Assembly: GCF_044324875.1 (NCBI RefSeq) | Contig: NZ_CP172186.1 | DNA from: Escherichia coli | Lineage (GTDB): Bacteria > Pseudomonadota > Gammaproteobacteria > Enterobacterales > Enterobacteriaceae | Length of the DNA stretch: 64,000 nt | Direction: 5' to 3' (one strand) | In this document: in pieces, positions 1 through 64,000 of the stretch | Position numbering within the stretch: position 1 is the first letter of the stretch | How the letters are laid out: every line of letters begins with the position of its first letter | Position numbers and translations under genes: made by a program | The notes under the pieces: generated by a model | Databases searched by the model: none | Seen by the model: only the letters and a program-made list of their open reading frames with translations | Told to the model about the DNA's origin: nothing

Positions 1-855
1 ACGGTCATCACGGACGTAGACCCACAGCCGGGCTGTCCGGGTTTTACCGCTGCCCGGCTCCTGGACCGGGACGGGGATATCATCAGCATGGACTTTACCG
101 GGCATCAGCACATACTGGCGCAGGACGTCATACAGCGGCTCCAGCAGTTCAGCAACAGCACCTGTCCAGCGCCCCAGTGTGGCACGGCTCAGCTCCACTC
201 CCTGACGACGGTATATTTCTGACTGGCGGTATAACGGCAGATGGTCTGCATATTTCCCGGTGACAACATGGGCCAGAAGCCCCGCTCCGGCATAACTGCG
301 TGCAATGGGTTTTGAAGGTACTGGTGCCTGCACGATATGGTCGCACCGGCAACAGGCCTGTTTCGGACGTTGTGTTTCGATAACCTTAAAGGCGCTGCTG
401 ATAAGCTCCAGTTGCTCTGACACATCACATCCCAGAGAACTGAGTTCACCACCACAGGCAGGACAGCATTCCTCTTCCGGCCGGATAACCCGGGTTTCAC
501 GGGGAAGTGAGGCCGGTAACGGTTTACGGGCTGAAGACTGGCGCAGGGCGGATGGCAGTACCGGGTCATATTGCTCACCCAGCGTTTCCGCCATTTCTTC
601 CTGAAGTGCGCTGATTCGCTCCTGTGCTTCCTGTATCTGCCGTTCGGTTTTTGCACGAAGTTTTTCTGAGCTTTTACCGAACTGCATACGTTGCAGTTTC
701 GCAACCAGCGCCTTCAGCCGGTTGATTTCGGAAGCATAAGCCGCCACCCGCTGTGAGAGCAGGCGGTTGTATTCAGCCATCTGGCGGATGGTGTCCTGTT
801 GCGTCTGCAACAGTGCCCGCAGGCGGGCGTTCTCATGAGCAAGTGAGGTGTCCAT
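1..855 (-). CDS. tnpC: IS66-family transposase TnpC, N-terminal 285 codons (3' end outside window)
   Basis: Manual translation of minus strand from ATG at 855 is open to position 1: MDTSLAHENARLRALLQ...CCPACGG...[20 protein letters not shown]...LWVYVRDDR; colinear with the 512-aa TnpC at 8504-10042. Not in ORF track because it runs off the edge. Confidence 0.9.
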   Translation of the reverse strand, partial: MDTSLAHENARLRALLQTQQDTIRQMAEYNRLLSQRVAAYASEINRLKALVAKLQRMQFGKSSEKLRAKTERQIQEAQERISALQEEMAETLGEQYDPVLPSALRQSSARKPLPASLPRETRVIRPEEECCPACGGELSSLGCDVSEQLELISSAFKVIETQRPKQACCRCDHIVQAPVPSKPIARSYAGAGLLAHVVTGKYADHLPLYRQSEIYRRQGVELSRATLGRWTGAVAELLEPLYDVLRQYVLMPGKVHADDIPVPVQEPGSGKTRTARLWVYVRDDR

Positions 856-874
856 ATCCTCACTTTACAACGGG

Positions 875-1222
875 TTATATGCGGATTCCAGCGCGTTCCG
901 TTCGTTTCGGGTGCTTCCAGTTGATACCTTCAAGAAGCATGGATAACTGAGCCGGAGTAAGGTGCACCTTGCCGTCACGGGTGACTGGCCAGACGAAGCG
1001 GCCCCGCTCCAGGCGTTTGGTGAAGAGGCACAGTCCGTCACTGTCAGCCCACAACACTTTTATCTGGTCACCCCGGCGTCCGCGGAAGATGAACAGGTGT
1101 CCGGAGAACGGGTCATCCTTCAGGACGTTCTGAACTTTTGATGCCAGGCCGTTAAAGCCATTTCGCATATCGGTGATACCTGCAACCAGCCAGATACGCG
1201 AACCTGCAGGGAGAGATATCAT
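875..1222 (-). CDS. tnpB: IS66-family TnpB (orf2)
   Basis: 115 aa, about 75 percent identical to the TnpB at 8107-8454 ([17 protein letters not shown] motif). Confidence 0.9.
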   Translation of the reverse strand: MISLPAGSRIWLVAGITDMRNGFNGLASKVQNVLKDDPFSGHLFIFRGRRGDQIKVLWADSDGLCLFTKRLERGRFVWPVTRDGKVHLTPAQLSMLLEGINWKHPKRTERAGIRI

Positions 1223-1899
1223 CAGTGGCTGCTCCCTTTTATTTCGCGGATAAGTGTCTGTAATAACGCCGGCGTCAGTTTACCTTTAAGCCTGAGAGTT
1301 CCGGCCGGCAGAACCAGCTCACAACACAGACTGTCGGACGGTGTATTTATCTGCTCTGGTTCCTGTGCGGGGGCCGGGATTTTATTATCCGGCTCCGGCG
1401 TTAACGTCACGGGAAGCAGTGCCGGCATATTTTTTCCGGAAGGCAGCAGGCCACCTTTCCGGTATTGATGGCGCCAGTTGAAGAGCAGGTTATCGTTGAT
1501 TCCGTTTTCCCGGGCGATCTGCGCCACACAGGCTCCGGGCTGCAGTGACTGCTCCACTAAGGCGATTTTAAACTCATAAGGGAAGTTGGGCCGCCGGGGA
1601 CGTTTTTTTACCACGGGGGCTTCGGATATAACGGTGCTTTCAGGACGTACGACTGGTACCGTGGAAAATTGTCCGTAAAGGCAGGCATCAAGTTCCTGCT
1701 CCGACATGCCTGCGGGCAAAGGCCACGAAAGGCCAGCTCTCCGAAAGCGCACGAACATACTACAAACTGTTGATTTTGGTACACCCAGGCGACGCCCGGC
1801 CACAACCCGGGGTAAATGTTCTTCAAAGTGAAGACGTAAAGCTTCAGTGATCCAGGTCCGGTGTTTCATACGATAGTGTCCATTAAAAATGATGGACAT
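1222..1899 (-). CDS. tnpA: IS66-family TnpA (orf1); start codon uncertain
   Basis: C-terminal half matches IS66 orf1 of second copy (NDNLLFNWRHQYRKG...LRLKGKLTPALLQTLIREIK); upstream part of tracked ORF may be read-through. Confidence 0.75.
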   Translation of the reverse strand: MSIIFNGHYRMKHRTWITEALRLHFEEHLPRVVAGRRLGVPKSTVCSMFVRFRRAGLSWPLPAGMSEQELDACLYGQFSTVPVVRPESTVISEAPVVKKRPRRPNFPYEFKIALVEQSLQPGACVAQIARENGINDNLLFNWRHQYRKGGLLPSGKNMPALLPVTLTPEPDNKIPAPAQEPEQINTPSDSLCCELVLPAGTLRLKGKLTPALLQTLIREIKGSSH

Positions 1900-1952
1900 T
1901 ATTTTTGTAGAGCCGGAGGAAACAGACCAGACGGTTTAAATGAGCCGGTTAC

Positions 1953-2699
1953 GTTTTTCCAGCTCTTACGGTGTATTACCTCCGCTTTGTAAAGGCCATT
2001 GATGCTCTCCGCCATCGCGTTGTCATACGAGTCACCAGTACTTCCTGTTGATGCCAGTAATCCGGCTTCCTTAAGCCGCTGTGTGTAGGCCAGCGATACA
2101 TACTGAGAACCTTTATCACTGTGATGGACTGTGCCGGACGGTCGACGGGCCCATAACGCCTGCTCCAGAGCATCCAGCACGAATGTCGTTTCCATAGACG
2201 ATGAGACCCGCCACCCCACGATGTATCCGGCAAACACATCAATGATGAACGCCACATAGACGACCCCCTGCCATGTGCTGACGTAAGTAAAATCAGCCAC
2301 CCACAACTGGTCAGGACGTTCTGCCACAAACTGACGGTTTACGCGGTCGCCTGCGGCAACGGCTTTCCGGCTGACGGTAGTGCGGACCTTTTTACCCCGG
2401 AGAACACCGGCAAGTCCCATAACCGCCATGAGGCGCGCCACTGTACATCTGGCTACCCTGATTCCTTCCCGTAACAACTGACGCCAGACTTTACGCACAC
2501 CGTATACCTGATGATTCCCATCGTATACGCGCAGTATCTCTTTCTTCAGCCAGTCATCGCGCTGCGCACGGGCACTGCGTTTATAAGGATGATGTCGCTG
2601 TTGCTGACAGTGGTAATACGTTGACGGGGCAATATGTAGTTCACTGCATACCGGTCCGACCCCGTACAGCTTACGCAGCTTATCCAGCAGTGGCATCAC
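1953..2699 (-). pseudogene. IS3-family transposase OrfB, C-terminally truncated
   Basis: About 95 percent identical to orfB at 15556-16401 up to ...EVIHRKSWKN, then reads into IS66 sequence (tracked ORF 1899-2699). Confidence 0.8.
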
Positions 2700-3022
2700 T
2701 TTTTCCAGAGGCGGTCGAACTCCGCCTTCGCAAAATAAGCGGAAGCCTGGCGAAGGATATCGTTACTGCGGCGCAGTTCACGATTTTCACGTTCCAGCTC
2801 TTTCAGACGCTGACGTTCAGCGGTGGTGAGCCCGCCATCACCGCCTCCGGTATCCCGCTCATGCTGGCGTACCCAGACACGCAGAGTCTCCGGTGTACAG
2901 CCAATCTTTGGGGCAATGGAACAAATTGCCGCCCACTGTGAGTCATATTCGCCCTGACTTTCCAGAACCATACGAATCGCCCTCTGACGGACTTCGGGGG
3001 AAAAACGAGTATTTTTAGTCAT
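2696..3022 (-). CDS. IS3-family transposase OrfA (HTH)
   Basis: 108 aa [15 protein letters not shown]..., near-identical to 15208-15534 and 58909-59235. Confidence 0.9.
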
Positions 3023-3076
3023 TCTGTTTACCTCTTTCTCAGGGAGTTTAGTCTCCAGGATTCCCGGGGCGGTTCA

Positions 3077-3631
3077 GTTTATGAAAACATATCATCATTC
3101 ATTCGAGATGTTTTTATACACTCTGAAGAAAATGATCTCATTCCTGATTTTCTTAATTCGACATTCGTTGACTGGGATGATGCAAAGTACATGACAGAAA
3201 GTATGAGCTTCGTACTGGAAGAAGTATCAGTTATCCTGAACAAAGAGAATACCGAAACAACAGAAATTTCTTATGATCAAAACCTGTATTCACTTCTGGC
3301 TCATCATAATCATATTACCCCTTGCTGGAATAATGTTATTTCTCTACTGAGTGAAGATGCGTCACTTGCTGGTGATACTTTTTGTAAGTGGCTTAATATT
3401 AATTATTCTTTATTGCCAAATGACTCGTTGCCTTTGACTGATGTTCAGTTCTCGCAATTACTTATTAAGGCTGTTACATCACCTCATATCAGTAAAGAAG
3501 CGTTAATAGCGATAACCATGGCATTTAGGATAACTCTTATTAATGTACCAGAAAACTTACCACTGAATAATGCTGCGGTACTAATCAAGCAAAAATGGCT
3601 GGCACCAACCAGTACTGTGTTTGAACAACTT
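3077..3631 (+). pseudogene. Internal fragment of a low-GC gene of unknown function, truncated 5' by IS629-like and 3' by IS1
   Basis: Frame of tracked ORF 3191-3658 is open upstream to the IS boundary at 3076 and its stop codon lies inside the IS1 IR; AT-rich composition. Confidence 0.4.
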
Positions 3632-3686
3632 GGTGATGCTGCCAACTTACTGATTTAGTGTATGATGGTGTTTTTGAGGTGCTCCA

Positions 3687-3962
3687 GTGGCTTCTGTTTC
3701 TATCAGCTGTCCCTCCTGTTCAGCTACTGACGGGGTGGTGCGTAACGGCAAAAGCACCGCCGGACATCAGCGCTATCTCTGCTCTCACTGCCGTAAAACA
3801 TGGCAACTGCAGTTCACTTACACCGCTTCTCAACCCGGTACGCACCAGAAAATCATTGATATGGCCATGAATGGCGTTGGATGCCGGGCAACTGCCCGCA
3901 TTATGGGCGTTGGCCTCAACACGATTTTACGTCACTTAAAAAACTCAGGCCGCAGTCGGTAA
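3687..3962 (+). CDS. insA: IS1 InsA
   Basis: 91 aa [40 protein letters not shown]... Confidence 0.95.
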
Positions 3963-4384
3963 CCTCGCGCATACAGCCGGGCAGTGACGTCATCGTCTGC
4001 GCGGAAATGGACGAACAGTGGGGCTATGTCGGGGCTAAATCGCGCCAGCGCTGGCTGTTTTACGCGTATGACAGGCTCCGGAAGACGGTTGTTGCGCACG
4101 TATTCTGTGAACGCACGATGGCGACGCTGGGGCGTCTTATGAGCCTGCTGTCACCCTTTGACGTGGTGATATGGATGACGGATGGCTGGCCGCTGTATGA
4201 ATCCCGCCTGAAGGGAAAGCTGCACGTAATCAGCAAGCGATATACGCAGCGAATTGAGCGGCATAACCTGAATCTGAGGCAGCACCTGGCACGGCTGGGA
4301 CGGAAGTCGCTGTCGTTCTCAAAATCGGTGGAGCTGCATGACAAAGTCATCGGGCATTATCTGAACATAAAACACTATCAATAA
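3881..4384 (+). CDS. insB: IS1 InsB (expressed as InsAB' by frameshift)
   Basis: 167 aa, overlapping insA in -1 frame. Confidence 0.9.
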
Positions 4385-4399
4385 GTTGGAGTCATTACC

Positions 4400-4542
4400 T
4401 AACAAGAGATAAAATCCCCTTCTATATGCTTTCAAAAAATAGTATAAATCGTTATTCTGATATGAGTGATTTTATTCAATCCAATAATGAAACAACTCCA
4501 GAAAAGGCATTTATTAAAGAAGTTATGGGAACAGGGGACTGA
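4400..4542 (+). pseudogene. 3' remnant (about 46 codons) of the gene that preceded mcbG, truncated by IS1
   Basis: Frame is open from the IS1 junction to a TGA 4 nt before the mcbG-like start (...PEKAFIKEVMGTGD*). Confidence 0.35.
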
Positions 4543-4545
4543 CAC

Positions 4546-5109
4546 ATGGATATAATAGAAAAAAGAATCACAAAACGACACCTCAGTGAAAGTAAATTAT
4601 CAGGTGTAAATTATTACAATTGTATATTTGAACGAATACAGCTTGACAACTTTAACTTTCGCGATTGTGAGTTCGAAAAATGTCGCTTCGTAAACTGCTC
4701 AATAAAGAATTTAAAACTTAATTTTTTTAAACTTATTGACTGTGAATTCAAAGATTGTTTATTACAAGGAGTAAATGCAGCAGACATTATGTTTCCCTGT
4801 ACTTTTTCTCTTGTAAATTGTGATTTGAGATTTGTTGATTTTATTAGTTTACGGTTACAGAAATCTGTTTTTTTATCCAGTCGCTTCCGTGATTGTTTAT
4901 TTGAGGAAACAGACCTTCGTAAATCTGATTTTACTGGTTCGGAGTTTAATAATACAGAGTTCAGACATTCTGATTTGTCTCACTGTGATTTTTCAATGAC
5001 AGAAGGTCTCGATATAAATCCTGAGATAAACAGGATCTTATCTATAAAGATACCACAGGAAGCAGGTTTAAAAATACTTAAACGAATGGGAGTGGTTGTA
5101 GGGGGATGA
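4546..5109 (+). CDS. mcbG: Pentapeptide-repeat protein, McbG-like (microcin B17 immunity / gyrase protection; Qnr-like fold)
   Basis: 187 aa; MDIIEK... N-terminus and LGVVVGG C-terminus as in Qnr/McbG proteins; tandem pentapeptide repeats (CEFEKCRFVNCSIKNLKL...); AT-rich. Confidence 0.6.
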   Translation: MDIIEKRITKRHLSESKLSGVNYYNCIFERIQLDNFNFRDCEFEKCRFVNCSIKNLKLNFFKLIDCEFKDCLLQGVNAADIMFPCTFSLVNCDLRFVDFISLRLQKSVFLSSRFRDCLFEETDLRKSDFTGSEFNNTEFRHSDLSHCDFSMTEGLDINPEINRILSIKIPQEAGLKILKRMGVVVGG

Positions 5110-5511
5110 GGTGAGTAGACCCGCCGGTTGCCCGGACGGGCCCCTCCTCAGAACCGGACCTGCGGAACTACCGCATCCGGCTCCCGACAGATCAGTGTCC
5201 CCACACATATTTCAGAAAGAATGGAACATTGACTGAGTTCTCCATCTCGATGGGTATCCCAGCATTTTGAGAATCAGATCCAGCTTTTCTCATGTCATTG
5301 GGTGTGGGGTTTGAAGCCCAATGGAGCGGAAACGTACGCTAAGAAGCTAACTATATGATTTTAAGTCAATAAAGTCGTGGCGTTGTTAGGCAGGTTTACG
5401 TTGATTTGATTACCGAGTTTATTAACACTGAAAGTCCCTGAAACCGCATGGCTACTGGCATTGACGGGAAGAGTAAACAAAACCCTCGTTTTCTTTACTC
5501 ACCTCTTCTGC

Positions 5512-5814
5512 TCAAAAAATGAACTTAGCGTACGATCTCGTACGGTTGGGCCTCAAACCCCTTGTATCAATAGATTCAGTCAATGATCGGAAAGCAATGC
5601 CACGAATTTTCAGGTCTTCAATAATTCGGAGCAAATGTGAGAGTGAACGACCAAGTCGATCCAGTTTCCAGACTATCAGTACATCACCTTCGCGAAGTTC
5701 AGCGAGACAGGACTTAAGTCCCGGGCGATTATCACGAGCACCTGAAGCATGATCCTGATGTAAATGCCGGGGATCCACTCCGGCAGCAATCAACGCATCA
5801 CGCTGTAAAGCAAC
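5512..5814 (-). pseudogene. Serine recombinase (resolvase/invertase) fragment, N-terminus removed by IS66-family insertion
   Basis: ...YVALQRDAL..SGARDNRPGL...GDVLIVWKLDRLGRSL...SLTESIDT matches Hin/Gin/resolvase catalytic domain; catalytic Ser region absent; premature end. Confidence 0.7.
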
Positions 5815-6500
5815 GTAAGCGTCAACGGAGCACCGTATTGACGCTTATTTATTGGTGAGTACTACGTTCCATGGCAGGAGTTCGTCAACTCGGTTGGAAA
5901 GCCATTCCGGCAGTACGCTCAGAATATGGCGCAGATACGCTTCCGGATCGATACCGTTCAGACGGCAGGTGCCGATCAGCCCGTACAGCAGTGCACCACG
6001 CTCGCCGCCGTGATCGCTACCGAAGAACACGTAATTTTTCTTTCCGAGACAGACTGCACGAAGCGCTCTTTCCGCTGTGTTATTGTCCGCCTCCGCCAGA
6101 CCGTCATCACAGAAGTTGCACAACGCAACCCAGTGCTTCCTGATATACCGGAACGCATCTCTCAGACGGCATTTTTTCGATAACGTGTGTTCTTTCTCCT
6201 GCATCAGCTTATACAGGGAAGTCAGTAGCGGTTTACTCTGCATTTGCCTGACCGCCAGGCGTTCAGACACCGGCAACCCGCGTATTTCGTGCTCAATGGC
6301 GTACAGTTCGGGCATCAGGATTATGCCGCTTTCCTCACAGAGAGGAATTATCGTAGCATTCCCCGTAGTGATGCCATGTGGCAACTGGCTGTCCAGCTGG
6401 GAAATAGTGGATTTATCAGGCCGCCGAAACTTACTCACGCTGATACACGTATTCGTATAGAGCCCTTTTTTAACGCTGAAAATGAATACGACTGACATCG
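5815..6500 (-). mobile_element. IS66-family element, 3' fragment with terminal IR
   Basis: Terminal GTAAGCGTCAACGGAGCACCGTATTGACG at 5815 resembles the IS66 IR; contains tnpC C-terminal coding region. Confidence 0.7.
5845..6498 (-). pseudogene. IS66-family TnpC, C-terminal fragment
   Basis: ...[54 protein letters not shown]... aligns with C-terminus of TnpC at 8504-10042. Confidence 0.8.
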
Positions 6501-6510
6501 CAAAATAGTG

Positions 6511-6535
6511 GTAAGGCCGTCGGGGGCGGCCTTAC
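6511..6535 (-). terminator. Stem-loop downstream of vapC copy 1
   Basis: GTAAGGCCG-tcggggg-CGGCCTTAC, followed on the minus strand by a T-rich run. Confidence 0.45.
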
Positions 6536-6539
6536 TCCT

Positions 6540-6956
6540 TTATCCTGCCCAGTCTTCCAGTACCAGTCCAGGCACCCGCTCAAACTCTCTCACATTATTC
6601 GTCACCAGTATTGCCCCGGTGGCGATGGCGTGCCCGGCGATCGCCGTGTCGTTCGGACCGATCGGCGTGCCGGCGAGGCGCAGCGCCACCTTAACCTCCG
6701 TGGTTGCATCCACCGCAGCGCGATCCCAGGGCAGGATGGCATCGAGACGGGCGCAGAACGCGTCAACCAGCTGCACGTGGCGTGGCGATGCCTTTGGACC
6801 GGTGGCGCCGAAGCGCATCTCGGAGTAGGTGATGGCCGAGACCACTATACGGTGACCGCGCAGCACCGCCTGCTCCAGATTCTTAAGCACTGCTTCAGGC
6901 TGCTCGCGCATGATGAACGAGCAGATGTTCGTGTCGAGCATATAGATCTTGTTCAC
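6540..6956 (-). CDS. vapC: VapC toxin (PIN-domain RNase), copy 1
   Basis: 138 aa MNKIYMLDTNICSFIM...; overlaps vapB by 4 nt. Confidence 0.9.
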   Translation of the reverse strand: MNKIYMLDTNICSFIMREQPEAVLKNLEQAVLRGHRIVVSAITYSEMRFGATGPKASPRHVQLVDAFCARLDAILPWDRAAVDATTEVKVALRLAGTPIGPNDTAIAGHAIATGAILVTNNVREFERVPGLVLEDWAG

Positions 6957-7183
6957 AGGTTAAATCGTCCTTCGTCGCAGACAACGTCCTCGCGTTCCGT
7001 CATAAAGCCCGGATCGGCCTTTTCTAGCTCCAGGAATGAGCTCCAGCTCGGGCGGAGGGGACGCAGAATGATTCTGTCCCCTTCCCGTACAATCTCCAGC
7101 TCACTCACCCCCTCAAAATCCAGATCGCGGGGCAGACGGATCGCGCGGTTATTGCCATTTTTGAAAATAGATACGGTTCTCAT
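6953..7183 (-). CDS. vapB: VapB antitoxin (AbrB/SpoVT-type), copy 1
   Basis: 76 aa MRTVSIFKNGNNRAIRLPRDLDFEG... Confidence 0.9.
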   Translation of the reverse strand: MRTVSIFKNGNNRAIRLPRDLDFEGVSELEIVREGDRIILRPLRPSWSSFLELEKADPGFMTEREDVVCDEGRFNL

Positions 7184-7222
7184 GTCTTCCTCCTGGCAAG
7201 ATGGCTTTTATATATGTTTAGT

Positions 7223-7301
7223 ATATGCAGATGTGATACATATGTATATGTTATAGATATGCAGATGTGTGAGATATGCGTATGCCTGTCATATGCAGAT
7301 G
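7223..7301. promoter_or_regulatory. Three direct ATATGCAGATG repeats at exact 34-bp spacing upstream of vapB copy 1
   Basis: Repeats start at 7223, 7257, 7291; an inverted copy (TATCTGCATG) follows at about 7324. Confidence 0.4.
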
Positions 7302-7708
7302 CCAAACATATGGATATGCATGGTATCTGCATGTTTCTCTCTTTTTTCACCGGGATCCGAAAAATATCAGTCACGGATCTTCCTCTCCCCCACACAACAC
7401 CACCTCCTGTAAGTACAACATGTAGTACTTCCTTCGGCTGCTCATGACACTATATGTTGTGTTATTTCCCTGACTTGTGATGCGCCACGCAGGGGCGGAA
7501 AACAGCGATATGATGATTTCCTCATCGTGTAGACTGGCCCCCTGAATCTCCAGACAACCAGTATCACTTATTTAAGTGATAGTCTTAATACTAGTTTTTA
7601 GACTAGTCATTGGAGAGCAGATGATTGATGTCTTAGGGTAAGCGTACAGCCTGAACCGTCTGGTCAGAATCTGACGAATTAGACAAAGTGGTGTCCACCA
7701 AATAAGTA

Positions 7709-8110
7709 GTGGGAACCAAAGTGTCAGATATGCAGAAAAATGTGACTCCCGGCAGGCGAAAAGGCTGCCCTAATTATCCTCCCGAATTTAAACAGCAGCT
7801 CGTTGCTGCCTCCTGTGAACCCGGGATATCCATCTCAAAACTTGCTCTTGAAAATGGCATTAACGCCAATCTGTTGTTCAAATGGCGACAACAATGGCGC
7901 GAGGGAAAGCTGCTATTACCTTCTTCAGAGAGCCCCCAGCTACTTCCTGTGACTCTCGATGCAGCTGCCGAACAGCCAGAATCGCTCGCAGAGGACCCGG
8001 AAACCCTCAGTATCAGCTGTGAGGTAACGTTCCGGCACGGGACGCTCCGCTTCAATGGCAATGTCAGCGAAAAGCTCCTGACTCTGCTGATACAGGAACT
8101 GAAGCGATGA
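7709..8110 (+). CDS. tnpA: IS66-family TnpA (orf1)
   Basis: 133 aa, HTH-containing. Confidence 0.9.
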   Translation: MGTKVSDMQKNVTPGRRKGCPNYPPEFKQQLVAASCEPGISISKLALENGINANLLFKWRQQWREGKLLLPSSESPQLLPVTLDAAAEQPESLAEDPETLSISCEVTFRHGTLRFNGNVSEKLLTLLIQELKR

Positions 8111-8454
8111 TCCCTTTACCTTCCGGGACCAAAATTTGGCTGGTTGCCGGTATCACCGATATGAGAAATGGCTTCAACGGCCTGGCTGCGAAAGTACAGA
8201 CGGCGCTGAAAGACGATCCCATGTCCGGCCATGTTTTCATTTTCCGGGGCCGCAGCGGCAGTCAGGTTAAACTGCTGTGGTCCACCGGTGACGGACTGTG
8301 CCTCCTGACCAAACGGCTGGAGCGTGGGCGCTTCGCCTGGCCGTCAGCCCGTGATGGCAAAGTGTTCCTTACACAGGCGCAGCTGGCGATGCTGCTGGAA
8401 GGTATCGACTGGCGACAGCCTAAGCGGCTGCTGACCTCCCTGACCATGCTGTAA
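8107..8454 (+). CDS. tnpB: IS66-family TnpB (orf2)
   Basis: 115 aa; overlaps tnpA stop. Confidence 0.9.
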
Positions 8455-8503
8455 ATCTCTTTATCCTGGTTGTCACAGAATAAGCCCGGTAAAATACGGG
8501 CTT

Positions 8504-10042
8504 ATGAACGACATCTCTTCTGACGACATCTTCCTGCTGAAACAGCGCCTGGCCGAACAGGAAGCGCTGATCCACGCCCTGCAGGAAAAGCTGAGCAACC
8601 GGGAGCGCGAAATAGACCATCTGCAGGCGCAGCTGGATAAACTCCGCCGGATGAACTTCGGCAGTCGTTCCGAAAAAGTCTCCCGCCGTATCGCACAAAT
8701 GGAAGCCGATCTGAACCAGCTTCAGAAAGAGAGCGATACGCTGACTGGTAGGGTGTATGACCCGGCAGTACAGCGTCCGTTGCGTCAGACCCGCATCCGT
8801 AAGCCGTTCCCTGAATCACTACCCCGTGACGAAAAGCGACTGTTGCCTGCGGCGCCGTGCTGCCCGAACTGCGGCGGTTCACTGAGCTATCTGGGCGAGG
8901 ATACCGCCGAACAGCTGGAGTTGATGCGTAGCGCCTTCCGGGTTATCCGGACGGTACGGGAAAAACATGCCTGTACTCAGTGCGATGCCATCGTGCAGGC
9001 ACCTGCACCTTCGCGGCCCATCGAGCGGGGTATCGCCGGACCGGGGCTGCTGGCCCGCGTGCTGACCTCGAAGTATGCAGAGCACACCCCGCTGTATCGC
9101 CAGTCAGAAATATACGGCCGGCAAGGTGTGGAGCTGAGCCGTTCACTGCTGTCGGGCTGGGTGGATGCATGCTGCCGGCTGCTGTCTCCGCTGGAAGAGG
9201 CGCTTCATGGCTATGTCATGACTGACGGCAAACTCCATGCCGATGATACCCCGGTCCAGGTACTGATGCCGGGTAATAAGAAGACGAAGACCGGGCGGTT
9301 GTGGGCGTATGTTCGTGATGACCGCAATGCCGGGTCAGCGTTGGCACCTGCAGTGTGGTTCGCTTACAGCCCGGACAGAAAAGGCATCCATCCGCAGACT
9401 CATCTTGCTTGCTTCAGCGGTGTGCTGCAAGCGGATGCGTACGCCGGGTTCAACGAGCTGTATCGCAATGGTGGGATAACGGAAGCTGCCTGCTGGGCTC
9501 ATGCCCGCCGAAAGATCCACGATGTGCACGTCCGCATCCCGTCAGCACTGACGGAAGAAGCCCTGGAGCAGATCGGTCAGTTGTACGCCATAGAGGCGGA
9601 TATAAGGGGAATGCCGGCAGAGCAGCGGCTTGCTGAACGTCAGCGAAAAACGAAACCGCTGTTGAAATCCCTGGAAAGCTGGTTGCGTGAAAAGATGAAG
9701 ACCCTGTCGCGACACTCAGAGTTGGCGAAGGCGTTCGCGTACGCACTTAACCAGTGGCCGGCACTGACGTACTATGCGAACGATGGCTGGGTGGAAATCG
9801 ACAACAACATCGCTGAAAATGCCCTGCGGGCGGTAAGTCTGGGTCGTAAAAACTTCCTGTTCTTCGGCTCTGGCCATGGTGGTGAGCGGGGAGCGCTACT
9901 GTACAGCCTGATAGGGACGTGCAAACTGAATGACGTGGATCCAGAAAGCTACCTTCGCCATGTGCTTGGCGTCATAGCAGACTGGCCGGTCAACCGGGTC
10001 AGCGAACTGCTTCCGTGGCGCATAGCACTGCCAGCTGAATAA
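8504..10042 (+). CDS. tnpC: IS66-family transposase TnpC
   Basis: 512 aa; N-terminal leucine zipper, CxxC...C zinc motif, DDE core. Confidence 0.95.
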
Positions 10043-10087
10043 CACATCCCCGTCAATACGGCCCTCGCTGTACGCTTACGTCTTAGG

Positions 10088-10436
10088 ACCGGAGAAACGC
10101 AGACGGCGTACCACACAGGAAAAGATCGCAATTGTTCAGCAGAGCTTTGAACCGGGGATGACGGTCTCCCTCGTTGCCCGGCAACATGGTGTAGCAGCCA
10201 GCCAGTTATTTCTCTGGCGTAAGCAATACCAGGAAGGAAGTCTTACTGCTGTCGCCGCCGGAGAACAGGTTGTTCCTGCCTCTGAACTTGCTGCCGCCAT
10301 GAAGCAGATTAAAGAACTCCAGCGCCTGCTCGGCAAGAAAACGATGGAAAATGAACTCCTCAAAGAAGCCGTTGAATATGGACGGGCAAAAAAGTGGATA
10401 GCGCACGCGCCCTTATTGCCCGGGGATGGGGAGTAA
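10088..10436 (+). pseudogene. insC: IS2 insC (OrfA), split by the IS66 insertion after codon 6
   Basis: ATGATTGATGTCTTAGGG at 7621-7638 encodes MIDVLG; remainder [18 protein letters not shown]... resumes at 10088. Confidence 0.85.
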
Positions 10437-11299
10437 GCTTAGTCAGCCGTTGTCTCCGGGTGTCGCGTGCGCAGTTGCACGTCATTCTCAGACGAACCGA
10501 TGACTGGATGGATGGCCGCCGCAGTCGTCACACTGATGATACGGATGTGCTTCTCCGTATACACCATGTTATCGGAGAGCTGCCAACGTATGGTTATCGT
10601 CGGGTATGGGCGCTGCTTCGCAGACAGGCAGAACTTGATGGTATGCCTGCGATCAATGCCAAACGTGTTTACCGGATCATGCGCCAGAATGCGCTGTTGC
10701 TTGAGCGAAAACCTGCTGTACCGCCATCGAAACGGGCACATACAGGCAGAGTGGCTGTGAAAGAAAGTAATCAGCGATGGTGCTCTGACGGGTTCGAGTT
10801 CCGCTGTGATAACGGAGAAAAACTGCGAGTCACGTTCGCGCTGGACTGCTGTGACCGTGAGGCACTGCACTGGGCGGTCACTACGGGCGGCTTCAACAGT
10901 GAAACAGTACAGGACGTCATGCTGGGAGCGGTGGAACGCCGCTTCGGCAACGAGCTTCCGGCGTCTCCAGTAGAGTGGCTGACGGATAATGGTTCATGCT
11001 ACCGGGCTAATGAAACACGGCAGTTTGCCCGGATGTTGGGGCTTGAACCGAAGAGCACGGCGGTGCGGAGTCCGGAGAGTAACGGCATAGCAGAGAGCTT
11101 CGTGAAAACGATAAAGCGTGACTACATCAGTGTCATGCCCAAACCAGACGGGTTAACGGCAGCAAAGAACCTTGCAGAGGCGTTCGAGCATTATAACGAA
11201 TGGCATCCGCATAGTGCACTGGGTTATCGCTCGCCACGGGAATATCTACGGCAGCAAGCCAGTAATGGGTTAAGTGATAACAGGTGTCTGGAAATATAG
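10394..11299 (+). CDS. insD: IS2 InsD (OrfB, DDE transposase)
   Basis: 301 aa [21 protein letters not shown]... Confidence 0.9.
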
Positions 11300-11563
11300 G
11301 GGCAAATCCAAAAAATACTTAGGAATAATTTATGTAAAACAGGTTGTCGTCTTCATGATTTAAACGCAGTACATATATATACTCTATAATAAATACAGGG
11401 AGTATCACGAGACGTCTGGATAAGAGGAATAACCAGAATAAATTGGTAAGGAATAAAGACACTTATTTCTATTGAGAAAAAACATTTATCCTGATGTGAT
11501 TAGTATCAATGAAATAATGTGCTTGTATGGTTGATAAAAATGCATCACTAAAGAAAAAACAGT

Positions 11564-14500
11564 ATGAATAAGAATATACGAATTTTACAGTTTCTGGTCA
11601 GTATACTTTATTCTGTGCAGTCTCATTTTTCTGGTGCGCAAACAATACAACTGAATGGTAATGGTATACCTGAAAGTATAACCAGGAGTATTACAGGTGT
11701 TGATGGAAACGCGGCGCTTAATATCAGCGTGCCGTATAAAACAAGTTATACTCAAAATATACTATCTGTTGAAAGCAGTATTAACATCAAAGGAGGAACA
11801 AGCAATACATCAATCGGTGGTGCAGGTGTCTACGGTGAAAACTTTACGCTAAATAATAATGGTAGTGTTTGGGGAGGAGATGGATATAATGGTGGAGTTG
11901 CTGTTAGTGGCAACAAAATATCTATAAACAATTACAGAAATGTATATGGGGGTAATGGTCTTGGTGGCTCAGGAAGTAGCGGAGGTGCAGGGTTAAGCGG
12001 GGATGATATTATAGTTGATAATTACAGAAGTATATACGGAGGTGATGATCTAGGTGGGACAGGTGGTTCCGGTGTAACCGGGAGCAATATTACAGTGCAT
12101 AATTCCGGAGGAATATGGGGTGGTAATGGCGTAAACGGTGGTGATGGTATTAATGGTAGTAATCTTTTCATTACTAACGACAACATGATATCTGGAGGAT
12201 ATGGAATAAAACAAGGGGGAGATGCTATTTCTGGAAATCAAATCACTTTGAATAATAACGGTATTGTTCAGGGGGGATATGGCCCCGACGGTAGTTGCTC
12301 TGTTTATGGAGAAGATATCCATATTAATAATCATGGTAATATTTCAGGCTCATATAATAGCCAAAAAGATGCTTATAACACATCAATAATTTTTTCTGCT
12401 GGGTATAATTCATTAGATATTTATTCAGATTCTGTGATTAATGGTGATATTAAACTAGCTAGTATACCTGTTAATGGTACAAATGAATTAATTATTAAAA
12501 ACATCAATAACGCAACAGCAATTAATGGTGGGCTAATGATTGGGAATGGCTCGTCTGTTTATCTGTCAAGCAAGAACATCATTTTTAACGGAAATATAAG
12601 TATTGATGAAGACGCATCTATGAACCTGTCTGCAGGAAATGCTAATGTTCACGCAAATACTATTACATTAAAAAGTGATTCATGGCTTAATATAGACACA
12701 TCAATTAAGAACTGGACTCAGGACTATTACACATTATTGTCGTCAGACACAGGTATCTCGATCGCTGATAATAGTCACATTGTACAATACAATGTATTAC
12801 TGACAGAAGGTGCTGAAAGTTATGTTTATACGTCTTTAAATGACGACGATAACAAACTGATATCCATGCTGAGATGGAATAATACAAAAGGGATGGGATA
12901 TGGAACCTTTAATATAGAAAAAGATGCCACTCTGAACATAGGAGTTTCTCTTTCCGATAATCTTTCACCTTTATTATATGATGGCTGGGACGGCAAAAGT
13001 CTGACAAAATCAGGTAATGGTACTCTTATACTTTCTGCAACAAACAACTATACAGGAAATACAGAGGTTAAATCTGGCGTATTAATTCTTGCTGCACCTG
13101 ATGCTCTTGGTCGGACTGAGTATTTATATTTATCCCGTGGCGCAGAACTGGATATGAATGGGTATCCTCAGACAATAAGCAAACTACTGACGGCTGCAGG
13201 CTCTGTGCTGAACATTCATGGCGGAAGCCTGATACTGAATAATGGAGGAGAATCTGCAGGTACTATTGCAGGGGATGGTTCTCTGAACATAAATGGGGGA
13301 ATGCTTGATATAACGGGTAATAATCGTAATTTTTCCGGTGTTTTTACCGTGAATAAGGGGGCTCAGTTGGCTGTATCCACGGCTGATAATCTGGGGACAG
13401 CCTTTGTTGATAACTATGGCACATTAACTCTGAACAGTACATCAGCATGGCAGCTTACCAACAATATCAGTGGTTATGGTAATGTTCGCAAGACGGGAGC
13501 AGGTGCACTGAACATTAGCGATAACGCAAAATGGACCGGGATGACAGATATTATTCAGGGGACATTGATTCTGGGTAACGCAGATTCACCGGTGATGCTC
13601 GGCAGTAACCAGGTCATTGTTGAAGAGCAGGGCAAACTCTCCGGGTTTGGGGGCGTTGCAGGAAATCTGAGCAATAGTGGTATAGTCGATCTCACTACAT
13701 ATATGCCGGGTAATATACTGACTGTCGGAGGGAATTACACTGGCAGAAATGGACTTATTCTCCTCCAGACAGAAACAGGTGGTGACAATTCGAAAACAGA
13801 TCGTCTGGTGATTAAAGGTAATGCCAGTGGCCGTACCCGTGTCGCTGTTACTCAGGCCGGTGGTACTGGTGCAGAGACACTTAATGGGATTGAAGTGATT
13901 CACGTCAGTGGCAATGCTGATAATGCTGAATTCATTCAGACGGAACGTATTACAGCCGGAGCTTATGATTACATACTGAAACGTGGTCAGGGGATTAACA
14001 GCACTAACTGGTATCTGATTAGCAGAAAAGACATTCCTGTACCACAACCTGAAGCTGTACCGGAAAACCATGATAATAATTTGCGTCCTGAGGCAGGTAG
14101 CTATGTTGCCAGTATTGCTGCTGCAAATAATCTGTTTGTAACGAATCTGTATGAACGACAGGGACAGGAGTTGTATATCAGCCACATGACAGGAGAAGAA
14201 AATGAAGCAGGTATCTGGATGTATAATAAAGGAAAACATAATCGCTGGCGTGACAACAGTAGTCAGCTGAGAACCCGGGGGAATAGCTACGTTGTGTTAA
14301 TAGGGGGAGATATAGCTCAGTGGAGCCTGAATGGTACCGATCGCTGGCATACAGGTATGATGGCTGGCTATGGTCATAATCATAACAGTACGAATGCCCT
14401 GAGCACCGGATACCATTCGGAAGGAAGAATGAATGGATACACTGCGGGTCTTTATGCAACATGGTATGCCAATGATGAAACACACAATGGTTCTTATCTT

Positions 14501-15061
14501 GATAGCTGGCTGCAATACAGCTGGTTTGATAATCATATAAATGGAGAACGGCTGCCTGCTGAGTCATGGAAGTCAAAAGGGTTTACGGTATCTCTGGAAG
14601 CAGGATATTCATGGAAGGCTGGAGAGTTTACCGACAATTACAAGGGAAGTCATGAATGGTATGTTCAGCCGCAGCTTCAGGTTGTCCGGATGAATGTAAA
14701 ATCAGACAGACATCGTGAAAGTAACGGAACCAGTATTGAAAATACCGGTAACGGAAATATTCTCACTCGCCTGGGAGCGAGAACATGGTTTGTCAGTAAA
14801 AACGGTAAGAATTCACGGTATGCAGTTCCTCTCAGGCCATTTGTAGAAGTAAACTGGCTGCACAATAGTCGTGTTTTCGGCACCAGTATGAATGGTGTAA
14901 GTATTTACCAGGATGGGGCGCATAATATCGGAGAAATAAATGGTGGTGTTGTGGGAGTGATAACTCCAGAAGTGGTATTGCGGGCTGATGCAGGCATTCA
15001 ACTTGGAGAGCATGGATACCGCAATGCATCTGCTATGTTCGGCGTGGAATATCGTTTCTGA
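11564..15061 (+). CDS. Autotransporter (type Va) adhesin-like protein, AIDA-I/Ag43 type
   Basis: 1165 aa; N-terminal signal peptide; Gly-rich repetitive passenger (GGxGxxGG repeats); C-terminal beta-barrel ending ...FGVEYRF; AT-rich. Confidence 0.8.
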   Translation: MNKNIRILQFLVSILYSVQSHFSGAQTIQLNGNGIPESITRSITGVDGNAALNISVPYKTSYTQNILSVESSINIKGGTSNTSIGGAGVYGENFTLNNNGSVWGGDGYNGGVAVSGNKISINNYRNVYGGNGLGGSGSSGGAGLSGDDIIVDNYRSIYGGDDLGGTGGSGVTGSNITVHNSGGIWGGNGVNGGDGINGSNLFITNDNMISGGYGIKQGGDAISGNQITLNNNGIVQGGYGPDGSCSVYGEDIHINNHGNISGSYNSQKDAYNTSIIFSAGYNSLDIYSDSVINGDIKLASIPVNGTNELIIKNINNATAINGGLMIGNGSSVYLSSKNIIFNGNISIDEDASMNLSAGNANVHANTITLKSDSWLNIDTSIKNWTQDYYTLLSSDTGISIADNSHIVQYNVLLTEGAESYVYTSLNDDDNKLISMLRWNNTKGMGYGTFNIEKDATLNIGVSLSDNLSPLLYDGWDGKSLTKSGNGTLILSATNNYTGNTEVKSGVLILAAPDALGRTEYLYLSRGAELDMNGYPQTISKLLTAAGSVLNIHGGSLILNNGGESAGTIAGDGSLNINGGMLDITGNNRNFSGVFTVNKGAQLAVSTADNLGTAFVDNYGTLTLNSTSAWQLTNNISGYGNVRKTGAGALNISDNAKWTGMTDIIQGTLILGNADSPVMLGSNQVIVEEQGKLSGFGGVAGNLSNSGIVDLTTYMPGNILTVGGNYTGRNGLILLQTETGGDNSKTDRLVIKGNASGRTRVAVTQAGGTGAETLNGIEVIHVSGNADNAEFIQTERITAGAYDYILKRGQGINSTNWYLISRKDIPVPQPEAVPENHDNNLRPEAGSYVASIAAANNLFVTNLYERQGQELYISHMTGEENEAGIWMYNKGKHNRWRDNSSQLRTRGNSYVVLIGGDIAQWSLNGTDRWHTGMMAGYGHNHNSTNALSTGYHSEGRMNGYTAGLYATWYANDETHNGSYLDSWLQYSWFDNHINGERLPAESWKSKGFTVSLEAGYSWKAGEFTDNYKGSHEWYVQPQLQVVRMNVKSDRHRESNGTSIENTGNGNILTRLGARTWFVSKNGKNSRYAVPLRPFVEVNWLHNSRVFGTSMNGVSIYQDGAHNIGEINGGVVGVITPEVVLRADAGIQLGEHGYRNASAMFGVEYRF

Positions 15062-15207
15062 TGACTCTTTACATTATGAACATTCTTCGCAATATATTGT
15101 TTATAAGGCATGGTTAGCTGGGGGAAGCGGAAAATATGAAGACAGTAATGATTTGAACCGCCCCGGAAATCCTGGAGACTAAACTTCCTGAGAAAGATGT
15201 AAACAGG

Positions 15208-15534
15208 ATGACTAAAAATACTCGTTTTTCCCCCGAAGTCCGTCAACGGGCAGTTCGTATGGTTCTGGAAAGCCAGGGCGAATATGACTCACAATGGGCG
15301 GCAATTTGTTCCATTGCTCCAAAGATTGGCTGTACGCCAGAGACCCTGCGTGTCTGGGTTCGCCAGCATGAGCGGGATACCGGGGGCGGTGATGGTGGGC
15401 TCACCACCGCTGAACGTCAGCGTCTGAAAGAGCTGGAACGCGAAAATCGTGAACTGCGCCGCAGTAACGATATCCTTCGCCAGGCTTCCGCTTATTTTGC
15501 GAAGGCGGAGTTCGACCGCCTCTGGAAAAAATAA
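15208..15534 (+). CDS. IS3-family transposase OrfA
   Basis: 108 aa [26 protein letters not shown]... Confidence 0.9.
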
Positions 15535-15555
15535 TGCCACTGCTGGATAAGCTGC

Positions 15556-16401
15556 GTGAGCTGCAGTGAGCTGCATATTGCCCCGTCAACGTATTACCAC
15601 TGTCAGCAACAGCAGCATCATCCTGATAAACGCAGCGCCCGTGCGCAGCGTGATGACTGGCTGAAGAAAGAGATACAGCGCGTATACGATGAAAATCACC
15701 AGGTGTACGGTGTGCGTAAAGTCTGGCGTCAGTTGTTACGGGAAGGTATCAGAGTGGCCAGATGCACTGTGACACGTCTTATGGCGGTTATGGGTTTTGC
15801 CGATGTTCTCCGGGGTAAAAAGGTCCGCATTACCGTCAGCCGGAAAGCCGTTGCCGCAGGCGACCGCGTAAACCGTCATTTCGTGGCAGAACGTCCTGAC
15901 CAGCTGTGGGTGGCTGATTTTACTTACGTCAGCACATGGCAGGGCTTTGTTTATGTGGCGTTCATCATTGATGTGTTTGCCGGATACATCGTGGGATGGC
16001 GGGTCTCCTCGTCCATGGAAACGACATTCGTGCTGGATGCACTGGAGCAGGCGTTGTGGGCCCGTCGTCCATCTGGCACCATCCATCACAGCGATAAAGG
16101 CTCTCAGTATGTATCGCTGGCCTACACGCAGCGGCTTAAGGAAGTCGGATTACTGGCATCAACAGGGAGCACAGGCGACTCGTATGACAACGCGATGGCG
16201 GAGAGCATCAATGGTCTTTACAAGGCGGAGGTAATACACCGTAAGAGCTGGAAAAACCGGACAGAAGTGGAGCTGGCTACACTCACGTGGGTGGACTGGT
16301 ATAACAATCGACGATTGCTGGAAAGGCTGGGCCATACTCCCCCGGCAGAAGCAGAAAAAGCTTATTATGCTTCCATCGGAAACAATGATCTGGCAGCCTG
16401 A
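15556..16401 (+). CDS. IS3-family transposase OrfB (DDE; made as OrfAB fusion by -1 frameshift)
   Basis: 281 aa; tracked start is an alternative codon downstream of the frameshift window. Confidence 0.85.
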   Translation: MSCSELHIAPSTYYHCQQQQHHPDKRSARAQRDDWLKKEIQRVYDENHQVYGVRKVWRQLLREGIRVARCTVTRLMAVMGFADVLRGKKVRITVSRKAVAAGDRVNRHFVAERPDQLWVADFTYVSTWQGFVYVAFIIDVFAGYIVGWRVSSSMETTFVLDALEQALWARRPSGTIHHSDKGSQYVSLAYTQRLKEVGLLASTGSTGDSYDNAMAESINGLYKAEVIHRKSWKNRTEVELATLTWVDWYNNRRLLERLGHTPPAEAEKAYYASIGNNDLAA

Positions 16402-16493
16402 GTTCACAGACAAAACATTCTCCAGGAAACCCGGGGCGGTTCAATATGGATACCAGCTGTTCACTTCCAGAGCGGGCTGTTACCCGCTCTGCG

Positions 16494-17726
16494 TCATGTT
16501 GCCGCCAGCGGGCGACAGATCGCCCGCAGGGCGACGGCGCTGCACAGCGGAAACAGCGCCAGCAGAAGCCAGGGATAAACCGCCTGCGGCGACGGAATGA
16601 GCGCCTGGTCAAGTAAATGACCGAGCAGTAAATTCCCGGCTAACACCGCGCACCCTCCTGCGGTGGCGAGCGCTCCGTAGTGGGCGCCCAGCGTCGACTC
16701 CTCGGCGAACAGCGGGATCAGATCCTTGGCTGCGGGCACTAACAGCATCTGGCCGAGGGTGAGCAGCGTGACAAAACCAGCCGCCGGCATTAACCGCAGC
16801 CAACTTTCGGCGGGTGGGGCGGCGGCGAATAACGCCACGCTGGCAAAGGAAGCCGACAGCAGCAGAAAGCCCACCGGCAGGATGCGCACGGCGCCCATTC
16901 GCCGGGCGAAGCGGGCGAGAGGGAGCTGGAGGGTGATAATCAACAGCGAGGCCAGCATAAAGAGCGGCGCCAGATCCTGCTCGCGGCCGCCGGAACGTTG
17001 GATCTCCACCGGCAGAGCGAGGTAGAGTTGGTTGTAGCTCAACAGCCATGAGCTGTAGGCGAGAATAAACGCGACAAAGCGCGGCTGGCGCAAAGGCGTC
17101 CACCATGGGACTCGTCTGCGCGTTGTTGTCGTGTGCCCGTCGGCGGGCAGACCGAAAAAGAGCACCGCCAGCGCCAGAAGAAATATTCCCGCGCCGGCGA
17201 GGGCGATATGTCGAAAGCCGATCCCGCTCAGCACGCCTCCGGCCACCGGGCCGATCACCGCTCCCAGTTCACCGCATACCGCAAACAGCGCAAACCACTC
17301 GGCGCGGCTGCGTTTCCCGTTGGCCTGGCTGTGGGTACCGGCCCGCGCCAGCAGGGCCTCTATCGACGGGGAGAACAGGGCGCCGCCGACGCCGGTCAGG
17401 CAGGCGCCAAGGATAATGGCCCACAGCGACGCCCCGCACGCCAGCAGGAGAAAACCGGCGACGCGAACGACGCAGCCGGCGAGAATGATCGCCTTAGCGC
17501 CATAGCGGTCGGCCAGCGTCCCGCCGAGGATAAACATCCCCTGTTGGGAGAAGGTACGCAGCCCGAGGATCAGGCCGATAAGTCCGCCTGAGAGCAGCAT
17601 GTCGTCGCGCAGGAAGAGGGCGAGGAAAGGTACGACCGCGTAAAAGCCAATATTAAAAACGAACTGGCTTCCCAGTAACACCGGAGGCCAGAGGGTTGCC
17701 GCAGGGCGCAGGGAGAAAAGAGGCAT
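16494..17726 (-). CDS. MFS transporter
   Basis: 12-TM-like hydrophobic profile; ATG at 17726 chosen (tracked ORF extends to 17816 and overlaps the ATPase gene). Confidence 0.7.
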   Translation of the reverse strand: MPLFSLRPAATLWPPVLLGSQFVFNIGFYAVVPFLALFLRDDMLLSGGLIGLILGLRTFSQQGMFILGGTLADRYGAKAIILAGCVVRVAGFLLLACGASLWAIILGACLTGVGGALFSPSIEALLARAGTHSQANGKRSRAEWFALFAVCGELGAVIGPVAGGVLSGIGFRHIALAGAGIFLLALAVLFFGLPADGHTTTTRRRVPWWTPLRQPRFVAFILAYSSWLLSYNQLYLALPVEIQRSGGREQDLAPLFMLASLLIITLQLPLARFARRMGAVRILPVGFLLLSASFASVALFAAAPPAESWLRLMPAAGFVTLLTLGQMLLVPAAKDLIPLFAEESTLGAHYGALATAGGCAVLAGNLLLGHLLDQALIPSPQAVYPWLLLALFPLCSAVALRAICRPLAAT

Positions 17727-17737
17727 ATCCGCCCAAC

Positions 17738-18502
17738 CTAAACGATGAAATGAATGTGCTTTTTGCCGTGGTAAGGGGAGATCTCGATTTTGGTTTTCAC
17801 CCGGAAAACGTCCCACAGCAGCGCTTCGGACAAAATCTCCTCCGGCGTCCCGCTGGCGAGGATCTGCCCCTGCTGCATCACGATCAGCGAATCGCAGAAC
17901 ATCGCGGCATGGTTAAGATCGTGAATGGCCACAATGCTGGTTACCGGCAGCTCGCTGATCAACTGCATTAACTGCATCTGATGGTGTATATCCAGATGGT
18001 TGGTCGGCTCATCCAGCAGGATTTCGCTCGGGCTCTGCGCCAGCGCGCGGGCGATATGCACCCGCTGCCGCTCGCCGCCGGAGAGGCTTAACCATCCCTG
18101 TTCGCTTTTCTCCAGCATCGCTACCCGCTGCAGCGCGGCGGCAATCGCTTCGTCATCCTGAGCGCTCCAGTTTGAGAACGGAGAGTGGTGGGGAATGCGT
18201 CCCAGGCGCACGACGTCGCGCACCCGCATATTGGCCTCGGTCATGCCGTGTTGCTCGACGCAAGCCACGCGGCGGGCGAGCTGCTTTTTCGCCATCCGGG
18301 CGATATCCTGGCCGTCGAGGGTGACGCGACCTGCATCCGGGCGGCGCAGGCCCGCCAGAACGCGCAGCAGCGAGGATTTGCCGCAGCCGTTGGGCCCCAG
18401 CAGTCCGACCGTTTCTCCGCGCGGCACCCGCAGCGAGACATTATTGACGATGACCTTTTTGCCTGCCTTCCAGGTGATATTTTCAGCGCAAATACTCATC
18501 AC
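17738..18502 (-). CDS. ABC transporter ATP-binding protein (FecE/FepC-like, iron-chelate uptake)
   Basis: Walker A GPNGCGKSS, signature LSGGERQR, Walker B ILLDEPT. Confidence 0.9.
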   Translation of the reverse strand: MMSICAENITWKAGKKVIVNNVSLRVPRGETVGLLGPNGCGKSSLLRVLAGLRRPDAGRVTLDGQDIARMAKKQLARRVACVEQHGMTEANMRVRDVVRLGRIPHHSPFSNWSAQDDEAIAAALQRVAMLEKSEQGWLSLSGGERQRVHIARALAQSPSEILLDEPTNHLDIHHQMQLMQLISELPVTSIVAIHDLNHAAMFCDSLIVMQQGQILASGTPEEILSEALLWDVFRVKTKIEISPYHGKKHIHFIV

Positions 18503-19536
18503 TTATTCCTTGAGCGGTAGATAATCACGGCAAAGAAAGGCACCCCAACCAGGGCGGTTACTACCCCAACGGGCAGACTTTGCGGGGCAATCAGCAGGCG
18601 CGACGCAATGTCCGCCAGTACCATCAATATCGCCCCTGCCAGCGCGCTGGCGATCAGCAACGTTCGGTGCAGCGGGCCAAAGAAGAAACGCATCACGTGC
18701 GGCACCACCAGGCCAACAAAGCCGATTGAGCCGGCCATGCTGACGATGGTGGCGGTGATCAGCGCCGCAGTGGTGAAGAGGATCAGGCGCACGCGCGGCA
18801 CAGCAATCCCCAGCGAGGCGGCGGCATCGTCGCCGAAGGTGAACGCGTCCAGCGCCCGGGCATACCACAGGCAGACCGCCAGACCCGCGAGCACCACCAC
18901 GATGACCAACTGGAATTCGGGCCAGCGGACGCCGCTGAAGCTGCCCAGCAGCCAGAACATCACATCGCGCGCCTGCTGCGCGCTGGCGGTGGTGCTGATG
19001 GTATAGGCCGTGATGGCGTTAAATAACTGCGAGGCGGCGACGCCCGCAAGAATCGTACGCTCATTGCCGCCGCGCGCGCCGTTAGTCAGCAAGGCGACAA
19101 AGGCGAAGGCGGCGAAGGCCCCGGCAAAGGCGCCTGCCGAGAGGGAAATTGCGCCAGAGCCAAGGCCCAGCACCACGATCGACACCGCGCCGGTGGAGGC
19201 CCCGGCGGAGACGCCGAGGACGTAGGGTTCGGCGAGGGCATTCTTCAGCAAGCTTTGCAGCACGACACCGCAGATAGCGAGGCCGGCGCCGCAGCAGGCG
19301 GCGACCAGCGCGCGGCTGAGGCGGAAATCCCAGATAACGCTCTCATAGATACGGTTGAGCGGCTCAGCGGTTAAGCCGGTTCTGTTGCTGATAGCATAAA
19401 AGACATTCTGCAGCGGGATGGCCAGCTCGCCAACGCTGACGCCCACAGCGATCACCAGCGCCAGCACGATCGCTGCCAGTACACACCAGCCGGTGAGCAG
19501 TATGCTGCGGCACGTCTCAATCGCGCCGACGCTCAT
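18499..19536 (-). CDS. ABC transporter permease (FecCD family)
   Basis: 345 aa, multi-TM; overlaps the ATPase gene start by 4 nt. Confidence 0.85.
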   Translation of the reverse strand: MSVGAIETCRSILLTGWCVLAAIVLALVIAVGVSVGELAIPLQNVFYAISNRTGLTAEPLNRIYESVIWDFRLSRALVAACCGAGLAICGVVLQSLLKNALAEPYVLGVSAGASTGAVSIVVLGLGSGAISLSAGAFAGAFAAFAFVALLTNGARGGNERTILAGVAASQLFNAITAYTISTTASAQQARDVMFWLLGSFSGVRWPEFQLVIVVVLAGLAVCLWYARALDAFTFGDDAAASLGIAVPRVRLILFTTAALITATIVSMAGSIGFVGLVVPHVMRFFFGPLHRTLLIASALAGAILMVLADIASRLLIAPQSLPVGVVTALVGVPFFAVIIYRSRNK

Positions 19537-20534
19537 CAGTTCAGCCCCATTTTTCTCAGCTGCTCGCCCACCTGCTCCGCGCCGTAAAGCGTGCGAATGG
19601 TCGGATTCATCGCCTGACCGTCCATGACCACGATATGGCCTTTTTTCACCGCCTCCAGCTGGCTGACGGCGGGATCGCTTTTGAGGAATTTGATCTTCTC
19701 CTCGGCTTTATCCAGCGCCCAGCGGTTACGATCCAGGCTGGCGACCACGATCACATCCGGGTTGGCGGCAATAATGCTCTCCCAGCTCACCGTGGGCCAC
19801 TCGGTTTCGGAGGTAATCGCATTATGTCCGCCCAGCACGCTGGCGATAAATCCGGAGGCGCTGTTTTTGCCGCCGACATAGGCATCGGCCGAAGGTGAGG
19901 CGCTGGAGAACCAGAAGACGAAGGAGAGATCCTTTTTGCTTTTACCAAACTCCTGGCGCAGGTCGGCTTCACGTTTTTTGAAATCGGCAATCAGCGCCTG
20001 ACCACGATCTTCGACGTTGAAAATGCGGGAAAAATCGCTAATTTCCTGATACAGCCAGGTCATATCCCACAGCTTTTGCCGGCTGCCGTACATATCGCCG
20101 GTGGCCTTTTTGGTGGCGCACACCCCCGGTGAGACGTAGCTGTTCACGCCGACGGTGGCGAGATCTTCACGCCTGGCGACTTTGCTTTCCGGCCCCAGCA
20201 GCAGCGGCAACTGGGCGGGAACGAAATCAGGATTTTGCGCCAGCACCGATTCCAGGCTCGGAATTTCCACCGTCAAGGTTTTAATCTTCGCGTTTTGCTC
20301 AGCCAGCTGCGGTAAAACGCTGGTCGGCCAGAAGGCGCTGGCGACCACCTGCTTTTGCAGCCCGAGCAGCAGCAGAATTTCGACCGTATTTTGCCCCAGC
20401 GCGACCACGCGCTCCGGCGGCCGGGTGAAGGTCTCCTGATAGCCGCAGTTTTCAATCGTCAGGGGGTAGGTTGTTGCCAGCGCGGAACTGACGGCGGTGA
20501 ACATCAAGCCTAACGCGCAAAGGACCTTCTTCAT
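19536..20534 (-). CDS. Periplasmic substrate-binding protein (iron-siderophore/heme/B12 class)
   Basis: 332 aa with N-terminal signal peptide MKKVLCALGLMFTAVSSALA; first gene of a four-gene operon. Confidence 0.8.
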   Translation of the reverse strand: MKKVLCALGLMFTAVSSALATTYPLTIENCGYQETFTRPPERVVALGQNTVEILLLLGLQKQVVASAFWPTSVLPQLAEQNAKIKTLTVEIPSLESVLAQNPDFVPAQLPLLLGPESKVARREDLATVGVNSYVSPGVCATKKATGDMYGSRQKLWDMTWLYQEISDFSRIFNVEDRGQALIADFKKREADLRQEFGKSKKDLSFVFWFSSASPSADAYVGGKNSASGFIASVLGGHNAITSETEWPTVSWESIIAANPDVIVVASLDRNRWALDKAEEKIKFLKSDPAVSQLEAVKKGHIVVMDGQAMNPTIRTLYGAEQVGEQLRKMGLN

Positions 20535-20585
20535 TAAACGCTATCCTTGTAAACAGGCGAGTGGATGACCAGCAAATGGGAGTAA

Positions 20586-20607
20586 TGCAAATGAAACTCA
20601 TTATTAT
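20586..20607. promoter_or_regulatory. Fur-box-like site upstream of the ABC importer operon
   Basis: GCAAATGAAACTCATTATTATC; 14 of 19 matches to GATAATGATAATCATTATC, 50-70 bp upstream of the start codon. Confidence 0.45.
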
Positions 20608-20647
20608 CGCGGGGTTTTATACAATGCCATATTTACAGTGTCAATGT

Positions 20648-20850
20648 GTTCTTGCCCCCTTATTTCCAGACAGGGGTTGTATCTTAAGTTAATGTTACCC
20701 GCTGACGTCGATATTCTCGCGGAGAGCGATAACCCAACGCACTGTGCGGATGGTTTTCATTGTAATGTTCGATCGCCACTGCAAGATTATGCAATGCCGT
20801 TCTTACATTCGGTTTCGGCATGAACGCGATGTAGTCTTCCTTGGGGTCCG
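20648..20850 (-). mobile_element. Remnant of an IS2-related element (right end with IR)
   Basis: TTGCCCCCTTATTTCCAGACA ... GAGCGATAACCCAACGCACTGTGCGGATGG resembles the IS2 right end at 61063-61260 at roughly 75-80 percent identity. Confidence 0.5.
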
Positions 20851-20888
20851 CCTGGAAAACGGAAAATATCCCACGCTAAGACTATTTT

Positions 20889-21479
20889 CTATACAGTAAC
20901 AGTTTGCTGTTTCGCTCTAACTCTCAGAATTGTTTGCCGTGTGGTTCGGAATTCCCTGGCAATAGCACTTATACTTGCCCCAGACTTAATGTGTTCGAGT
21001 ACCTTCTGTTTTTGTTCTTCATTTAATACCGGTGGGCGACCAAAACGTTTTCCTGCATCCCGTGCTCTTGCTATCCCTGAATAAGTTCGTTCAAGTAAAA
21101 GATCTCGTTCAAATTCAGCGACCGCTGAAATCACTTGCATTGTCATTTTTCCTGCCGGACTGGTCAGATCAACACCACCTAATGCCAGGCAATGTACCCT
21201 GATGCCAGATTCGGTCAGTTGCTCCACTGTTTTCCTGATATCCATTGCATTACGACCGAGGCGATCCAGTTTTGTGACTATCAATACATCGCCACTTTCC
21301 AGACGATCAAGCAACCGGTTAAAACCTGGACGTTCACTGGCTGCTACTGATCCACTAATTTGTTCTTCGATTATTCGTTGGGGTCTGACGTTAAAACCCG
21401 CGCTTTCGATTTCCCGACGTTGATTTTCGGTCGTCTGTTCCAGAGTGGAAACCCGACAATAGGCAAAAATTCGAGACAT
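20889..21479 (-). CDS. Serine recombinase (resolvase) with C-terminal HTH
   Basis: 196 aa [15 protein letters not shown]... (catalytic Ser), ...[11 protein letters not shown]... Confidence 0.9.
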
Positions 21480-21521
21480 AGTGAGATCTTCTGTACGAAA
21501 TGGGTGTACATATTATAATGC

Positions 21522-21594
21522 ATGTCCGAAAGTAATTTCGCTGACTTTCGGATATATCTGTTTAACAATGTCCGAAACCGGTCGATTTCGGACA
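21522..21594. promoter_or_regulatory. res-like site: palindromic subsites upstream of the resolvase gene
   Basis: TGTCCGAAA-N8-TTTCGGACA perfect dyad at 21569-21594 plus TGTCCGAAAG...CTTTCGGATA at 21522-21555. Confidence 0.5.
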
Positions 21595-21979
21595 CCAAAA
21601 CCACTGTTGTCCCGCCATTCTGGCGATTCCTGAAAGCCCTTTGGCTAAAAAATAGTCTTAACATGGTTTATTTTCCGAATTCCAAACTGACCCCGCTAAC
21701 GCGGAGATACGTCCCGACTTCGGGTAAACCCTCGTCGGGACCACTCCGACCGCGCACAGAAGCTCTCTCATGGCTGAAAGCGGGTATGGCTTAGCAGGGC
21801 TGGGGATGGGTAAGGTGAAATCTATCAATCAGTACCGGCTTACGCCGGGCTTCGGCGGTTTTACTCCTGTGCCATATGCAACAACGGAGTGCCGCCTTAC
21901 ATGCGCTGACGCGCATTATTTGCCTTGTTCCGTCTGAAACTAATCACTATGATTAAATATGATTAACAACTAATCGGGT

Positions 21980-22264
21980 ATGCAAATGAAAAACAATACC
22001 GCACAGGCAACAAAAGTCATTACCGCGCATGTGCCATTACCAATGGCTGATAAAGTCGACCAGATGGCCGCCAGACTGGAACGCTCCCGGGGCTGGGTTA
22101 TCAAACAGGCGCTTTCTGCATGGCTTGCCCAGGAGGAGGAGCGTAATCGCCTGACGCTGGAAGCCCTGGACGATGTGAAATCCGGACAGGTTATCGACCA
22201 TCAGGCTGTACAGGCCTGGGCGGACAGCCTCAGTACTGACAATCCGTTACCGGTGCCACGCTGA
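21980..22264 (+). CDS. RHH (CopG/ParD-like) antitoxin
   Basis: 94 aa; precedes and abuts a RelE/ParE-like toxin gene. Confidence 0.75.
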   Translation: MQMKNNTAQATKVITAHVPLPMADKVDQMAARLERSRGWVIKQALSAWLAQEEERNRLTLEALDDVKSGQVIDHQAVQAWADSLSTDNPLPVPR

Positions 22265-22539
22265 TGGAACTGAAGTGGACCAGTAAGGCGCTTTCTGATT
22301 TGGCGCGGTTATATGATTTTCTGGTGCTGGCCAGTAAACCTGCGGCCACCAGAACGGTGCAGTCCCTGACACAGGCACCGGTCATTCTGTTAACTCATCC
22401 ACGTATGGGAGAACAGTTGTTTCAGTTTGAACCCAGGGAGGTCAGACGGATTTTTGCTGGCGAGTACGAAATCCGTTACGAACTTAATGGCCAGACTATT
22501 TATGTATTGCGCCTGTGGCACACACGAGAAAACAGGTAG
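22264..22539 (+). CDS. RelE/ParE-family toxin
   Basis: 91 aa MELKWTSKALSDLARLYDFL...IYVLRLWHTRENR. Confidence 0.8.
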   Translation: MELKWTSKALSDLARLYDFLVLASKPAATRTVQSLTQAPVILLTHPRMGEQLFQFEPREVRRIFAGEYEIRYELNGQTIYVLRLWHTRENR

Positions 22540-22644
22540 ATTGTGTGTGGGGACAACTTAACATAGCCTGCAGATATTAATTCTGGAACATTATTATCAG
22601 GCCAGATATTTTTCATTCCATTAAATAATCTTGTAGGAGATAAA

Positions 22645-22884
22645 ATGAATTACGATGAAATAACGAAAATTACCGCTGAACGTATTAGCGACTACATGAC
22701 CGAAGCAGTTAATACAGACTCTATAGCCGTTGCGGAAATGTTTCATAACGCTGCATGGGGAGTGCGAACATTGTGGTTTGAACTCGTCACAAAAATAGAT
22801 ATGGATATACATAAAAAGAACAGGTATGCGAGTTATGATCTTAGAAGGAAAATCGAAATACAGCATGAAGAGTTTCACGTATAG
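22645..22884 (+). CDS. Hypothetical small protein (low GC)
   Basis: 79 aa ORF with GGAG RBS (AGGAGATAAAATG); no recognisable motif. Confidence 0.3.
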
Positions 22885-23046
22885 GAAATTGAAAAACTAA
22901 GCGATACCACTGTCCGCGTCTTATGCCTCGTGCGGTAAGCTGTTTTTCACATCACGCCGGTGTTTTTTCTCTCTGCGTGGTCGGTTTTTATACTGCGGAT
23001 GGGGTTTTTTATCCTTTCCCCGGATTGCTGACACACTTACCCTGTA

Positions 23047-24339
23047 TCAGGCCGGCACATACCTCAGCAGACTGATATCCCGCGCGTTTTTCTTCAGCCC
23101 TGATACATTCAGCCCCGCAAGGGCCCGGCGGTATACCATCCGGCCGCCACACAGCACGCATTCGAACGGGTCACGACTCAGGAACTGTTTCACCATTTGT
23201 GCATAGCACACTTTCGCCACCGGTTCCGGTTTATCCATCCCCAGAGCTCGGTACACCTGCGGCAGCTTCTCTCCACACCCCCGGTTGGCAAGGAACCCGA
23301 AGTACCTCACCATCTTAAAAAACTTCTCCGGGATGTGCTGTTTCATCCTCGCGACCAGCTCACGCTGCGTCAGCGTTTCCGTCGCTGTCTCTCCCGTTTT
23401 GTGGTCCAGGTAACGGAAGCTCAGGCTCGCCCCTCCGTTGTAATGTGCCAGCCGGGAAGCCGCTATTGGTGGCTTCTTCAGATAACGACCCAGGTAGCGT
23501 GCCGTATTCCGCCCGCCGGCCGTCTTCTTCGACATGTACACATGCCAGTATTTTCCGCCGGCTTTCAGCACCAGGCTTCTCCACTGTGATTCCGTCGTGA
23601 TATGTGACAACGACTCCGGCATCGCCATCCCCTCTGACCACGCTTTCAGAAGCAACTGCCGTATATTCCACATCCACCGCGAACGCATTGCGTCTTTCAG
23701 GAAGCTCAGCTTTTTCCACTGACCGTGCTTATTCAGCCCCCCGCAGGTTACTGACACATGTACATGCGGATGCCAGTTGAGACGACGGCCATATGTGTGG
23801 ATGGCGCAGAAGATACCGGGTTCCAGCCCCCGTTTTCGGGCGGCATACAGCAGCCAACGGTTGCTTTCGAACACCGGCCACAGCGTGTCCGGCAGGGTGA
23901 AGACCAGGTGTACCCAGTCGCAGTCAGGAAGACGATTCAGCTGTGTCGCTGTCCACAGGTCTGTGGCCTTTTTTCCGCAGGACGGGCAGGCACGGCTGCC
24001 ACATGAGTTAGTGACGTATCTGACGTGGGGACAGTCAGGTTTATCGCAGTTGTATTCCTTCACGCCCAGTATCCGCGTGCCGCAGGCCAGCATTTTGGTG
24101 ACAGCCTCAACCTCGATATCGCGCAGACCGCCCGCATCCAGGAAGGACGTCCAGCACTGGTTGGCTGTGAACAGGCGTTTCAGCGGACGGGGCTGAAAAT
24201 CACCACCACTTCGGGTCATCCATCCTGCACGCTCCATCTGATAATGTTCTGACAGGTAAAAATAATATCCTGCATGATTTGTGTGCTCATGATTTCTGAT
24301 AATATCAGATATTGTTTTATCATCAATGATGAAAACCAT
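23047..24339 (-). CDS. IS91-family rolling-circle transposase (HUH, Y2)
   Basis: N-terminal Zn-finger CPHVRYVTNSCGSRACPSCG; HUH-like HTYGRRLNWHPHVHV; element ends not delimited. Confidence 0.85.
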   Translation of the reverse strand: MVFIIDDKTISDIIRNHEHTNHAGYYFYLSEHYQMERAGWMTRSGGDFQPRPLKRLFTANQCWTSFLDAGGLRDIEVEAVTKMLACGTRILGVKEYNCDKPDCPHVRYVTNSCGSRACPSCGKKATDLWTATQLNRLPDCDWVHLVFTLPDTLWPVFESNRWLLYAARKRGLEPGIFCAIHTYGRRLNWHPHVHVSVTCGGLNKHGQWKKLSFLKDAMRSRWMWNIRQLLLKAWSEGMAMPESLSHITTESQWRSLVLKAGGKYWHVYMSKKTAGGRNTARYLGRYLKKPPIAASRLAHYNGGASLSFRYLDHKTGETATETLTQRELVARMKQHIPEKFFKMVRYFGFLANRGCGEKLPQVYRALGMDKPEPVAKVCYAQMVKQFLSRDPFECVLCGGRMVYRRALAGLNVSGLKKNARDISLLRYVPA

Positions 24340-24576
24340 ATCTGATATGATTTTATATATATTTCTTAATTATCATATCATTTGCGTCTTTTCTGCCGCG
24401 CAGATCCGGTTTCCGGCTAAGTCGGATCGACCTAATCTTTGTTTCTGATATGAACACCTCGGAGAGGTGTAAGCAATGGTATAAACGAAATGTATTATGT
24501 ATCTGCATCACAGCATGCGGGCACATTTTGCGGAAGGATATGAATCCCCCCGGAATAACTGGCAAAGGACAGATAA

Positions 24577-26715
24577 ATGGACATTGAAATACGCCACTGC
24601 AATAACATCGTACGAGCACATATCACCCTCACTGCCGATAAACTGAACATTAAGTTTGCGCCAAATGGTACTGGAAAAAGTACGCTGTCACGGGCCATAA
24701 GCTGTGCGGCGCGGGACGACATTCAGGGACTACAGGCACTGATGCCCTTCCGGCTGCGCGGAGAAAACCCCGATAGCACCGGGCCCATTGTCATCGGTGC
24801 TGACGGGATTGGGGACGTGATGTGCTTCAACGAGGAGTACGTCAGTCAGTTTACGTTCCAACCGGACGAGCTCATCAGTGATAGCTTTAATATTCTTATC
24901 CGCAATCAAGCCCATGCGGAAAGAGAGCGTGAAATAGAAGAAATGACGCAAAAGATCCGGGCTGTTTTCACGGATCACACTGAGCTGAACTCTCTGATAG
25001 ACCATCTACAGGAACTCAGTAATGCTTTCAGATCAACCAGTTCCGGGATTTCACGTTCTTCAACCGGCATGAGAGGTCTGTCAGGCGGAAATAAAATACA
25101 CCACATTCCGGCTGGTCTTGAGAACTATCAACCCTACATCCGCAGTGAACGCCGCGTGGAATGGATTGACTGGCAGACAAAGGGACTCGAGTTTTCGCCC
25201 CTTTCGGATGGCTGCTGTCCGTTCTGTACCGGTGATATCACGGGAAAGGAAGCACAAATTCGCCAAGTCAGAGAGGAATACGATAAATCCACCATTAAAA
25301 ACCTGACCGCTATCATCAGACTGGTGGAAAACCTCGGTAATTACCTGACGGAGAGCGCCAGAGAACGCCTTCTGGCCATTACTATGCTTCAGAACGGTCC
25401 GGAAGCCGAACATATCGAGTACCTAGTGGCGTTGAAACGCCAGACCGATACGCTGACAGAGAAACTCACTGCGCTGAGAGGCCTGAATGTTTTCAGCCTG
25501 CAGGAACAGCAGAACGTTCGGGAGGTGCTCACTGCCAGGTTGATTGACCTGCAGTTCTTCCCTGATCTGCAATCCGAACTCATGCAGGGGATCACCGACA
25601 GACTGAACGCGGCCCTTATGGACCTGATAAACCTTGCCGGACCGCTGCAGGGAAAAATTAACCGGCACCGGGACAGCATGATCCGGCTGATCGCACAGCA
25701 CAAAACAAACATCAATAATTTCCTCACTTATGCAGGCTATAAATACAGGGTGGATATAGCCGGCGAGGGAGAGCAGAGAAAACTCAGGCTACGACACATA
25801 GATTTTGACGGGTACGTCAGCGGCGGTAGCCAGCATCTCAGCTATGGAGAACGGAACGCCTTTGCGATTGTGTTATTCATGTATGAATGCCTGTCAAAAA
25901 ACCCGGGACTGATTATCCTTGATGATCCCATATCTTCTTTTGATAAAAACAAGAAGTTTGCCATTCTTGAAATGCTGTTCAGACGTGCAAGTGGTGAATG
26001 CCTGAAGAACCGGACTGTACTTATGCTGACGCATGACGTGGAGCCTGTGATTGACACGCTGAAGTCAGTCAGAAGGTTGTTCAGTAATCAGGTGACCGCC
26101 TCCTGCCTGCGCCTGTCTGCTGGAGTCATAGAAGAATTACCTGTTAACGACGGCGATATCATGACATTCATGCAGATCTGCAAATCCATCACCGCGTCAG
26201 CAGACTGTGAGGAGATCATTAAGCTCATCTATCTTCGTCGCTACTTTGAAATCGTTGACGAACGTGGTGATGCTTATCAGCTTCTATCCAATCTATTCCA
26301 TCGACGCGTCGTCCCGCTGGATTATCGCGAGCCTGCCGCTGCGGGCTCGGGCTATCCCAAAATGGCTCCTGAGAAAATTCAGCAGGCCTTGCGGGATATC
26401 CGGGAGTATGTGGACAGTTTTGATTACCCGCGACTTCAGGCTCTCGTCAGCAGCCCAGATGAAATAAAAAACCTGTACCGTCGCTGTCGTAACGGCTATG
26501 AAAAACTGCAGGTATTCCGTTTACTGGAACTGGATCAGGACCATCCGGTAATACGAAAATTCGTTAACGAAACGTACCACATTGAAAATGAGTTCATCTG
26601 TCAACTAGATCCGTCCAGATTCGATCTCATCCCGGAGTACGTGATTATGGAATGTGACAAGCTCATCGCCCTGCCACCGGCAGCAAACCAGAGCTCGGTT
26701 GCCCGTATCGCTTGA
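24577..26715 (+). CDS. Solitary ABC-type ATPase with long coiled-coil insert containing a CxxC motif and an unassigned C-terminal domain (RloC/Rad50-like architecture); candidate defence protein
   Basis: 712 aa; Walker A FAPNGTGKST (aa 27-36); CPFC at about aa 209; signature-like LSYGER, Walker B LIILDDP, H-loop LMLTHD; last 220 aa without known motif. Confidence 0.6.
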   Translation: MDIEIRHCNNIVRAHITLTADKLNIKFAPNGTGKSTLSRAISCAARDDIQGLQALMPFRLRGENPDSTGPIVIGADGIGDVMCFNEEYVSQFTFQPDELISDSFNILIRNQAHAEREREIEEMTQKIRAVFTDHTELNSLIDHLQELSNAFRSTSSGISRSSTGMRGLSGGNKIHHIPAGLENYQPYIRSERRVEWIDWQTKGLEFSPLSDGCCPFCTGDITGKEAQIRQVREEYDKSTIKNLTAIIRLVENLGNYLTESARERLLAITMLQNGPEAEHIEYLVALKRQTDTLTEKLTALRGLNVFSLQEQQNVREVLTARLIDLQFFPDLQSELMQGITDRLNAALMDLINLAGPLQGKINRHRDSMIRLIAQHKTNINNFLTYAGYKYRVDIAGEGEQRKLRLRHIDFDGYVSGGSQHLSYGERNAFAIVLFMYECLSKNPGLIILDDPISSFDKNKKFAILEMLFRRASGECLKNRTVLMLTHDVEPVIDTLKSVRRLFSNQVTASCLRLSAGVIEELPVNDGDIMTFMQICKSITASADCEEIIKLIYLRRYFEIVDERGDAYQLLSNLFHRRVVPLDYREPAAAGSGYPKMAPEKIQQALRDIREYVDSFDYPRLQALVSSPDEIKNLYRRCRNGYEKLQVFRLLELDQDHPVIRKFVNETYHIENEFICQLDPSRFDLIPEYVIMECDKLIALPPAANQSSVARIA

Positions 26716-26816
26716 GCCACTGTTTTTGCCGCCGGAAGATAGGCTTTAGCTCCCTGATAGTCTGATCTTCGAAGATACCCTACAGTTTAGGACCGCTTAC
26801 TGTAGATATCTGTTAA

Positions 26817-26838
26817 AACAGCCCGTATACGGGCTGTT
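26817..26838. terminator. Hairpin between the ATPase gene and vapC copy 2
   Basis: ACAGCCCGTA/TACGGGCTGT perfect palindrome; T-run on the minus strand side. Confidence 0.5.
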
Positions 26839-26876
26839 TCTTGGTGCCCTTATCTCCTGACTTTGAAAAGAGTGTC

Positions 26877-27293
26877 TTACTTCACCCAGTCTTCCAGCAC
26901 CAGGTCAGGCACTCGCTCAAATTCTCTTGTATTATTCGTTACCAGTATCGCCCCGGCGGCGATGGCGTGCCCGGCAATCGCCGTGTCGTTCGGGCCGATC
27001 GGCGTCCCGGCCAGCCGCAGTGCCACTTTAATCTTCGTGGTGGCGTCTACTGCGGCGCGATCCCAGGGCAGGATGGCATCGAGGCGGGCGCAGAATTCAT
27101 CGACCAGTTGGACGTGACGTGGTGAGGCCTTTGGGCCGGTAGCCCCGAAGCGCATTTCAGAGTAGGTGATGGCCGAGACCACTATACGGTGGCCGCGTAG
27201 CACCGCCTGCTCCAGACGCTTCAGGACGGCTTCTGGCTGTTCACGCATGATGAACGAGCAGATACAGGTATCAAGCATATAAGTCTTGTTCAC
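26877..27293 (-). CDS. vapC: VapC toxin (PIN domain), copy 2 (divergent paralog)
   Basis: 138 aa; about 93 percent identical to copy 1. Confidence 0.9.
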   Translation of the reverse strand: MNKTYMLDTCICSFIMREQPEAVLKRLEQAVLRGHRIVVSAITYSEMRFGATGPKASPRHVQLVDEFCARLDAILPWDRAAVDATTKIKVALRLAGTPIGPNDTAIAGHAIAAGAILVTNNTREFERVPDLVLEDWVK

Positions 27294-27520
27294 AGGTTAA
27301 ATCGCCCTTCGTCGCTGACAACATCCTCGCGCTCCGCCATAAAATCTGGATCGGCTTTTTCGTACTCTAGGAATGATCCCCAGGTTGGCCGGACGGGGCG
27401 CAGGATGATGCTGTCCCCTTCCCGGACGATCTCGAGCTCGCTCACCCCCTCAAAATCCAGATCACGAGGCAGACGGATGGCGCGGTTGTTGCCATTTTTA
27501 AATATCGATACGGTTCTCAT
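27290..27520 (-). CDS. vapB: VapB antitoxin, copy 2
   Basis: 76 aa; paralog of 6953-7183. Confidence 0.9.
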   Translation of the reverse strand: MRTVSIFKNGNNRAIRLPRDLDFEGVSELEIVREGDSIILRPVRPTWGSFLEYEKADPDFMAEREDVVSDEGRFNL

Positions 27521-28079
27521 GTTCTTTCTCTCCCGAGCATATGGATATGTGAAACATATCCGGAATATTCAAAGCACCGGGTGTGTGCATATGTTTAGTA
27601 TAGGCAGATGTGTGGCATATGTATAGCGGTAGCATATGTAGATGCCAGGCATATGTTTAGCATATCCCTATTTCTTTCTTTTTTATCGGAGATCCGAAAA
27701 AAGGTTGTTCAGGATCTTCCTCTCCCCCCACACAACGCCACCTCCTGTAAGCACAACATGTGGTGCCGGATTCAGCTGCTGATGACACTATATGTTGTGT
27801 CATCTCCCTGACCTGTGATGCGTCGCGCAGGGGCGGAAAACAGCGATATGATGATTTCCTCAGCGTGGTACACTTCCGGAAAGTTGTGATATTCCGGAAA
27901 GTCGGATCTGACGGAAACGGCTCTCCGGTAATTTAACGGCGTGGTTATATGGATGCTTGTTATCATGGTGATGATGATAACGGCATGATGTTATCAGACG
28001 GCGTGACGGTAAGGGCAGTGATGATGGATGACGTTATCGCATGACCGTCCCTGCCCGGAAAAGAAAAAAGGAGTCACCC

Positions 28080-28493
28080 ATGTTTTTTATTAAGAATGAA
28101 GGTCAGGCTGTCGCCAGAACGGATTACTGGCAGTCTGTACAGGCGCAGGCCGGATATGTCTACCTCAGCTGGAATGCCGGCGCAGCCAGGCTGCTTGTCC
28201 CGGATGCGGCAAAACATTTACTCAGGGAGATGCGGGGGGCTGAGTACGTCATCATCAGTAAGGGAACGCTGCATGGCCGCGATGCGCTGGAACTGATATT
28301 TGAAGACGGCAGCGATGCGCCGTTCGTGATCCACATGCTGAGCGAGCAGTGCGATCGCCTGCTCCCCGAAAACAACCAGGGCGGGGGTTTTGTTGTCACC
28401 GTCTGGACGCGTGGCGGTAACCAGCTCCGTTATCCGGGAAAGTACCGTGTTGTGGAAAACCTGCCCGACGTTTCCCCGTGGAGTGAACACTGA
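28080..28493 (+). CDS. Hypothetical protein upstream of recombinase gene
   Basis: ATG at 28080 with AAAGGAG RBS; 137 aa. Confidence 0.6.
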   Translation: MFFIKNEGQAVARTDYWQSVQAQAGYVYLSWNAGAARLLVPDAAKHLLREMRGAEYVIISKGTLHGRDALELIFEDGSDAPFVIHMLSEQCDRLLPENNQGGGFVVTVWTRGGNQLRYPGKYRVVENLPDVSPWSEH

Positions 28494-28494
28494 T

Positions 28495-29280
28495 ATGCAG
28501 CACCTGCCGGCACCGATCCACCATGCCCGGGATGTCGCTCAGCTTCCTGTTGCCATCGATTATCCGGCAGCGCTGGCACTCCGCCAGATGTCGATGGTTC
28601 ATGATGAACTGCCAAAATACCTGCTGGCCCCTGAAGTGAGCGCCCTGCTCCATTACGTCCCGGATCTGCGCCGCAAGATGCTGCTGGCCACACTGTGGAA
28701 CACCGGTGCGCGCATTAATGAAGCACTGGCGCTGACGCGGGGGGATTTTTCGCTTGCGCCCCCGTATCCGTTTGTGCAGCTGGCCACTCTGAAGCAGCGG
28801 ACAGAAAAAGCCGCCAGGACGGCAGGAAGAATGCCCGCCGGTCAGCAGACTCACCGGCTGGTTCCGCTTTCCGACACCTGGTACCTCAGCCAGCTGCAGA
28901 CGATGGTGGCCACACTGAAAATCCCCATGGAACGGCGTAATAAACGAACAGGCAGGACAGAGAAAGCGCGGATCTGGGAAGTGACGGACAGAACGGTCAG
29001 GACCTGGATTGGGGAGGCGGTTGCCGCCGCTGCCGCTGATGGTGTGACGTTCTCTGTCCCGGTCACGCCACATACGTTCCGCCATTCCTATGCGATGCAC
29101 ATGCTGTATGCCGGTATACCGCTGAAGGTCCTGCAGAGCCTGATGGGGCATAAGTCCATCAGCTCAACGGAGGTCTACACGAAGGTGTTTGCACTGGATG
29201 TCGCGGCGCGCCATCGTGTGCAGTTCGCTATGCCGGAAGCCGATGCGGTAGCGCTGATAAAACAACTTGAGAGGCGTTAA
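28495..29280 (+). CDS. Tyrosine site-specific recombinase (phage-integrase family)
   Basis: 261 aa; C-terminal HTFRHSYAMHML...LMGHKSISSTEVYTKV (H-x-x-R, H and Y catalytic residues). Confidence 0.8.
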   Translation: MQHLPAPIHHARDVAQLPVAIDYPAALALRQMSMVHDELPKYLLAPEVSALLHYVPDLRRKMLLATLWNTGARINEALALTRGDFSLAPPYPFVQLATLKQRTEKAARTAGRMPAGQQTHRLVPLSDTWYLSQLQTMVATLKIPMERRNKRTGRTEKARIWEVTDRTVRTWIGEAVAAAAADGVTFSVPVTPHTFRHSYAMHMLYAGIPLKVLQSLMGHKSISSTEVYTKVFALDVAARHRVQFAMPEADAVALIKQLERR

Positions 29281-29519
29281 AAAGCCGTATTCGCGGTTCA
29301 GTCAAGGGGGAGCTGGTGCATCCATCTGTGGAAGATAGAGCACCAAACTCATAGAGGCCACGTTCTCAGGCCAGAACAGTCTTATATCTCTGGCGCTGAC
29401 AACCCATAGTACTTGCCTGGATGGGAAACTCTTCTTGTGCTGAGCGTAAGAGCCATCTGCCGGAACGCTTCCTCGCCAGTTCGCTCGCTACGCACAGTTA
29501 CATGGCTGCGGCGAGGGCT

Positions 29520-29880
29520 GCCTGATTCTAATAATGATATTTCAGCATGATAGCAGCAATAAAATAGATTGCAGCTATCATGCTGTACACATACGGCCTA
29601 GCGCTCTGCTTATGTTATGCTATCTGCAATCTTGCGGCAATCTTGCTTCATCTGTCGATGCGATTCTGAATGAGGTTTCTTTTATTGTTAACGTGACACA
29701 AGTATTCGGCTGTCAATTCCAGCACTCTGCTAAGTAGCAAGATTTAATCTTGCTACTAGATTTTTTATTGTTGCAATCTTGCTGCAAGCTGTTATCTTGT
29801 TCTGGAAGAGTTACTCTACCTAACCTCAATCTGGTTTATATTGATGTTTGCTGCAAGATAGCAGCAAGTAAAGGGGGCTA
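29520..29880. promoter_or_regulatory. Array of TTGCTGCAAGAT-like repeats upstream of parA (centromere/operator-like)
   Basis: At least 8 direct and inverted copies of GCAATCTTGC / TTGCTGCAAGAT in 360 bp. Confidence 0.55.
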
Positions 29881-29881
29881 A

Positions 29882-30514
29882 ATGGCCTGGATAGTTGGTT
29901 TTATTTCTCAGAAAGGTGGTGTGGGCAAAAGCACTAAAGCGAGAGCGTTAGCGCGTGAAGCATCCGCCTGTGGTATCAAAACAAAATTAGCTGATCTCGA
30001 CTTGGAACAGGCAACGAGTGCTGAGTGGCATCGTAGACGTCTGTCAGCTGGTTTGTCACCGGTTGCTTCAGTTGAAGTGTTTTCAACAGCAAAGCAGGCG
30101 ATAGAATCTGCCGGCGATTTTGACCTTCTGATTCTTGATGGCCCTGCTCGTGCAAGTAAAGGTACTTCAGAAATTGCTAAGGTCGCCGACCTTATCGTCC
30201 AGCCAACGGGGGCCTCCCTTGACGATCTTGTCCCGGCAATTAAAGTTTTCAACGCGTTGGTAAAAGAAGGTATACCACGTTCAAAACTGGTCTTCGCTTT
30301 AAGCCGGGTAGGTACCGAAGCGGAAGAGCTGGATGCTCGTGCATATATCAGTGAAGCAGGTTATGAAACTTTATCTGGATGCCTTTTTGAGAAGCCAGCA
30401 TACAGAAAAGCGATGAATTCAGGACTCGCTGTGACAGAAACACGTTATAAAGGTTTAAACGAGAGAGCTGATGAACTTATCCAGGCACTCATCGATAAGA
30501 TTGGAGAAGAGTAA
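29882..30514 (+). CDS. parA: ParA-family partition ATPase (small, type Ib)
   Basis: 210 aa; deviant Walker A KGGVGKST. Confidence 0.85.
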   Translation: MAWIVGFISQKGGVGKSTKARALAREASACGIKTKLADLDLEQATSAEWHRRRLSAGLSPVASVEVFSTAKQAIESAGDFDLLILDGPARASKGTSEIAKVADLIVQPTGASLDDLVPAIKVFNALVKEGIPRSKLVFALSRVGTEAEELDARAYISEAGYETLSGCLFEKPAYRKAMNSGLAVTETRYKGLNERADELIQALIDKIGEE

Positions 30515-30888
30515 TGGCTGATGCGTCAAAACTTAGAACTAAAAGAACCCGTAGTGGGTTGGGGGTACCCCCGGGCCCCGACGAAGTGGCTACCAGCTTG
30601 AATGCGCCTGAGATAGCTCCGGCTGTCGCTGCCACTGATGTTCAGAGACAACAGGCAGACTCATCGCCAGTGCACCATGAGCCTGTGGTTACGCAAACTG
30701 TGACCGAGGTATATACCCGCCGCGATGGCCGTTCTGCCAGAAAAACAAACAGGACGCTGGCATTTGCAACACGTGTCACACCTGCTTTCGACCAAGAGAT
30801 CCGGGATATCGCAGAGCGTGAGGGGTTGAAACTGGTGGAAGTTCTGGAAAAAGCAGTTGAGGCATATAAGGAAAAACAGGGCTATTAA
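30514..30888 (+). CDS. Small centromere-binding protein, ParG/ParB-like (C-terminal RHH-like)
   Basis: 124 aa; translationally coupled to parA; basic N-terminus. Confidence 0.6.
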   Translation: MADASKLRTKRTRSGLGVPPGPDEVATSLNAPEIAPAVAATDVQRQQADSSPVHHEPVVTQTVTEVYTRRDGRSARKTNRTLAFATRVTPAFDQEIRDIAEREGLKLVEVLEKAVEAYKEKQGY

Positions 30889-30894
30889 TCCGGG

Positions 30895-31000
30895 ATGCAG
30901 CAATCTTGCTGCATTCTTTTTTTGTGTGCAATCTTGCAGCAAGATTTATGCTAGATAAATGCTAGATTGCTGCAAGATAAATGATATAATGCTCAAATTG
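30895..31000. repeat. Second cluster of the GCAATCTTGC-type repeats downstream of the ParA operon
   Basis: GCAGCAATCTTGCTGCA, GCAATCTTGCAGCAAGAT, GATTGCTGCAAGATAA. Confidence 0.55.
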
Positions 31001-31110
31001 AGTAGTTAACTGCCCCAGGTAAGTACGCAGCTTGAGTACTTACCTGTGGTTTATGAACGTATTTACTTAATGTGAGTAGTTATTGGGTGAAGATTAATAC
31101 TCAAATTGAG
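31000..31110. promoter_or_regulatory. parC-like repeats upstream of parM (ParR binding site / promoter)
   Basis: Repeated CTCAAATTGAGTA / GAGTAGTTA motifs in the 110 bp before parM. Confidence 0.5.
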
Positions 31111-31126
31111 TATAAATGGAGATGGT

Positions 31127-32101
31127 ATGAGAATTTTTTGCGATGATGGTTCTACAAATGTGAAACTTGCCTGGTTTGAAGGCAAGACGCTGAAAAGTGC
31201 GGTATCAGTGAACTCTTTTCGCCATAACTGGAAAGTCGAGGGCTTAGGCAGCAGTCGTACCTATAACTATTTGCTTGATGGCCGTAAATATACCTACGAC
31301 CCGGTCAGCGAAGATGCGATCAGCACGACTCATATTGAGTATCAGTACTCTGATACAAATGTGTTGGCAGTTCACCACGCATTACTGAACAGTGGAATTG
31401 AACCCCAGGAGATCGATCTCACCGTTACGTTACCTATCAGCGAGTTTTACACGGCCGACTGCCAGAAAAATACGCTTAACATTGAGAGAAAAATTCGCAA
31501 CCTGATGCGGGAAGTCACCCTGAACAAAGGGGGAACTTTTACCATTAAAAGCGTTGAAGTGATGCCTGAATCACTCCCGGCTGTATTTACTCGCCTAGTT
31601 GCTGACAATGTTGGTCAGTACGAAAAATCATTGGTTATCGATCTCGGTGGTACAACTCTGGATGTCGGGGTTATTGTTGGCCAGTTTGAGGATGTTTCGG
31701 CTGTACATGGTAATCCTGATATTGGTGTATCAATGGTCACGAAAGCCACGCTCACTGCACTGAAAATGGCCAGCAGTGATACCAGTCCAATGATTGCTGA
31801 CGAGTTGATCAAAAACAGGAAGAACCTGGATTTTGTGGGGCAGGTTGTAAATGAGGTTTCTAAACTAAATCTGGTGCTGGATACCATTGATACAGCGATA
31901 AATAAACTGGGCGAGCTAGTTGTTGATGATTTGCTGCAGTATCGAAACGTAAACCGCGTATATATTGTCGGAGGCGGGGCTGCACTCATTGCTGATGCTG
32001 TTCGTAAGGCATGGAACCACCTTGGCGAAAAGGTGGTTCTTATGGATGAACCTCAGACAGCGCTGGTCCAGGCTATTGCACGCTTCAAAGCGGAGGAGTA
32101 A
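31127..32101 (+). CDS. parM: ParM/StbA actin-like partition ATPase
   Basis: MRIFCDDGSTNVKLAWF... resembles R1 ParM MLVFIDDGSTNIKLQW...; 324 aa from ATG 31127. Confidence 0.85.
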   Translation: MRIFCDDGSTNVKLAWFEGKTLKSAVSVNSFRHNWKVEGLGSSRTYNYLLDGRKYTYDPVSEDAISTTHIEYQYSDTNVLAVHHALLNSGIEPQEIDLTVTLPISEFYTADCQKNTLNIERKIRNLMREVTLNKGGTFTIKSVEVMPESLPAVFTRLVADNVGQYEKSLVIDLGGTTLDVGVIVGQFEDVSAVHGNPDIGVSMVTKATLTALKMASSDTSPMIADELIKNRKNLDFVGQVVNEVSKLNLVLDTIDTAINKLGELVVDDLLQYRNVNRVYIVGGGAALIADAVRKAWNHLGEKVVLMDEPQTALVQAIARFKAEE

Positions 32102-32104
32102 TCG

Positions 32105-32497
32105 ATGTACGACGGCGAAGAAAGGAAAAAACTTTCACTCTACCTTCACCCGGAGGACTCTGCCGATTGTCTTGCACTGGCTGAAATCGAAACTGTTCCC
32201 CGGAAAAAACGGGGGGAGTTATATCGGCAGGCTTTGATAACCGGCCTGATAATGCATCAGCTTGATGAGAGAATTCCCGCCGTGTTAACCGCGCTATTCA
32301 CCAGAGAACTGAATGCGGATGAGGTCATTAGTCAGATTGCCAGGATAACAGGCTGGAAACCCTCCTCCGGTGATTTAAAAGAGGTACTGAAGGCGTTGGG
32401 AGGGCTTCAGAGTACAGTTTCACCAGAACTCTCTCAGGATGACGGTGAACAGGCCCGTCTGAAAGCGGCTAGGGTGAAGATGCAAAACCTAATCTAA
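32105..32497 (+). CDS. parR: ParR/StbB partition adaptor
   Basis: 130 aa immediately downstream of parM; N-terminal RHH-like region. Confidence 0.7.
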   Translation: MYDGEERKKLSLYLHPEDSADCLALAEIETVPRKKRGELYRQALITGLIMHQLDERIPAVLTALFTRELNADEVISQIARITGWKPSSGDLKEVLKALGGLQSTVSPELSQDDGEQARLKAARVKMQNLI

Positions 32498-32652
32498 AAA
32501 AGTCTCGCTCCGTGAAACCTGCAAAATTTCTCGGGGTGTGCGGCTTAATTTTTAGATTTCCGCGTTTCCCGTCATTTGAGTCAATGGAGTGCTGGTTGAC
32601 AGCTCCCTGCTCTGAAGGACGGGGATTCCCACATATGCAGCCAGATTTCCGG

Positions 32653-32760
32653 CTAGTGTGGTTTCAGACGTTGTTCGATTTCATTCTGTAGCGCCTGAAG
32701 TGTGCCTGATTTGAGGTTTTTTGTGCTCTGGCGGTCGAAAAGAATTTCAATGCGGATCAT
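32653..32760 (-). CDS. DinI-like small ORF (35 codons before an in-frame TAG)
   Basis: MIRIEILFDRQSTKNLKSGTLQALQNEIEQRLKPH*; SD AGGGAG 9 nt upstream; read-through would give ...MWESPS...; LexA box in promoter. Confidence 0.4.
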   Translation of the reverse strand: MIRIEILFDRQSTKNLKSGTLQALQNEIEQRLKPH

Positions 32761-32781
32761 GTTCTCATCTCCCTTTTATTT

Positions 32782-32801
32782 TACTGTGTATATATACAGT
32801 A
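32782..32801. promoter_or_regulatory. LexA (SOS) box overlapping a sigma70 promoter on the minus strand
   Basis: TACTGTGTATATATACAGTA (CTGT-N8-ACAG); -35 TTGACT (revcomp of 32825-32830) and -10 TAGAAT (32801-32806) with 18-bp spacer. Confidence 0.75.
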
Positions 32802-33153
32802 TTCTAATAACTGAATCCACACACAGTCAAATGTCATTGTTGTGACTAAAAAACGCTCAATTCTCTGAGAGTGTGGCTGTATGCCTGCTGTGGACTGCTG
32901 TGTCCAGCTTATCCACAGCATTTTGTGCACGGTTCTGTGGACAAAATACCTGGTTACCCAGGCCGTGCCGGCACGTTAACCGGGCTGCATCCGATGCAAG
33001 TGTGTCGCTGTCGCCGGCCTTCTCACCCGGTCACGTTTCGTCGTTCCTCCTCCACGAGCTGCGGCTTCGGGGCCGCACCTGCATTCGTATGCGGTCGCCC
33101 GGTTACAGGTGCGGCACGGCCTGATGGAGGCCGCATGTGAGAGGAGAATTCCC

Positions 33154-34080
33154 ATGCCAAACTGGTGCTCAAATCGTATGTATTTTTCTGGTGAACCGGC
33201 ACAGATTGCTGAGATTAAACGACTGGCCAGCGGTGCAGTCACACCGTTTTATCGCCGCGCCACAAATGAAGGTATTCAGCTGTTTCTGGCCGGAAGTGCC
33301 GGACTTCTGCAGACCACTGAAGATGTGCGGTTTGAACCATGTCCCGGACTGACGGCTGCCGGACGTGGCGTTGTATCGCCGGAGAATATCGCGTTCACCC
33401 GCTGGCTGACATACCTGCAGGACGGTGTACTGCTGGATGAGCAAAACTGCCTGATGCTGCATGAACTCTGGCTGCAGAGCGGTACTGGACAGCGTCGCTG
33501 GGAAGGATTACCGGACGATGTCAGGGATACCATCACCGCACTTTTCACCGCAAAAAGAGGTGACTGGTGTGGCTTCTGGAGTAACGAAGATGTATCGGTG
33601 TGGTGGAACCGTCTGTGTGACAACGTACTGCCGGAAAAAACCATGCCGTTTGACCTGCTGACGGTTCTGCCCACCCGCCTGGATGTTGAAGTGAATGGCT
33701 TTAACGGTGGTGTTCTGAACGGTGTTCCTTCTGCATATCACTGGTATACGGAACGGTATGGCGTGAAGTGGCCTGTGGGGTATGAGGTGAATATCAGTAA
33801 TCAGGGAGACAACTTCATTAAGGTGGATTTCGACACGCCGTGGTGTCAGCCGGAAAGCGACGTTATTGCAGAATTAAGCCGCCGTTTCAGCTGCACGCTG
33901 GAGCACTGGTATGCCGAACAGGGCTGTGATTTCTGTGGCTGGCAGTTGTATGAGCGCGGAGAGCTCGTTGATGTGCTGTGGGGGGAACTGGAATGGTCTT
34001 CCCCGACAGATGACGATGAGCTGCCGGAAGTCACCGGACCTGCGTGGATAGTCGACAATGTGGCGCATTATGGCGGATGA
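33154..34080 (+). CDS. Conserved leading-region protein of unknown function
   Basis: ATG 33154 with GAGGAG RBS; 308 aa; Cys/Trp-rich. Confidence 0.6.
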   Translation: MPNWCSNRMYFSGEPAQIAEIKRLASGAVTPFYRRATNEGIQLFLAGSAGLLQTTEDVRFEPCPGLTAAGRGVVSPENIAFTRWLTYLQDGVLLDEQNCLMLHELWLQSGTGQRRWEGLPDDVRDTITALFTAKRGDWCGFWSNEDVSVWWNRLCDNVLPEKTMPFDLLTVLPTRLDVEVNGFNGGVLNGVPSAYHWYTERYGVKWPVGYEVNISNQGDNFIKVDFDTPWCQPESDVIAELSRRFSCTLEHWYAEQGCDFCGWQLYERGELVDVLWGELEWSSPTDDDELPEVTGPAWIVDNVAHYGG

Positions 34081-34462
34081 AGTATGACGGAGACGGGCGG
34101 GCAACTGCCCGTTTCTTTTCCGGTAAAGGATGTCGCCATGCTCCTCTTTTTACTGCGCCGGCTGACGCGGCGCGGCATAAACGCTGCCTGTGGTCAGTGT
34201 CCCGCGTCCGGTGGGCACGGGACGGGCGCTTTTACCGCTCCCGGCTGGCGTCGGTGACAGTGTACGCCAGCCTGTCGCCCTTTTCTGATGAACGCCCTTC
34301 AAGCCGCTTTCGCGGCATAACCTTGCCGTCAAACAGACGACGGCTGCGGTATTCCACGGTCGGCCTGACCCGTTACCGGACGCGGTGAACAGCCCACAGG
34401 CAGCGGGGAACGGGCACCACAGGGGTGCCCTCCCGGTGCCCCCTGTAAGAGAAGGAGCTGTT

Positions 34463-35146
34463 ATGTCCCGTTTTATCCTGGGTGACTGCGTGCGTGTTAT
34501 GGCCACGATTCCTGATAACGCCATTGATTTCATATTAACCGATCCGCCATATCTCGTCGGTTTCCGTGACCGTTCCGGGCGCACCATTGCCGGTGACGTT
34601 AATGATGACTGGCTGCAACCGGCCTGTAATGAGATGTACCGCGTACTCAAAAAAGACGCGCTGATGGTCAGCTTCTACGGCTGGCACCGTATTGACCGCT
34701 TTATGGCGGCCTGGAAACGCGCCGGATTCAGCGTGGTTGGCCACCTGGTCTTCACCAAAAACTACACATCCAAATCTGCGTATGTCGCGTACCGCCACGA
34801 ATGCGCTTACATCCTGGCAAAGGGCAGTCCGGCCCGGCCCCGTAACCCGCTGCCGGATGTGCTGGGCTGGAAATATTCGGGCAACCGCCATCACCCGACG
34901 GAAAAGCCCGTTACCAGCCTGCAACCGCTGATTGAGAGCTTCACACATCCGAACGCGATTGTGCTGGATCCGTTTGCAGGCAGCGGTTCAACCTGCGTGG
35001 CCGCCCTTCAGTCCGGACGCCGGTATATCGGTATCGAGCTGCTTGAACAGTATCACCGTGCCGGACAGCAACGACTGGCCGCCGTGCAACGGGCCATGCA
35101 GCAGGGGGCCGCGAATGATAACTGGTTTATGCCGGAGGCTGCGTAA
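34463..35146 (+). CDS. Orphan DNA N6-adenine/N4-cytosine methyltransferase (beta class)
   Basis: DPPY motif (ILTDPPYL) preceding FAGSGS AdoMet motif; no adjacent restriction gene. Confidence 0.8.
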   Translation: MSRFILGDCVRVMATIPDNAIDFILTDPPYLVGFRDRSGRTIAGDVNDDWLQPACNEMYRVLKKDALMVSFYGWHRIDRFMAAWKRAGFSVVGHLVFTKNYTSKSAYVAYRHECAYILAKGSPARPRNPLPDVLGWKYSGNRHHPTEKPVTSLQPLIESFTHPNAIVLDPFAGSGSTCVAALQSGRRYIGIELLEQYHRAGQQRLAAVQRAMQQGAANDNWFMPEAA

Positions 35147-35368
35147 ATGAACTATGCCGGACACGAAAAACTTCGCGCCGACGTGGCGGAGGTGGCCAAT
35201 GCCATGTGCGACCTGCGTACAACCATGAATGAGATGGAGCGGCGGTACAGCTTTAATGCTGACACCCTGCCGGAACGTCTGGTGCGTCAGACGTTGTTTC
35301 GCGCAAACCGCCTCCTGATGGAGGCATATACCGAAATTCTGGAACTGGATTCCTGCTTCAAAGATTGA
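35147..35368 (+). CDS. Hypothetical protein
   Basis: 73 aa, translationally coupled to the methyltransferase gene. Confidence 0.5.
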   Translation: MNYAGHEKLRADVAEVANAMCDLRTTMNEMERRYSFNADTLPERLVRQTLFRANRLLMEAYTEILELDSCFKD

Positions 35369-35381
35369 GAAGGAGACGAGA

Positions 35382-35816
35382 ATGTACGGAACATGCGAAA
35401 CGCTATGCCGGGCGCTGGCAGCAAAGTATCCGGGAGATACGCCGCTGATGCTGGTTATCTGGTCCCCGGAAGAAATTCAGGCCCTCGCTGACGGAATGGA
35501 TATTTCCCTGTCCGATCATGAAATCAGGACTGTCCTGGCGCGGCTGGCGGACATCCCGGAAGACCAGCGGACTGAGTCCGGTATTTCTTCCGGCGTGGCG
35601 ATGGAGATTATCAGCAACGTGAGCGAAAACCGCCAGGTGACCGTCCCGGCTGAACTGCTGGCGTCCCTGATTCAGACCGCCGAACAGGCACTGTGGAAAC
35701 GTGAATGGGCCGCCCGTGATTACGGCCTCGCCGTCCCGGAATGCGTCACCCGCCGTCAGGCGGTGGTTAATCAGGCCCGCATCCTGCTGAAAAACAACCC
35801 ACACGAAAACGACTGA
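35382..35816 (+). CDS. Hypothetical leading-region protein (paralog of 37518-37937)
   Basis: 144 aa; shares MY.T....I..VL......P......V......D...A.D.......E....RL pattern with the ORF at 37518. Confidence 0.6.
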   Translation: MYGTCETLCRALAAKYPGDTPLMLVIWSPEEIQALADGMDISLSDHEIRTVLARLADIPEDQRTESGISSGVAMEIISNVSENRQVTVPAELLASLIQTAEQALWKREWAARDYGLAVPECVTRRQAVVNQARILLKNNPHEND

Positions 35817-35860
35817 TGTTATCGCCGCCTTCGGGCGGCGATTCAGGGAGACCATGAATC

Positions 35861-36631
35861 ATGAACAAAACGCTGAATGCACTGGTTTGTCACCACGCCC
35901 GTAACCTGCTGCTGGCGCAGGGCTGGCCGGAAGAGACGGATGTTGACCAGCGTAACCCGAAGTATCCGGGCTGGATCAGCATTTATGTTCTGCTGGATGC
36001 GCCCCGGCTGGCGACGTTACTTATCAACCGTCACGGCGGCGTACTGCCGCCGCTCCTGGCCTCCGCCATTCACAAACTGACCGGAACCGGGGCGGAAGTT
36101 GTACTGTCCGGCAGTCAGTGGCAGTCGCTGCCGGTACTTCCGGCAGACGGAACGCAGGTGTCTTTCCCGTATGCCGGAGAATGGCTGACCGAAGACGAAA
36201 TCAGGGCAGTTCTTGATGCAGTGCGCGATGCGGTACGCAGTGTCAGTTGCCGGGTGACAGAAGATGCGCGGCGTATCAGGGCGGCGCTGACCACAACCGG
36301 TCAGACGTTGCTGACCCGCCAGACGCGGCGCTTTCGCCTGGTTGTGAAGGAAAGCGATCACCCCTGCTGGCTCGATGAAGACGACGAAAACCTGCCCGTG
36401 GTGCTCGATGCCATCCTGAACCGGGGCGCTCGTTTTTCTTCGGTGGAAATGTATCTGGTCAGTGAGTGTGTGGAGCATATCCTGTCCAGTGGGCTGGCCT
36501 GCGATGTGCTGCGTATACCGGATGAACCGCCCCGCCGGTGGTTTGACCGTGGTGTTCTGCGGGAGGTGGTCCGGGAAGCCCGGGCCGAAATCCGCAGCAT
36601 GGCGGATGCCCTGGCAAAAATCCGGAAATGA
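35861..36631 (+). CDS. Hypothetical leading-region protein
   Basis: 256 aa ORF with coding-like composition. Confidence 0.55.
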
Positions 36632-36690
36632 TGACGCTGGCGGGGAAAAATCTCCGCCTTTTCCAGCCGGTCCCCGGAAAGAGCAAAAGG

Positions 36691-37030
36691 ATGTCGCCGC
36701 AGGCTCCGCTTTACTCGGCCATGCGGGGCATGGCCTTGTGGGTTTTCAGTTATGTGGCCTCAGCGTCGTGTGCGGGCTGTGCCGTGCCTCCATCGTAGCC
36801 GGGCTTCTGCGGGCGGGTTGCAAGGTAAGGTGAACCGCTGCGGTCACCCGGTCCCTCCTTCCCGTCTGCCGTGATTTTCCGGTCGTTCACCCGCTCAGAT
36901 TTCGCGGTCTCACCCTCCAACTCCCGCCAGCCGTGTGCGTCAGGCTGCGGCTTCCCTTGCGCCCTTGCAACCCTGCAGGCCCGGCAAAGATGGAGGCACG
37001 GCACCGCCCGGTGTCGCGGAATATGTGAAC
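36691..37030 (+). repeat. GC-rich direct repeat family A, copy 1 (candidate single-strand promoter/ssi element upstream of klcA)
   Basis: About 340 bp, roughly 95 percent identical to 48927-49265; dense inverted repeats. Confidence 0.6.
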
Positions 37031-37045
37031 AACGGAGGAAATCCC

Positions 37046-37471
37046 ATGCAGTATGCGAAACCTGTCACCCTGAACGTTGAAGAGTGCGACCGCCTTTCTT
37101 TTCTGCCTTACCTGTTTGGCAACGATTTTCTGTATGCCGAGGCGTATGTGTACGCGCTGGCGCAAAAAATGATGCCGGAATATCAGGGAGGCTTCTGGCA
37201 TTTCATCCGCCTGCCGGACGGTGGCGGTTACATGATGCCGGATGGCGACCGTTTTCATCTGGTCAACGGTGAAAACTGGTTTGACCGCACTGTGAGTGCT
37301 GATGCCGCAGGCATCATTGTTACGTCTCTTGTGATTAACCGCCAGTTGTGGCTGTACCACGACAGCGGGGATGCGGGACTGACACACCTGTACCGGATGC
37401 GTGATGCGCAGTTGTGGCGTCACATCGAATTTCACCCCGAATGCAACGCGATTTACGCGGCACTGGACTGA
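37046..37471 (+). CDS. klcA: KlcA/ArdB-family antirestriction protein
   Basis: MQYAKPVTLNVEECDRLSFLPYLFGNDFLYAEAYVY...; ATG 37046 with GGAGGA RBS. Confidence 0.8.
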   Translation: MQYAKPVTLNVEECDRLSFLPYLFGNDFLYAEAYVYALAQKMMPEYQGGFWHFIRLPDGGGYMMPDGDRFHLVNGENWFDRTVSADAAGIIVTSLVINRQLWLYHDSGDAGLTHLYRMRDAQLWRHIEFHPECNAIYAALD

Positions 37472-37517
37472 TTAACGGACGGGGCGGCAATGCCGCCCCT
37501 GTAAAGGAGACGAGAAC

Positions 37518-37937
37518 ATGTACTGTACTGTTAAAGAAATTATCCGCGAAGTGCTGAATACAGACGTGCCGGACAGTGAATGTGTTTTTGCCGTGGTGCT
37601 GACCCGCGGGGATGTGCGCCACATAGCCCGGGACTGGAACCTGTCAGACGATGAGCTGGAAACCGTCATGCAGCGGCTGGACGATGCTTTTGTATATGGC
37701 GCATGTGACAGAGTTGTTTCCGATATTGTCAATGAACTGATGGAGGAAAAGCGCGTAAACCGTCTTGTAACAGTTCCTGCGGTGCTGCTGGAAAAAGTGA
37801 TGGTGATGGCTGGTAGTGAAATTTATCGCCTCCATGCTGTAGGGAGCGAGAACGGGGGCGACGGTGACGCATTTGTCAGGGAAGAACGTGAGATTATGCG
37901 GGTAATGCGTCAGGCGCTGGACGGGGAGAACGGGTAA
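37518..37937 (+). CDS. Hypothetical leading-region protein (paralog of 35382-35816)
   Basis: 139 aa. Confidence 0.6.
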   Translation: MYCTVKEIIREVLNTDVPDSECVFAVVLTRGDVRHIARDWNLSDDELETVMQRLDDAFVYGACDRVVSDIVNELMEEKRVNRLVTVPAVLLEKVMVMAGSEIYRLHAVGSENGGDGDAFVREEREIMRVMRQALDGENG

Positions 37938-38128
37938 TGAATATCAGCACGGAAACCCGCGAAATTCTGCGTAATTACAGGGCCGTGATTAATGCGCGGC
38001 GTCGTGAAATGGGGCAGAAACCGCTCACCACCGCGCAGATTGTTGATGAAATCTGTGATTTTGTGGCGAATCAGCAGGCGGTTTTCCTCGGTGGTCACTA
38101 TATCCTTCAGGGCAGCAGGCACAGGTGA
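37937..38128 (+). CDS. Hypothetical small protein
   Basis: 63 aa; start overlaps the previous stop (ATGA). Confidence 0.45.
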   Translation: MNISTETREILRNYRAVINARRREMGQKPLTTAQIVDEICDFVANQQAVFLGGHYILQGSRHR

Positions 38129-38299
38129 TACAGGGGCAGGCGGTGGAGGCCGCCTGTCAGCCCGCGCGAAAACCCCTGGCAGGCTGGCGCCTGCCGGAAG
38201 GGATGCGGGCCACGCTGGCGCGTCGCCCGTTACCCTTCCTGTTGGTGACAGGCGTTGTTTCAGGAAGTACCTGTTACAGACCTGTCGTTAAAGAACCTT

Positions 38300-38870
38300 C
38301 TTACACATGCGCCCCTTCGGCTCCCGGCTGCCTGGCGGCATCCGGTCGTCAGGCCCGACTCCGACAGGCAGCTGCTGGCGCACCCGCCAGTCTCCGCCGA
38401 ACCCGCTGGCGCGGTTTCGGGCTGTCGCTACGGTCCGATGCGTGAAAACCCGGGCTTGCAGCGACCGTTCCGGTCGCGCCGCCTCTGTCGCGCCGTGACC
38501 TGCGCTCCCTGCACACCTGACGGTGTGTGAGGAAACTGCGCCTGATGGCGCAGCAGTCCTCCCTCCTGCCGCCACCTCTGCGGCCTGTTTCCCGCTGTGG
38601 ACTTTCCGGGGGGCAGACGTAACCCCCTCCCGTTCCATCTGTCCAGGGTGAGATGCACCGGCCACAAAATTTTTAGCCATGAACCCGGCAAAAAATTTTG
38701 CGTCCGCCCCCGGACAGCTGCCCCGTGAGGCGGTAAACGGGCCCCCATCGGAAAGGTCCACTGCGGGGAGAAACCCCTGTGAAGTGGACGGCAGGAGGAG
38801 CTTTCGCTCCTCTGAAGGGGCACATGAACGTCCCGTCGCCGGTATCCGGTTTATCTCACATCTTTCAGTC
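38300..38870 (+). repeat. GC-rich direct repeat family B, copy 1 (upstream of ssb)
   Basis: Shares long near-identical blocks with 49960-50500 and 53020-53370 (e.g. CTTCGGCTCCCGGCTGCCTGGCGGCATCCGGTCGTC, GGAAAGGTCCACTGCGGGGAGAAACCCC). Confidence 0.6.
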
Positions 38871-38881
38871 AGGAGGTTCTT

Positions 38882-38920
38882 ATGAGTGCACGTGGTATCA
38901 ACAAGGTCATCCTCGTCGGG
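38882..38920 (+). CDS. ssb: ssb exon 1 (codons 1-13: MSARGINKVILVG)
   Basis: ATG 38882 preceded by AGGAGG; coding sequence interrupted by intron beginning GTGCG at 38921. Confidence 0.75.
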
Positions 38921-41581
38921 GTGCGCCGTTGAAGCGCGGTGTTTTATGGAGTGTTGCCTGAAAAGCAACATGGCTTAGTGGTATAGCCATTGCATACTGT
39001 GGTTAGCCTTGCTTGGTAACAGGCTCGGAGATCCTGAAAAGGAGAGGTGAACATAGCATCCACAGAAAAGGGTGGTGAATATGGAAATCGTTATAAGTAT
39101 CACCATTCAATGCAAGATGTATATGGATAAACTGGGTTTGTTGAAGTCGAGATCTATGTGGGAAACAGGAAACCAATAACGCAGAACGATTGAAGCGTTA
39201 TTCCCGTACTAGCACAAGAAATCCGTCCGACGTTGATTGTGACCACTCTAACGGGCCAGCTATTGATGAAATAGTTAAACGATCGAAAGACATCCTAAGT
39301 ACATCGCATCTCCACACCGTGAAACTACGGGACTACCTAAACTGGATTTATACCCAGCATGGTAGCGGAGTCTCCATAGTACTCAAGGTCGGCCTGTAAT
39401 GGGTTCCGGCAGTCCGCATTATACGGAAGCAGCAAAGGTATAAATCAACCGGAAGGAAGATGAAAGCCTCACAGTGCTGCGGGGAAGGGAGACAGTTGTT
39501 AGATACATCAATCTCTAAGAGGAGGGTTAGCCAATGCTGCCTGATGAACTTGAGAAAAGATTAGATGGAATTGAGGATGCTTCAAAAAAAGGGTATCCAG
39601 TACGTAATCTATACAAAATTGCGTGTGAGCCCGGACTGTGGCTGCAAGCCTACGTGAATATACGGGCCAATGCAGGTGCACTGACTCAAGGTGTATCAAC
39701 AGATACCATTGATGGCTTTTCTATCGAAAGAGCAGAGAAGCTGGCAAAAACATTGCGGAGTAGAGAATACGTAGCGAAACCTGTACGCAGAGTTCAGATC
39801 CCAAAAAAGGACGGAAAAACCAGACCGCTGGGGATTCCAGGTGGAGACGATAAACTGGCGCAAGAAGTAGCAAGAATTATTCTGGAAAGGGTTTATGAAC
39901 CAGTATTCTCTGAACACTCTCATGGATTCAGACCAAAACGTTCGTGTGAAACTGCGCTCAGATCTATTCGTCCAGTCTGGAACGGAGTTAAATGGATCGT
40001 GGATGTTGATATCAAAGGTTTCTTTGACAATATCCCCCACAAACTATTGCTGAATACACTGGCAGAGAAAATTAAGGATAAGAATTTCCTGAAATTAATC
40101 GAACAGTGGCTGAAGGCAGGATATGTGGACAATTGGAAATACCATCGCTCATATTCTGGCACGCCACAAGGTGGGATAATTTCTCCCTTACTGGCAAATA
40201 TATACCTCGACAAACTGGACCGTTTTGTAGAACAGAATTTAATTCCTGCATATACAAGCGGTACAAAACGAAGAGCGAATCCAGATATGAACAGGCTGGC
40301 CCATAAGATTCATAAACTACGAAAGAAAGTAGACGGTATGGCAACTGATTCTGAATCAGAAAAAGAAGCCATAAAGAAAGAAATTGAACGACTGCTTGAA
40401 GAAAAACGTTCTATACCATCTCAGGTCATGAACGATCCAAACTTCAGGCGTATGTACTATGTTCGATATGCTGATGACTTCGTAATCGGTGTCATCGGCT
40501 CGAAGAAAGATGCTGAACATATATCAAGACAGGTCAGAAACTTTATTACTACTTCACTGGGATTGGAAGTTAATGAAGCAAAGACCAGGATCCGCCATAT
40601 CTCAGAAGGAGTTAATTTTTTAGGCTATGAAATCAGACAGGCAGATGCAAAGAAATTGCTGAAGCAGAAAATGCAAGGGCGGCACGCTCTCCGGAGATCC
40701 ACCACAGGAATTGTGCAGCTCTTCGTTCCTGACAATATAGCCGCTAAATTTTGTCACCAAAAGAAATATGGCTGTTATGAGAATGTGAAGGCTGTACATC
40801 GTTCAAGTCTACAAAATCTCAGTGAAGCTGAAATTGTTCTGACTTTCAACGCGGAAATGCGCGGATTGGCGAACTACTACAGTCTGGCGCTGGACATGAA
40901 ATATAAATTATCAAAATTATATTTCATATGGCAAATAAGCCTTTTTAAGACCCTGGCGAATAAACGACGTAGTTCAGTGAATAAAGTCGCCAAATCGCTA
41001 CGGCAAAATAATGGAGATCTGGCTATTACCGTTCAGGCCAAAAATGGATCCCGAAAGATTGAGGTTTTCAAACTCAAACATGTCAATCGCAACCGAACAA
41101 CGATTGTCGATACGGAACCGAGAACCGCACATATCACAACCCGCACAACAGAGATCATGCGTCGATTAGGGGCAAGGATCTGCGAGTATTGTGCGAAGAC
41201 TGGGCGCTGCGAAGTACATCATGTCAGAAAGCTAAAAGACCTGAAGAAAGGTCGTAAGGCCGGATATAAACCCAGCTTGTGGCAACTAATGATGATCGCA
41301 CGCCGCCGGAAAACGATGATTTTGTGCGCAAGTTGCCACGACAAGTTACATAGCGGAAAACTACCCGATTTGAGACAGGAAAAGGGAAGAATACTCCTGC
41401 AACCACCTGTCTCAAGCGGGGATTCTGCTAAATGAGTTTATCCCCAATAAGCTAGCAATGGAGAGCCGTATGCACTGAAAGGTGCACGTACGGTTCGGAG
41501 GGGGGGTAACGGTGATCTAACTCAAGATAAGCAGGACATATTCGCCATTTATCTTGAAAGACCACACGTACCCTACCCTAC
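38921..41581 (+). mobile_element. Group II intron (2661 bp) inserted in ssb
   Basis: 5' GTGCG, 3' ...AC; domain V-like hairpin GAGCCGTATGCACTGAAAGGTGCACGTACGGTTC at about 41462; encodes RT/maturase/HNH protein; flanking exons splice in frame. Confidence 0.85.
39534..41435 (+). CDS. Group II intron-encoded protein (reverse transcriptase - maturase - HNH endonuclease)
   Basis: 633 aa; RT motifs incl. YADDFVIGV; C-terminal HNH CEYC...HHV...CASCHDKLH. Confidence 0.9.
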   Translation: MLPDELEKRLDGIEDASKKGYPVRNLYKIACEPGLWLQAYVNIRANAGALTQGVSTDTIDGFSIERAEKLAKTLRSREYVAKPVRRVQIPKKDGKTRPLGIPGGDDKLAQEVARIILERVYEPVFSEHSHGFRPKRSCETALRSIRPVWNGVKWIVDVDIKGFFDNIPHKLLLNTLAEKIKDKNFLKLIEQWLKAGYVDNWKYHRSYSGTPQGGIISPLLANIYLDKLDRFVEQNLIPAYTSGTKRRANPDMNRLAHKIHKLRKKVDGMATDSESEKEAIKKEIERLLEEKRSIPSQVMNDPNFRRMYYVRYADDFVIGVIGSKKDAEHISRQVRNFITTSLGLEVNEAKTRIRHISEGVNFLGYEIRQADAKKLLKQKMQGRHALRRSTTGIVQLFVPDNIAAKFCHQKKYGCYENVKAVHRSSLQNLSEAEIVLTFNAEMRGLANYYSLALDMKYKLSKLYFIWQISLFKTLANKRRSSVNKVAKSLRQNNGDLAITVQAKNGSRKIEVFKLKHVNRNRTTIVDTEPRTAHITTRTTEIMRRLGARICEYCAKTGRCEVHHVRKLKDLKKGRKAGYKPSLWQLMMIARRRKTMILCASCHDKLHSGKLPDLRQEKGRILLQPPVSSGDSAK

Positions 41582-42064
41582 CGTCTGGGCAATGATCCGG
41601 AAGTCTGTTACATCCCCAACGGGGGCGCAGTGGCAAACCTGCAGGTCGCCACGTCAGAAAGCTGGCGCGACAAACAGACGGGGGAGATGCGGGAGCAGAC
41701 GGAATGGCACCGCGTGGTGCTGTTCGGCAAGCTCGCGGAAGTGGCTGGTGAATATCTGCGCAAGGGCGCGCAGGTCTACATCGAGGGGCAACTCCGTACC
41801 CGTAGCTGGGAGGATAACGGTATCACCCGTTACGTCACTGAAATTCTTGTTAAGACCACGGGCACCATGCAGATGCTGGGGAGTGCACCACAGCAGAACG
41901 CTCAGGCGCAACCGAAGCCTCAGCAGAATGGGCAGCCACAGAGTGCTGACGCGACGAAAAAAGGTGGCGCGAAAACGAAAGGCCGTGGACGTAAGGCCGC
42001 GCAGCCGGAGCCTCAGCAGCCGTCTGAACCCGCGTATGACTTCGATGACGACATTCCGTTCTAA
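41582..42064 (+). CDS. ssb: ssb exon 2 (plasmid single-stranded DNA-binding protein, codons 14-173)
   Basis: [35 protein letters not shown]...DDDIPF (acidic C-terminal tail). Confidence 0.85.
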
Positions 42065-42119
42065 CGAAAGACAGTGACAACCGCCCCGTCCAGTGCGGGG
42101 CATCACCGGAGAGATGAGG

Positions 42120-42353
42120 ATGAGCGAATATTTCAGAATACTTCAGGGACTGCCTGACGGTCCTTTTACCCGCAAACATGCCGAAGCCGTTGCCGCACAG
42201 TACCGGAATGTCTTTATCGAGGATGATCAGGGAACGCATTTTCGCCTGGTTGTCCGCAATAACAGTGGCCTGGTCTGGCGTACCTGGAATTTTGAGGACG
42301 GTGCCGGGTACTGGATGAACCATGCCATCCGTGATTTCGGCATTCTTAAGTAA
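42120..42353 (+). CDS. Hypothetical small leading-region protein
   Basis: 77 aa from ATG 42120 ([10 protein letters not shown]...). Confidence 0.55.
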
Positions 42354-42416
42354 GAGAGGTGCCGGACGGGAACGCGTCCGGCAGACATACAACCATCCCG
42401 GTCAAAGGAGAAATAT

Positions 42417-44375
42417 ATGTCAGTTACAGAGTCTAAGACAAAAACGGAGCGTAAATCCAGCCGTAAACCTGCAAAAACGCAGGAAACCGTCCTGTCAGCC
42501 CTGCTGGCGCAGACGGAGGAAGTGAGCGTGCCGCTGGCCTCGCTGATTAAATCACCGCTGAATGTGCGCACGGTGCCGTATTCTGCGGAGTCTGTCAGCG
42601 AACTGGCGGACTCCATTAAAGGTGTCGGCCTGTTACAGAATCTGGTTGTTCATGCCCTGCCAGGTGACCGTTACGGTGTCGCCGCAGGCGGTCGCCGACT
42701 GGCTGCACTCAACATGCTGGCAGAGCGTGGCATCCTTACGGCTGACTGGCCTGTACGCGTGAAGGTTATTCCGCAGGAGCTGGCGACTGCCGCATCAATG
42801 ACTGAAAACGGTCATCGTCGGGATATGCACCCTGCTGAACAGATCGCCGGATTCCGCGCAATGGCGCAGGAAGGCAAAACACCTGAGCAGACTGGCGACC
42901 TGCTGGGCTATTCACCCCGCCACGTCCAGCGAATGCTGAAACTGGCAGACCTTGCACCCGTCATCCTTGATGCGCTGGCAGAAGACCGCATCACCACCGA
43001 ACACTGTCAGGCGCTGGCGCTGGAGAACGACACCGCGCGTCAGGTGCAGGTGTTTGAAGCCGCCTGCCAGTCAGGATGGGGCGGTAAACCGGATGTGCGG
43101 GTTATCCGCAACCTGATTACCGAAAGTGAAGTGGCGGTGGCGGGGAACAGTAAATTCCGCTTCGTGGGGGCTGATGCCTTCTCGCCAGACGAACTGCGCA
43201 CCGATTTGTTCAGCGATGACGGGGACGGTTATGTCGACCGCGTGGCGCTCGATGCCGCCCTGCTGGAAAAACTCCAGGCTGTCGCTGAACACCTTCGGGA
43301 AGCCGAAGGCTGGGAATGGTGCGCCGGGCGCATGGAGCCTGTCGGTGAGTGCCGTGAGGATGCCGGAACATACCGCTGTCTGCCGGAGCCGGAAGCGGTG
43401 CTGACGGAGGCGGAATACGAACGCCTGAACGAACTGATGACGCGTTACGACGCGCTGGAAAACCAGTGTGAGGAATCCGACCTGCTGGAAGCAGAAATGA
43501 AGCTGATGCGCTGCATGGCGAAGGTCAGAGCGTGGACGCCGGAGATACGTGCCGGAAGCGGTGTGGTGGTGTCCTGGCGTTATGGCAACGTATGTGTCCA
43601 GCGTGGTGTGCAGTTGCGCAGTGAAGATGACGCGACTGACGACGCTGACCGCACGGAACAGGTGCAGGAGAAAGCGTCAGTGGAGGAAATCAGCCTGCCG
43701 TTGCTGACGAAAATGTCCTCAGAGCGCACGCTGGCAGTCCAGGCGGCACTCATGCAGCAGCCGGACAAATCCCTGACACTGCTGGCATGGACGCTCTGCC
43801 TGAATGTGTTTGGCAGCGGGGCGTACAGTAAACCAGCACAAATCAGCCTGGAATGTGAACATTATTCGCTGACCAGCGATGCGCCATCGGGGAAGGAAGG
43901 TGCCGCATTCATGGCGCTGATGGCAGAAAAATCCCGTCTTGCAGCCCTGCTGCCGGAGGGATGGTCACGGGACATGACGACATTCCTGTCCCTCAGTCAG
44001 GAGGTGCTGTTATCCCTGCTCAGTTTCTGCACCGCATGCAGCCTTAACGGTGTCCAGACCCGTGAGTGTGGTCACACGTCACGCAGTCCGCTTGACTCGC
44101 TGGAAATCGCTATCGGATTCCACATGCGCGACTGGTGGCAGCCGACAAAAGCAAACTTCTTCGGACACCTGAAAAAGCCACAAATTATCGCAGCCCTGAA
44201 TGAGGCCGGACTGTCCGGTGCCGCACGGGACGCGGAGAAGATGAAGAAAGGTGATGCGGCTGAACATGCAGAGCACCATATGAAAGACAACCGCTGGGTT
44301 CCAGGCTGGATGTGTGCACCACATCCACAGACAGATGCCACTGAACGCACCGATAACCTGACTGATGCCGCCTGA
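42417..44375 (+). CDS. ParB-like nuclease-domain protein of plasmid leading regions
   Basis: 652 aa; N-terminal ParB/Srx-like region (..GLLQNLVVHALPGDRYGVAAGGRRLAAL..). Confidence 0.7.
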   Translation: MSVTESKTKTERKSSRKPAKTQETVLSALLAQTEEVSVPLASLIKSPLNVRTVPYSAESVSELADSIKGVGLLQNLVVHALPGDRYGVAAGGRRLAALNMLAERGILTADWPVRVKVIPQELATAASMTENGHRRDMHPAEQIAGFRAMAQEGKTPEQTGDLLGYSPRHVQRMLKLADLAPVILDALAEDRITTEHCQALALENDTARQVQVFEAACQSGWGGKPDVRVIRNLITESEVAVAGNSKFRFVGADAFSPDELRTDLFSDDGDGYVDRVALDAALLEKLQAVAEHLREAEGWEWCAGRMEPVGECREDAGTYRCLPEPEAVLTEAEYERLNELMTRYDALENQCEESDLLEAEMKLMRCMAKVRAWTPEIRAGSGVVVSWRYGNVCVQRGVQLRSEDDATDDADRTEQVQEKASVEEISLPLLTKMSSERTLAVQAALMQQPDKSLTLLAWTLCLNVFGSGAYSKPAQISLECEHYSLTSDAPSGKEGAAFMALMAEKSRLAALLPEGWSRDMTTFLSLSQEVLLSLLSFCTACSLNGVQTRECGHTSRSPLDSLEIAIGFHMRDWWQPTKANFFGHLKKPQIIAALNEAGLSGAARDAEKMKKGDAAEHAEHHMKDNRWVPGWMCAPHPQTDATERTDNLTDAA

Positions 44376-44426
44376 TGAACAACCACACCGCCCCGCCGGA
44401 GACGGGGCGGCAGCAAGGGAGATACC

Positions 44427-44864
44427 GTGATGAAAACTGAACTGACCCTGAATGCCCTGCAGTCCATGAACGCACAGGAATATGAAGATATCCGTGCTGC
44501 GGGAAGCGATATGCGCCGTAATCTCACTCACGAGGTGATGCGTGAAGTGGACGCACCGGCTAACTGGATGATGAATGGCGAGTATGGCAGTGAGTTCGGG
44601 GGCTTTTTCCCCGTCCAGGTTCGTTTCACGCCAGCCCACGAACGTTTCCACCTGGCATTATGTTCGCCGGGAGACGTCTCTCAGCTCTGGATGCTGGTTC
44701 TGGTGAGTGGTGGTGGACAGCCTTTCGCCGTCGTTCAGGTGCAACATATCTTCACGCCTGTCGCGATCAGTCACACGCTGGCGCTCGCCGCGACACTTGA
44801 TGCGCAGGGATACAGTGTTAACGACATCATTCATATTTTGATGGCAGAAGGAGGTCAGGCATGA
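44427..44864 (+). CDS. psiB: PsiB (plasmid SOS inhibition protein B)
   Basis: About 145 aa; stop TGA overlaps the psiA ATG (ATGA at 44861-44864). Confidence 0.8.
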
Positions 44865-44990
44865 GCGCATGCAAAATGGCATCTGAATCGATCGCAGTTT
44901 GGCATTCGAATCGATCATGATTTGGCATCCATCTCCGATCACAGTTTGGCATCACAATCGATCACGATTTGGCATGCTTCCGATCATTGA

Positions 44991-46637
44991 TTGGCATCCT
45001 GCCAGTCACTCCGGGAATTAACTCTTTTCACCACAGTCTCCATTGCCGTGTTTAAACCAGTGGAGACGTCAATGTCCAGAAAGAGAAAATCCAGGAGCAC
45101 TATGGAAACCTGTTTTAAGATCCTTCAGCTCAAGTTCGACAAGAAGCTGACTAACCGTTGTATCGGACTGACGTTACACATCAGCGCCTCAACCGTTTTT
45201 GAGGTTCTTGCCCGCTTCAAAGCCTCTTCTCTGTCATGGCCATTACCTGCTGATATATCCCATGACACGCTGGAGAAACTCATTTTTCCGCCCAAAGACA
45301 CCTTTGCATCAGAGCTTGTAATGCCTGACATGTTGTACTTCGATACGGAAATGAGAAAACCAGGTGTGACGCGGCAACTGTTGTGGATGGAATACAAGGC
45401 ACAGGCGGGTAACAAAGCGATGGGATACTCGCACTTCTGCCGTTGCTACCGGGAGTGGAAAAAAACGCGACGTCTCTCCATGCGCCAGGAGCATCGTGCC
45501 GGCGAAAAGCTTTTTATCGACTTCTGTGGTCCTACGGTTCCTGTTATTAATCCGGACACCGGTGAGATACGCCGCGTGGCAATCTTCGTGGCCGTAATGG
45601 GGGCGTCCAACTATACCTACGTTGAAGCGTGCGAAGGTCAGGACATGATGTCATGGTTAAATGCCCACAGCCGTTGCCTGACCTTCCTGGGCGGCGTACC
45701 GAAGCTGCTCATCCCCGATAACCTCAGAAGCGCAGTGAAAAAGGCCGATCGATATGAGCCTGTCATCAACGACAGTTATCAGGCACTGGCTGAGCACTAT
45801 GGCACGGTTATCATCCCGGCCCGACCACGCAAACCTAAAGATAAACCAAAAGCAGAAAACGGCGTCCTCATCGTTGAACGATGGCTTCTTGCCCGCATCC
45901 GTAATGAAACCTTCCACACGCTCAGGGCGCTGAATGCGCGCCTTAGGGAGTTACTGACAGACATGAATAACCGGCCAATGAAGGGGTACGGCAATCAAAC
46001 CCGTGCAGAACGCTTCCGCATACTGGATGCGCCAGCACTCTCTCCGCTGCCTCTGGCACCTTATGAATACACGGAATACAAAGCTGTGAAGGTTGGCCCT
46101 GACTACCACGTTGAATATGCCCGTCACTGGTACTCCGTTCCACACGAACTGGTCGGTCAGCGTCTGTCACTGAAGGCGGGGCAGTCGGTGGTACAGCTCT
46201 GGCACAAGGGGCAGTGTGTGGCGCAACATCCGCGCAGCACACATGAATATAAACACACAACCAATCCGCTTCACATGCCAGAGCGCCACCGGCAGCACGG
46301 GACATGGACACCGGAACGCCTGATCGAGCAGGGAAAACGTACGGGCCCGTCCACAGGCCGGGTGGTTGAATCCATGCTGAAGGCAAAACCCCATCCGGAA
46401 CTGGCTTATCGTGCAGTTCTGGGGCTGCTGGCACTTCAGAAAAAATACGGCCCGGAACGGCTGGAAAAGGCCTGTTACGTTGCCCTGCACTATAACGCCC
46501 CTGACAGACGCTTTATCGACAATCTGCTGCGTCACCATCGGGAGAACCTGGAGCTTCCATTATCCCGCCAGGGCGAACAACATCCGGCATATGCTTCAGA
46601 GCATGAAAACCTGCGTGGTCCGGGCTACTACCACTGA
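44991..46637 (+). CDS. istA: IS21-family transposase IstA (start codon uncertain)
   Basis: N-terminal HTH, DDE core (tracked ORF 548 aa). Confidence 0.85.
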   Translation: MASCQSLRELTLFTTVSIAVFKPVETSMSRKRKSRSTMETCFKILQLKFDKKLTNRCIGLTLHISASTVFEVLARFKASSLSWPLPADISHDTLEKLIFPPKDTFASELVMPDMLYFDTEMRKPGVTRQLLWMEYKAQAGNKAMGYSHFCRCYREWKKTRRLSMRQEHRAGEKLFIDFCGPTVPVINPDTGEIRRVAIFVAVMGASNYTYVEACEGQDMMSWLNAHSRCLTFLGGVPKLLIPDNLRSAVKKADRYEPVINDSYQALAEHYGTVIIPARPRKPKDKPKAENGVLIVERWLLARIRNETFHTLRALNARLRELLTDMNNRPMKGYGNQTRAERFRILDAPALSPLPLAPYEYTEYKAVKVGPDYHVEYARHWYSVPHELVGQRLSLKAGQSVVQLWHKGQCVAQHPRSTHEYKHTTNPLHMPERHRQHGTWTPERLIEQGKRTGPSTGRVVESMLKAKPHPELAYRAVLGLLALQKKYGPERLEKACYVALHYNAPDRRFIDNLLRHHRENLELPLSRQGEQHPAYASEHENLRGPGYYH

Positions 46638-46653
46638 CAGAAGGAACAACAGT

Positions 46654-47409
46654 ATGAGTGATAACCTGTTAAACAAACTGACCCAACTGAAACTCCCGGC
46701 GATGGCCGGGAGCCTGATACGGCAGCGGGAAACGCCTCAGACCTACGACGAACTGTCGTTCGAGGAAAGGCTGACGCTGCTGGTTGATGACGAGCTTCTG
46801 AGCAGGGAAAACAGCCGTGTGGCACGGTTGAGAAAAAATGCCGGCCTGAAATACCAGGCAACACCGGAAGGGCTGCGCTATCCGGCCTCAAGAGGTCTGC
46901 GGGCTGAACAGATGAGAGAACTGCTGAACGGCCACTACATAACCCACAGGAAAAACCTGCTGATAACCGGTCCGACAGGATGTGGCAAGAGCTGGATAGC
47001 CAATGCGCTGGGCGAACAGGCATGTCGACAGAAACACAGCGTCCGGTACTGTAGAACCGGGCGATTACTGGAACAACTGGCTCAGGGACGTGTTGATGGC
47101 AGCTGGCTGAAATATCTGAAACAGTTGCAAAAAATACAGGTTCTAATCCTGGACGATCTGGGGCTGGAACAGTTAAGTAACGCCCAGTGTAATGACCTTC
47201 TGGAGCTCATAGAGGATCGTTACGGACAAAGCAGCACGATAGTGGTAAGCCAGTTCCCGGTAGATAAATGGCATGGTCTGATGGAGAACCCAACAACAGC
47301 AGATGCCATCCTGGACAGACTGGTACATAACTCACACCGAGTGGTCCTTCAGGGAGAGTCACTGAGGAAAAATCCCCCGGTAGTGGAAAGCAGCGAAAAA
47401 ACGCGTTAA
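46654..47409 (+). CDS. istB: IS21-family helper ATPase IstB
   Basis: 251 aa; Walker A GPTGCGKS, Walker B VLILDDLG. Confidence 0.9.
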   Translation: MSDNLLNKLTQLKLPAMAGSLIRQRETPQTYDELSFEERLTLLVDDELLSRENSRVARLRKNAGLKYQATPEGLRYPASRGLRAEQMRELLNGHYITHRKNLLITGPTGCGKSWIANALGEQACRQKHSVRYCRTGRLLEQLAQGRVDGSWLKYLKQLQKIQVLILDDLGLEQLSNAQCNDLLELIEDRYGQSSTIVVSQFPVDKWHGLMENPTTADAILDRLVHNSHRVVLQGESLRKNPPVVESSEKTR

Positions 47410-47508
47410 AAAGCGGTAGAAAAAGTTAAGTTCCCGGTTGATCGAATGGATGCGAATCGCTGATCGGACTTCGATGCCAATCCGTGATCGAATAGAGCGG
47501 AATACGCA

Positions 47509-48225
47509 AGCGCACGTTCACGGGCACTGATCCCCCTCAGCGCAGAACAACAGGCCGCTATGCAGGCTGTGGCTGTCACCGAACAACGTCGTCGTCAGGG
47601 ACGCACACTTTCAGCATGGCCTTATGCCACCGCTTTCTTTCGCTGCCTGAATGGCAGTCGCCGGATTTCGCTGACCGATCTCCGCTTTTTTGCCCCTGCG
47701 CTGACGAAGGAGGAATTTCATGGCAACCGTCTCCTGTGGCTGGCTGCAGTGGACAAACTGATTGAAAGTTTTGGTGAAGTCTGTGTTCTTCCCCTGCCAT
47801 CCGATGCGGGGCATCGTTTGTTCCCGTCCGTTCCTTTTCGTGAAGGTGAGCGGCGTCGTCAGAAAACCACGCTGACAGAGCAGAAATACAGCCGCCAGCG
47901 GGAACGTGAGGCAGAACGACGGGAACGGGAATACCAGACATGTTTTGCTCAGGCGCAGATTGACCTTGCGTTTCATACTCCCGCCACGGTCGGAAGCTGG
48001 TTGTCCCGCTGGTCTGGTGTTGTTGAGGAGCATGATCTGGAAACGATTTTCTGGGGGTGGTGCGGGCGTTTTCCATCACTGTCATCATTTGACCGGTTTT
48101 TCTGGCAGGAGGAACCACTCTGGCGGTTGATTTTTGAAGCCGGTGAGGCCGGTCGTGGTGCACCGGTACAGGTACGTGCACTTGAGCAGTGGATGATCCC
48201 GAACAAGCTGGAGAACGTAATATGA
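47509..48225 (+). pseudogene. psiA: psiA, disrupted after codon 3 by the IS21-family element (an N-truncated product from ATG 47560 remains possible)
   Basis: ATG AGC GCA at 44861-44869 then IS; frame resumes SARSLAIPLSAEQQAAMQAV... Confidence 0.75.
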
Positions 48226-48818
48226 TGAAATCAGACGAAAAATACCAGGTTCCCGCGTGGATGCGACCTCTGTTGCCGTTGCTCTGCAACACCGGGGAGA
48301 ACGATCCGGAAGAACTGCTGAATGATACAGAAACCACTGCCAGTGCGAATGTTGTCCGTTATGTGCTGATAGTTGCTGTGCGGTCGCAGGTTGATCTGCT
48401 GCAGCTTCTGTACAGGAAAGGGCTGTTGCGCACAGAGATACCAGGTGGCTTTTCACCGGAAGAAGCGCAGGAACTCCTGGATAATCTGGTGCGCAGCCAT
48501 ATCAGCAGGGCGCTGTCGGGTGAGCGAATGGCAGCCCGTGACAGGAATGCCGATCTGGCCTGGATTCGACAGCAACTGGTCGATGCCGCCTGGTTTGTCC
48601 GTGCCACACTGGAAGCGCATGGGATGAGCGTCGGAAATGAGAGTCCCCCTGCTCAGCCGGAGACAATGCCGGACATACAGACACGGGAACTGGTGATGTT
48701 GATCAAGCGACTGGCATCATCGCTGAAAGCGGTGAAACCGGACAGTTGTGTGGTGCGTGAAGCGCAGGACTGGCTGCGCGACAGAAAACTTGTGAGCATC
48801 ACGGATGTTCTTCGGTGA
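48222..48818 (+). CDS. Hypothetical leading-region protein
   Basis: 198 aa from ATG 48222. Confidence 0.55.
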   Translation: MMKSDEKYQVPAWMRPLLPLLCNTGENDPEELLNDTETTASANVVRYVLIVAVRSQVDLLQLLYRKGLLRTEIPGGFSPEEAQELLDNLVRSHISRALSGERMAARDRNADLAWIRQQLVDAAWFVRATLEAHGMSVGNESPPAQPETMPDIQTRELVMLIKRLASSLKAVKPDSCVVREAQDWLRDRKLVSITDVLR

Positions 48819-48926
48819 ACCAGTGGAGGTATGCTTGAGGAGCAGGGACATGCCGGCCATGATCGTTTCGTTCCAGGGGTGGTCTGGAGATCATGCGGCG
48901 TGTCCTCTGCACTCGCCGGAATAAGG

Positions 48927-49265
48927 ACGTCGCCGCCGGCTCCGCTTTTACCCGGCCATGCGGGGCATGGCCTTGTGGGTTTTCAGCTCTGTGGCCTCAG
49001 CGTCGTGTGCGGGCTGTGCCGTGCCTCCATCGTAGCCGGGCTTCTGCGGGCGGGATGCAAGGTAAGATGAACCGCTGCGGTCACCCGGTCCCTCCTTCCC
49101 GTCTGCCGTGATTTTCCGGTCGTTCACCCGCTCAGATTTCGCGGTCTCACCCTCCAACTCCCGTCAGCCGTGCGCGTCGGGCTGCGGCTTTCCTTGCGCC
49201 CTTGCATCCCTGCAGGCCCGGCAAAGATGGAGGCACGGCACCGCCCGGTGTCGCAGAACATGTGA
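48927..49265 (+). repeat. GC-rich direct repeat family A, copy 2 (upstream of ardA)
   Basis: Near-identical to 36691-37030. Confidence 0.6.
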
Positions 49266-49282
49266 CTATGGAGGATTCGGGA

Positions 49283-49783
49283 ATGTCTGTTGTTGCACCT
49301 GCTGTATACGTTGGAACCTGGCACAAATATAACTGCGGAAGCATCGCCGGCCGCTGGTTTGACCTGACCACGTTTGATGATGAACGCGATTTTTTCGCCG
49401 CCTGCCGTGCCCTTCACCAGGATGAAACCGATCCGGAACTGATGTTTCAGGATTATGAGGGTTTCCCGGGGAATATGGCCTCTGAATGTCATATCAACTG
49501 GGCCTGGGTTGAAGGCTTCCGCCGGGCACGGGATGAAGGCTGCGAAGAGGCTTATCGTCTCTGGGTGGATGATACCGGTGAGACGGATTTTGACAGCTTC
49601 CGCGATGCCTGGTGGGGCGAGGCTGACAGTGAGGAGGCTTTTGCGGTTGAGTTCGTCAGTGATACCGGCCTGCTGGCTGACGTGCCGGAGACGGTGGCGC
49701 TCTATTTTGACTATGAGGCGTATGCGCGGGATTTATTCCTGGACTCCTTCACCTTTATTGACGGTCATGTGTTCCGTCGGTGA
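49283..49783 (+). CDS. ardA: ArdA antirestriction protein (DNA mimic)
   Basis: MSVVAPAVYVGTWHKYNCGSIAGRWFDL...; 166 aa, very acidic; GGAGGA RBS. Confidence 0.85.
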   Translation: MSVVAPAVYVGTWHKYNCGSIAGRWFDLTTFDDERDFFAACRALHQDETDPELMFQDYEGFPGNMASECHINWAWVEGFRRARDEGCEEAYRLWVDDTGETDFDSFRDAWWGEADSEEAFAVEFVSDTGLLADVPETVALYFDYEAYARDLFLDSFTFIDGHVFRR

Positions 49784-49959
49784 TTTACTCCCCCGCTCCG
49801 GCGGGGGTATGGCCTGCCGGGCCGCCGGAAAACCCTGGCAGGCTTACGCCTGCCTGAAATACAGGAGGGCCGCGCCTGCGGCGCTGCCCTTCCTGCCCGT
49901 CATGGTGTGAGGCATTTTTCTGTTTTGTCGTTTCTGTTGTTCTGATGCCCGGAGGCGGG

Positions 49960-50500
49960 GACACCCTTCGGCTCCCGGCTGCCTGGCGGCATCCGGTCGT
50001 CGGCCCGACTCCGACAGGCAGCTGCTGGCGCACCCGCCAGTCTCCGCCGAACCCGCTGGCGCGGTTTCGGGCTGCCGCTACGGTCCGATGTCTGAAAAAC
50101 CAGGCCTGCAGCGACCGTTCCGGTCGCGCCGCCCCTGTCGCGCCGGAAACGGCGCTCCCTGCACACCTGACGGTGTGTAAGGCCACTGCGCCTGATGGCG
50201 CAGTCAACCCTTCCGCCGCCACCCCTGCGGCCTGTTTCCCGCTGTGGACTTTCCGGGGGCTGAAGCGGCCACAACACGGGGCAGCCGTCCAGGGGAGAGA
50301 TGTACCAGCCACAAAACTTTTTGCCGCAGGCGTCAAAAACTTTTGCGTCTGCCCCCGGACAACTGCCCCGTGCCGTGGCAGTCGCTGCCCCATCGGAAAG
50401 GTCCACTGCGGGGAGAAACCCCGAAGAAGTGGACGGCAGAAGGGGCTTTCGCCCCTCCGGGGGAGCAACCGGTCGGCCCGGCGACCTGATTCAGCAGAAG
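49960..50500 (+). repeat. GC-rich direct repeat family B, copy 2
   Basis: See 38300-38870. Confidence 0.6.
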
Positions 50501-50511
50501 GAGACGTTTTC

Positions 50512-50946
50512 ATGACAGTCAGCAGCACGATTTCCGTTTTTTGCCGAGACGGGGTGTTCCGTACCGTTTACTGCCACCTGCACGGTGAGCCGACCTGGAA
50601 CGGTCGCATCCTGCATACCCACTATGCCACCGGTCAGCTGGCCGAAGCCCTGGTTGAACACGGAGATATCCGTTGCCTCGGTCCCCGTTGCGACAAACCC
50701 GCCGGGCATACGCTTCAGAACCCGGTGGACGGTGTGACGGCTTATTACGGACGTGACAGTGGTTTCCGGATGGACAGTGAGGCGCGTGAGTACCGTTCTT
50801 TCAGGGAGGCTATTGCCACTGAAAGCACTGAAGAGGTGCGCTTCCATTATGTGTTCATCGACGGCTACTGGAAGGTGATGTACCGCACGCCGGAAGGCTG
50901 GAAGATGAAAGCGCTCGCGCTGGCACTGCGTCGCTGTCCGGAATGA
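50512..50946 (+). CDS. Hypothetical leading-region protein
   Basis: 144 aa from ATG 50512 (MTVSSTISVF...), AGGAGA RBS; the tracked 333-aa ORF upstream part lies in repeat B. Confidence 0.6.
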   Translation: MTVSSTISVFCRDGVFRTVYCHLHGEPTWNGRILHTHYATGQLAEALVEHGDIRCLGPRCDKPAGHTLQNPVDGVTAYYGRDSGFRMDSEAREYRSFREAIATESTEEVRFHYVFIDGYWKVMYRTPEGWKMKALALALRRCPE

Positions 50947-51037
50947 AAAAAAGCAGGGCGATAAACCCTGCCTCTCTCCGCCGCTGCTTCCCGGCCAGGA
51001 AGAGCGGCAGTCATCAACAACATAAGGAGAAATATTT

Positions 51038-51304
51038 GTGAGACCATCAATTATCTTCGCAACCGCCGAGTATGTAAAGCGTCTGCGTGAAGAGTGCCTG
51101 CGGGAGAATAAACCCCTGCACCGCCATACCCGCTTCAGACGTCAGGAGCTGGCACAGGATGAGATTAACCCGGACGTCCTGGCGATGAGCGGTCATATCG
51201 CCAGACGCTGCAGTGAGCAGAAGCGGGTGCGTATCCCCGCCATGAAAGTCAGCGAATGGGGCCACCTGCTCCGCGCGCTTGAAATTGAACGGGTCTGTCA
51301 CTGA
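51038..51304 (+). CDS. Hypothetical protein
   Basis: 88 aa; GGAG RBS. Confidence 0.5.
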   Translation: MRPSIIFATAEYVKRLREECLRENKPLHRHTRFRRQELAQDEINPDVLAMSGHIARRCSEQKRVRIPAMKVSEWGHLLRALEIERVCH

Positions 51305-51368
51305 TTAACCCTTGCCGTCTGCCTGTGCAGGCGGCAGGATACGTTCAGACATCTCACCAGGAGGAACC

Positions 51369-52247
51369 GTGAGTAAGAAGAAAAACACCACAACGCCCAC
51401 GCCGCATGATGCCGCGTTCCGGTCGTTCCTGGCGAATCCCGACGTTGCCAGGGATTTTCTGGAGTTGCATCTTCCTGCGGAGTACCGGCAGTTGTGCGAC
51501 CTGTCCACCCTGAAGCTGGAACCCGCCACCTTTGTTGAGCCGGACCTGCATCAGTACGCCAGCGATATCCTCTGGAGTGTGAAAACCACCGGGGGTGAAG
51601 ACGGCTATGTTTATACGCTCATCGAGCACCAGAGCACCGAAAATCTGTACATGCCTTTTCGCATGTTACGTTACAGTGTGGCGGCGATGCAGAGACATCT
51701 GGAGCAGCACAAAACGTTGCCACTGGTCATTCCGGTGCTGTTCTATCACGGTGAGCGCAGCCCGTACCCGTACAGCATGAACTGGCTGGACTGTTTTGAG
51801 AATCCGGCACTTGCGGCTAAAATATACACAAAGCCGTTTCCGCTGGTTGATATCACTGTCGTTGATGACAATGAAATCATGAACCATCGCCGGATGGCCG
51901 CACTGACGCTGCTGATGAAGCATATCCGCCATCGTGACATGATGGAGCTGCTGGACAAACTCCCGCAGGTCATGGTGGAAATTTCAGACGAGCAGGTGCG
52001 TGTTCTGATTCATTACATCGTTAACGCAGGGGACACTGTATCACCGGAATTTATGCGGGCGCTGGCCGAGCGCCTGCCGCAGCATGAGGATAAACTGATG
52101 ACAATCGCAGAACGTCTTGAGCAGAAAGGTGCGCTTGAAAAAGCCCTGGCCATTGCGCGTCAGCTTCAGAAAATGGGGATGACACCTGAGCAGATTAAGC
52201 AGGCCACCGGACTTTCCGAAGCTGAACTGAAAAAAGTCATTCACTGA
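51369..52247 (+). CDS. Rpn/YhgA-like recombination-promoting nuclease family protein
   Basis: GTG 51369 after AGGAGG; N-terminal HDAAFRSFLANPDVARDFL...; about 292 aa. Confidence 0.65.
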   Translation: MSKKKNTTTPTPHDAAFRSFLANPDVARDFLELHLPAEYRQLCDLSTLKLEPATFVEPDLHQYASDILWSVKTTGGEDGYVYTLIEHQSTENLYMPFRMLRYSVAAMQRHLEQHKTLPLVIPVLFYHGERSPYPYSMNWLDCFENPALAAKIYTKPFPLVDITVVDDNEIMNHRRMAALTLLMKHIRHRDMMELLDKLPQVMVEISDEQVRVLIHYIVNAGDTVSPEFMRALAERLPQHEDKLMTIAERLEQKGALEKALAIARQLQKMGMTPEQIKQATGLSEAELKKVIH

Positions 52248-52308
52248 TGAGAGCATCACAGCCCGGCAAAATGCCGGGCTTTTTGCCAGCAGGAGCAGAG
52301 CAAACAGC

Positions 52309-52527
52309 ATGACGATTGCAGAACGTCTTATACAGAAAGGTTTCGACGAGGGTTTTAAAGAAGGTTTTAAACAAGGTTTTAAACAAGGTTTTAAACAAGG
52401 AGCTCTTGAAGTGGCGCGGGAAATAGCCTGCCGGCTTCGGGATATAGGCTGGTCGCCGGAACGGATTCAGGAGGTCACGGGACTTTCCGGTGAAGAACTG
52501 AAAAAGCTGTTTCCTGATGAGCAGTAG
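52309..52527 (+). CDS. Small ORF resembling the C-terminal tail of the Rpn-like protein, with GFK(E/Q)GFKQ tandem repeats
   Basis: MTIAERLIQKG...GLSGEELKK parallels ...MTIAERLEQKG...GLSEAELKK of the upstream gene. Confidence 0.4.
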   Translation: MTIAERLIQKGFDEGFKEGFKQGFKQGFKQGALEVAREIACRLRDIGWSPERIQEVTGLSGEELKKLFPDEQ

Positions 52528-52557
52528 CCTGGCATTCAGCCAGGCTGTGAATCACGC

Positions 52558-52809
52558 TCACACATCCTCTGCCGTTTCCCCCAGTTCATTTTCCAGTCGC
52601 CTGATGATATCTGCCTTACGCATCCCCTGCATGTGAGGCAGCAGGTCACGGACTGAAAGTGCCTGGGTGGTCCTCCAGACGGTGACGTCCACCTGTTCCG
52701 CATTTTCCCAGGCGTGCCATGTTCTCTGCGTCACGCCAAATTCTCTGGCCGCTTTTTCGCGTGACCAGAGCATGCTTTTTCGCCAGATTCGCAGTTCCCA
52801 TCCGGTCAT
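52558..52809 (-). CDS. HTH (XRE-like) DNA-binding protein
   Basis: 83 aa; AAREFGVTQRTWHAWE HTH-like segment; twin palindromes upstream. Confidence 0.5.
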   Translation of the reverse strand: MTGWELRIWRKSMLWSREKAAREFGVTQRTWHAWENAEQVDVTVWRTTQALSVRDLLPHMQGMRKADIIRRLENELGETAEDV

Positions 52810-52823
52810 AAAACACCTTTGAA

Positions 52824-52909
52824 AAAGTGAAAAAACTTCACTTTATTTTATCATCACAATTGCCAAATCAGCGCGATAAATAAGTGTAAAAAAGTGAAGA
52901 AATTTCACT
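52824..52909. promoter_or_regulatory. Two palindromic operator-like sites AAGTGAA-N5-TTCACTT upstream of the HTH gene
   Basis: 52824-52842 AAGTGAAAAAACTTCACTT and 52891-52909 AAGTGAAGAAATTTCACTT. Confidence 0.5.
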
Positions 52910-53019
52910 TTTTTTGGTTGTAAATGTCGTGCGGTTTTCTCTGTTTTCACCTGTGCGGGAGTGGTGTGCCAGTGACCACCACATGCCATTGTTGTGCCGT
53001 CGTTTTTCTTCAGTCGCGC

Positions 53020-53370
53020 CGGATGCGGCGCTCCCTGCACACCTTACGGTGTGTAAGGCCACTGCGCCTGATGGCGCAGCTGCCTCTGCCTGTCTGCCGC
53101 CGCACTGCGGCCTGTTCTCCGCAGACGGACTTTCCGGGGGTACATACACGACCACATCCCGTTTCAGTCGTCCAGGGGAGAGATGTACCAGCCACAAAAC
53201 TTTTTGCCGCAGGCGTCAAAAACTTTTGCGTCTGCCCCCGGACAACTGCCCCGTGACGTGGTGAGCGTCCCCCGTCGGAAAGGTCCACTGCGGGGAAATC
53301 CCCGAAGACCCGGACGGCAGAAGGAGCTTCGCTCCTCCGGGAAATGACCTGGCTGACCCGGCAGTCGTGA
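53020..53370 (+). repeat. GC-rich direct repeat family B, copy 3 (partial)
   Basis: See 38300-38870. Confidence 0.55.
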
Positions 53371-53388
53371 CGATGAGGAGACAATGTG

Positions 53389-54237
53389 ATGAATCAGACT
53401 TTACCCACTGCTGACCTGAATACTGCCGGCACGACAGATGTTATTCCGTCTGTGGCTATCGACCGCATCATCGCGCAGCGTAACGAAGGTATTGCACTGT
53501 TCATGCAGGCGATGGAATGCCTGGCGACAGCGCGCAGGATTCTGCTCGATGCTTCCGGTGACATTTTTCTCTACGGGTTTGAAGACTGCGTGACTGACTC
53601 CGTTCGATGCATGGATAAACCGGAAGAAGCGAAAAGGAATATCACCCGTCTTGCCGACCGGAAAATCTGGGACCGCCTGATGACAGATACGGGCATGTAC
53701 ACCTTCATGAGTTCATGCCAGCGTGATGAGTGGAACAGCCAGCTGATGAGCGACACCTGTCCTGAAATCACCCTGGACAATGTACTGGCAACATTCCGCC
53801 ATCTTAATGCCAGCAAGATGCAGACATTTGAACAGGGACTGATTGATGTCTACCGGAAATTGTCATGGGATTACAGAACCAATAATCCCTGCCGTCTGGG
53901 CAAGAAAATCATTATTGAAAACCTGCTGTACCGCTGGAGTAACGGGCGTGTGACGCTGGACTGCAGCAGACGGGAGGCACTGGATGACCTGGTACGTCCG
54001 TTTTATCTGCTGGAGGGGCGCAACGTTCCTGACTTCAGGAACAGCATCGGGGCGCAGTATGGTGAATTTCTCAGGAACGGCGACAATGTCGGTAAGTTGT
54101 TAGAAGGGGAATATTTTACGGTGCGTGGCTACCAGAAAGGGACCGTACACATTGTCTTTAAGCGTTCTGACCTTGTTGAAAAACTGAATGATATTATTGC
54201 ACGGCATTATCCTGGTGCATTGCCGCCACGAGTCTGA
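53389..54237 (+). CDS. Hypothetical leading-region protein
   Basis: 282 aa from ATG 53389, GAGGAG RBS. Confidence 0.6.
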   Translation: MNQTLPTADLNTAGTTDVIPSVAIDRIIAQRNEGIALFMQAMECLATARRILLDASGDIFLYGFEDCVTDSVRCMDKPEEAKRNITRLADRKIWDRLMTDTGMYTFMSSCQRDEWNSQLMSDTCPEITLDNVLATFRHLNASKMQTFEQGLIDVYRKLSWDYRTNNPCRLGKKIIIENLLYRWSNGRVTLDCSRREALDDLVRPFYLLEGRNVPDFRNSIGAQYGEFLRNGDNVGKLLEGEYFTVRGYQKGTVHIVFKRSDLVEKLNDIIARHYPGALPPRV

Positions 54238-54322
54238 TTAAACAGAAAAGCCCTGGTATTTATGCCGGGGCTTTTTTTTCTGTAATCATCATAATCTCAG
54301 AACACGATGTGACATTGTCACA

Positions 54323-54664
54323 TCAATTGTTGTTCATATCGATGCCATCTTTCCTGCCTGAATCTGTCTTTTTAGGTGCTGTTTTAGAGGAAGAACGGCG
54401 GGATGTTTTTTTCGATTCTGCTTCCCGAATAATGTCACGAAGTGCCTTCTCTCCTACTTCATACCCTGCATTTTTGAGCGTGTCACGAATATCTGCCAGT
54501 GTATAACCCTTTGTCCTTACCAGGACAATAATGTCATCACGAATGGCATCAAGAAAATCACGCAATGTTTTCCGTTGAGCGGTGAGATCTGGCAATTCCG
54601 ATAAAGCAGCTTTTGCCAGCTGGATGTCATCATCTGAGTAAAATTTTTTAGAAGCCATTGGCAC
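54323..54664 (-). CDS. Hypothetical protein (basic C-terminus)
   Basis: 113 aa ORF. Confidence 0.5.
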   Translation of the reverse strand: MPMASKKFYSDDDIQLAKAALSELPDLTAQRKTLRDFLDAIRDDIIVLVRTKGYTLADIRDTLKNAGYEVGEKALRDIIREAESKKTSRRSSSKTAPKKTDSGRKDGIDMNNN

Positions 54665-54699
54665 TTTCTCTCCGTTTAATCTTGAAGCCTGATTTTATC

Positions 54700-54890
54700 A
54701 TCAAAAACTGACTCCTGGCAGGGCTGCGCCCTGCCTCTGCCGTCTGCATAAGACTATGATGCACAAAAATAACAGGCTATAATGGCATGAAAAACGGGAC
54801 AGGATGTGTAATCGTATAACCGCGCACGCACGGCTATACGATTACCACCTGGTCAGGGCTTAGCCCCGACACCCCGGTAAGGAGCAGACC
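54700..54890. other. oriT-like region upstream of nikA
   Basis: 11-bp inverted repeat GTAATCGTATA / TATACGATTAC (54808-54845) immediately upstream of nikA-nikB. Confidence 0.5.
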
Positions 54891-55223
54891 ATGAGTGAGA
54901 AGAAAACCCGAAGTGGCAGTGAGAAACGGCAAAAGAATGTCCTCATTGCTGTTCGTTTTTCACCAGAAGAGGCTGAGATTGTTAAAGAAAAGGCAGAAAA
55001 AAACGGACTGACAGTTTCAACTCTGATAAGAAAAACTGTGCTGGGAAAACAGATAAATGCCCGCATTGATGAAGATTTTTTGAAAGAGCTGATGCGTCTT
55101 GGTCGCCTGCAGAAGCATCTGTTTGTGGAAGGAAAACGCACGGGAGATAAAGAGTATGCAGAGGTTCTCGTTGCTATTACAGAACTTGCTAATACTCTGC
55201 GAAGAGATTTAATGGGACGCTGA
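54891..55223 (+). CDS. nikA: NikA relaxosome accessory protein (RHH)
   Basis: 110 aa directly upstream of the relaxase gene. Confidence 0.8.
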   Translation: MSEKKTRSGSEKRQKNVLIAVRFSPEEAEIVKEKAEKNGLTVSTLIRKTVLGKQINARIDEDFLKELMRLGRLQKHLFVEGKRTGDKEYAEVLVAITELANTLRRDLMGR

Positions 55224-55234
55224 GATAATCGCTG

Positions 55235-57937
55235 ATGAATGCCATCATTCCGAAAAAAAGACGCGACGGAAAGTCTTCTTTTGAAGACCTGATTGCGTAC
55301 ACCTCAGTGCGGGATGATGTGCCGGAAGATGAACTCAGACCAGACACGGAAGTGAAAGGTGAGGTTCCGCACCGGAATCGCTTCAGACGTCTTGTTGATT
55401 ATGCAACACGTCTGCGTAATGAAAAATTTGTTTCCCTGATTGATGTGATGAAAGACGGCAGTCAGTGGGTGAATTTCTATGGTGTGACCTGCTTTCATAA
55501 CTGTTTGTCTCTTGAATCTGCGGCTGAAGAAATGCAGAAAGCAGCAGACCTTGCTTATTTTTCCAAAGATGATACAGATCCTGTTTTTCACTATATTCTC
55601 TCCTGGCCTGCGCACGAAAGTCCGCGTTCTGAGCAGCTTTTTGACTGTGTGCGTCACACCCTGAAATCCCTTGAGCTGTCAAAACATCAGTATGTGGCAG
55701 CCGTTCATACAGACACGGATAACCTGCATGTACATGTTGCAGTGAATCGTGTCCACCCTGAAACCGGCTATATCAATTGCCTTCCGTGGAGCCAGGAAAA
55801 ACTCAGCCGTGCATGTCGTGAACTTGAACTTAAGCACGGATTCGCGCCGGATAATGGCTGCTTTGTGCATGCACCCGGCAACCGTATTGTGCGCAAAACA
55901 GCGCTGGTACGTGAGCGCCGTAATGCCTGGCGACGCGGGAAAAAGCAGACGTTCAGGGAATATATTGCTCAGATGTCGATTGCCGGGCTGCGTGAAGAGC
56001 CTGCACAGGACTGGTTATCTTTGCATAAACGGCTGGCCAGCGATGGTCTGTATATCACGATGCAGGAAGGGGAACTGGTGGTGAAGGATGGCTGGGACAG
56101 AGCGCGGGAAGGTGTTGCACTCAGTTCGTTCGGACCGTCATGGACAGCTGAAAAACTGGGGCGGAAACTGGGGGAATATCAGCCTGTACCGACAGATATT
56201 TTCAGTCAGGTGGGGACACCCGGTCGTTATGATCCGGAAGCCATAAACGTTGATATCCGGCCGGAAAAAGTGGCAGAAACGGAGAGTCTGAAACAGTACG
56301 CCTGCCGTCACTTTGCTGAACGCTTACCGGCAATGGCGCGCAATGGTGAACTGAAAAGCTGCCTGGCTGTACACCGTACTCTGGCAGAGGCGGGATTATG
56401 GATGGGGATCCAGCACGGGCATCTGGTACTGCATGATGGATTTGATAAACAACAGACACCAGTACGTGCAGACAGTGTGTGGCCGTTGTTAACGCTGGAA
56501 AATATCAGAAAACTGAATGGCGGCTGGCAGTCTGTACCGAAGGATATTTTTACTCAGGTTGTACCACAAAGTCGCTTTAGTGGGCATCGAATGGATATGC
56601 ATCCGGTCAGTGATCATGAATGGCACAGAATGAGAACAGGGGCTGGCCCACAGGGGGCAATTAAGCGGGAGATTTTCTCTGACAAAGAGAGTCTGTGGGG
56701 ATATGCAGTCAGCCATTGTGCCCGTGATATTCAGTACATGATCTCTGAAGGGCGCTTTAGCTGGCAGAACTGCCATGAACTGTTTGCCCGCAGTGGACTG
56801 ATGTTACAGAAACTGCATCATGGTCTTGTGATTGTGGATGCGTTTAATCATGACCAGACACCGGTTAAAGCCAGCAGCATTCATCCGGATTTGACTTTGT
56901 CCAGAGCAGAGCCGCAGGCCGGGCCATTTGAAATTGCAGCGGCGGATATTTTCGATCGGGTGAAGCCTGAAAGCCGTTATAACCCTGATATGGCTGTCAG
57001 TGACAGTAAGGAACCCGGGTTTAAACGGGATCCTGAATTGCGCCGCCGTCGTCGTGAAACCCGTGCAGCTGCGCGGGAAGATTTGCGTGCGCGTTACCTT
57101 GCATGGAAGGAGCACTGGCGTAAACCCGATTTACGTTACGGCGAACGGTTACGGGAAGTTCATGCTGCCTGCCGCCGGCGCAAGGCGCATATCCGCGTAC
57201 AGTTCAGGGATCCGCAAGTGCGTAAGCTGCATTACCATATTGCGGAAGTGCAGCGAATGCAGGCGCTGATCAGGCTGAAGGAAAGCGTCAGGGAAGAGCG
57301 ACTGTCGCTGATGGCGGAAGGTAAGTGGTACCCGCTGTCTTACAGGCAGTGGGTGGAGCAGATGGCGGTTCAGGGGGATTCTGCTGCTGTATCTCAGTTA
57401 CGTGGATGGAATTATCGCGACAGAAGGAATGATGAGGTGCTTTTAACCACGCCTCAACGCTGTGTGGTTCTTTGTGAACCAGGCTCCACCCCGATTCACA
57501 GGGATATCGGTGGCATGGTGGCGACTTTGCAGCGTAATGGCAGTGTGCGTTTCCGTGATGCGACAACAGGAGAGTACGTCTGTACAGATTATGGTGATCG
57601 CGTTGTTTTCAGCAACAGTGCCGATAACAAAACACTGAAGAAAAGGATGGTCAGGGTGTCCAGTGTGCTTTTTGCAAGGGATCCCCGAATGGGGTTTGAG
57701 CCGGAAGGTCAGGATGCACAATTTAACCGTATGTTTGCTGATATGGTTGCGTGGAAAAACGTGCAGCGGGATGAGCGTAAGGGGCACTACAGGATAAGTC
57801 GTTCTGATGTTGATCAACTGAGGGTCAGTAGTGAAAAACGTTTTCGTGATTATCTTAAAGGGCGTGATACTGAATCACACACTTACCATCATGCAACGGA
57901 TGAAAATAAGTGGGAGCCGCCATCACCGGGGATGTAA
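55235..57937 (+). CDS. nikB: NikB-type relaxase (MOBP family)
   Basis: 900 aa; His-triad motif HTDTDNLHVHVAVNRV. Confidence 0.85.
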   Translation: MNAIIPKKRRDGKSSFEDLIAYTSVRDDVPEDELRPDTEVKGEVPHRNRFRRLVDYATRLRNEKFVSLIDVMKDGSQWVNFYGVTCFHNCLSLESAAEEMQKAADLAYFSKDDTDPVFHYILSWPAHESPRSEQLFDCVRHTLKSLELSKHQYVAAVHTDTDNLHVHVAVNRVHPETGYINCLPWSQEKLSRACRELELKHGFAPDNGCFVHAPGNRIVRKTALVRERRNAWRRGKKQTFREYIAQMSIAGLREEPAQDWLSLHKRLASDGLYITMQEGELVVKDGWDRAREGVALSSFGPSWTAEKLGRKLGEYQPVPTDIFSQVGTPGRYDPEAINVDIRPEKVAETESLKQYACRHFAERLPAMARNGELKSCLAVHRTLAEAGLWMGIQHGHLVLHDGFDKQQTPVRADSVWPLLTLENIRKLNGGWQSVPKDIFTQVVPQSRFSGHRMDMHPVSDHEWHRMRTGAGPQGAIKREIFSDKESLWGYAVSHCARDIQYMISEGRFSWQNCHELFARSGLMLQKLHHGLVIVDAFNHDQTPVKASSIHPDLTLSRAEPQAGPFEIAAADIFDRVKPESRYNPDMAVSDSKEPGFKRDPELRRRRRETRAAAREDLRARYLAWKEHWRKPDLRYGERLREVHAACRRRKAHIRVQFRDPQVRKLHYHIAEVQRMQALIRLKESVREERLSLMAEGKWYPLSYRQWVEQMAVQGDSAAVSQLRGWNYRDRRNDEVLLTTPQRCVVLCEPGSTPIHRDIGGMVATLQRNGSVRFRDATTGEYVCTDYGDRVVFSNSADNKTLKKRMVRVSSVLFARDPRMGFEPEGQDAQFNRMFADMVAWKNVQRDERKGHYRISRSDVDQLRVSSEKRFRDYLKGRDTESHTYHHATDENKWEPPSPGM

Positions 57938-58005
57938 AAATCATGTAGACAGGGTGATTAAATCACCGTAATGTGTCCTCGTTGTGTATACATTATGGGG
58001 GAGAT

Positions 58006-58254
58006 ATGCGAACACAGGTGACACTGCAAAAATGGGGCAACAGTATTGCTCTCCGGTTAACCGGAAATCTGAAAACCGTGCCGGGTTTTTCGGCAGGAGA
58101 TGTGGTTGATGTGGAAATCAGTGAGAAAGGATTGATCGTGGAAAAACCGGTGAGACCTCGTCTTACAGAGGCTGTATTGCTTGCGGGGCTGACGCCATTT
58201 TCCGCGCATGCAGATGAAGCTGCCACTCTTCTTGATAAGGAGAGTGAGTTCTGA
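58006..58254 (+). CDS. pemI: PemI/MazE-type antitoxin
   Basis: MRTQVTLQKWGNSIALRL (AbrB/SpoVT fold); 82 aa. Confidence 0.8.
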   Translation: MRTQVTLQKWGNSIALRLTGNLKTVPGFSAGDVVDVEISEKGLIVEKPVRPRLTEAVLLAGLTPFSAHADEAATLLDKESEF

Positions 58255-58598
58255 TGTTTGTTCCAAAGCGTGGTGATATTTGCTGGCTTGATTTTGAACC
58301 CCAAAAAGGAAAAGAAATTGGCAAATATCGTCCGGCATTAATCCTGTCCCATGAGCAATATAATCGTTTAACAGGGCTTGTCATATGCTGCCCTGTCAGT
58401 ACGAGTATCCGGGGCGCTCCAACAGAGGTTCCTGTTACTAATCTCGATGCACCAAGTGTGGTGGCCACAACGCTCATACAGACACTTGACTGGCGGCAAA
58501 GGCAAGTGCGTTTAATTACGGAAGCAGAAGAGGGCGTATTTGATGAGGTGCTTGAGAGAGTGATCACTCTGATTGGTGGTGAACATTTACTGAAGTGA
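58254..58598 (+). CDS. pemK: PemK/MazF-type toxin
   Basis: 114 aa MFVPKRGDICWLDFEPQKGKEIGKYRPALILS... Confidence 0.85.
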   Translation: MFVPKRGDICWLDFEPQKGKEIGKYRPALILSHEQYNRLTGLVICCPVSTSIRGAPTEVPVTNLDAPSVVATTLIQTLDWRQRQVRLITEAEEGVFDEVLERVITLIGGEHLLK

Positions 58599-58633
58599 AG
58601 GAGCCTGTTTAAGATTCTGTGTAAATGCCTTTC

Positions 58634-58852
58634 TCAGAAGTGACCGTCCAGGCGGTCACCGAACTCGATAATAAAGCGGCTCATTGCCATTCGCCAGTCC
58701 TTCAACGGCATCGTCCATTTCCGGGACGCAGACTGGATTGCCAGCCACACCACTTTTTTCACCGAGTCGTCTGTCGGGAACACTTTACGCTTTTTGATCG
58801 CATGGCGGATCACGCTGTTTAGCGACTCGATGGCATTCGTCGTATAGATCAC
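58634..58852 (-). pseudogene. IS256-family transposase, C-terminal fragment
   Basis: ...NAIESLNSVIRHAIKKRKVFPTDDSVKKVVWLAI... typical mutator-family C-terminus; abuts IS629-like copy C. Confidence 0.6.
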
Positions 58853-58908
58853 TTTGAACCGCCCCGGAAATCCTGGAGACTAAACTTCCTGAGAAAGATG
58901 TAAACAGG

Positions 58909-59235
58909 ATGACTAAAAATACTCGTTTTTCCCCCGAAGTCCGTCAACGGGCAGTTCGTATGGTTCTGGAAAGCCAGGGCGAATATGACTCACAATGGGC
59001 GGCAATTTGTTCCATTGCTCCAAAGATTGGCTGTACGCCAGAGACCCTGCGTGTCTGGGTTCGCCAGCATGAGCGGGATACCGGGGGCGGTGATGGTGGG
59101 CTCACCACCGCTGAACGTCAGCGTCTGAAAGAGCTGGAACGCGAAAATCGTGAACTGCGCCGCAGTAACGATATCCTTCGCCAGGCTTCCGCTTATTTTG
59201 CGAAGGCGGAGTTCGACCGCCTCTGGAAAAAATAA
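58909..59235 (+). CDS. IS3-family transposase OrfA
   Basis: Identical to 15208-15534 product. Confidence 0.9.
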
Positions 59236-59256
59236 TGCCACTGCTGGATAAGCTGC

Positions 59257-60102
59257 GTGAGCTGCAGTGAGCTGCATATTGCCCCGTCAACGTATTACCA
59301 CTGTCAGCAACAGCAGCATCATCCTGATAAACGCAGCGCCCGTGCGCAGCGTGATGACTGGCTGAAGAAAGAGATACAGCGCGTATACGATGAAAATCAC
59401 CAGGTGTACGGTGTGCGTAAAGTCTGGCGTCAGTTGTTACGGGAAGGTATCAGAGTGGCCAGATGCACTGTGACACGTCTTATGGCGGTTATGGGTTTTG
59501 CCGGTGTTCTCCGGGGTAAAAAGGTCCGCATTACCGTCAGCCGGAAAGCCGTTGCCGCAGGCGACCGCGTAAACCGTCATTTCGTGGCAGAACGTCCTGA
59601 CCAGCTGTGGGTGGCTGATTTTACTTACGTCAGCACATGGCAGGGCTTTGTTTATGTGGCGTTCATCATTGATGTGTTTGCCGGATACATCGTGGGATGG
59701 CGGGTCTCCTCGTCCATGGAAACGACATTCGTGCTGGATGCACTGGAGCAGGCGTTGTGGGCCCGTCGTCCGTCTGGCACCATCCATCACAGCGATAAAG
59801 GCTCTCAGTATGTATCGCTGGCCTACACGCAGCGGCTTAAGGAAGTCGGATTACTGGCATCAACAGGGAGCACAGGCGACTCGTATGACAACGCGATGGC
59901 GGAGAGCATCAATGGTCTTTACAAGGCGGAGGTAATACACCGTAAGAGCTGGAAAAACCGGACAGAAGTGGAGCTGGCTACACTCACGTGGGTGGACTGG
60001 TATAACAATCGACGATTGCTGGAAAGGCTGGGCCATACTCCCCCGGCAGAAGCAGAAAAAGCTTATTATGCTTCCATCGGAAACAATGATCTGGCAGCCT
60101 GA
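59257..60102 (+). CDS. IS3-family transposase OrfB
   Basis: 281 aa. Confidence 0.85.
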   Translation: MSCSELHIAPSTYYHCQQQQHHPDKRSARAQRDDWLKKEIQRVYDENHQVYGVRKVWRQLLREGIRVARCTVTRLMAVMGFAGVLRGKKVRITVSRKAVAAGDRVNRHFVAERPDQLWVADFTYVSTWQGFVYVAFIIDVFAGYIVGWRVSSSMETTFVLDALEQALWARRPSGTIHHSDKGSQYVSLAYTQRLKEVGLLASTGSTGDSYDNAMAESINGLYKAEVIHRKSWKNRTEVELATLTWVDWYNNRRLLERLGHTPPAEAEKAYYASIGNNDLAA

Positions 60103-60141
60103 GTTCACAGACAAAACATTCTCCAGGAAACCCGGGGCGGT

Positions 60142-60603
60142 TCAGTTTTGCCATTCTACAACCTGCTCCATCACGGCATCGGTAACCTTTGATATCAGTG
60201 CCGGTGAAACATCTGCGTCATACAGTTCTTTGAACGCAGCGGCTATCTCACGGGTGGTCATCCCTTTGGCATACAACGAGAGGATCTGGTTATCCATCCC
60301 GGTAATACGGGTCTGATTTTTCTTTACCAGTTGTGGTTCGAAGGTACCGTCACGATCGCGCGGAGTACGCAGTTCCAGTGGACCGTCGCCTGTGATAACG
60401 GTCTTTGTGGAATAACCGTTGCGGGAGTTAGCTCCTGGTCTGGACTGATTTTTCTCATACCCAAGATGGTGTGTCATCTCTGCATTGAGAGCGGCTTCAA
60501 CGCTGAGCTTTTTCAGCAGCCGATCAAACTGACTGAGGTCTTCAGGGGTTTTGAGGTTTTTGGCCAGTTCGTTAGCCAGAGCCTGTAACTGTTTTTCGTC
60601 CAT
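60142..60603 (-). pseudogene. IS256-family transposase, N-terminal fragment
   Basis: MDEKQLQALANELAKNLKTPEDL...RNGYSTKTV...PRDRDGTFEPQLV...SLYAKGMTTREI mutator-family N-terminus; ends at the IS629-like boundary. Confidence 0.7.
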
Positions 60604-60689
60604 AAATTAACCTTCATTTGATGCTGGATTGAACATATCAAAATCAGGCAATTACACAAATCTATGTACAGGCTCTTCCGCTGGCTGGC

Positions 60690-60935
60690 TCACCTGCGTC
60701 GCGCCGGCTGCCAGGTAAACGTGTTCTCTGCGGCACGATACGCTTTTGTTCGTTGAGCCTTTGCGGTTCTCGCTTTGCGCTCTGCCCGAATCATTCTCAA
60801 AACTTTTACACGCACTTTTCTCTTAACTTCCCGTGGCAGTTCATCCCTGCCGGACAACTTTAACTGTGCAGCCTGTGCGGCATAAGCATCGTTGATACGC
60901 TTACGTTCTGCTTCCGTCAGTTTCATCCAAGACAT
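60690..60935 (-). CDS. Hypothetical basic protein
   Basis: 81 aa ORF; Lys/Arg-rich. Confidence 0.3.
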   Translation of the reverse strand: MSWMKLTEAERKRINDAYAAQAAQLKLSGRDELPREVKRKVRVKVLRMIRAERKARTAKAQRTKAYRAAENTFTWQPARRR

Positions 60936-61073
60936 AATTCCTCCTGGTGACTTATCCGTGTTATGTCTTTAATCTGTATCCCCTTCGTTGCTATGCCTCC
61001 GGGATATCAGGTATTACCTTTCGAAGAATTTTATAAAAAACCACCTGTGCAGAGGGAAAGAGTGGATTTGCCC

Positions 61074-61979
61074 CTATATTTCCAGACATCTGTTATCACT
61101 TAACCCATTACAGGCCCGCTGCCGCAGATATTCCCGTGGCGAGCGATAACCCAACGCACTATGCGGATGCCATTCGTTATAATGCTCGAACGCCTCTGCA
61201 AGGTTCTTTGCTGCCGTTAACCCGTCTGGTTTGGGCATGACACTGATGTAGTCACGCTTTATCGTTTTCACGAAGCTCTCTGCTATGCCGTTACTCTCCG
61301 GACTCCGCACCGCCGTGTTCTTCGGTTCAAGCCCCAACATCCGGGCAAACTGCCGTGTTTCATTAGCCCGGTAGCATGAACCATTATCCGTCAGCCACTC
61401 TACTGGAGACGCCGGAAGCTCGTTGCCGAAGCGGCGTTCCACCGCTCCCAGCATGACGTCCTGTACTGTTTCACTGTTGAAGCCGCCCGTAGTGACCGCC
61501 CAGTGCAGTGCCTCACGGTCACAGCAGTCCAGCGCGAACGTGACTCGCAGTTTTTCTCCGTTATCACAGCGGAACTCGAACCCGTCAGAGCACCATCGCT
61601 GATTACTTTCTTTCACAGCCACTCTGCCGGTATGTGCCCGTTTCGATGGCGGTACAGCGGTTTTTCGCTCAAGCAACAGCGCATTCTGGCGCATGATCCG
61701 GTAAATACGTTTGGCATTGATCGCAGGCATACCATCAAGTTCTGTTTGTCTGCGAAGCAGCGCCCATACCCGACGATAACCATATGTGGGTAGCTCTCCG
61801 ATAACATGGTGTATACGGCGAAGCACATCCGTATCATCCGTGTGACGGCTGCGGCGGCCGTCCTTCCAGTCATCGGCTCGTCTGAGAATGACGTGCAACT
61901 GCGCACGCGACACCCGGAGACAACGGCTGACGAAGCTTACTCCCCATCCCCGGGCAATAAGGGCGCGTGCGCTATCCAC
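61074..61979 (-). CDS. insD: IS2 InsD
   Basis: 301 aa. Confidence 0.9.
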
Positions 61980-62302
61980 TTTTTTGCTCGCCCATATTCA
62001 ACGGCTTCTTTAAGGAGTTCATTTTCCATCGTTTTTTTGCCGAGCAGACGCTGGAGTTCTTTAATCTGCTTCATGGCGGCAGCAAGTTCAGAGGCAGGAA
62101 CGATCTGTTCTCCGGCAGCCACAGCAGTAAGACTTCCCTCCTGGTATTGCTTACGCCAGAGAAATAGCTGGCTGGCTGCCACACCATGTTGCCGGGCAAC
62201 AAGGGAGACCGTCATTCCCGGTTCAAAGCTCTGCTGAACGATAGCGATCTTTTCCTGTGTAGTACGCCGTCTGCGTTTCTCCGGCCCTAAGACATCAATC
62301 AT
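61937..62302 (-). CDS. insC: IS2 InsC
   Basis: [24 protein letters not shown]...; ATG at 62302. Confidence 0.9.
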
Positions 62303-63528
62303 CTGTTCTCCAATGACTAGTCTAAAAACTAGTATTAAGACTATCACTTATTTAAGTGATATTGGTTGTCTGGAGATTCAGGGGGCCAGTCTAAAGAGTA
62401 AGGAACTTACTGATTCATTTAATATTATTATCCATCAATAACTGAGCATACAAAAAAATAACAAAACTCTGACACAGATACAACCAGCTCTCTCTATATC
62501 AGACTGACATTCTTCTCAAAAAGAGGCGTGTTCTGGAACACGGAACAGAAGCAATGAACATTGTAGACAGAAACACACTCTGTTTTTTACACGAGGATAT
62601 ATGTCGGGAAAATCAGGCAGAAGAAATTAAAGGACTTTGTGCATACAAAGGGAAAGCGCGTTTCCGGTGCACCATATTAGATATTATCCCTGCTACAAAC
62701 ACCAGAGACGCGCTCATAACTCTTCTAGCGTAAAATATCCTTTCAGGCAAGGAAAAGGTCGTGATACAGAATCACGACCTTAATTTTATCGAAAACACGG
62801 ATTTTAGTATGCACATGACTGTACTCCTCAGGAGTACAGGGAAATCATAATCAGTAACAAAAACACCCGGCAACAAAAATTTAACGCGTTTACGCTATTT
62901 TTGTGACAAATATTGCAAATATGGAATCACTGTATTTTTACTGCAACAAAATCTGGTTGATCCACAGGCGGATCCGGGGTAAAAAATTATCCGGAATGTT
63001 TCTGCGTGGTGTGGTAAAACCTCTAGCCGGATTGCCTTTGCAGCAACGCAGGAACATTCCATCCTTTATCAGTACTCCTGACGCTGTAAAGACCTGGCTG
63101 ATGCAGACAGGACTGCTGATATCGAATCAAAGCTTTCTCATTTTTTCGCGTACACAAAATAAAACAAATCAGGCAATTCCTTACACTCCCCCTCTAAAAT
63201 TGAGGGTTTTTTTTTACCATATAAATTACTTGCACAGCTTTTAAAAAAATTGCAAATCTTTACTGTAGTGTCGGGCTTCATGTAGCTCAACAGGGCATGG
63301 ACTAAAAAGAAGTAAACCCATCTTTTATCTCCCTGATATGGGGGTCTTTGTGGCATAAAGAATTCCTTGAATTATTATTTTGATCATATCAACATGAAAA
63401 GAATAATACTCTGACTTTTGATTTCCAGTGCCAGATATAAAATCAAATTCACTGTAAATATCACATAATGATATCTGGCTGCCCCCAGTCACTTCCTGTA
63501 TTCAGCCACACATATAAGCCCCCTGAAT

Positions 63529-63565
63529 TTCCTTGTGGTTTTTATGTGATAAAAACCACAAGGAA
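63529..63565. repeat. Perfect 16-bp inverted repeat with 5-bp spacer in an AT-rich non-coding region
   Basis: TTCCTTGTGGTTTTTA-tgtga-TAAAAACCACAAGGAA. Confidence 0.7.
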
Positions 63566-63656
63566 ACGATGGTTGAAATAATATTTAAAATGTGAAAGAT
63601 ATCACCCGTAGAATTTTTCAATCCGACACTCCATAGAATGGACCTTTAAGATTTAA

Positions 63657-63683
63657 TCCTCATCATGTATGAGGATTTTTTTT
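63657..63683 (+). terminator. Possible rho-independent terminator
   Basis: TCCTCAT-catgt-ATGAGGA followed by T8. Confidence 0.35.
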
Positions 63684-63981
63684 CTGGCAGACAAAAATAT
63701 CTTTTCAGCAATCCCTGTTCAGTTCCGGTTCTGGTGACTCTGGAAGAGGTATTGTTACACGCTATAACCTGCCGGAATGACTCAGGTCCGTTCATCTCTG
63801 ATACCATTAAAAGAAGCATTAAGCACATTCTGAGCGCCTCTTACAGAAGAAGCGGAACGCGTTCCTGGCTCCTGTTGCATAATCTTACTAACCCCATGGT
63901 TTTCTTGACTGCCAGAAACGCGCCCACAGTTTTTTTAGCCTGTCTCCGGTTCCTTGTCTAGAATACTGTTGATTTTTTGTT

Positions 63982-64000
63982 TGAACCGCCCCGGGTTTCC
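63982..64000 (-). mobile_element. Terminal IR of a further IS3-family (IS629-like) copy, cut by the window end
   Basis: TGAACCGCCCCGGGTTTCC equals the reverse complement of the right ends of copies B and C. Confidence 0.55.

Follow-up and report, generated by a model that had tools for sequence, protein, structure and literature searches.

A predicted RloC-like ABC-ATPase with a hook-tipped insert and a putative HEPN-type C-terminal domain: a candidate abortive-infection gene of Escherichia coli carried by conjugative plasmids

RloC is a wobble-nucleotide-excising anticodon nuclease (Davidov & Kaufmann 2008, PMC2610378). The only E. coli entry in Table S1 of that paper is a 738-aa prophage protein, and the table includes none of the genera in which the subfamily described here is found (PMC2610378). 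APECO1_4465 (YP_852004) is an RloC orthologue according to the published list (PMC2610378) and is also listed as a member of the ABC-HEPN family (PMC3710099). It is located in a P2-like prophage and represents the phrog_2801 type. It matches many sub-models of the PADLOC class PDC-S06 at full length as well as the PrrC model, the latter through its nuclease domain, and the name 'wobble nucleotide-excising tRNase' has been given to some of its homologues. PrrC itself is devoid of a coiled-coil/hook insert and is always tied to a type Ic restriction-modification (R-M) system (PMC2610378). The PDC set derives from the guilt-by-embedding screen of Payne et al. 2024 and comprises candidates only (10.1101/2024.01.29.577857), which were picked up inside loci of the BREX, DISARM or type I R-M kind (10.1101/2024.01.29.577857). 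In the Bacillus cereus group, proteins assigned to PDC-S06 by PADLOC receive the name RloC from DefenseFinder.

The gene considered here lies in a window of 64,000 nucleotides of E. coli DNA, this being the whole stretch that was analysed. In the list of open reading frames it appears as follows:

24577..26715, + strand: gene of the 712-aa ATPase, complete, with its ATG at 24577 and its stop ending at 26715

The encoded protein is identical to WP_000350638.1, which is annotated as 'AAA family ATPase', a label that it bears in more than 650 full-length plasmid records; in pO83_CORR the protein is annotated at 100% identity. It carries Pfam AAA_13. The accession WP_000350638 is not mentioned in the literature that was searched. 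An identical protein represents a sequence cluster of 1587 members, more than 3600 homologues were scored, and, among those of distant phyla, the best-scoring matches share about 55% identity along the entire protein. Hence the reading frame is not a product of chance, and the gene is intact and genuine. A scan for promoters and terminators returned counts equal to the shuffled expectation, and is therefore uninformative.

The N-terminal three quarters of the protein are an SMC/Rad50-type ABC head with intact catalytic motifs, split by a hook-tipped stalk. Both the 712-aa reading frame and all motifs quoted in the initial annotation were recovered, each motif at the place given for it. Conservation was scored over 93 diverse sequences of the family. 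The elements of this part are:

24655..24684, + strand: Walker A (P-loop) FAPNGTGKST, residues 27–36; K34 invariant; aligns with YGQNGCGKST of the RloC-like family
24883..25731, + strand: helical insert that splits the ATPase head, residues ~103–385, from AlphaFold secondary structure (pLDDT 92)
25162..25227, + strand: hook motif WIDWQTKG...CPFC, residues 196–217; aligns with LDWVKKG...CPFC of the RloC-like family
25837..25854, + strand: ABC signature LSYGER, residues 421–426; S422 invariant
25909..25944, + strand: Walker B and D-loop LIILDDPISSFD, residues 445–456; D449 and D450 invariant
26020..26037, + strand: H-loop (switch) LMLTHD, residues 482–487; H486 invariant

Over the entire protein, the invariant set comprises K34, C214, S422, D449, D450, H486, R554 and H668. 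The string LIILDDP occupies residues 445–451, and the motif has the DDPISS form of the APECO1_4465 family. An alignment to the ABC NBD from the PDB spans residues 405–497, and Foldseek matches the insert-bearing head to SMC, Rad50 and RecN heads with their coiled coil. Both AlphaFold models have high confidence (pLDDT 92 and 91.5). The one with pLDDT 92 shows a stalk of two antiparallel long helices (residues 111–150 and 334–385) and a distal bundle of short helices, in which CPFC is located. The insert between Walker A and signature thus measures about 280 aa (residues ~103–385) and not the roughly 400 aa proposed earlier. Of the Rad50-like hooked coiled coil envisaged at that time, the hook and the antiparallel stalk are borne out by the model, which does not contain a single long coiled coil. 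Of the two cysteines in CPFC (residues 214–217), the first, C214, occurs in 93/93 sequences and the second, C217, in 92/93; W196 and W199 of the hook motif are near-invariant. The 93-sequence alignment displays no further conserved Cys or His near CPFC, H176 being kept in close relatives only, and for this reason a predicted 2+2 intermolecular zinc hook would fit.

Comparison by hhalign of 93 sequences of this family with 69 sequences of the APECO1_4465 family yields a probability of 99.7% and E=3.1e-25 over 572 columns, covering Walker A, DW..KG..CPFC, LSxGE, DDPISS and LTH. On the strength of this alignment (99.7%, E=3e-25), the shared arrangement of ATPase and hook reflects homology and not mere resemblance, and the RloC-like layout suggested in the initial annotation is substantiated against listed RloC orthologues. 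BLASTP against APECO1_4465 aligned the ATPase motifs only. A match to phrog_2801 (350 bits) was dropped as independent support because APECO1_4465 (1294 bits) is the centre of this PHROG, which rests on remote clustering. A tblastn search of 50,697 genomes of isolated phages gave no match.

The remainder of the protein is organised as follows:

26074..26712, + strand: C-terminal domain, residues 500–712; a beta-hairpin, then a predicted HEPN-like part that is all-alpha
26233..26250, + strand: LRRYFE, residues 553–558; R554-X3-E558, putative catalytic Arg/Glu
26308..26523, + strand: subfamily-specific insertion, residues ~578–649, separating the His motif from the helix that bears Arg/Glu
26554..26595, + strand: RKFVNETYHIENEF; K661-x6-H668 followed by E670 and N671, putative HEPN catalytic motif

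The Arg, Glu and His residues pointed out earlier as candidates in this domain proved to be strongly conserved, R554 and H668 being retained by all 93 sequences and E558 by 87 of them. In the second motif (RKFVNETYH, residues 660–668), K661 is found in 90/93 sequences and Arg at this position in only 2/93; N671 is found in 91/93. H668 is the only invariant His of the domain and is preceded by Tyr or Phe, while H575 (X16 from E558) is His in 67/93 only. The insertion consists of a loop and the helices 598–609, 617–624, 627–636 and 640–649, with a conserved YEKLQxFR.

The last 220 aa have no sequence match in Pfam, NCBIfam or the PDB. Searches with the domain, as single sequence and as profile, in Pfam, PDB sequences, PADLOC, NCBIfam and PHROGs returned only the sub-model of the protein itself and, weakly, part of phrog_2801, and taken alone it shows no significant similarity to PrrC, the RloC-type PDC-S06 sub-models, the C-terminal part of AAA_13 or Pfam HEPN. 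It was seen only in proteins of about 700 aa built in this same way and in shorter ones that appear incomplete; likewise, the best 50 Foldseek matches of its model in AFDB50 are members of the same family only. On the other hand, fold comparison of the all-alpha C-terminal 180 aa gives HEPN RNases as the closest folds, and the full-length hhalign alignment pairs R554 with R646 and E558 with E650, the catalytic Arg and Glu of the RloC family. The first half of the domain aligned on its own reproduces this pairing (P=0.011), KFVNETYH aligns with RYINRGSH (H690) of the RloC-like family (P=0.04–0.06), and deletion of residues 578–649 results in one co-linear alignment of 102 columns (P=0.046). These sub-alignments are mutually consistent at stand-alone P values of 0.01–0.06, to be read beside reversed-sequence controls at P=0.14–0.48. 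In one contrary run, the R-X3-E helix of RloC fell on residues ~630–640 instead. The domain, which had been described as unassigned, is indeed without a direct library match, but it is assignable via profile-profile and fold comparison. The best reading of these sequence and model comparisons is a putative, diverged PrrC/RloC-type HEPN nuclease domain.

The protein matches the PADLOC PDC-S06 sub-model PDLC04889 with E=4.8e-286 and 949 bits (residues 1–698 against model positions 1–688 of 693). The gene had been put forward as undescribed; PADLOC already calls it as candidate PDC-S06, and Pfam AAA_13 is also present.

Based on this dataset, we propose, with a probability of roughly 60%, that the gene encodes a single-gene RloC-like ABC-ATPase/zinc-hook sensor joined to a variant HEPN RNase and acting in abortive infection. 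By analogy with RloC and PrrC (PMC2610378, PMC3458546, PMC3710099), the ATPase/hook module would keep the RNase off in the uninfected cell. The ATPase head would sense a perturbation linked to phage, candidates for which are DNA damage, DNA ends, foreign DNA and lost restriction-enzyme activity. An ATP-driven rearrangement, possibly dimerisation of the heads or of the HEPN domains, would then switch the RNase on. The RNase would cut tRNA anticodon loops without metal, translation would halt, and phage multiplication would fail. When carried by a conjugative plasmid of IncF type, the gene may in this way guard both the plasmid and the host population.

A possible yet doubtful alternative retains the ATPase/hook part as a defence or conflict sensor and denies that the C-terminal domain is a tRNase; the domain might instead be a binding domain for nucleic acid or protein, or a nuclease with another substrate, for example mRNA, rRNA or DNA. 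Its restriction to this architecture, the lack of significant similarity to nuclease families when it stands alone, the replacement of the HEPN Arg by Lys and the presence of the ~70-aa insertion would be in line with this. However, the R, E and H residues are of the types that form the PrrC/RloC triad and are (near-)invariant, and the full-length alignment places R554 and E558 on the RloC-family Arg and Glu. A variant of this alternative sees the role in plasmid competition or stabilisation. The gene is present in 813/5426 complete E. coli genomes (~15%) with a patchy, accessory distribution, 766 of its 863 places there being on plasmids, and 1289 of the 1625 matching plasmid records in PLSDB are predicted conjugative. 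Carriers include conjugative plasmids of E. coli, Salmonella and Klebsiella, ColV-type (colicin-encoding) plasmids among them, and toxin-antitoxin and partition genes lie alongside.

Speaking against a role confined to plasmids, the relatives from distant phyla have chromosomal, R-M-embedded genes and are not plasmid-specific. The expected defence and mobile contexts were encountered in several forms: one homologue lies within a type I R-M operon, between hsdM-hsdS and hsdR, a second one overlaps the end of a SNF2/methylase/ResIII operon with an integrase adjacent, another is part of an integrase island with a 1589-aa helicase, and yet another adjoins a TIR_2 gene. The copy in pO83_CORR is near pifC/pifA, and several homologues stand alone among housekeeping genes. 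A shared downstream partner was considered and rejected, as the overlapping genes in two lineages are not homologous.

We regard it as unlikely that the C-terminal domain is an uncharacterised offshoot of the PrrC/RloC HEPN domains, in which the Lys motif and the insertion would alter the RNA target or the trigger, and that the gene is a plasmid-borne determinant of abortive infection or inter-plasmid conflict. If this were true, such a determinant, present in about 10–15% of complete E. coli genomes and there mostly on conjugative plasmids, would so far be unrecognised and one that DefenseFinder-based surveys appear to miss.

Very improbable is a housekeeping ATPase of the SMC, Rad50, SbcC, RecN or RecF kind, serving DNA repair or chromosome/plasmid maintenance. 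The SMC, Rad50 and RecN heads are the best Foldseek matches in the PDB, the CxxC hook is as in Rad50, and weak NCBIfam matches point to RecF and an SMC-related protein of archaea; yet every NCBIfam score is far under its cutoff, and the stalk is short in the AlphaFold model. None of the sampled loci has a partner gene of Mre11/SbcD or kleisin type, and the patchy accessory spread (~15% of E. coli genomes, with plasmids as the main carriers) argues against such a function. It would also leave the C-terminal domain with its invariant Arg and His unexplained, the SMC/Rad50/RecN alignments ending by ~660 columns.

The immediate neighbourhood of the gene contains the following elements:

23047..24339, − strand: IS91-family transposase (NF033538, 291 bits vs cutoff 125)
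26877..27293, − strand: vapC (NCBIfam VapC), convergent with the ATPase gene
27290..27520, − strand: vapB (NCBIfam VapB); the vapC/vapB pair spans 26877..27520
24216..27706, no strand assigned: 3.5-kb shared block of the gene, 361 bp upstream of it and vapBC (blastn, 99.9% vs pO83_CORR, different flanks)

The position of the gene between an IS91-family transposase and vapBC is as initially annotated, both neighbours being matched by NCBIfam, and the gene is solitary, with no co-oriented partner in the reading-frame list. Co-mobilisation by the IS91 element, which had also been considered, receives no support: the block is 99.9% identical in pO83_CORR, whose annotation shows no IS91 within 9 kb upstream. 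By blastn against this plasmid, the block edge at ~24216 falls inside the 5′ end of the IS91 transposase reading frame. That the ATPase and the adjacent vapBC form one module, in which for example sensing of infection releases the VapC tRNase, deserves hardly any credence in spite of their movement as one 3.5-kb block and the adjacency of VapC in 29 of the best 30 plasmid matches: the genes are convergent and hence not one operon, the plasmid copies are near-identical and thus not independent observations, and vapBC is absent beside the diverged chromosomal paralogue of E. coli and beside all sampled homologues of other genera.

If the RloC-like reading holds and the gene is active, it would be among the commonest single-gene abortive-infection determinants on conjugative plasmids of E. 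coli, Salmonella and Klebsiella, and would bear on the effects of plasmids on phage susceptibility, and thereby on phage therapy. The RloC/PrrC anticodon-nuclease family would gain a subfamily with a remodelled active-site region, one that is unusually conserved (~55% identity across phyla). The present value of this analysis lies in prioritising a catalogued candidate for experiment, and not in a new concept.

Among known systems, Rad50/SbcC/SMC, AriA (PARIS), LmuB (Lamassu) and GajA/OLD share the head fold with an inserted coiled coil, and weak HMM matches to LmuB, AriA and MADS ATPases are confined to the ATPase region. The 712-aa protein differs from this group in lacking a TOPRIM domain, a long coiled coil and a partner gene for an effector or nuclease (neither a TOPRIM match nor the partner genes AriB, GajB and LmuA/C were found for it), and in its fused, putatively HEPN-like effector. 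The HEPN-superfamily RNases (LAS1L, Csx1/Csm6, LsoA, HEPN toxins; Anantharaman et al. 2013, PMC3710099) count among the closest systems as well; in place of their canonical Rx4-6H, the present protein has K661-x6-H668. Anantharaman et al. also define a HEPN family named pEK499_p136, whose description includes no ABC fusion; it was dropped from the comparison.

PrrC belongs to the same ABC ATPase clade, and its model matches residues 421–473, from signature to D-loop (E=3.5e-4), while the PrrC nuclease model gives no match to the 712-aa protein. Common to both are the R-X3-E form and a C-terminal Arg/Glu/His triad, putative in the present protein, and the PrrC nuclease has a defence role, embedded in an R-M locus; the present protein differs by its 280-aa insert and by the absence of flanking hsd genes. 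The PDC-S06 class pools 13 heterogeneous models, and several of these fit APECO1_4465 at full length. The 712-aa protein is a full-length, top-scoring member of PDLC04889, a single-gene type with relatives embedded in R-M loci, and the other 12 models match it weakly, mostly in the ATPase motifs.

From RloC, the protein departs in the C-terminal domain, which the PrrC and RloC-type PDC-S06 models miss here and recognise in APECO1_4465. The RloC triad reads Arg-X3-Glu-X36–52-His, frequently with Ser before the His. Here the spacing from Glu to His is X109 (X39 in APECO1_4465), owing to the ~70-aa insertion, K-x6-H stands for R-x6-H, and Tyr/Phe-His stands for Ser-His. What the protein has in common with RloC is a single polypeptide of 712 aa (RloC range 658–897; PMC2610378), the ABC motifs including DDPISS, a helical insert with the identical CPFC after DW..KG, a predicted all-alpha C-terminal domain with R-X3-E and an invariant His downstream, and occasional R-M embedding. 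Judged by these sequence comparisons, the gene is a predicted divergent relative of RloC, an already-catalogued candidate that is worth testing, rather than a new kind of system.

The ATPase gene is an uninterrupted open reading frame running from an ATG at 24577 to a stop at 26715 on the plus strand, with AGGA 8–11 nt upstream of the ATG and a GC content of 0.50 versus 0.52 for the window. This frame, each motif quoted for it in the initial annotation, and the flanking IS91-family transposase and vapBC were all recovered, and no co-oriented partner was found among the neighbours in the window.

The ATPase gene, its neighbours and its protein motifs
23047..24339, minus strand: IS91-family transposase, left neighbour (NF033538, 291 bits versus a cutoff of 125)
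24577..26715, plus strand: ATPase gene, 712 aa (WP_000350638.1)
26877..27520, minus strand: vapC and vapB, right neighbours, convergent with the ATPase gene
Residues 27-36: Walker A, FAPNGTGKST
Residues 214-217: CPFC
Residues 421-426: LSYGER
Residues 445-451: LIILDDP
Residues 482-487: LMLTHD
Residues 553-558: LRRYFE
Residues 660-668: RKFVNETYH

Foldseek ranks coiled-coil-bearing heads of SMC, Rad50 and RecN first among PDB structures, and AriA next. In the AlphaFold model (full length pLDDT 92, pTM 0.81) the insert comprises about 280 aa, not about 400 aa as first estimated, and forms a stalk of two long helices with CPxC on a distal helical bundle. Both CPxC cysteines are invariant and no further conserved Cys or His was found nearby (H176 is kept only in close relatives), consistent with a putative intermolecular zinc hook (2+2) like those of Rad50 and RloC.

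The protein is not undescribed, as had been proposed, but already listed as candidate PDC-S06 in PADLOC-DB, where sub-model PDLC04889 fits it over its full length (E=4.8e-286). The remaining twelve PDC-S06 models and those of LmuB, MADS, AriA and PrrC match weakly, mostly at the ATPase motifs. PDCs are candidates from the 'guilt-by-embedding' screen (Payne et al.), i.e. genes found within BREX, DISARM and type I R-M loci. In a B. cereus survey, those proteins to which PADLOC gives the name PDC-S06 appear as RloC in DefenseFinder. Pfam returned two weak AAA_13 segments and nothing else, NCBIfam gave no match above cutoff, and no paper found mentions the accession.

According to the RloC paper, members of the family share ABC motifs of the PrrC type, an insert with coiled coil and CXXC, a length of 658–897 aa and a C-terminal triad Arg-X3-Glu-X36-52-His; its Table S1 counts YP_852004 of E. 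coli APEC O1, a 738-aa protein with phage neighbours, among the orthologues. Under the name APECO1_4465 this protein appears in a HEPN survey as an ABC-HEPN family beside PrrC and RloC. Its gene lies in a P2-like prophage of the APEC O1 chromosome (locus L016, 15933-18149), in a hotspot flanked by the replication endonuclease (replication gene A) and the portal gene; the same prophage carries a second gene, 'P-loop ATPase, Sll1717 family', adjoining tail-fibre genes (33267-34853). APECO1_4465 corresponds to phrog_2801, ends in MRNILE...(X39)...RYINRGSH, is matched full length by many PDC-S06 sub-models and through the PrrC nuclease domain by the PrrC model, and 'wobble nucleotide-excising tRNase' is the name given to part of its homologues. 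BLASTP of the 712-aa protein against it aligns the ATPase motifs alone. Profile-profile comparison of a 93-sequence alignment (A2) of the subfamily with 69 sequences of the APECO1_4465 family gave Prob 99.7% and E=3.1e-25 over 572 columns, spanning Walker A, hook (WIDWQTKG..CPFC in the subfamily, LDWVKKG..CPFC in the APECO1_4465 family), signature, DDPISS and H-loop, and running on into the C-terminal domain with R554 on R646 and E558 on E650. Computation thus shows the domain organisation, intact motifs and homology of ATPase and hook to RloC-type proteins, and the RloC-like layout originally suggested is borne out.

The C-terminal domain has no relative in Pfam or PDB sequences, and among PADLOC models matches its own sub-model only. 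Its 448 representatives among 1.84 billion occur only in ~700-aa proteins built in the same way or in shorter sequences that appear to be partial; modelled alone, it reaches pLDDT 91.5. All 93 diverse sequences compared have R554 and H668, 87 keep E558 and 90 keep K661, and K643, R648, E665, E670 and N671 are also conserved. Stand-alone hhalign against the RloC-like C-terminus gave marginal, self-consistent results (reversed-sequence controls, P=0.14-0.48): the first half places R554/E558 on R646/E650 (P=0.011), the second KFVNETYH on RYINRGSH with H668 on H690 (P=0.04-0.06), and removal of residues 578-649 brings these three residues into register within a single co-linear 102-column alignment (P=0.046). 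We read the domain as a putative diverged PrrC/RloC-type HEPN domain with an insertion of ~70 aa and Lys replacing the canonical HEPN Arg.

By analogy with RloC and PrrC biology (PMC2610378, PMC3458546, PMC3710099), we hypothesize, with a probability of roughly 0.6, an RloC-like ATPase/hook sensor joined to a metal-independent HEPN tRNase. In this scheme the RNase would be kept silent by the ATPase/hook module, which would sense either a DNA signal linked to phage or lost restriction activity; an ATP-driven rearrangement would then switch on the HEPN RNase, whose cutting of tRNA anticodon loops may lead to abortive infection.

The 712-aa frame is not a chance ORF, and it is common. The cluster represented by an identical protein has 1587 member sequences, over 3600 homologues were scored, and the best-scoring matches from very distant phyla show ~55% identity over full length (distant homologues include Desulfobulbaceae, Kiritimatiellae, Cyanobacteria and Nitrosomonas). 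The DNA occurs in 1625 PLSDB plasmids, with coverage of at least 80% in 655; carriers are mostly conjugative plasmids of E. coli, Salmonella or Klebsiella, and the label is 'AAA family ATPase' only. Complete E. coli genomes carry it in 813 of 5426 cases (near full length in 543), at 766 plasmid and 97 chromosomal places. A non-tRNase effector, or a role in plasmid conflict, could be imagined for so plasmid-borne a gene with so confined a C-terminal domain; set beside the alignment of R554 and E558 with the Arg and Glu of the RloC-like family, it appears unlikely.

A defence or mobile context, as initially supposed, applies to part of the homologues. A Kiritimatiellae gene lies within hsdM-hsdS-[gene]-hsdR; a Desulfobulbaceae gene, with an integrase adjoining, overlaps an SNF2/methylase/ResIII operon at its end; a Serratia gene adjoins a TIR_2 gene; and an E. 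coli chromosomal paralogue, diverged to 68% nucleotide identity, shares an integrase-bounded island by ychF with a 1589-aa helicase. Several others are solitary amid housekeeping genes. A repair or maintenance ATPase would suit the SMC, Rad50 and RecN matches, but the patchy distribution speaks against it, and we consider it very improbable. A divergent 742-aa member (L017, 7001-9229) is inserted between PAPS_reduct and GTP_EFTU genes, which look like cysD and cysN of a sulfate-assimilation operon. No recurrent partner gene was found among the homologue loci. In two unrelated lineages the ATPase gene is overlapped at its 3′ end by a ~380-aa gene (L013, 9099-10262; L006, 8981-10120), with no homology between the two products; the corresponding region of the related locus L005 encodes a SLFN_AlbA_2 domain.

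Together with vapBC and 361 bp of upstream sequence, the gene makes up a 3.5-kb block (24216-27706) sharing 99.9% identity with plasmid pO83_CORR. There the 9 kb upstream have no annotated IS91; spread of the gene is therefore not explained by IS91 co-mobilisation, as had been suggested. Among the loci examined, linkage to vapBC is confined to these plasmids, and a functional unit with vapBC, for which adjacency would speak, is accordingly a far-fetched reading; all three alternatives are less likely than the RloC-like one. A few kb past vapBC, pO83_CORR carries pifC and a 741-aa P-loop NTPase (locus L008, 13746-17061), probably PifA, the T7-exclusion protein of F plasmid, a hint that defence genes form a small cluster on IncF backbones.

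The window as a whole is a plasmid segment of mosaic make-up, with IS66, IS2, IS21 and IS91 transposases, an ABC transporter, ParA- and ParB-like proteins, a MobP-type relaxase, a group II intron, and one ORF with weak likeness, below cutoff, to PRTRC protein D. An AIDA-I/MisL-type autotransporter (11564-15061, 1165 aa) lies between IS66 and IS2 transposases, where GC content is low (0.36-0.45) and GC skew strongly positive. A second vapBC-like stretch (6548-7185; matching positions 11586-12223 of the pO83_CORR locus) has 86% nucleotide identity to that beside the ATPase gene, so that the segment holds two related vapBC copies. Two abutting co-oriented ORFs of 94 and 91 aa (21980-22539) look like a RelB/ParD-RelE/ParE-type toxin-antitoxin pair, and neither matched NCBIfam or PADLOC at the thresholds used. 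The 633-aa intron reverse transcriptase/maturase (39534-41435; TIGR04416, 311 bits) also matches PADLOC 'HEase' and RT models, hence mis-calling as a defence RT is possible.

Compared with known systems, the protein departs from the Arg-X3-Glu-X36-52-His spacing of RloC and from the literal Rx4-6H motif of HEPN, and is therefore not filed as RloC. Thus the initial observation stands and its interpretation does so in part: on sequence grounds, the gene is a candidate RloC-like ABC-HEPN defence gene with a remodelled nuclease domain, already catalogued as PDC-S06 and very common on enterobacterial plasmids.

Follow-up and report, generated by a model that had tools for sequence, protein, structure and literature searches.

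Tandem ParA/ParB and ParM/ParR partition loci on an IncK2/Z plasmid of Escherichia coli, related to the double par locus of pB171 but with both operons in one direction

Two complete plasmid-segregation systems, one of the ParA/ParB type and the other of the actin-like ParM/ParR type, are adjacent at positions 29520-32497 of a 64-kb stretch of a conjugative plasmid of Escherichia coli (hereafter the window), to the whole of which the box counts and backgrounds given below refer. Both partition modules are intact, and although of different types they are contiguous and point in the same direction. The carrier is an IncK2/Z I-complex conjugative plasmid, and the locus is a co-directional relative of the "double par locus" of pB171, ordinary in kind. 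The novelty implied by a first-pass annotation of this DNA is small; combinations of type I-RHH and type II systems occur in 971 PLSDB plasmids (PMC13245405). We consider it probable that the region is a composite "double par" stability locus in which two partition cassettes, each self-contained, are arranged head to tail and operate by the mechanism proposed in the Discussion.

Results

Gene content

Gene identities, box statistics, layout conservation and purifying selection were read directly from the window and from homologous plasmid loci, which carry the designations L003 to L017 below. The first-pass annotation had called ParA-type and ParM/ParR loci in tandem and in one orientation, with parMR within 240 bp of the parA pair; the open reading frames and the profile and structure matches bear this out. 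All four reading frames are full length, both operons are on the + strand, and the gap between parB and parM measures 238 bp, so that the plasmid has its type Ib and type II loci directly adjacent.

29882-30514, + strand: parA, 210-aa type Ib Walker-type partition ATPase (ORF call)
30514-30888, + strand: parB-like gene, 124 aa, candidate centromere-binding protein (ORF call)
31127-32101, + strand: parM, 324-aa actin-like segregation ATPase (Pfam and PDB matches)
32105-32497, + strand: parR, 130-aa ribbon-helix-helix (RHH) centromere-binding adaptor, type II (Pfam and PDB matches)

ParA contains a deviant Walker A motif (K11-GGVGK16-ST; KGGVGKS) and has no N-terminal DNA-binding (HTH) domain. 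It matches Pfam CbiA and MipZ, ParF (PDB 4dzz) at 5.4e-7, and NF041546 ParA_partition over 1-202 of 203 positions, the latter with 93.6 bits, below the cut-off of 180. These matches support its assignment as a small type Ib Walker ATPase, and two features of that class, a small (~200-aa) ParA with KGGxxK[ST] and no N-terminal HTH, and a small partner gene directly 3' in the same operon, are present. The parB ATG overlaps the parA stop codon (TAATG), suggesting translational coupling, and the gene pair is kept in 460 PLSDB records.

The partner protein is annotated "hypothetical," and Pfam, NCBIfam and PDB profile searches gave no sequence match for it. Alignment of 22 homologues shows that the protein is conserved at both ends, with a basic motif (MADASKLKxKR...LGxPPGPDEVATSLNAPEIAP) at the N-terminus and a strand-helix-helix region (residues ~79-122) at the C-terminus, and that the linker between them varies. 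In the AF2 monomer model, of medium confidence overall (mean pLDDT 65), the C-terminal region consists of an extended segment and then two helices, 90-103 and 107-122 (pLDDT about 86-88), and the best Foldseek matches are CopG, Arc, SvtR and StnY, with rmsd of 0.6-0.9 A over 31-34 columns at non-significant E-values of 2.5-7. The C-terminus thus models as a ribbon-helix-helix, so that the "RHH" label given to the protein earlier is consistent with the model but not proven. With RHH folds as the top matches, an N-terminal tail that is conserved and a linker that is not, the modelled architecture fits that of type Ib centromere-binding proteins; similar tail and linker arrangements have been described for ParG, omega and pCXC100 ParB (PMC3074162). 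A literature search on the ParA and ParB accessions found no experiment on this pair, which appears to be uncharacterised.

ParM and ParR are, by their matches, clear type II proteins. ParM matches Pfam StbA_N (2e-68, residues 1-155) and ParM_N (3.5e-43, residues 164-318), both full length, as well as R1 ParM (PDB 1mwk; 2.6e-82 over residues 1-307), and ParR matches Pfam Plasmid_stab_B (3e-28) and the pB171 ParR structure (PDB 2jd3; 5.4e-34 over residues 2-129). A two-domain actin-fold ParM and a ParR with an N-terminal RHH domain, encoded 3' of parM, are therefore both present, and so, as predicted from the sequence, are parC repeats 5' of parM at its putative promoter. That parMR has repeats of its own had been recognised before, with only the two best boxes noticed; there are four.

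30990-31112, unstranded: candidate type II parC, four 15-bp palindromic candidate ParR boxes of the TACTCAAATTGAGTA type
30990-31004 (B1), 31024-31038 (B2), 31064-31078 (B3) and 31098-31112 (B4), unstranded: the individual candidate ParR boxes (TACTCAAATTGAGTA search)
31327-31341, unstranded: intragenic ParR-like box GACTCATATTGAGTA inside parM, codons T-H-I-E-Y (TACTCAAATTGAGTA search)

When up to three mismatches to the 15-mer TACTCAAATTGAGTA are allowed, the window has five sites, against about 0.9 strand-matches expected. The four boxes upstream of parM are spaced by 34, 40 and 34 bp and cover the predicted transcription start, which falls under box 1, and the leader, with the parM Shine-Dalgarno sequence GGAG following at 31117-31120. 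The same box (CTCAAATTGAGTA / CTCAGATTGAGTA) is found in pB171-type parC1. The intragenic sequence may be a fifth ParR site: its codons, ACT CAT ATT GAG TAT, are identical at the nucleotide level in six ParM genes of the clade, in which synonymous sites are otherwise saturated, and they form the only run of at least three invariant codons in the four-gene comparison.

Distribution and selection

A junction query recovered the tandem four-gene unit from 319 PLSDB records. Of 5426 complete E. coli genomes, 123 have it, in every case on a plasmid, and a Salmonella lineage carries it too, with ParB about 60% identical. In the comparison of the window with L005, synonymous sites have reached or nearly reached saturation (pS 0.74-0.82) and the proteins are 46-89% identical; where it could be computed, dN/dS is 0.06 for parB and 0.16 for parR. 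This pattern indicates that all four genes are under purifying selection.

These data bear on whether one of the two systems might be a redundant passenger en route to loss, with the other alone partitioning the plasmid. Precedents for such a state exist. An IS3-family insertion has removed parMR from Klebsiella IncFIA relatives that keep parAB alone, so the pairing is not obligatory; a single type Ib parAB is enough in other I-complex plasmids (pMS7163B TraDIS, PMC10286972); and pESBL from which par had been deleted showed detectable loss only when its toxin-antitoxin and transfer functions were taken away as well (PMC7602700). Nevertheless, the full-length reading frames, the conservation of the proteins across lineages in the face of synonymous saturation, the retention of the unit in that many plasmids and in lineages whose ParB is no more than 60-67% identical, and the nucleotide-level conservation of the ParR boxes, the intragenic one included, make us regard a passenger as improbable, with perhaps one chance in ten.

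Box arrays on both sides of parAB

The parA pair had been described as flanked on both sides by repeat arrays, and the box statistics agree: all six exact copies of GCWGCAAGAT in the window fall in the two arrays. With up to one mismatch there are 11 copies in about 330 bp of arrays, against 17 in the remaining 63 kb. Of the 16 ATCTTGC copies in the window, 10 lie within 29629-29859 and 30903-30978, and TGCAAGAT, again with up to one mismatch, is found 13 times in the two clusters, compared with 0.69 per kb elsewhere. No box of the GCWGCAAGAT type is located inside parA or parB. The boxes are in both orientations, frequently with an 11-bp period (29629/29640, 29850/29861, 30938/30949/30960/30971).

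29540-29870, unstranded: upstream ParB-box array, candidate parC1-like centromere/operator (box counts against background, hairpin z-scores)
29543-29585, unstranded: palindrome of degenerate boxes with 18-nt arms, upstream array
29629-29649, unstranded: direct boxes, upstream array
29733-29757, unstranded: palindrome with T-run, upstream array
29776-29790, unstranded: boxes, upstream array
29850-29870, unstranded: two boxes between a TATATT -10-like hexamer (29837-29842) and the parA Shine-Dalgarno sequence
30896-30981, unstranded: downstream ParB-box array, parC2-like (box counts against background)
30897-30912, unstranded: two inverted boxes, downstream array
30931-30945, unstranded: inverted pair, downstream array
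30938, 30949, 30960 and 30971, unstranded: four direct boxes with 11-bp period, downstream array

The degenerate boxes of the first palindrome make the left limit chosen earlier, 29520, a reasonable one. Hairpins of the upstream array have z-scores of -6.4 and -3.8, and its layout is the same in L004-L007 and L011. The parAB promoter is placed tentatively only. As regards repeat presence and statistics, short-repeat arrays adjoining the operon, a further feature of type Ib systems, are present, and they co-occur with the parAB pair in seven diverged loci.

A gene for a ResD/Xer-like integrase ends 250 bp upstream of the array, and one could imagine the GCWGCAAGAT arrays to be tyrosine recombinase sites for dimer resolution, or replication iterons, rather than centromeres. 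However, the arrays travel with parAB, so that L007, with repE upstream, and L008, with IS6100 upstream, both keep the boxes, and pB171-type loci situated beside a 92%-identical integrase carry entirely different ones. Considering also that the boxes lie on both sides of parAB and that their sequence tracks the ParB family, we judge a recombinase or iteron role to be very improbable, and treat the arrays as candidate centromeres in what follows.

The junction between the two operons

The ParA-type repeats had been said to abut the ParMR centromere, and indeed a gap of only 11 bp, which contains the predicted -10 hexamer of parMR, separates the two box types without interleaving. What does not stand is the description of the repeat field as shared by both systems. 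Homologous parAB loci lacking parMR (L004, L006 and L008) also have an array on their 3' side, and hence the array is not shared in origin; by this comparison, the downstream array belongs to the type Ib module itself. Two further elements can be read in this segment.

30892-30924, + strand: terminator-like hairpin, an inverted ParB-box pair with an 11-bp stem and a 4-nt loop, followed by seven T
30963-30990, + strand: predicted parMR promoter, TAGATT -35-like element, 16-nt spacer and extended -10 TGaTATAAT (30982-30990), read from the sequence

The hairpin (-18.1 kcal/mol, z -3.1) was found by a terminator scan and is the predicted end of the parAB transcript. A hairpin with a run of five to seven T lies directly 3' of the parB stop in six lineages (the window, L004, L005, L006, L007 and L011), and the stems differ in sequence among them; the hairpin is weaker in L008. 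Because the terminator-like hairpin with its T-run is conserved at this place, parAB and parMR are probably separate transcription units.

In the predicted promoter, the TAGATT element is part of a ParB box, and the 16-nt spacer holds an exact one (30969-30978). The arrangement TAGATT-N16-18-TAT(A/G)AT is kept in L007, L005 and L011, and the order ParB boxes, TAGATT, TATRAT, ParR box 1 is common to three diverged lineages (the window, L005 and L011), the overlap of ParB boxes with the promoter being weaker in L005 than in the window. It is a reasonable inference that regulation of the two operons is coupled, as the first-pass annotation had suggested, from the way ParB boxes overlap the -35 and spacer of the predicted parMR promoter in these three lineages.

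Alternatively, the four genes might form one operon read from the parAB promoter, the intergenic repeats being centromeres only. The common orientation and the short gaps fit such an arrangement, as does the outcome of a consensus promoter scan, which reported no strong promoter in the 238-bp gap; the scan missed the predicted parMR promoter because its -35 is weak. Against a single operon stand the post-parB hairpins of the six lineages and the extended -10 directly 5' of ParR box 1, placed just as it is in pB171-type parC1, where parMR must have its own promoter because it is transcribed divergently from parAB. In L017, moreover, parMR is found alone with a similar upstream region. We therefore think a single operon unlikely, at roughly one chance in eight, and continue with two transcription units.

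Comparison with known systems

The closest comparison is pB171, whose double par locus consists of par1 (parMR) and par2 (parAB) (Ebersbach & Gerdes 2001; Ringgaard et al. 2007) and whose type we read in L003. Such a comparison with other double par loci had been proposed earlier, and in it pB171 par1 proves homologous to the window parMR, while the orientation and the parAB family differ. Both loci have type Ib and type II systems adjacent and beside a ResD-like integrase (92% amino acid identity); ParM is 66.6% and ParR 46% identical; the ParR box is the same (CTCAAATTGAGTA); a -10 hexamer lies just 5' of ParR box 1; and box arrays flank the type Ib operon, with type Ib boxes adjoining the parMR promoter. 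In contrast, the pB171 operons diverge from a central promoter-bearing parC1, a layout seen in L003, L015 and L016 whose shared central cis region is absent from the window, whereas here the operons are in tandem and a parC2-like array with a terminator meets the parMR parC. ParA is 29% (BLAST) or 32% (global alignment) identical to that of pB171, and comparison of the 124-aa ParB with the 91-aa pB171 ParB gave no BLAST match and an hhalign probability of 0.15%. The boxes are GCWGCAAGAT here as opposed to TGAAGTATGA-like repeats read by eye in pB171-type parC1, and there are four ParR boxes instead of two.

The nearest relatives of the ParA/ParB pair are the IncP-6/IncG parABC loci (Rms149, pCOL-1, p10265-KPC) and the related parAB of Xanthomonas and Yersinia plasmids, which belong to the same family: ParA is 62% and ParB 45% identical to the window proteins in a Pseudomonas IncP-6-like plasmid, and ParA is 78% identical in a Yersinia pYV-size plasmid. 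GCWGCTAGAT-like boxes flank these operons as well, but the box sequences have drifted, and the loci have a third gene, parC, and no parMR. The ParAB of the pESBL/pMS7163B/R621a type, from the same plasmid family, shares a small ParA, a ~100-aa ParB without recognisable motif, and short direct and inverted box arrays upstream and downstream; its parS arrays are of the GATAACAA octamer, and partition and ParB-box binding have been demonstrated experimentally (PMC7602700; PMC10286972). Arrays on both sides have also been described for pB171 and pESBL (PMC7602700). The pESBL/pMS7163B/R621a type differs in its ParA (26% identical), in a ParB without match and in the box sequence, and in R621a parMR is not adjacent to parAB. 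TP228 ParF-ParG-parH and pSM19035 delta-omega likewise combine a small ParA (the ParF 4dzz match) with a centromere-binding partner, and ParG and omega, with their flexible N-terminal tail, C-terminal RHH and short-repeat arrays, are what the model of the window ParB resembles; however, those centromere-binding proteins have no detectable similarity to it, and the loci are single, with no adjoining type II system. R1/R100 parMRC (stbAB) shares an actin-like ParM and an RHH ParR with repeats at their own promoter. R1 parC consists of ten 11-bp iterons flanking the promoter, unlike the four 15-bp palindromes here, which all lie 3' of the -10, as in pB171 par1.

Discussion

Binding, termination, promoter use, cross-repression and partition activity are, in what follows, what we infer from the layout. 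The first cassette would be a type Ib system, in which the small Walker ATPase ParA binds the nucleoid as an ATP dimer and the C-terminal ribbon-helix-helix dimer of the 124-aa ParB binds the ~10-bp GCWGCAAGAT boxes arrayed to either side of parAB. The basic N-terminal tail of ParB would stimulate ParA, so that plasmids become spaced over the nucleoid. Placed over the parAB promoter and leader, the upstream array would serve autoregulation, and the first palindrome of the downstream array would double as the parAB terminator. The second cassette would be a type II system of the pB171-par1 family, with ParR assembled on the four palindromic boxes in the promoter and leader (parC), ParM filaments pushing paired plasmids apart, and ParR autorepressing the parMR operon. 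The cassettes are most likely transcribed separately. Since the last ParB boxes sit in the parMR -35 and spacer, ParB probably also dampens parMR. Such cross-repression is plausible, and this kind of cross-talk is not new: the ParB of pB171 reportedly represses the non-cognate par1 (parMR) promoter.

The main contender holds that the cassettes are independent neighbours without regulatory coupling, joined by modular recombination at a plasmid "stability hot-spot," and that the downstream array does no more than provide the type Ib system with its second centromere and its terminator. It conflicts with the cross-repression step of our model only. A downstream array does exist in the parAB loci without parMR mentioned above, and a single site, bounded by the integrase and umuDC/DUF1281, is occupied in three ways (tandem, divergent pB171 type, and parMR alone), with the window integrase 92% identical to that beside the pB171-type locus. 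In L005 and L011, ParM is 79% identical to pB171 ParM and 72% to window ParM while ParA is 86-89% identical to the window's, which speaks for module swapping. On the other hand, in three diverged tandem lineages the ParB boxes reach into the parMR -35 and spacer; in L004 the array is likewise followed by TATAAT and another gene, suggesting that the array is commonly an operator for whatever lies downstream; and the repression of par1 reported for pB171 points the same way. We give independent neighbours a substantial chance, somewhat short of even.

Let us return to the composite locus with cross-repression and consider a more elaborate version. The downstream array might have three functions, as parAB terminator, as second centromere and as the operator through which ParB controls how much of the type II system is made. 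Instead of being redundant, the two motors would then be ranked in a hierarchy, with parMR mainly on while ParB is in short supply, as it might be shortly after conjugative entry, a timing considered because the locus lies next to the leading region and in the same orientation. The ParR box in parM would carry the type II centromere on into the coding sequence. We offer this version tentatively, and find it rather doubtful as a whole.

Irrespective of the details of the model, the current picture of how partition works is unchanged by this locus. Double partition loci are a known route to secure inheritance of large low-copy virulence and resistance plasmids, and the tandem version is carried for partition by quite a large group of them, comprising IncK2/Z, IncI-gamma/K1, pCoo-like, Klebsiella and Salmonella plasmids. 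In a 2023 survey, about 15% of I-complex plasmids had none of the four reference partition systems searched for (PMC10286972), and some of these plasmids may be accounted for by the tandem locus. Giving the ParB family and its box a name should improve plasmid annotation and the prediction of partition-based incompatibility. Finally, one plasmid site with a natural series of tandem, divergent and parMR-alone arrangements provides a clean comparative setting in which to ask whether, and in what way, Walker-type and actin-type partition machines are coordinated.

Results

Two partition systems of different type lie here in tandem and form a double partition locus, a reading of the first-pass annotation on which gene identities, box statistics and layout agree. 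The genes it had described, parA with a small partner and parM with parR, were all found; they point the same way, and parMR does follow within the 240 bp it had claimed, the gap between parB and parM being 238 bp:

29882-30514, + strand: parA, 210 aa, Walker A motif KGGVGKS
30514-30888, + strand: ParB-like ORF of 124 aa, its start sitting on the parA stop codon
31127-32101, + strand: parM (Pfam StbA_N, 2e-68; ParM_N, 3.5e-43)
32105-32497, + strand: parR (Pfam Plasmid_stab_B, 3e-28)

ParM matches the R1 ParM structures (2.6e-82), and ParR matches the solved pB171 ParR (2jd3) over its entire length (5e-34). ParA has Pfam matches to CbiA and MipZ, matches TP228 ParF (5e-7), and aligns end to end with the NCBIfam 'ParA family partition ATPase' model at a score under the cut-off.

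The 124-aa protein gave no match in Pfam, in NCBIfam, or in the PDB, either by phmmer or with a 22-sequence profile, and hhalign detected no similarity to pB171 ParB (probability 0.15%). Its family comprises 243 clusters at E<=1e-3, nearly all members being annotated 'hypothetical'. In the family alignment a basic motif is conserved at the N-terminus and the C-terminus, RRDGRSARKTNRTLAFATRVTPEFDNEIRDIAEREGLKLVEVLEKALEAYK, is strongly conserved, with a variable linker joining the two. Type Ib centromere-binding proteins are built from a flexible N-terminal tail and a C-terminal ribbon-helix-helix (RHH) domain, and their sequences are notoriously divergent (PMC3074162). In the AlphaFold2 model the C-terminus folds as an extended segment followed by two helices (pLDDT about 86-88), for which the best Foldseek matches are the RHH repressors CopG, Arc, SvtR and StnY (rmsd 0.6-0.9 A over 31-34 columns), with E-values (2.5-7) that fall short of significance for a domain of this small size. 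The protein thus likely carries an RHH domain, an assignment taken from the structure model because sequence and profile searches gave nothing usable.

The repeat arrays reported on both sides of parA and its partner are real and far above chance when box counts are compared with the rest of the 64 kb. The heptamer ATCTTGC occurs 16 times in the 64 kb, ten of these within 29629-29859 and 30903-30978, and the octamer TGCAAGAT, with one mismatch at most, occurs 13 times in these two clusters against 0.69 times per kb elsewhere. The best form of the box is GCWGCAAGAT, for which all six exact matches in the 64-kb window fall in the arrays; allowing up to one mismatch, there are 11 in about 330 bp of arrays compared with 17 in the other 63 kb. 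These ParB boxes stand in either orientation, frequently with an 11-bp period, and degenerate copies make up a strong palindrome at 29543-29585 (-25 kcal/mol, z -6.4). Inside the upstream array, at 29733-29757, a perfect 12-bp inverted pair of boxes followed by AGATTTTTTA resembles a terminator (-14.7 kcal/mol, z -3.8), and this hairpin could insulate parAB against read-through from the integrase gene. We also considered resolvase sites or iterons as the identity of the arrays, and the distribution of boxes among loci rules both out.

ParR boxes are 15-bp palindromes of the type TACTCAAATTGAGTA, four of which start at 30990, 31024, 31064 and 31098 in the parB-parM gap; with a fifth inside parM, they compare with about 0.9 strand-matches expected window-wide. 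With the end of the last ParB box at 30978 and ParR box 1 beginning at 30990, the two repeat sets directly abut, as had been noted, without interleaving. The claim that the two operons share the repeat field, however, needs correcting as to its origin. Homologous parAB loci that have no parMR, in Enterobacter ludwigii (L004), on a Yersinia plasmid (L006) and on an IncP-6-like Pseudomonas plasmid that has parC (L008), also carry box arrays both up- and downstream, and the downstream array therefore belongs to the type Ib cassette rather than being a product of the junction. On these sequence comparisons we regard it as part of that cassette, where it would correspond to parC2 of pB171; what was called a shared repeat field is more aptly a predicted type Ib downstream centromere/terminator abutting the parMR promoter-centromere. 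In a minority of plasmids, e.g. Klebsiella IncFIA plasmids, parMR has been lost to the insertion of an IS3-family element immediately beyond ParR box 2, which indicates that the type Ib cassette can stand alone. In one such copy (L007 3876-4105, NZ_CP023918) the insertion leaves parAB, both arrays and a stub of the parMR promoter. In E. ludwigii (L004 3864-5327, NZ_CP099326), parAB and the downstream boxes are followed by TATAAT and a 452-aa ORF in the place of parMR; this ORF has no Pfam match.

The fifth ParR-like box (GACTCATATTGAGTA / ACTCATATTGAGTAT) lies at 31327-31341, about 200 bp into parM. Its codons, ACT CAT ATT GAG TAT, show no nucleotide difference among six ParM genes (those of the window, the pB171-type copy L003, E. 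cloacae L005, Salmonella L011, Leclercia L015 and Hafnia L016), the proteins of which are only 67-79% identical and whose synonymous sites are otherwise saturated. In a four-gene comparison, where 36 of the 197 amino-acid-invariant codons are codon-invariant, it is the sole run of at least three invariant codons. More distant ParM genes, those of pKPN3 type and of R621a, lack the box. Judged from this codon conservation, it may be an intragenic ParR site.

Transcription at the junction

The first palindrome of the downstream array, at 30892-30917, is followed by seven T and was terminator-like in the scan (-18.1 kcal/mol, z -3.1). In six enterobacterial lineages the parB stop is followed at once by a hairpin and T-run, the stem sequences differing between them, which argues for parAB and parMR being separate transcription units, as far as such a pattern can predict them. 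The predicted parMR promoter has an extended -10 element, TGaTATAAT (30982-30990), placed after the last ParB box and ahead of ParR box 1; TAGATT, 16 nt upstream, is itself within a ParB box, and the spacer is filled by the exact ParB box 30969-30978. The order of ParB boxes, TAGATT, 16-18 nt, TAT(A/G)AT and ParR box 1 is repeated in L007, L005 and L011, the overlap of ParB box and promoter being weaker in L005. A consensus promoter scan reported neither par promoter, and their positions are by-eye readings backed by conservation only. The predicted parMR leader contains a further strong hairpin at 31013-31049 (-21.2 kcal/mol, z -4.2), which holds ParR box B2 and lacks a following T-run; on inspection by eye, L007 retains it only in part, and L005 and L011 show no evident equivalent.

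Plasmid setting and conservation

The stretch 29300-32600 is 100% identical to pLH50-c-A, a plasmid of poultry E. coli typed as IncK2/Z, MOBP, MPF_I and conjugative. The par locus is located within the plasmid maintenance region, and the neighbours on both sides share the + strand with the par genes:

Upstream of the par locus, + strand: relE/parE-type and vapBC toxin-antitoxin pairs
28495-29280, + strand, upstream of the par locus: ResD/Xer-like tyrosine recombinase
Starting downstream of the par locus, + strand: conjugative leading region (DUF1281, methylase, ardA, ssb, psiB)

A stretch of ~115 bp that lies downstream of the integrase gene and ahead of the box array (29420-29535, gatgggaaactcttcttgtgctgagcgtaag...ggctgcctgattctaata) recurs upstream of the Klebsiella IncFIA copy (L007 ~2320-2440), where repE, not the integrase, adjoins; it might be a recombinase site or a piece of the par cassette. 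On the other side, umuDC follows parR in L005, L011, L015 and L016, and the SOS-mutagenesis genes thus appear to have been deleted from the window lineage. A 35-aa ORF on the - strand at 32653-32760 (MIRIEILFDRQSTKNLKSGTLQALQNEIEQRLKPH) may be what is left of a DinI-like (impC) gene; at this position a related record has a 59-aa 'hypothetical protein', WP_000618107.1, with an accession near the one given to the pMS7163B DinI-like protein. Outside the double par locus, in the leading region between ssb and psiB, a 652-aa ParB/RepB/Spo0J-family gene at ~39756-41714 (+ strand; mapped from L002 30457-32415) appears to correspond to 'parB_2' of pMS7163B, which is dispensable for maintenance by TraDIS and harmful on overexpression (PMC10286972).

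The locus is retained over considerable divergence. Synonymous sites have reached or nearly reached saturation between the window and L005 (pS 0.74-0.82), yet protein identities are still 89% (ParA), 67% (ParB), 72% (ParM) and 46% (ParR), and dN/dS, where computable, is 0.06 for parB and 0.16 for parR. In PLSDB, 319 records contain the junction that runs from the 3' end of parB to the 5' end of parM, and 302 match the whole locus at a query coverage of at least 80%; at the same coverage it was found in 123 of 5426 complete E. coli genomes, on plasmids in every case.

Discussion

The locus was compared with double par loci of other plasmids, a check that the first-pass annotation had proposed. 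The pB171-type locus L003, located by a search with the 2jd3 ParR sequence, has a central 228-bp region from which parB and parA are transcribed to the left and parMR to the right, unlike the co-directional arrangement of the window. Its type II half is similar, with ParM 67% and ParR 46% identical to those of the window and the same ParR box (GCTCAAATTGAGTA, ACTCAGATTGAGTA) just after a -10-like hexamer, whereas the window ParA is only about 30% identical to its ParA, the ParB proteins have no similarity and the ParB boxes are unrelated. The recombinases beside the two loci are 92% identical. One plasmid site, from the ResD-like integrase to umuDC/DUF1281 (window 28495-32497), accommodates three alternative partition layouts:

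Partition layouts at the integrase-umuDC/DUF1281 site
Tandem ParA-ParB>ParM-ParR: window, E. cloacae L005, Salmonella L011-L014
Divergent, pB171-type: L003, Leclercia L015, Hafnia L016
parMR alone: Klebsiella L017

The ParM proteins of L005 and L011 are 79% identical to pB171 ParM as against 72% to that of the window, while ParA of the same two loci shares 86-89% identity with that of the window. This incongruence implies that this parMR family has changed its type Ib partner at least once and, so far as sequence similarities can tell, suggests cassette exchange of the type Ib module at this site.

We also considered whether the locus is the 'parAB' of the pMS7163B TraDIS study or the pESBL system. 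Both identifications are ruled out, as the ParA proteins of those systems are 26% identical to that of the window and are flanked by GATAACAA/TTGTTATC repeats. In pMS7163B, runs of TTGTTATC lie on both sides of parAB (L010 3833-4051, 4978-5060), and parAB of R621a is likewise flanked; since TTGTTATC is the reverse complement of GATAACAA, the octamer shown as pESBL parS, both carry a pESBL-type centromere. The characterised I-complex parAB of pMS7163B is thus of a pESBL-like type, distinct from that of the window, and the IncP-6/IncG parABC loci are more distant relatives of the window ParA and ParB.

As for the coupled regulation proposed for the two operons, ParB occupying the boxes at the predicted parMR promoter would presumably impede RNA polymerase, and ParR at box 1 would lie over the parMR transcription start. 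In pB171, ParB reportedly represses the non-cognate par1 promoter. Coupling of parMR to ParB is thus a plausible hypothesis, with a precedent.

Arrays of short boxes on either side of a type Ib system are on record for pB171 and pESBL, with binding and partition shown for pESBL (PMC7602700), and the pairing of a type I RHH-ParB system with a type II one, counted in 971 PLSDB plasmids, is described as previously reported (PMC13245405). A literature search by protein accession and keywords found no paper on the tandem locus or its ParB family. The locus is correctly viewed as a co-directional member of the known double par class that joins a pB171-par1-type parMRC to a type Ib cassette of conventional, though uncharacterised, kind.

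Follow-up and report, generated by a model that had tools for sequence, protein, structure and literature searches.

The impCAB operon is the SOS-inducible, UmuDC-like mutagenic repair operon of the I-complex plasmids (R64, TP110, pTF2). Its carriers are the IncI1/I-complex plasmids TP110, R64, ColIb-P9 and pTF2, together with the Shigella virulence plasmid. The gene for ImpC, like that for DinI of E. coli, is LexA-controlled, and full-length ImpC is predicted to have the same beta-alpha-beta-beta-alpha order of elements as E. coli DinI (structure 1GHH; RecA-DinI complex 7YWA), whose C-terminal acidic helix is the RecA-interacting element. Heterology indices in the IncI1 plasmid pTF2 are 1.60 for the impCAB LexA box (TACTGTATATACATACAGCA) and 13.49 for a second predicted site; the IncI1 imp promoter is SOS-regulated, a lexA-defective strain having 21-fold more ImpC and 9-fold more ImpA (PMC12211044). 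The operon is toxic when overexpressed, and the intact impC of I-complex plasmids shows a median dN/dS of 0.001 (PMC10286972). In maps of IncK2 plasmids and of pCT, 'impC' has also been used as a landmark (PMC5350095). The imp promoter-operator, the homology of ImpC to DinI and the truncated 'impC' of IncK-type plasmids are all on record already.

We analysed a 64-kb stretch of E. coli DNA (64,000 nucleotides; hereafter, the window), which is collinear with plasmid pLH50-c-A (IncK2/Z; CP100501.1 from position 22520) at >99.9% identity across positions 25346-38920. The locus of interest shares with impCAB the promoter, both LexA sites, the ribosome-binding site and the first 42 codons of impC, at 96-97% nucleotide identity over 238 bp, and it too lies at the leading-region edge, divergent from a DUF1281 gene. 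In contrast, the window's impC is cut at codon 42-43 and has an amber at codon 36, and both impA and impB are absent. In R64drd (typed IncI1/B/O), the DUF1281 gene is divergent from impC (82 aa)-impA-impB, and a convergent parR-parM pair follows. In pN11 (typed IncI-gamma/K1), the DUF1281 gene is again divergent from impC-impA-impB, which is followed by a soj gene. The order in the window is instead DUF1281, the truncated impC (impC') and convergent parR-parM (Table 1). We concluded that the locus is very probably a LexA-repressed impCAB promoter-operator attached to a non-functional impC stump. It is best labelled an impC remnant or pseudogene whose SOS promoter is intact, rather than a new SOS peptide or a freshly inactivated dinI-like gene, the two readings that the original prediction had offered.

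Table 1. Features of the imp remnant and its neighbours, in window positions.
Feature	Position	Strand	Remarks
parM	31127-32101	–	parMR occupies the place of the module after impB in R64
parR (partitioning/stability protein)	32105-32497	plus	convergent with impC'
Tail downstream of parR, travelling with the parMR module	32498-32563	none	about 93.5% identity to Klebsiella IncFII/FIA plasmids
Junction filler, 69 bp	32564-32632	none	188 records, all with the identical junction; homology of others starts at 32563 (query position 78)
In-frame continuation past the amber	32581-32652	minus	23 codons (PEIWLHMWESPSFRAGSCQPALH) plus TGA at 32583-32581
impC-derived coding segment	32633-32760	minus	about codons 1 to 42-43; match to R64drd and pN11 stops at 32633 (blastn)
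impC' open reading frame	32653-32760	minus	35 codons plus amber TAG (32655-32653); product MIRIEILFDRQSTKNLKSGTLQALQNEIEQRLKPH
Shine-Dalgarno sequence AGGGAG	32769-32774	minus	8 nt before the ATG at 32760; read from the sequence
Primary LexA (SOS) box of the imp promoter	32782-32801	minus	TACTGTATATATACACAGTA on minus, TACTGTGTATATATACAGTA on plus
Sigma-70 promoter P_imp	32801-32830	minus	TTGACT (32830-32825), 18-nt spacer, TAGAAT (32806-32801)
Weak second LexA-like site	32809-32828	plus	AACTGAATCCACACACAGTC; overlaps the -35 hexamer and spacer
DUF1281 gene (yfaB/ycjA type)	33178-34080	plus	divergent from P_imp; first gene of the leading-region block

The primary LexA box is a 20-bp CTGT-N8-ACAG palindrome with one mismatch to the consensus TACTGTATATATATACAGTA. 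It overlaps the -10 element of the promoter, such that the first T of the box is the last T of the hexamer TAGAAT. This was the sole site in the 64 kb with three or fewer mismatches to the LexA consensus, and none of 100 dinucleotide-preserving shuffles contained a match. The promoter agrees with consensus at 10 of 12 positions, was the only promoter-like site found by a promoter scan of 32300-33200, and is kept in R64 and pN11, where it lies upstream of full-length impCAB. As in an impCAB/umuDC-type operon, a LexA-box promoter lies upstream of impC', and the weak site AACTGAATCCACACACAGTC is identical to the second predicted impCAB site of pTF2. The box allele of the window's lineage differs from that of R64 at 3 positions and is 1 position from the perfect consensus; the window's exact promoter/box allele was shared in PLSDB with pLH50-c-A only. 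The Shine-Dalgarno sequence reads AGGAAG in two relatives. The original prediction had described a near-consensus LexA box in a minus-strand TTGACT / 18 bp / TAGAAT promoter, an AGGGAG ribosome-binding site and a 35-codon frame that ends in TAG and stays open for 23 further codons, and every one of these elements was recovered at its predicted place. We concluded, by homology with the characterized IncI1 imp promoter, that the box is the impCAB operator, and we predict that it acts as an SOS operator.

Downstream of the start codon the resemblance to impCAB soon stops. Homology to R64 DNA is unbroken from 35200 to 32633 (93%) and then ends (local blastn), and a column-by-column alignment placed the junction within 32637-32633, where R64 reads TGG CTG CGT ATA GAC CAG... 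and the window reads TGG CTG CAT ATG TGG GAA.... A tblastn search of the whole 64-kb window with R64 ImpC returned residues 1-43 only, and the true C-terminus of ImpC (...LLEEIWQDDSWLPAA) is absent from the locus. Neither ImpA nor ImpB was detected in the 64-kb window by tblastn with the R64 queries; that is, no UmuD-like impA and no Y-family polymerase gene impB follow impC', and parR comes directly next. The distance from the DUF1281 gene to parR is 0.68 kb in the window versus ~2.4 kb in R64. The window and R64 carry different parMR alleles, with almost no DNA similarity between them (local blastn).

We searched PLSDB by megablast and obtained matches to 2,609 plasmid records, of which 186 covered 80% or more of the query. 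When the query was tightened, the match in about 2,300 records was confined to window positions 32870-32633 (query positions 1-238), at 95-97% identity, and the feature beneath this match is annotated as 'DinI-like family protein' or impC. The same junction was present in 186-188 PLSDB records, which encode a 59-aa form with TAC at codon 36, and ~2,240 records had the full 82-aa ImpC. The junction plasmids were typed as IncK2/Z, IncI-gamma/K1 and, for some, IncF, and the plasmids with full-length ImpC were IncI1 where checked. Compared with the plasmids annotated with a 59-aa 'impC protein', the window has the identical junction and tail at 97-99% DNA identity, but its codon 36 is TAG rather than TAC, which shortens the product to 35 aa.

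The DNA beyond the junction falls into two parts. The 69-bp filler was found in no plasmid outside the same-junction group by distant-mode blastn of PLSDB, and local blastn did not find it in the imp regions of R64 and pN11. The tail next to parR has relatives elsewhere, and those Klebsiella IncFII/FIA plasmids whose homology begins at 32563 carry the window's parMR allele. A 52-bp core of this tail (32512-32563) is present in many Klebsiella plasmids (1,353 matching records listed); in the single such record examined, the core follows a fragment of umuC and a gene for a relB/stbD antitoxin. As a separate observation, this 52-bp element recurs at 85-90% identity in many plasmids of Klebsiella, Enterobacter and others, in unannotated DNA, and it may mark a site of recombination or a boundary at which modules are repeatedly joined.

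The reading frame of impC' belongs to the DinI/ImpC family by descent, as the original prediction had supposed: its residues 1-35 are identical to those of R64 ImpC, and the DNA of 32870-32633 has 96-97% identity to impC and its promoter in ~2,300 plasmids. A proposed alignment with DinI/ImpC succeeded for the N-terminal part, but the read-through product leaves impC at codon 42-43. Past the amber, codons 37-42 are still impC, and the remainder is non-impC junction sequence. It includes the motif 'MWES', which had been thought reminiscent of the DinI C-terminus; we rejected this idea because the motif lies beyond the junction, the true ImpC C-terminus is EEIWQDDSWLPAA, and the likeness is coincidental. 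In pETEC_73 and most relatives, Tyr (TAC) stands at codon 36, the sense codon that had been suggested as a check, and gives a 59-aa frame that is annotated as a hypothetical protein or 'impC protein' (e.g. WP_000618107.1).

We determined the distribution of the two alleles with 41-mers centred on codon 36, so that a mismatch at the centre leaves no 28-nt seed for megablast. With TAC, the 41-mer matched 2,408 PLSDB records, 169 of them exactly (truncated type) and 2,239 with one mismatch (full-length type). The TAG 41-mer matched three PLSDB records (pLH50-c-A, pAA of C700-09 and S50 plasmid A), and, among the complete RefSeq E. coli genomes, pLH50-c-A and pN51a. On the TAG plasmids the locus is left unannotated by NCBI PGAP. 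In a collection of 15 billion proteins, the exact 35-aa product occurred on 553 contigs as 'protein impC' or 'DNA-damage-inducible protein I', and the 59-aa product on at least 1,000 contigs as 'impC protein'. From this distribution, we judge that the amber is a later, lineage-restricted C>G change (TAC>TAG) in an already truncated gene. Since impC homology ends at codon 42-43, the amber is a secondary lesion in a remnant that had been truncated earlier. We could rule out a simple nonsense mutation in an otherwise intact dinI-like gene, for read-through would yield a 59-aa chimera whose impC homology stops at 32633. The claim of fresh inactivation fails in the same way, as the gene was dead before the amber arose, with the 3' half of impC, impA and impB all missing.

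Profile and structure comparisons indicated how little of the protein is left. Full-length ImpC aligned with the E. coli DinI structure 1GHH over residues 3-79 (E = 6.8e-6), and its AlphaFold2 model (pLDDT 84) has strands E2-9, E39-46 and E50-54 and helices H18-32 and H59-74. Against the NCBIfam DinI profile (PRK10597), full-length R64 ImpC matched positions 1-77/81 (E = 1.8e-10), the 59-aa product positions 1-36/81 (E = 7.8e-4, 19.8 bits) and the 35-aa product positions 1-30/81 (E = 0.036, 14.5 bits); Pfam DinI (PF06183) matched the truncated product at model positions 3-24/63 (E = 0.0088). Thus a significant match over the whole ~80-aa domain was not obtained for the truncated products, whose matches are sub-threshold and confined to the N-terminal third. 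Compared with DinI, the window product retains about the first 35 (or 41) residues, corresponding to profile positions 1-36/81, and ends at residue 35 without the complete beta-alpha-beta-beta-alpha fold or the C-terminal acidic helix. According to the model, the 35-aa product retains nothing of the DinI fold beyond strand 1 and helix 1, and the 59-aa form would add four residues of strand 2 before unrelated sequence. The 35-aa peptide lacks the C-terminal acidic helix, so it should have no DinI/ImpC activity.

We compared eight truncated-type plasmids to ask where the region varies, noting that the numbers are small. Variable sites made up 20/280 of the upstream intergenic region, 1/29 of the stretch from -35 to -10, 7/20 of the LexA box, 5/21 of the 5' UTR, 3/126 of impC' codons 1-42 and 3/53 of the post-junction tail of the frame. 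Variation across the region was thus lowest in the first 126 nt of the frame. The three differences within codons 1-42 were all non-synonymous or nonsense (I2L, N15K, Y36*), with no synonymous one among them, and the tail showed the amino-acid-changing differences A50V and G51R among relatives. Within the LexA box, variation affected 0/8 arm positions versus 7/12 others (hypergeometric p ~0.01, our own calculation), and the CTGT/ACAG arms were invariant in 10 relatives. Several box alleles are common to truncated and full-length impCAB plasmids; therefore, the conservation of the arms need not mean that the truncated lineage itself has been under selection. Four box alleles occur among the five sequences with TAG (the window and four plasmid records). 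In one of these alleles, that of S50 plasmid A, loss of 2 bp (TA) from the box spacer gives CTGT-N6-ACAG, which should abolish binding given the spacing requirements of LexA. In AR_0077 the -10 hexamer is TAGAAA. The -35 and -10 elements, box arms, ribosome-binding site and ATG are intact in the window and in most truncated relatives. The low variation and intact signals could reflect residual constraint, or else recency and recombination with full-length impCAB plasmids; as read from these alignments, the pattern favours a slowly decaying relic. Separately, no stretch of the region varied more among relatives than the (TA)n core of the LexA box, a pattern that suggests slippage-prone or palindrome-associated mutation.

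We read the history as follows. An ancestral replacement or deletion fused impC, at codon 42-43, with unrelated DNA next to the parR 3' end, removing the last 40 impC codons and all of impA and impB, a loss of ~1.8 kb from the operon. Later, in a small sub-lineage, a C>G change converted Tyr36 (TAC) to amber (TAG). LexA presumably continues to bind the box and to keep the promoter repressed. Upon SOS induction, a short transcript would be made, whose translation would give a 35-aa peptide without function; because no terminator was detected, transcription would go on into the convergent 3' end of parR. The element is probably a decaying relic, carried along with the parMR module on one side and the leading region on the other. 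Loss of ImpAB has deprived this lineage of its plasmid-encoded error-prone polymerase, a point that bears on claims of SOS mutagenesis from such resistance plasmids.

An alternative is that the orphaned LexA promoter has been co-opted, either as the source of an SOS-induced antisense transcript into parR-parM that modulates partitioning, or with its putatively high-affinity box acting as a LexA sink. A scan found no intrinsic terminator between impC' and the 3' end of parR, where RNA folding gave weak hairpins only; the 191-nt downstream RNA folds somewhat better than its shuffles (z = -2.79), and the promoter and box arms are conserved, all of which would suit such a role. However, impB and parR are already convergent in R64, with stop codons 1-2 nt apart, so the arrangement is ancestral and not a new design, and among the relatives the box spacing is destroyed in one and the -10 weakened to TAGAAA in another. 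We consider co-option improbable. The same low probability attaches to the broader proposal that the orphan SOS promoter of the ~190 impAB-less plasmids drives antisense transcription into parMR or expresses an ImpC N-terminal fragment with a new activity; if true, DNA damage would be coupled, through the co-opted promoter or the fragment, to plasmid segregation or to the control of RecA.

We regard it as very unlikely that the stump is a functional SOS-induced micro-protein, whose 59-aa or 35-aa form, with the N-terminal half of ImpC/DinI, acts on RecA or polymerase V in some novel manner. Some ~190 plasmids of several incompatibility types have kept the promoter, operator, ribosome-binding site and start codon, codons 1-41 are near-invariant at the nucleotide level, and the product is found on at least 1,000 contigs, as might be expected of a working gene. 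Yet the product is without strands 2-3 and the C-terminal helix H59-74, its profile matches are sub-threshold, the substitutions in the conserved part are all non-synonymous or nonsense and the tail is variable. Moreover, the amber takes off 24 further residues in the window's lineage, and the operator spacing is broken in S50 plasmid A. That the amber is instead read through or suppressed, so that hosts still make the 59-aa product, is scarcely credible: the frame does stay open for 23 codons past the TAG, but the 64-kb window has no tRNA gene of any kind and hence no plasmid-borne amber suppressor, no programmed read-through signal is known for the stop context TAG-C, and the 59-aa product is itself a chimera lacking the ImpC C-terminus.

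Several other features of the window were recorded. The intergenic region between P_imp and the DUF1281 gene (32861-33123) ends in an imperfect inverted repeat, with 32959-33002 matching 33076-33123 at 80% over 49 nt. The same region, between P_imp and the DUF1281 gene, holds the sole perfect DnaA box of the window (TTATCCACA, 32909-32917, plus strand), and a box with 1 mismatch lies 19 nt away on the opposite strand (32936-32944). Across the window, 14 DnaA-like boxes were found versus 12.2 expected, which is not above chance. A search for known RNA families in 31000-35000 gave none above threshold. The single sub-threshold match was to the small RNA 'Erse' (Rfam; 34228-34423, minus strand; 19.6 bits versus a gathering score of 138, E = 0.013), which sits between the DUF1281 gene and a methylase gene and is probably due to chance.

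The leading region contains three copies of a ~330-500-bp repeat, 80-86% identical (38313-38812, 49964-50457 and 53010-53337), whose positions would fit candidate ssi/Frpo-type single-strand promoter elements lying upstream of genes of this region; the intergenic region upstream of P_imp showed no similarity to these three repeats. A group II intron (38921-41581) lies inside the plasmid ssb gene, with the flanks ...GINKVILVG and RLGNDPEV...; it starts with GTGCG and ends with CCTAC. Its reading frame (39534-41435, 633 aa) matched the group II intron reverse transcriptase/maturase family TIGR04416 (E = 1.3e-92), and the intron is absent from the near-identical pLH50-c-A. The leading region had also been described as encoding psiB and psiA. 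The first is present and intact (44427-44864), but psiA is disrupted by an IS21-family element (44870-47508; istA 44991-46637, istB 46411-47409), which begins directly after psiB, 9 nt into psiA. The psiA/IS junctions read ATGAGCGCA, then the element, then AGCGCACG, with an apparent 6-bp duplication, AGCGCA.

Follow-up and report, generated by a model that had tools for sequence, protein, structure and literature searches.

A candidate single-strand promoter of the class 2/ssp2 family beside conserved inverted DnaA boxes at the oriT-distal edge of a plasmid leading region

Position and fold of the segment

The window, by which we mean the whole 64-kb stretch of DNA that was analyzed, is an IncK2/Z (I-complex) plasmid. 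The segment studied here lies between a truncated, LexA-controlled impC gene on the left and a gene encoding a DUF1281 protein on the right. The impC remnant encodes 35 aa, with a LexA box at 32782-32801 and a promoter on the minus strand. The DUF1281 gene (33154-34080, + strand; PF06924, E = 1.1e-49) begins with an ATG at 33154, which together with its Shine-Dalgarno sequence GAGAGGAGAA occupies 33139-33156. The GC content is 0.61 at 32900-33199 as against 0.40-0.48 leftward, and there is no rep gene near the segment. The original prediction of a GC-rich, structured segment with a DnaA box and an inverted near-copy, placed between an SOS-regulated small ORF and a leading-region gene, agreed with what we found. 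The segment is present in ~4,300 records of sequenced enterobacterial plasmids at 95-99% identity.

The leading-region genes from DUF1281 to ardA are all encoded on the + strand and directed toward nikA and oriT, and leading-region genes are described as oriented for transcription off the transferred strand (PMC11541004). By the cited work, the plasmid enters the recipient as the minus strand of the window, which is the template for the + strand leading-region genes. The segment is oriT-distal, ~21.7 kb from nikA, and belongs to the last-entering end of the leading region; it had been predicted to mark the start of that region, which holds for gene order only. It is a composite of two separable modules, the DnaA-box module A (32871-32950) and the hairpin module B (32956-33125).

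Folding of the 301-nt segment as single-stranded DNA, a check suggested by the original prediction, yielded -75.2 kcal/mol for the + strand and -75.6 kcal/mol for the minus strand, far below the shuffled sequences (-51.5 ± 4.3 kcal/mol; z = -5.5 and -5.7, respectively), and none of the 100 shuffles folded as well. Fold energy does not tell the two strands apart. A sliding 300-nt scan was run by the published method, for which the available text of Wen et al. gives the criterion of a fold energy below -75 kcal/mol per 300-nt window, and the segment was among seven leading-region peaks below that value. The 300-nt energies were -75.6 to -76.0 kcal/mol for this copy, -70.5 kcal/mol for the pESBL copy and -70.2 kcal/mol for the F copy, the last two missing the -75 cut-off. 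The Mathews 1999 parameters gave an identical -70.5 kcal/mol for pESBL, a figure that may come from an unchanged parameter set and is not an independent check.

The dominant inverted repeat (32959-32985/33097-33123) has 27-nt arms that are 81% complementary. A long stem singled out earlier, GCCGCACCTG/CAGGTGCGGC, does exist at 33072-33081 and 33106-33115 with 100% complementarity, but it lies outside the fold conserved in relatives. No Rfam family was matched at 32700-33300 (E up to 1). The only Rfam matches in the window were a group II intron and ALIL.

Module B and the class 2/ssp2 family

Module B is a 170-nt imperfect hairpin on the minus strand and a short member of the class 2/ssp2 type, as indicated by nhmmer (33125-32956, E = 2.7e-36), by covariation and by the MFE fold. 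A profile built from seven non-E. coli hairpins located upstream of DUF1281 genes (Erwinia, Pantoea, Cedecea and Pluralibacter) gave exactly three full-length matches in the 64-kb window, all on the minus strand: the segment itself (33120-32962, E = 3.6e-12), the hairpin 5' of ardA (49014-49241, E = 1.7e-9) and the hairpin 5' of klcA/ardB (36777-37004, E = 3.4e-9; ATG at 37046). Both paralogous copies correspond to pESBL class 2 promoters, and the klcA/ardB copy, which is repeat D1, also corresponds to F ssp2. A ten-hairpin profile of DUF1281-upstream sequences, which included those of the window, pESBL and F, matched F ssp2 (L004, 10486-10713, E = 1.6e-15) and both pESBL class 2 sites (E ~1e-17). 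For these class 2 sites, the available texts report mapped start sites or genetic evidence (PMC12672017; 10.64898/2026.01.09.698686). Three candidates of Samuel et al., Frpo'4, Frpo*1 and Frpo*3, also aligned full length with the module B family. A BLAST search with the window's class 1-3 hairpins (word size 7) was blank and had suggested a fourth hairpin class, which the profile HMM overturned. By sequence comparison, module B is homologous to the RNA-polymerase-dependent class 2/ssp2 single-strand promoters.

All 26 of the 26 full-length family matches were found on the transferred strand, and an ORF starts 12-84 nt, mostly 27-43 nt, beyond 25 of the 26 copies. These ORFs encode DUF1281 proteins, M.EcoGIX-type methylases, KlcA/ArdB and ArdA. 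Module B is separated from the DUF1281 ATG by 29 nt, which include the Shine-Dalgarno sequence, and a promoter/terminator scan detected no + strand double-strand sigma-70 promoter 5' of DUF1281, only the minus-strand promoter of impC. The segment very probably acts on the transferred single strand.

Pairing in module B is under selection, beyond that on the sequence alone. The 39 consensus pairs were paired in 91.9% of cells, as against 82% in shuffles and 32-42% in slid controls, and 15 pairs showed compensatory changes, with the observed covariation reached by none of the 500 shuffles. Wobble counts lean weakly to the minus strand (22 G-T against 11 A-C, 9 of the 22 coming from one column pair). 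By our own count, the window and pESBL differ at 2 of ~180 positions of module B.

The architecture of the hairpin was examined in two alignments, A2, which contains 13 sequences with a mean identity of 55%, and A3, which adds the class 2 copies (F ssp2 and the window's own two). Helix 1 joins the 5' (template) arm at 33113-33124 to the 3' (non-template) arm at 32958-32969 around an invariant GCACGGC/GCCGTGC core; 6 of its 12 pairs show compensatory changes (A2, columns 266-277 with 41-52), and it is predicted to be the downstream duplex that holds the start site. The 3' arm of helix 2, GCCCGGTT (32978-32985), pairs with 33097-33104, and that of helix 3 (32993-33002) pairs with 33076-33085, with compensatory changes at 5 of the 10 pairs.

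A -10-like hexamer, TAACGT (32973-32978), is located on the non-template arm, where it overlaps a conserved internal loop or mismatch. Its T, A and final T are invariant (columns T179, A180 and T184 in A2; T153, A154 and T158 in A3), and in the window's own MFE fold it is mostly paired, with A32976 and C32975 alone unpaired. A -35-like hexamer, TTGCAT (32994-32999), lies 15 nt upstream within the duplex of helix 3, and its TTG is invariant in the DUF1281-type copies (T158, T159 and G160 in A2). Both hexamers are far from consensus (3/6 each), and F ssp2 has the same layout, TTGCAT-N15-TAAGAT. The -35/-10 spacer is 15-16 nt and, by our own count in A3, ~20 nt in the IncI class 2 copies, the -35 assignment being soft. 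Toward the apex, the motif AAGCCGCA (33060-33067) is invariant in 13 of the 13 sequences of A2, and the Klebsiella L005 copy in A3 has AGGCCGCA where the others have AAGCCGCA. The apical domain is shortened here relative to the relatives in A2 and A3. From the geometry of the hairpin, transcription is predicted to start at an A at 33116 on the + strand, 7 nt past the -10, which would give a 38-nt leader.

We consider it likely, though well short of certain, from these comparisons that module B is a single-strand promoter and that module A adds a conserved pair of inverted DnaA boxes. The transferred minus strand is predicted to fold at module B into a long imperfect hairpin, which would rebuild a promoter-like duplex with a -35 TTGCAT in paired form and, after a spacer of 15 nt, a -10 TAACGT at a mismatch. 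Host sigma-70 RNA polymerase would then start near 33116 and transcribe DUF1281 before the complementary strand exists. Once the strand has been copied, the hairpin would be ironed out and the promoter would fall silent, by analogy with Frpo, ssp1 and ssp2. The module B transcript could double as a primer, a role demonstrated for Frpo. Promoters of the Frpo type originally came to light as ssi sites, and their RNA products are able to serve as primers of DNA synthesis (Masai & Arai 1997, as related in the available texts of PMC12672017 and 10.64898/2026.01.09.698686). The original prediction of a single-strand initiation site survives in part: the element very probably acts on the single strand and its family derives conceptually from ssi, but the large structure is homologous to single-strand promoters and is not a DnaA or primase site.

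An unlikely alternative is that module B is a decayed relic, a degenerate class 2 paralogue that no longer fires, and that the DnaA box is a hitch-hiking chance match. Such a relic would at most be a passive structure that, like ssp2, might slightly hinder complementary-strand synthesis. As far as its available text goes, the pESBL study describes six induced operons and their promoters only (PMC12672017), which do not seem to include this copy. Because of this absence, and because the pESBL and F copies miss the -75 cut-off, this copy may be weak or silent. Decay would also fit the fold of -70 to -76 kcal/mol, as against -78 to -111 kcal/mol for validated hairpins, the shortened apical domain and a DnaA box that is statistically unremarkable. 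In F, DUF1281 is a frameshifted pseudogene, which would likewise fit decay; the hairpin is retained there, which could be mere recency. However, the TTG and the TAnnnT are intact, the arms covary across genera, and the near-identity of module B with the pESBL copy and the occurrence of the segment at 95-99% identity in the ~4,300 plasmid records speak against degeneration. Moreover, DUF1281 retains a strong Shine-Dalgarno sequence past the hairpin without any other promoter. In Klebsiella and Citrobacter plasmids a hairpin of another class serves this gene, so that DUF1281 evidently needs a hairpin.

Single-strand promoters determine the set of plasmid genes that is expressed during the first minutes following conjugation, ahead of the action of host defenses. 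If the single-strand promoter that we favor here is active, the number of early operons in I-complex and F-type plasmids would rise by one from the six (pESBL) or four (F) recognized so far, and the widespread, uncharacterized DUF1281 protein would become a candidate establishment or anti-defense factor. The profile unites the published class 2 promoters and three unvalidated "Frpo candidates" in one portable promoter-cassette family, which also takes in the Erwinia and Pantoea hairpins serving DUF1281, methylase and antirestriction genes and should aid the annotation of leading regions. RefSeq calls spurious proteins over some of the family hairpins.

Module A and its DnaA boxes

Module A forms the left edge of the block shared with F, and homology to F begins exactly at 32871. 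It contains a consensus DnaA box of the R1/R4 type, TTATCCACA, on the + strand at 32909-32917, just where it had been predicted, and the identical box was found in pESBL, F, Klebsiella L005 and Citrobacter L013. The predicted inverted near-copy was also present, at 32936-32944 and thus one base off the 32935-32943 originally given; it reads TGTGGACAA on the + strand and TTGTCCACA on the minus strand (8/9) and is separated from the consensus box by 17-18 nt. In pESBL the partner position is taken by TTATTCACA, which fits the full TTWTNCACA consensus, and a third TGTGGAC is located at 32889-32895. The arrangement TTATCCACA-N17/18-TGTGGACA is kept in the window, F, Citrobacter L013 and Klebsiella L005, and its spacer and flanks diverge.

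One perfect DnaA box was found in the 64 kb, with 0.43 expected and at least one in 35 of 100 shuffles, and the relaxed TTWTNCACA was not enriched in the window (3 found, 4.9 expected). The box is therefore noteworthy for its conservation in relatives and not for its occurrence in the window. A metagenome scan for TTATCCACA-N16-19-TGTGGACA returned mostly chromosomal, origin-like DnaA-box clusters of unrelated bacteria; its plasmid matches belonged to the same two plasmid families as already known, and it showed TGTGGACA to be a frequent variant of the DnaA box. The seven Erwinia, Pantoea, Cedecea and Pluralibacter relatives that share the hairpin lack the 80-nt module A. Module A most probably binds DnaA. 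A replication origin was rejected, as the segment has one perfect and one 8/9 box, no AT-rich unwinding element (every 13-mer had at least 3 mismatches to the consensus), one GATC in 800 bp and a GC content of 0.61.

On the minus strand, a small hairpin (32886-32920) holds most of the DnaA box in its stem (TGCTGTGGA/TCCACAGCA), with 9 perfect pairs, or 10 in the MFE fold including a terminal G-T. The fold energy of module A in the window is -20.1 kcal/mol (z = -4.8). The box stems are 7-8 bp in F (z = -1.2), Klebsiella (-0.1) and Citrobacter (-1.4), and the pairing partners differ between lineages.

A stem-held DnaA box raises the possibility that the main function of the segment is that of an ABC-primosome-type ssi, a more exact form of the original prediction, at which DnaA would recruit DnaB-DnaC and primase would prime the complementary strand in a rifampicin-resistant manner. 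The precedent is the A site, a hairpin in single-stranded DNA with one DnaA box R1 in its stem that is enough to load DnaB (Masai 1990/1995 and Carr & Kaguni 2002, as described in the available text of PMC6127211). The perfect R1-type box within the stem and the fold of module A in the window are consistent with this possibility, as are the conservation of the box pair in diverged plasmids beside a different hairpin class and the distal-edge position, from which primer extension would run back across the entire leading region. On the other hand, the stems in F, Klebsiella and Citrobacter are no better than shuffles and change partners between lineages, a single box in 64 kb is the chance expectation, and the relatives that lack module A keep the hairpin. 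Most of the segment, namely its large structured portion, is furthermore already explained by the promoter family. I-complex plasmids carry their own primase, which also argues against such a site. We thus regard an ABC-primosome-type main function as quite unlikely.

A further proposal, which we offer as a decidedly doubtful speculation, is that module A is the long-sought site at which the host's replicative helicase, DnaB, is loaded onto the incoming strand, an ABC-primosome-type hairpin acting via DnaA. Along the transferred strand, module A directly follows the last single-strand promoter on its 3' side, and upon entry of module A, DnaA would load DnaB-DnaC there. Moving along with the strand as it enters, DnaB and primase would account for the continuous conversion observed outside the leading region, and back-extension of the first primer across the leading region would flatten the promoter hairpins in succession. 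If true, such loading would set the duration of early ("zygotic") gene expression, and a replication signal would define the boundary of the anti-defense island. The DnaA-box pair at the outer edge of the island offers a concrete handle on how complementary-strand synthesis is initiated on the incoming strand.

It is very unlikely that the boxes act in the double-stranded DNA of the established plasmid, with DnaA insulating or repressing between the divergent impC promoter and DUF1281 and the hairpin being incidental. DnaA can block or regulate transcription at single boxes elsewhere. Here the two boxes are inverted with 17-18 bp between them, one has top affinity, and the change in the pESBL partner box keeps the DnaA consensus and not the hairpin complementarity. 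F, however, retains module A without an adjoining impC, the compensatory changes in module B reflect selection on pairing, and there is no + strand promoter to regulate.

An mRNA leader (attenuator or stabilizer) or a real 89-aa ORF (32871-33140) is extremely unlikely: the ORF is in frame in the window and F despite a 3-nt indel, and a hypothetical protein is called here in several database records, but the ORF has a GTG start without a Shine-Dalgarno sequence and an Arg/Pro/Cys/Gly-rich translation and was rejected as a gene for having no Pfam match and for a conservation of pairing rather than of reading frame in relatives, and a leader would lack an upstream + strand promoter to put the hairpin into RNA, has no Rfam family and is at odds with the lean of the wobble counts to the minus strand.

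Relation to known single-strand elements

The ABC-primosome A site (Masai et al. 1990; Masai & Arai 1995) resembles module A in having an R1-type DnaA box able to sit in a stem. The stem in module A, in contrast, is short, inconsistently conserved and limited to ~35 nt of the 280-nt segment.

The class 3/ssp3 promoter, located 5' of M.EcoGIX, is a neighboring element in the same island and has no BLAST similarity to module B. In the window, a separate fold-energy peak at ~34140-34440 marks a class-3-type hairpin. We infer that it is the published class 3 promoter from the published method re-run on pESBL, the description "5' of M.EcoGIX" and a gene table from the same laboratory that leaves pESBL 54398-54781 intergenic, as far as the available text of the study extends. 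A class-3-type hairpin takes the position of module B 5' of DUF1281 in Klebsiella and Citrobacter plasmids. The same DnaA-box pair precedes that hairpin in Klebsiella L005 and Citrobacter L013, whereas L014 has no such pair there.

The class 1 promoters (Frpo/ssi1-3 of F and ColIb-P9; Masai & Arai 1997; Bates et al. 1999) work by the same principle as that proposed for module B, a transferred-strand hairpin that rebuilds -35 and -10 elements and is active only when single-stranded. The -10 is similar, TTACGT in the window's class 1 copy and TAACGT in module B. However, no homology was detectable by BLAST with the window's class 1 copy, and the family profile missed the class 1 sites. The class 1 hairpins, which occupy 38167-38838, 49826-50483 and 53013-53341 in the window, are also longer and more stable (-91 to -111 kcal/mol).

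Among the candidates of Samuel et al. 2024 (PMC11541004, supplementary file 4), the exact module B sequence was not listed, and F ssiD and ssiE as given there differ from the sequence of the segment; we found no usable mapping of the F ssi sites (ssiA-E) in the literature. Frpo'4, Frpo*1 and Frpo*3, which are purely computational candidates from an insect-gut metagenome element, have the invariant motifs in common with module B.

The closest relatives are the class 2 promoters, F ssp2 and the klcA/ardB and ardA promoters of IncI1 pESBL (Wen et al. 2025, PMC12672017; 10.64898/2026.01.09.698686, as characterized in the available texts), to which module B is homologous over the full length and in the same orientation. 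Module B differs from them in being ~60 nt shorter apically and weaker in fold, in preceding a DUF1281 gene and not an antirestriction gene, and in having a predicted start site where they have mapped start sites or genetic evidence; BLAST alone shows no similarity between them. The arms common to both follow the order GCCGTGCC...CCGGGC...AAGCCGCA...CCTTGCAT...CCCGGyTAnnnT...GGCACGGC, and both lie on the transferred strand 27-43 nt before a gene of the anti-defense island.

Position of the segment on the plasmid

The segment at 32870-33150 lies on an I-complex plasmid, and the sequence around it is 100% identical to pLH50-c-A, which was typed as IncK2/Z, MOBP and MPF_I. Read along the + strand, a parA-like gene, parM and stbB are followed by what remains of impC (35 aa, minus strand), the segment itself, DUF1281 (ATG at 33154) and the M.EcoGIX-type methylase gene, and further on by klcA/ardB, ssb, psiB, psiA, ardA and nikA (at ~54879). 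Every gene from DUF1281 onward is directed toward nikA/oriT, and since the transferred strand is the template of leading-region genes according to published gene orientation (PMC11541004, PMC7736820), we took the minus strand of the window to be the transferred strand. The original prediction placed the segment at the start of the leading region; it marks the end instead, being oriT-distal and ~21.7 kb from nikA, a span that contains two insertions, a group II intron and an IS21-like element.

Relative to pLH50-c-A, the intron (38921-41581; 633-aa reverse-transcriptase ORF, Rfam Intron_gpII match at 41461-41581) interrupts the ssb coding sequence after 39 nt. The IS21-like element (44870-47508), whose two ORFs encode 521 aa and 272 aa, has entered where psiB and psiA meet. 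ALIL pseudoknots, frameshift signals of the IS3 family, were matched at 2625-2741, 15489-15575 and 59190-59276. The truncated impC (32653-32830) retains its own minus-strand promoter (TTGACT-18-TAGAAT) and a perfect LexA box (32782-32801), and parM and stbB occupy the place of impA and impB.

Two modules in the segment

All features originally listed for the segment are present in the sequence, the inverted near-copy of the DnaA box being off by one base, and the fold is far more stable than that of shuffled sequence (z ~ -5.5). A single perfect DnaA box per 64 kb is at chance level (35 of 100 shuffles). An origin of replication at this site was excluded, as there is no box cluster, no unwinding element and just one GATC.

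Homology with plasmid F begins exactly at 32871 and continues through the methylase at 92.6% identity. Distant DUF1281 loci were gathered from plasmids and from a set of genomes in which each species was represented once. The Erwinia, Pantoea, Cedecea and Pluralibacter loci (DUF1281 35-50% identical) contain a hairpin homologous to 32956-33125 ahead of DUF1281, and no DnaA box was found beside this hairpin in the loci compared. Klebsiella/Citrobacter plasmids (DUF1281 45-47% identical) carry another hairpin before DUF1281, homologous to 34140-34440 of the window, and in two of three it is preceded by TTATCCACA-N17/18-TGTGGACA, the arrangement found in the window. Shigella plasmids retained the hairpin part alone, and some metagenome contigs retained the box part and one arm, nothing else. 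This comparison indicates that the segment is split into two modules, a DnaA-box module (module A, 32871-32950) and a 170-nt imperfect hairpin on the minus strand (module B, 32956-33125).

In F (L004 6811-7781), a frameshift splits DUF1281 into two ORFs, with the hairpin and DnaA box upstream intact. Left of module A, the + strand of F (L004 ~6528-6556) contains a promoter-like site of double-strand type identified by eye (TTGACA, ~15 nt, TAGAAC), which has no counterpart in the window.

Module B and the single-strand promoter families

According to the account by Wen et al. 2025 (PMC12672017), six single-strand promoters were mapped in the IncI1 plasmid pESBL by transconjugant RNA-seq and 5' RACE: the Frpo-like ssi1-3 (class 1), those 5' of klcA and ardA (class 2), and one 5' of M.EcoGIX (class 3). 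We ran the scan for hairpins that they had used, with DNA parameters, windows of 300 nt and a threshold of -75 kcal/mol, and obtained seven peaks in our stretch, among them the segment at -75.6. The homologous pESBL site reached only -70.5, and the pESBL segment directly 5' of the methylase, intergenic in the gene table of Wen et al.'s laboratory, reached -90.5. Because of these energies and the intergenic location, the published class 3 promoter very probably corresponds to the hairpin at 34140-34440, which would leave our segment outside the six.

The 34140-34440 hairpin, on the transferred strand directly 5' of the methylase gene, scored -89.7 kcal/mol per 300 nt. It is overlain by a RefSeq "hypothetical protein" CDS (34077-34388) that looks spurious (Arg-rich, GC-rich translation). 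Three class 1 repeats (38167-38838, 49826-50483 and 53013-53341) scored -91 to -111 kcal/mol, and the first matches ColIb-P9 "Frpo3" in the list of Samuel et al.

BLAST detected no similarity between the segment and the class 1, 2 or 3 hairpins. A profile HMM built solely from seven non-E. coli hairpins gave three matches in the 64 kb, all full length and on the minus strand: the segment (E 3.6e-12), 49014-49241 5' of ardA (E 1.7e-9) and 36777-37004 5' of klcA (E 3.4e-9). With the window, pESBL and F copies added, the ten-sequence profile matched F ssp2 and both pESBL class 2 sites. Direct alignment showed that the arms are shared with class 2, whose copies have ~60 more apical nt, and F ssp2 has the same layout (TTGCAT-N15-TAAGAT). 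The computational candidates Frpo'4, Frpo*1 and Frpo*3 of Samuel et al. are members of the same hairpin family. All 26 full-length matches, counted over every locus, lie on the transferred strand. For 25 of them an ORF begins 12-84 nt further on, encoding DUF1281, M.EcoGIX-type methylase, KlcA/ArdB or ArdA. Judged by profile matches, alignment, orientation and ORF placement, the module B hairpin belongs with the class 2/ssp2 promoter cassettes as a short paralogue that would serve DUF1281.

Class-2-type hairpins also precede the M.EcoGIX-type methylase and antirestriction genes of Erwinia/Pantoea plasmids (L006 5642-5818 and 7902-8081; L011 3839-4014; L012 4146-4323; L015 3842-4018), where at least three successive gene groups are served by one cassette family. 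Upstream of DUF1281 in Klebsiella/Citrobacter plasmids, a hairpin 76-79% identical to the class-3-type hairpin of the window stands instead of a class-2-type one (L005 3700-3990; L013 and L014, ~230-450 nt upstream of 2501), and promoter cassettes appear to have been swapped between genes.

Alignment of 13 transferred-strand hairpin sequences (mean column identity 55%) gave a consensus fold of 39 pairs with 91.9% of cells paired and compensatory changes in 15 pairs. The observed covariation was reached by none of 500 shuffles, and sliding the partners by 1-3 columns reduced pairing to 32-42%. Invariant columns on the 3' arm include TTG and TAnnnT; provided that the gene-proximal arm serves as template, the 3' arm would be non-template. 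On the minus strand of the window these motifs correspond to a -35-like TTGCAT (32999-32994) and a -10-like TAACGT (32978-32973), spaced by 15 nt. The TTG lies within a paired helix whose remaining positions covary, the TAnnnT is placed where relatives show an internal loop, and downstream of this comes a 12-bp helix whose core is invariant, a layout that would be expected of a pre-formed promoter. Transcription is predicted to start near A33116, 38 nt ahead of the DUF1281 ATG. The -10 assignment is firmer than the -35 assignment; the -35 hexamer matches the consensus at three of six positions with variable spacing, and the window's own minimum-energy fold leaves just two -10 bases unpaired.

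The original reading of the segment as an ssi-type priming site holds insofar as the segment belongs to the transferred single strand as an element akin to signals formerly termed "ssi". Most of its structure, however, is a predicted RNA-polymerase promoter hairpin from a family described only recently, rather than a site for DnaA or primase.

Conservation of the DnaA boxes in module A

The same consensus DnaA box occurs in the window, pESBL, F, the Citrobacter plasmid L013 and the Klebsiella plasmid L005. Most of them have TTGTCCACA or CTGTCCACA as the inverted partner of this box; pESBL has TTATTCACA, which is compatible with the DnaA consensus. The spacer and flanks of the pair diverge among plasmids; between the window and pESBL, ~7% of positions differ in module A and ~1% in module B, and the consensus box is unchanged. 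Conservation of the boxes amid diverged spacer and flanks suggests, but does not prove, selection on them, the independent lineages being few. In single-stranded form the box can sit in a 7-10 bp stem whose partner differs by lineage, and this stem is significant in the window and pESBL only. The known precedent for such an arrangement is the A site of the ABC primosome, where a hairpin with one R1 box is described as sufficient for DnaA-dependent DnaB loading (PMC6127211).
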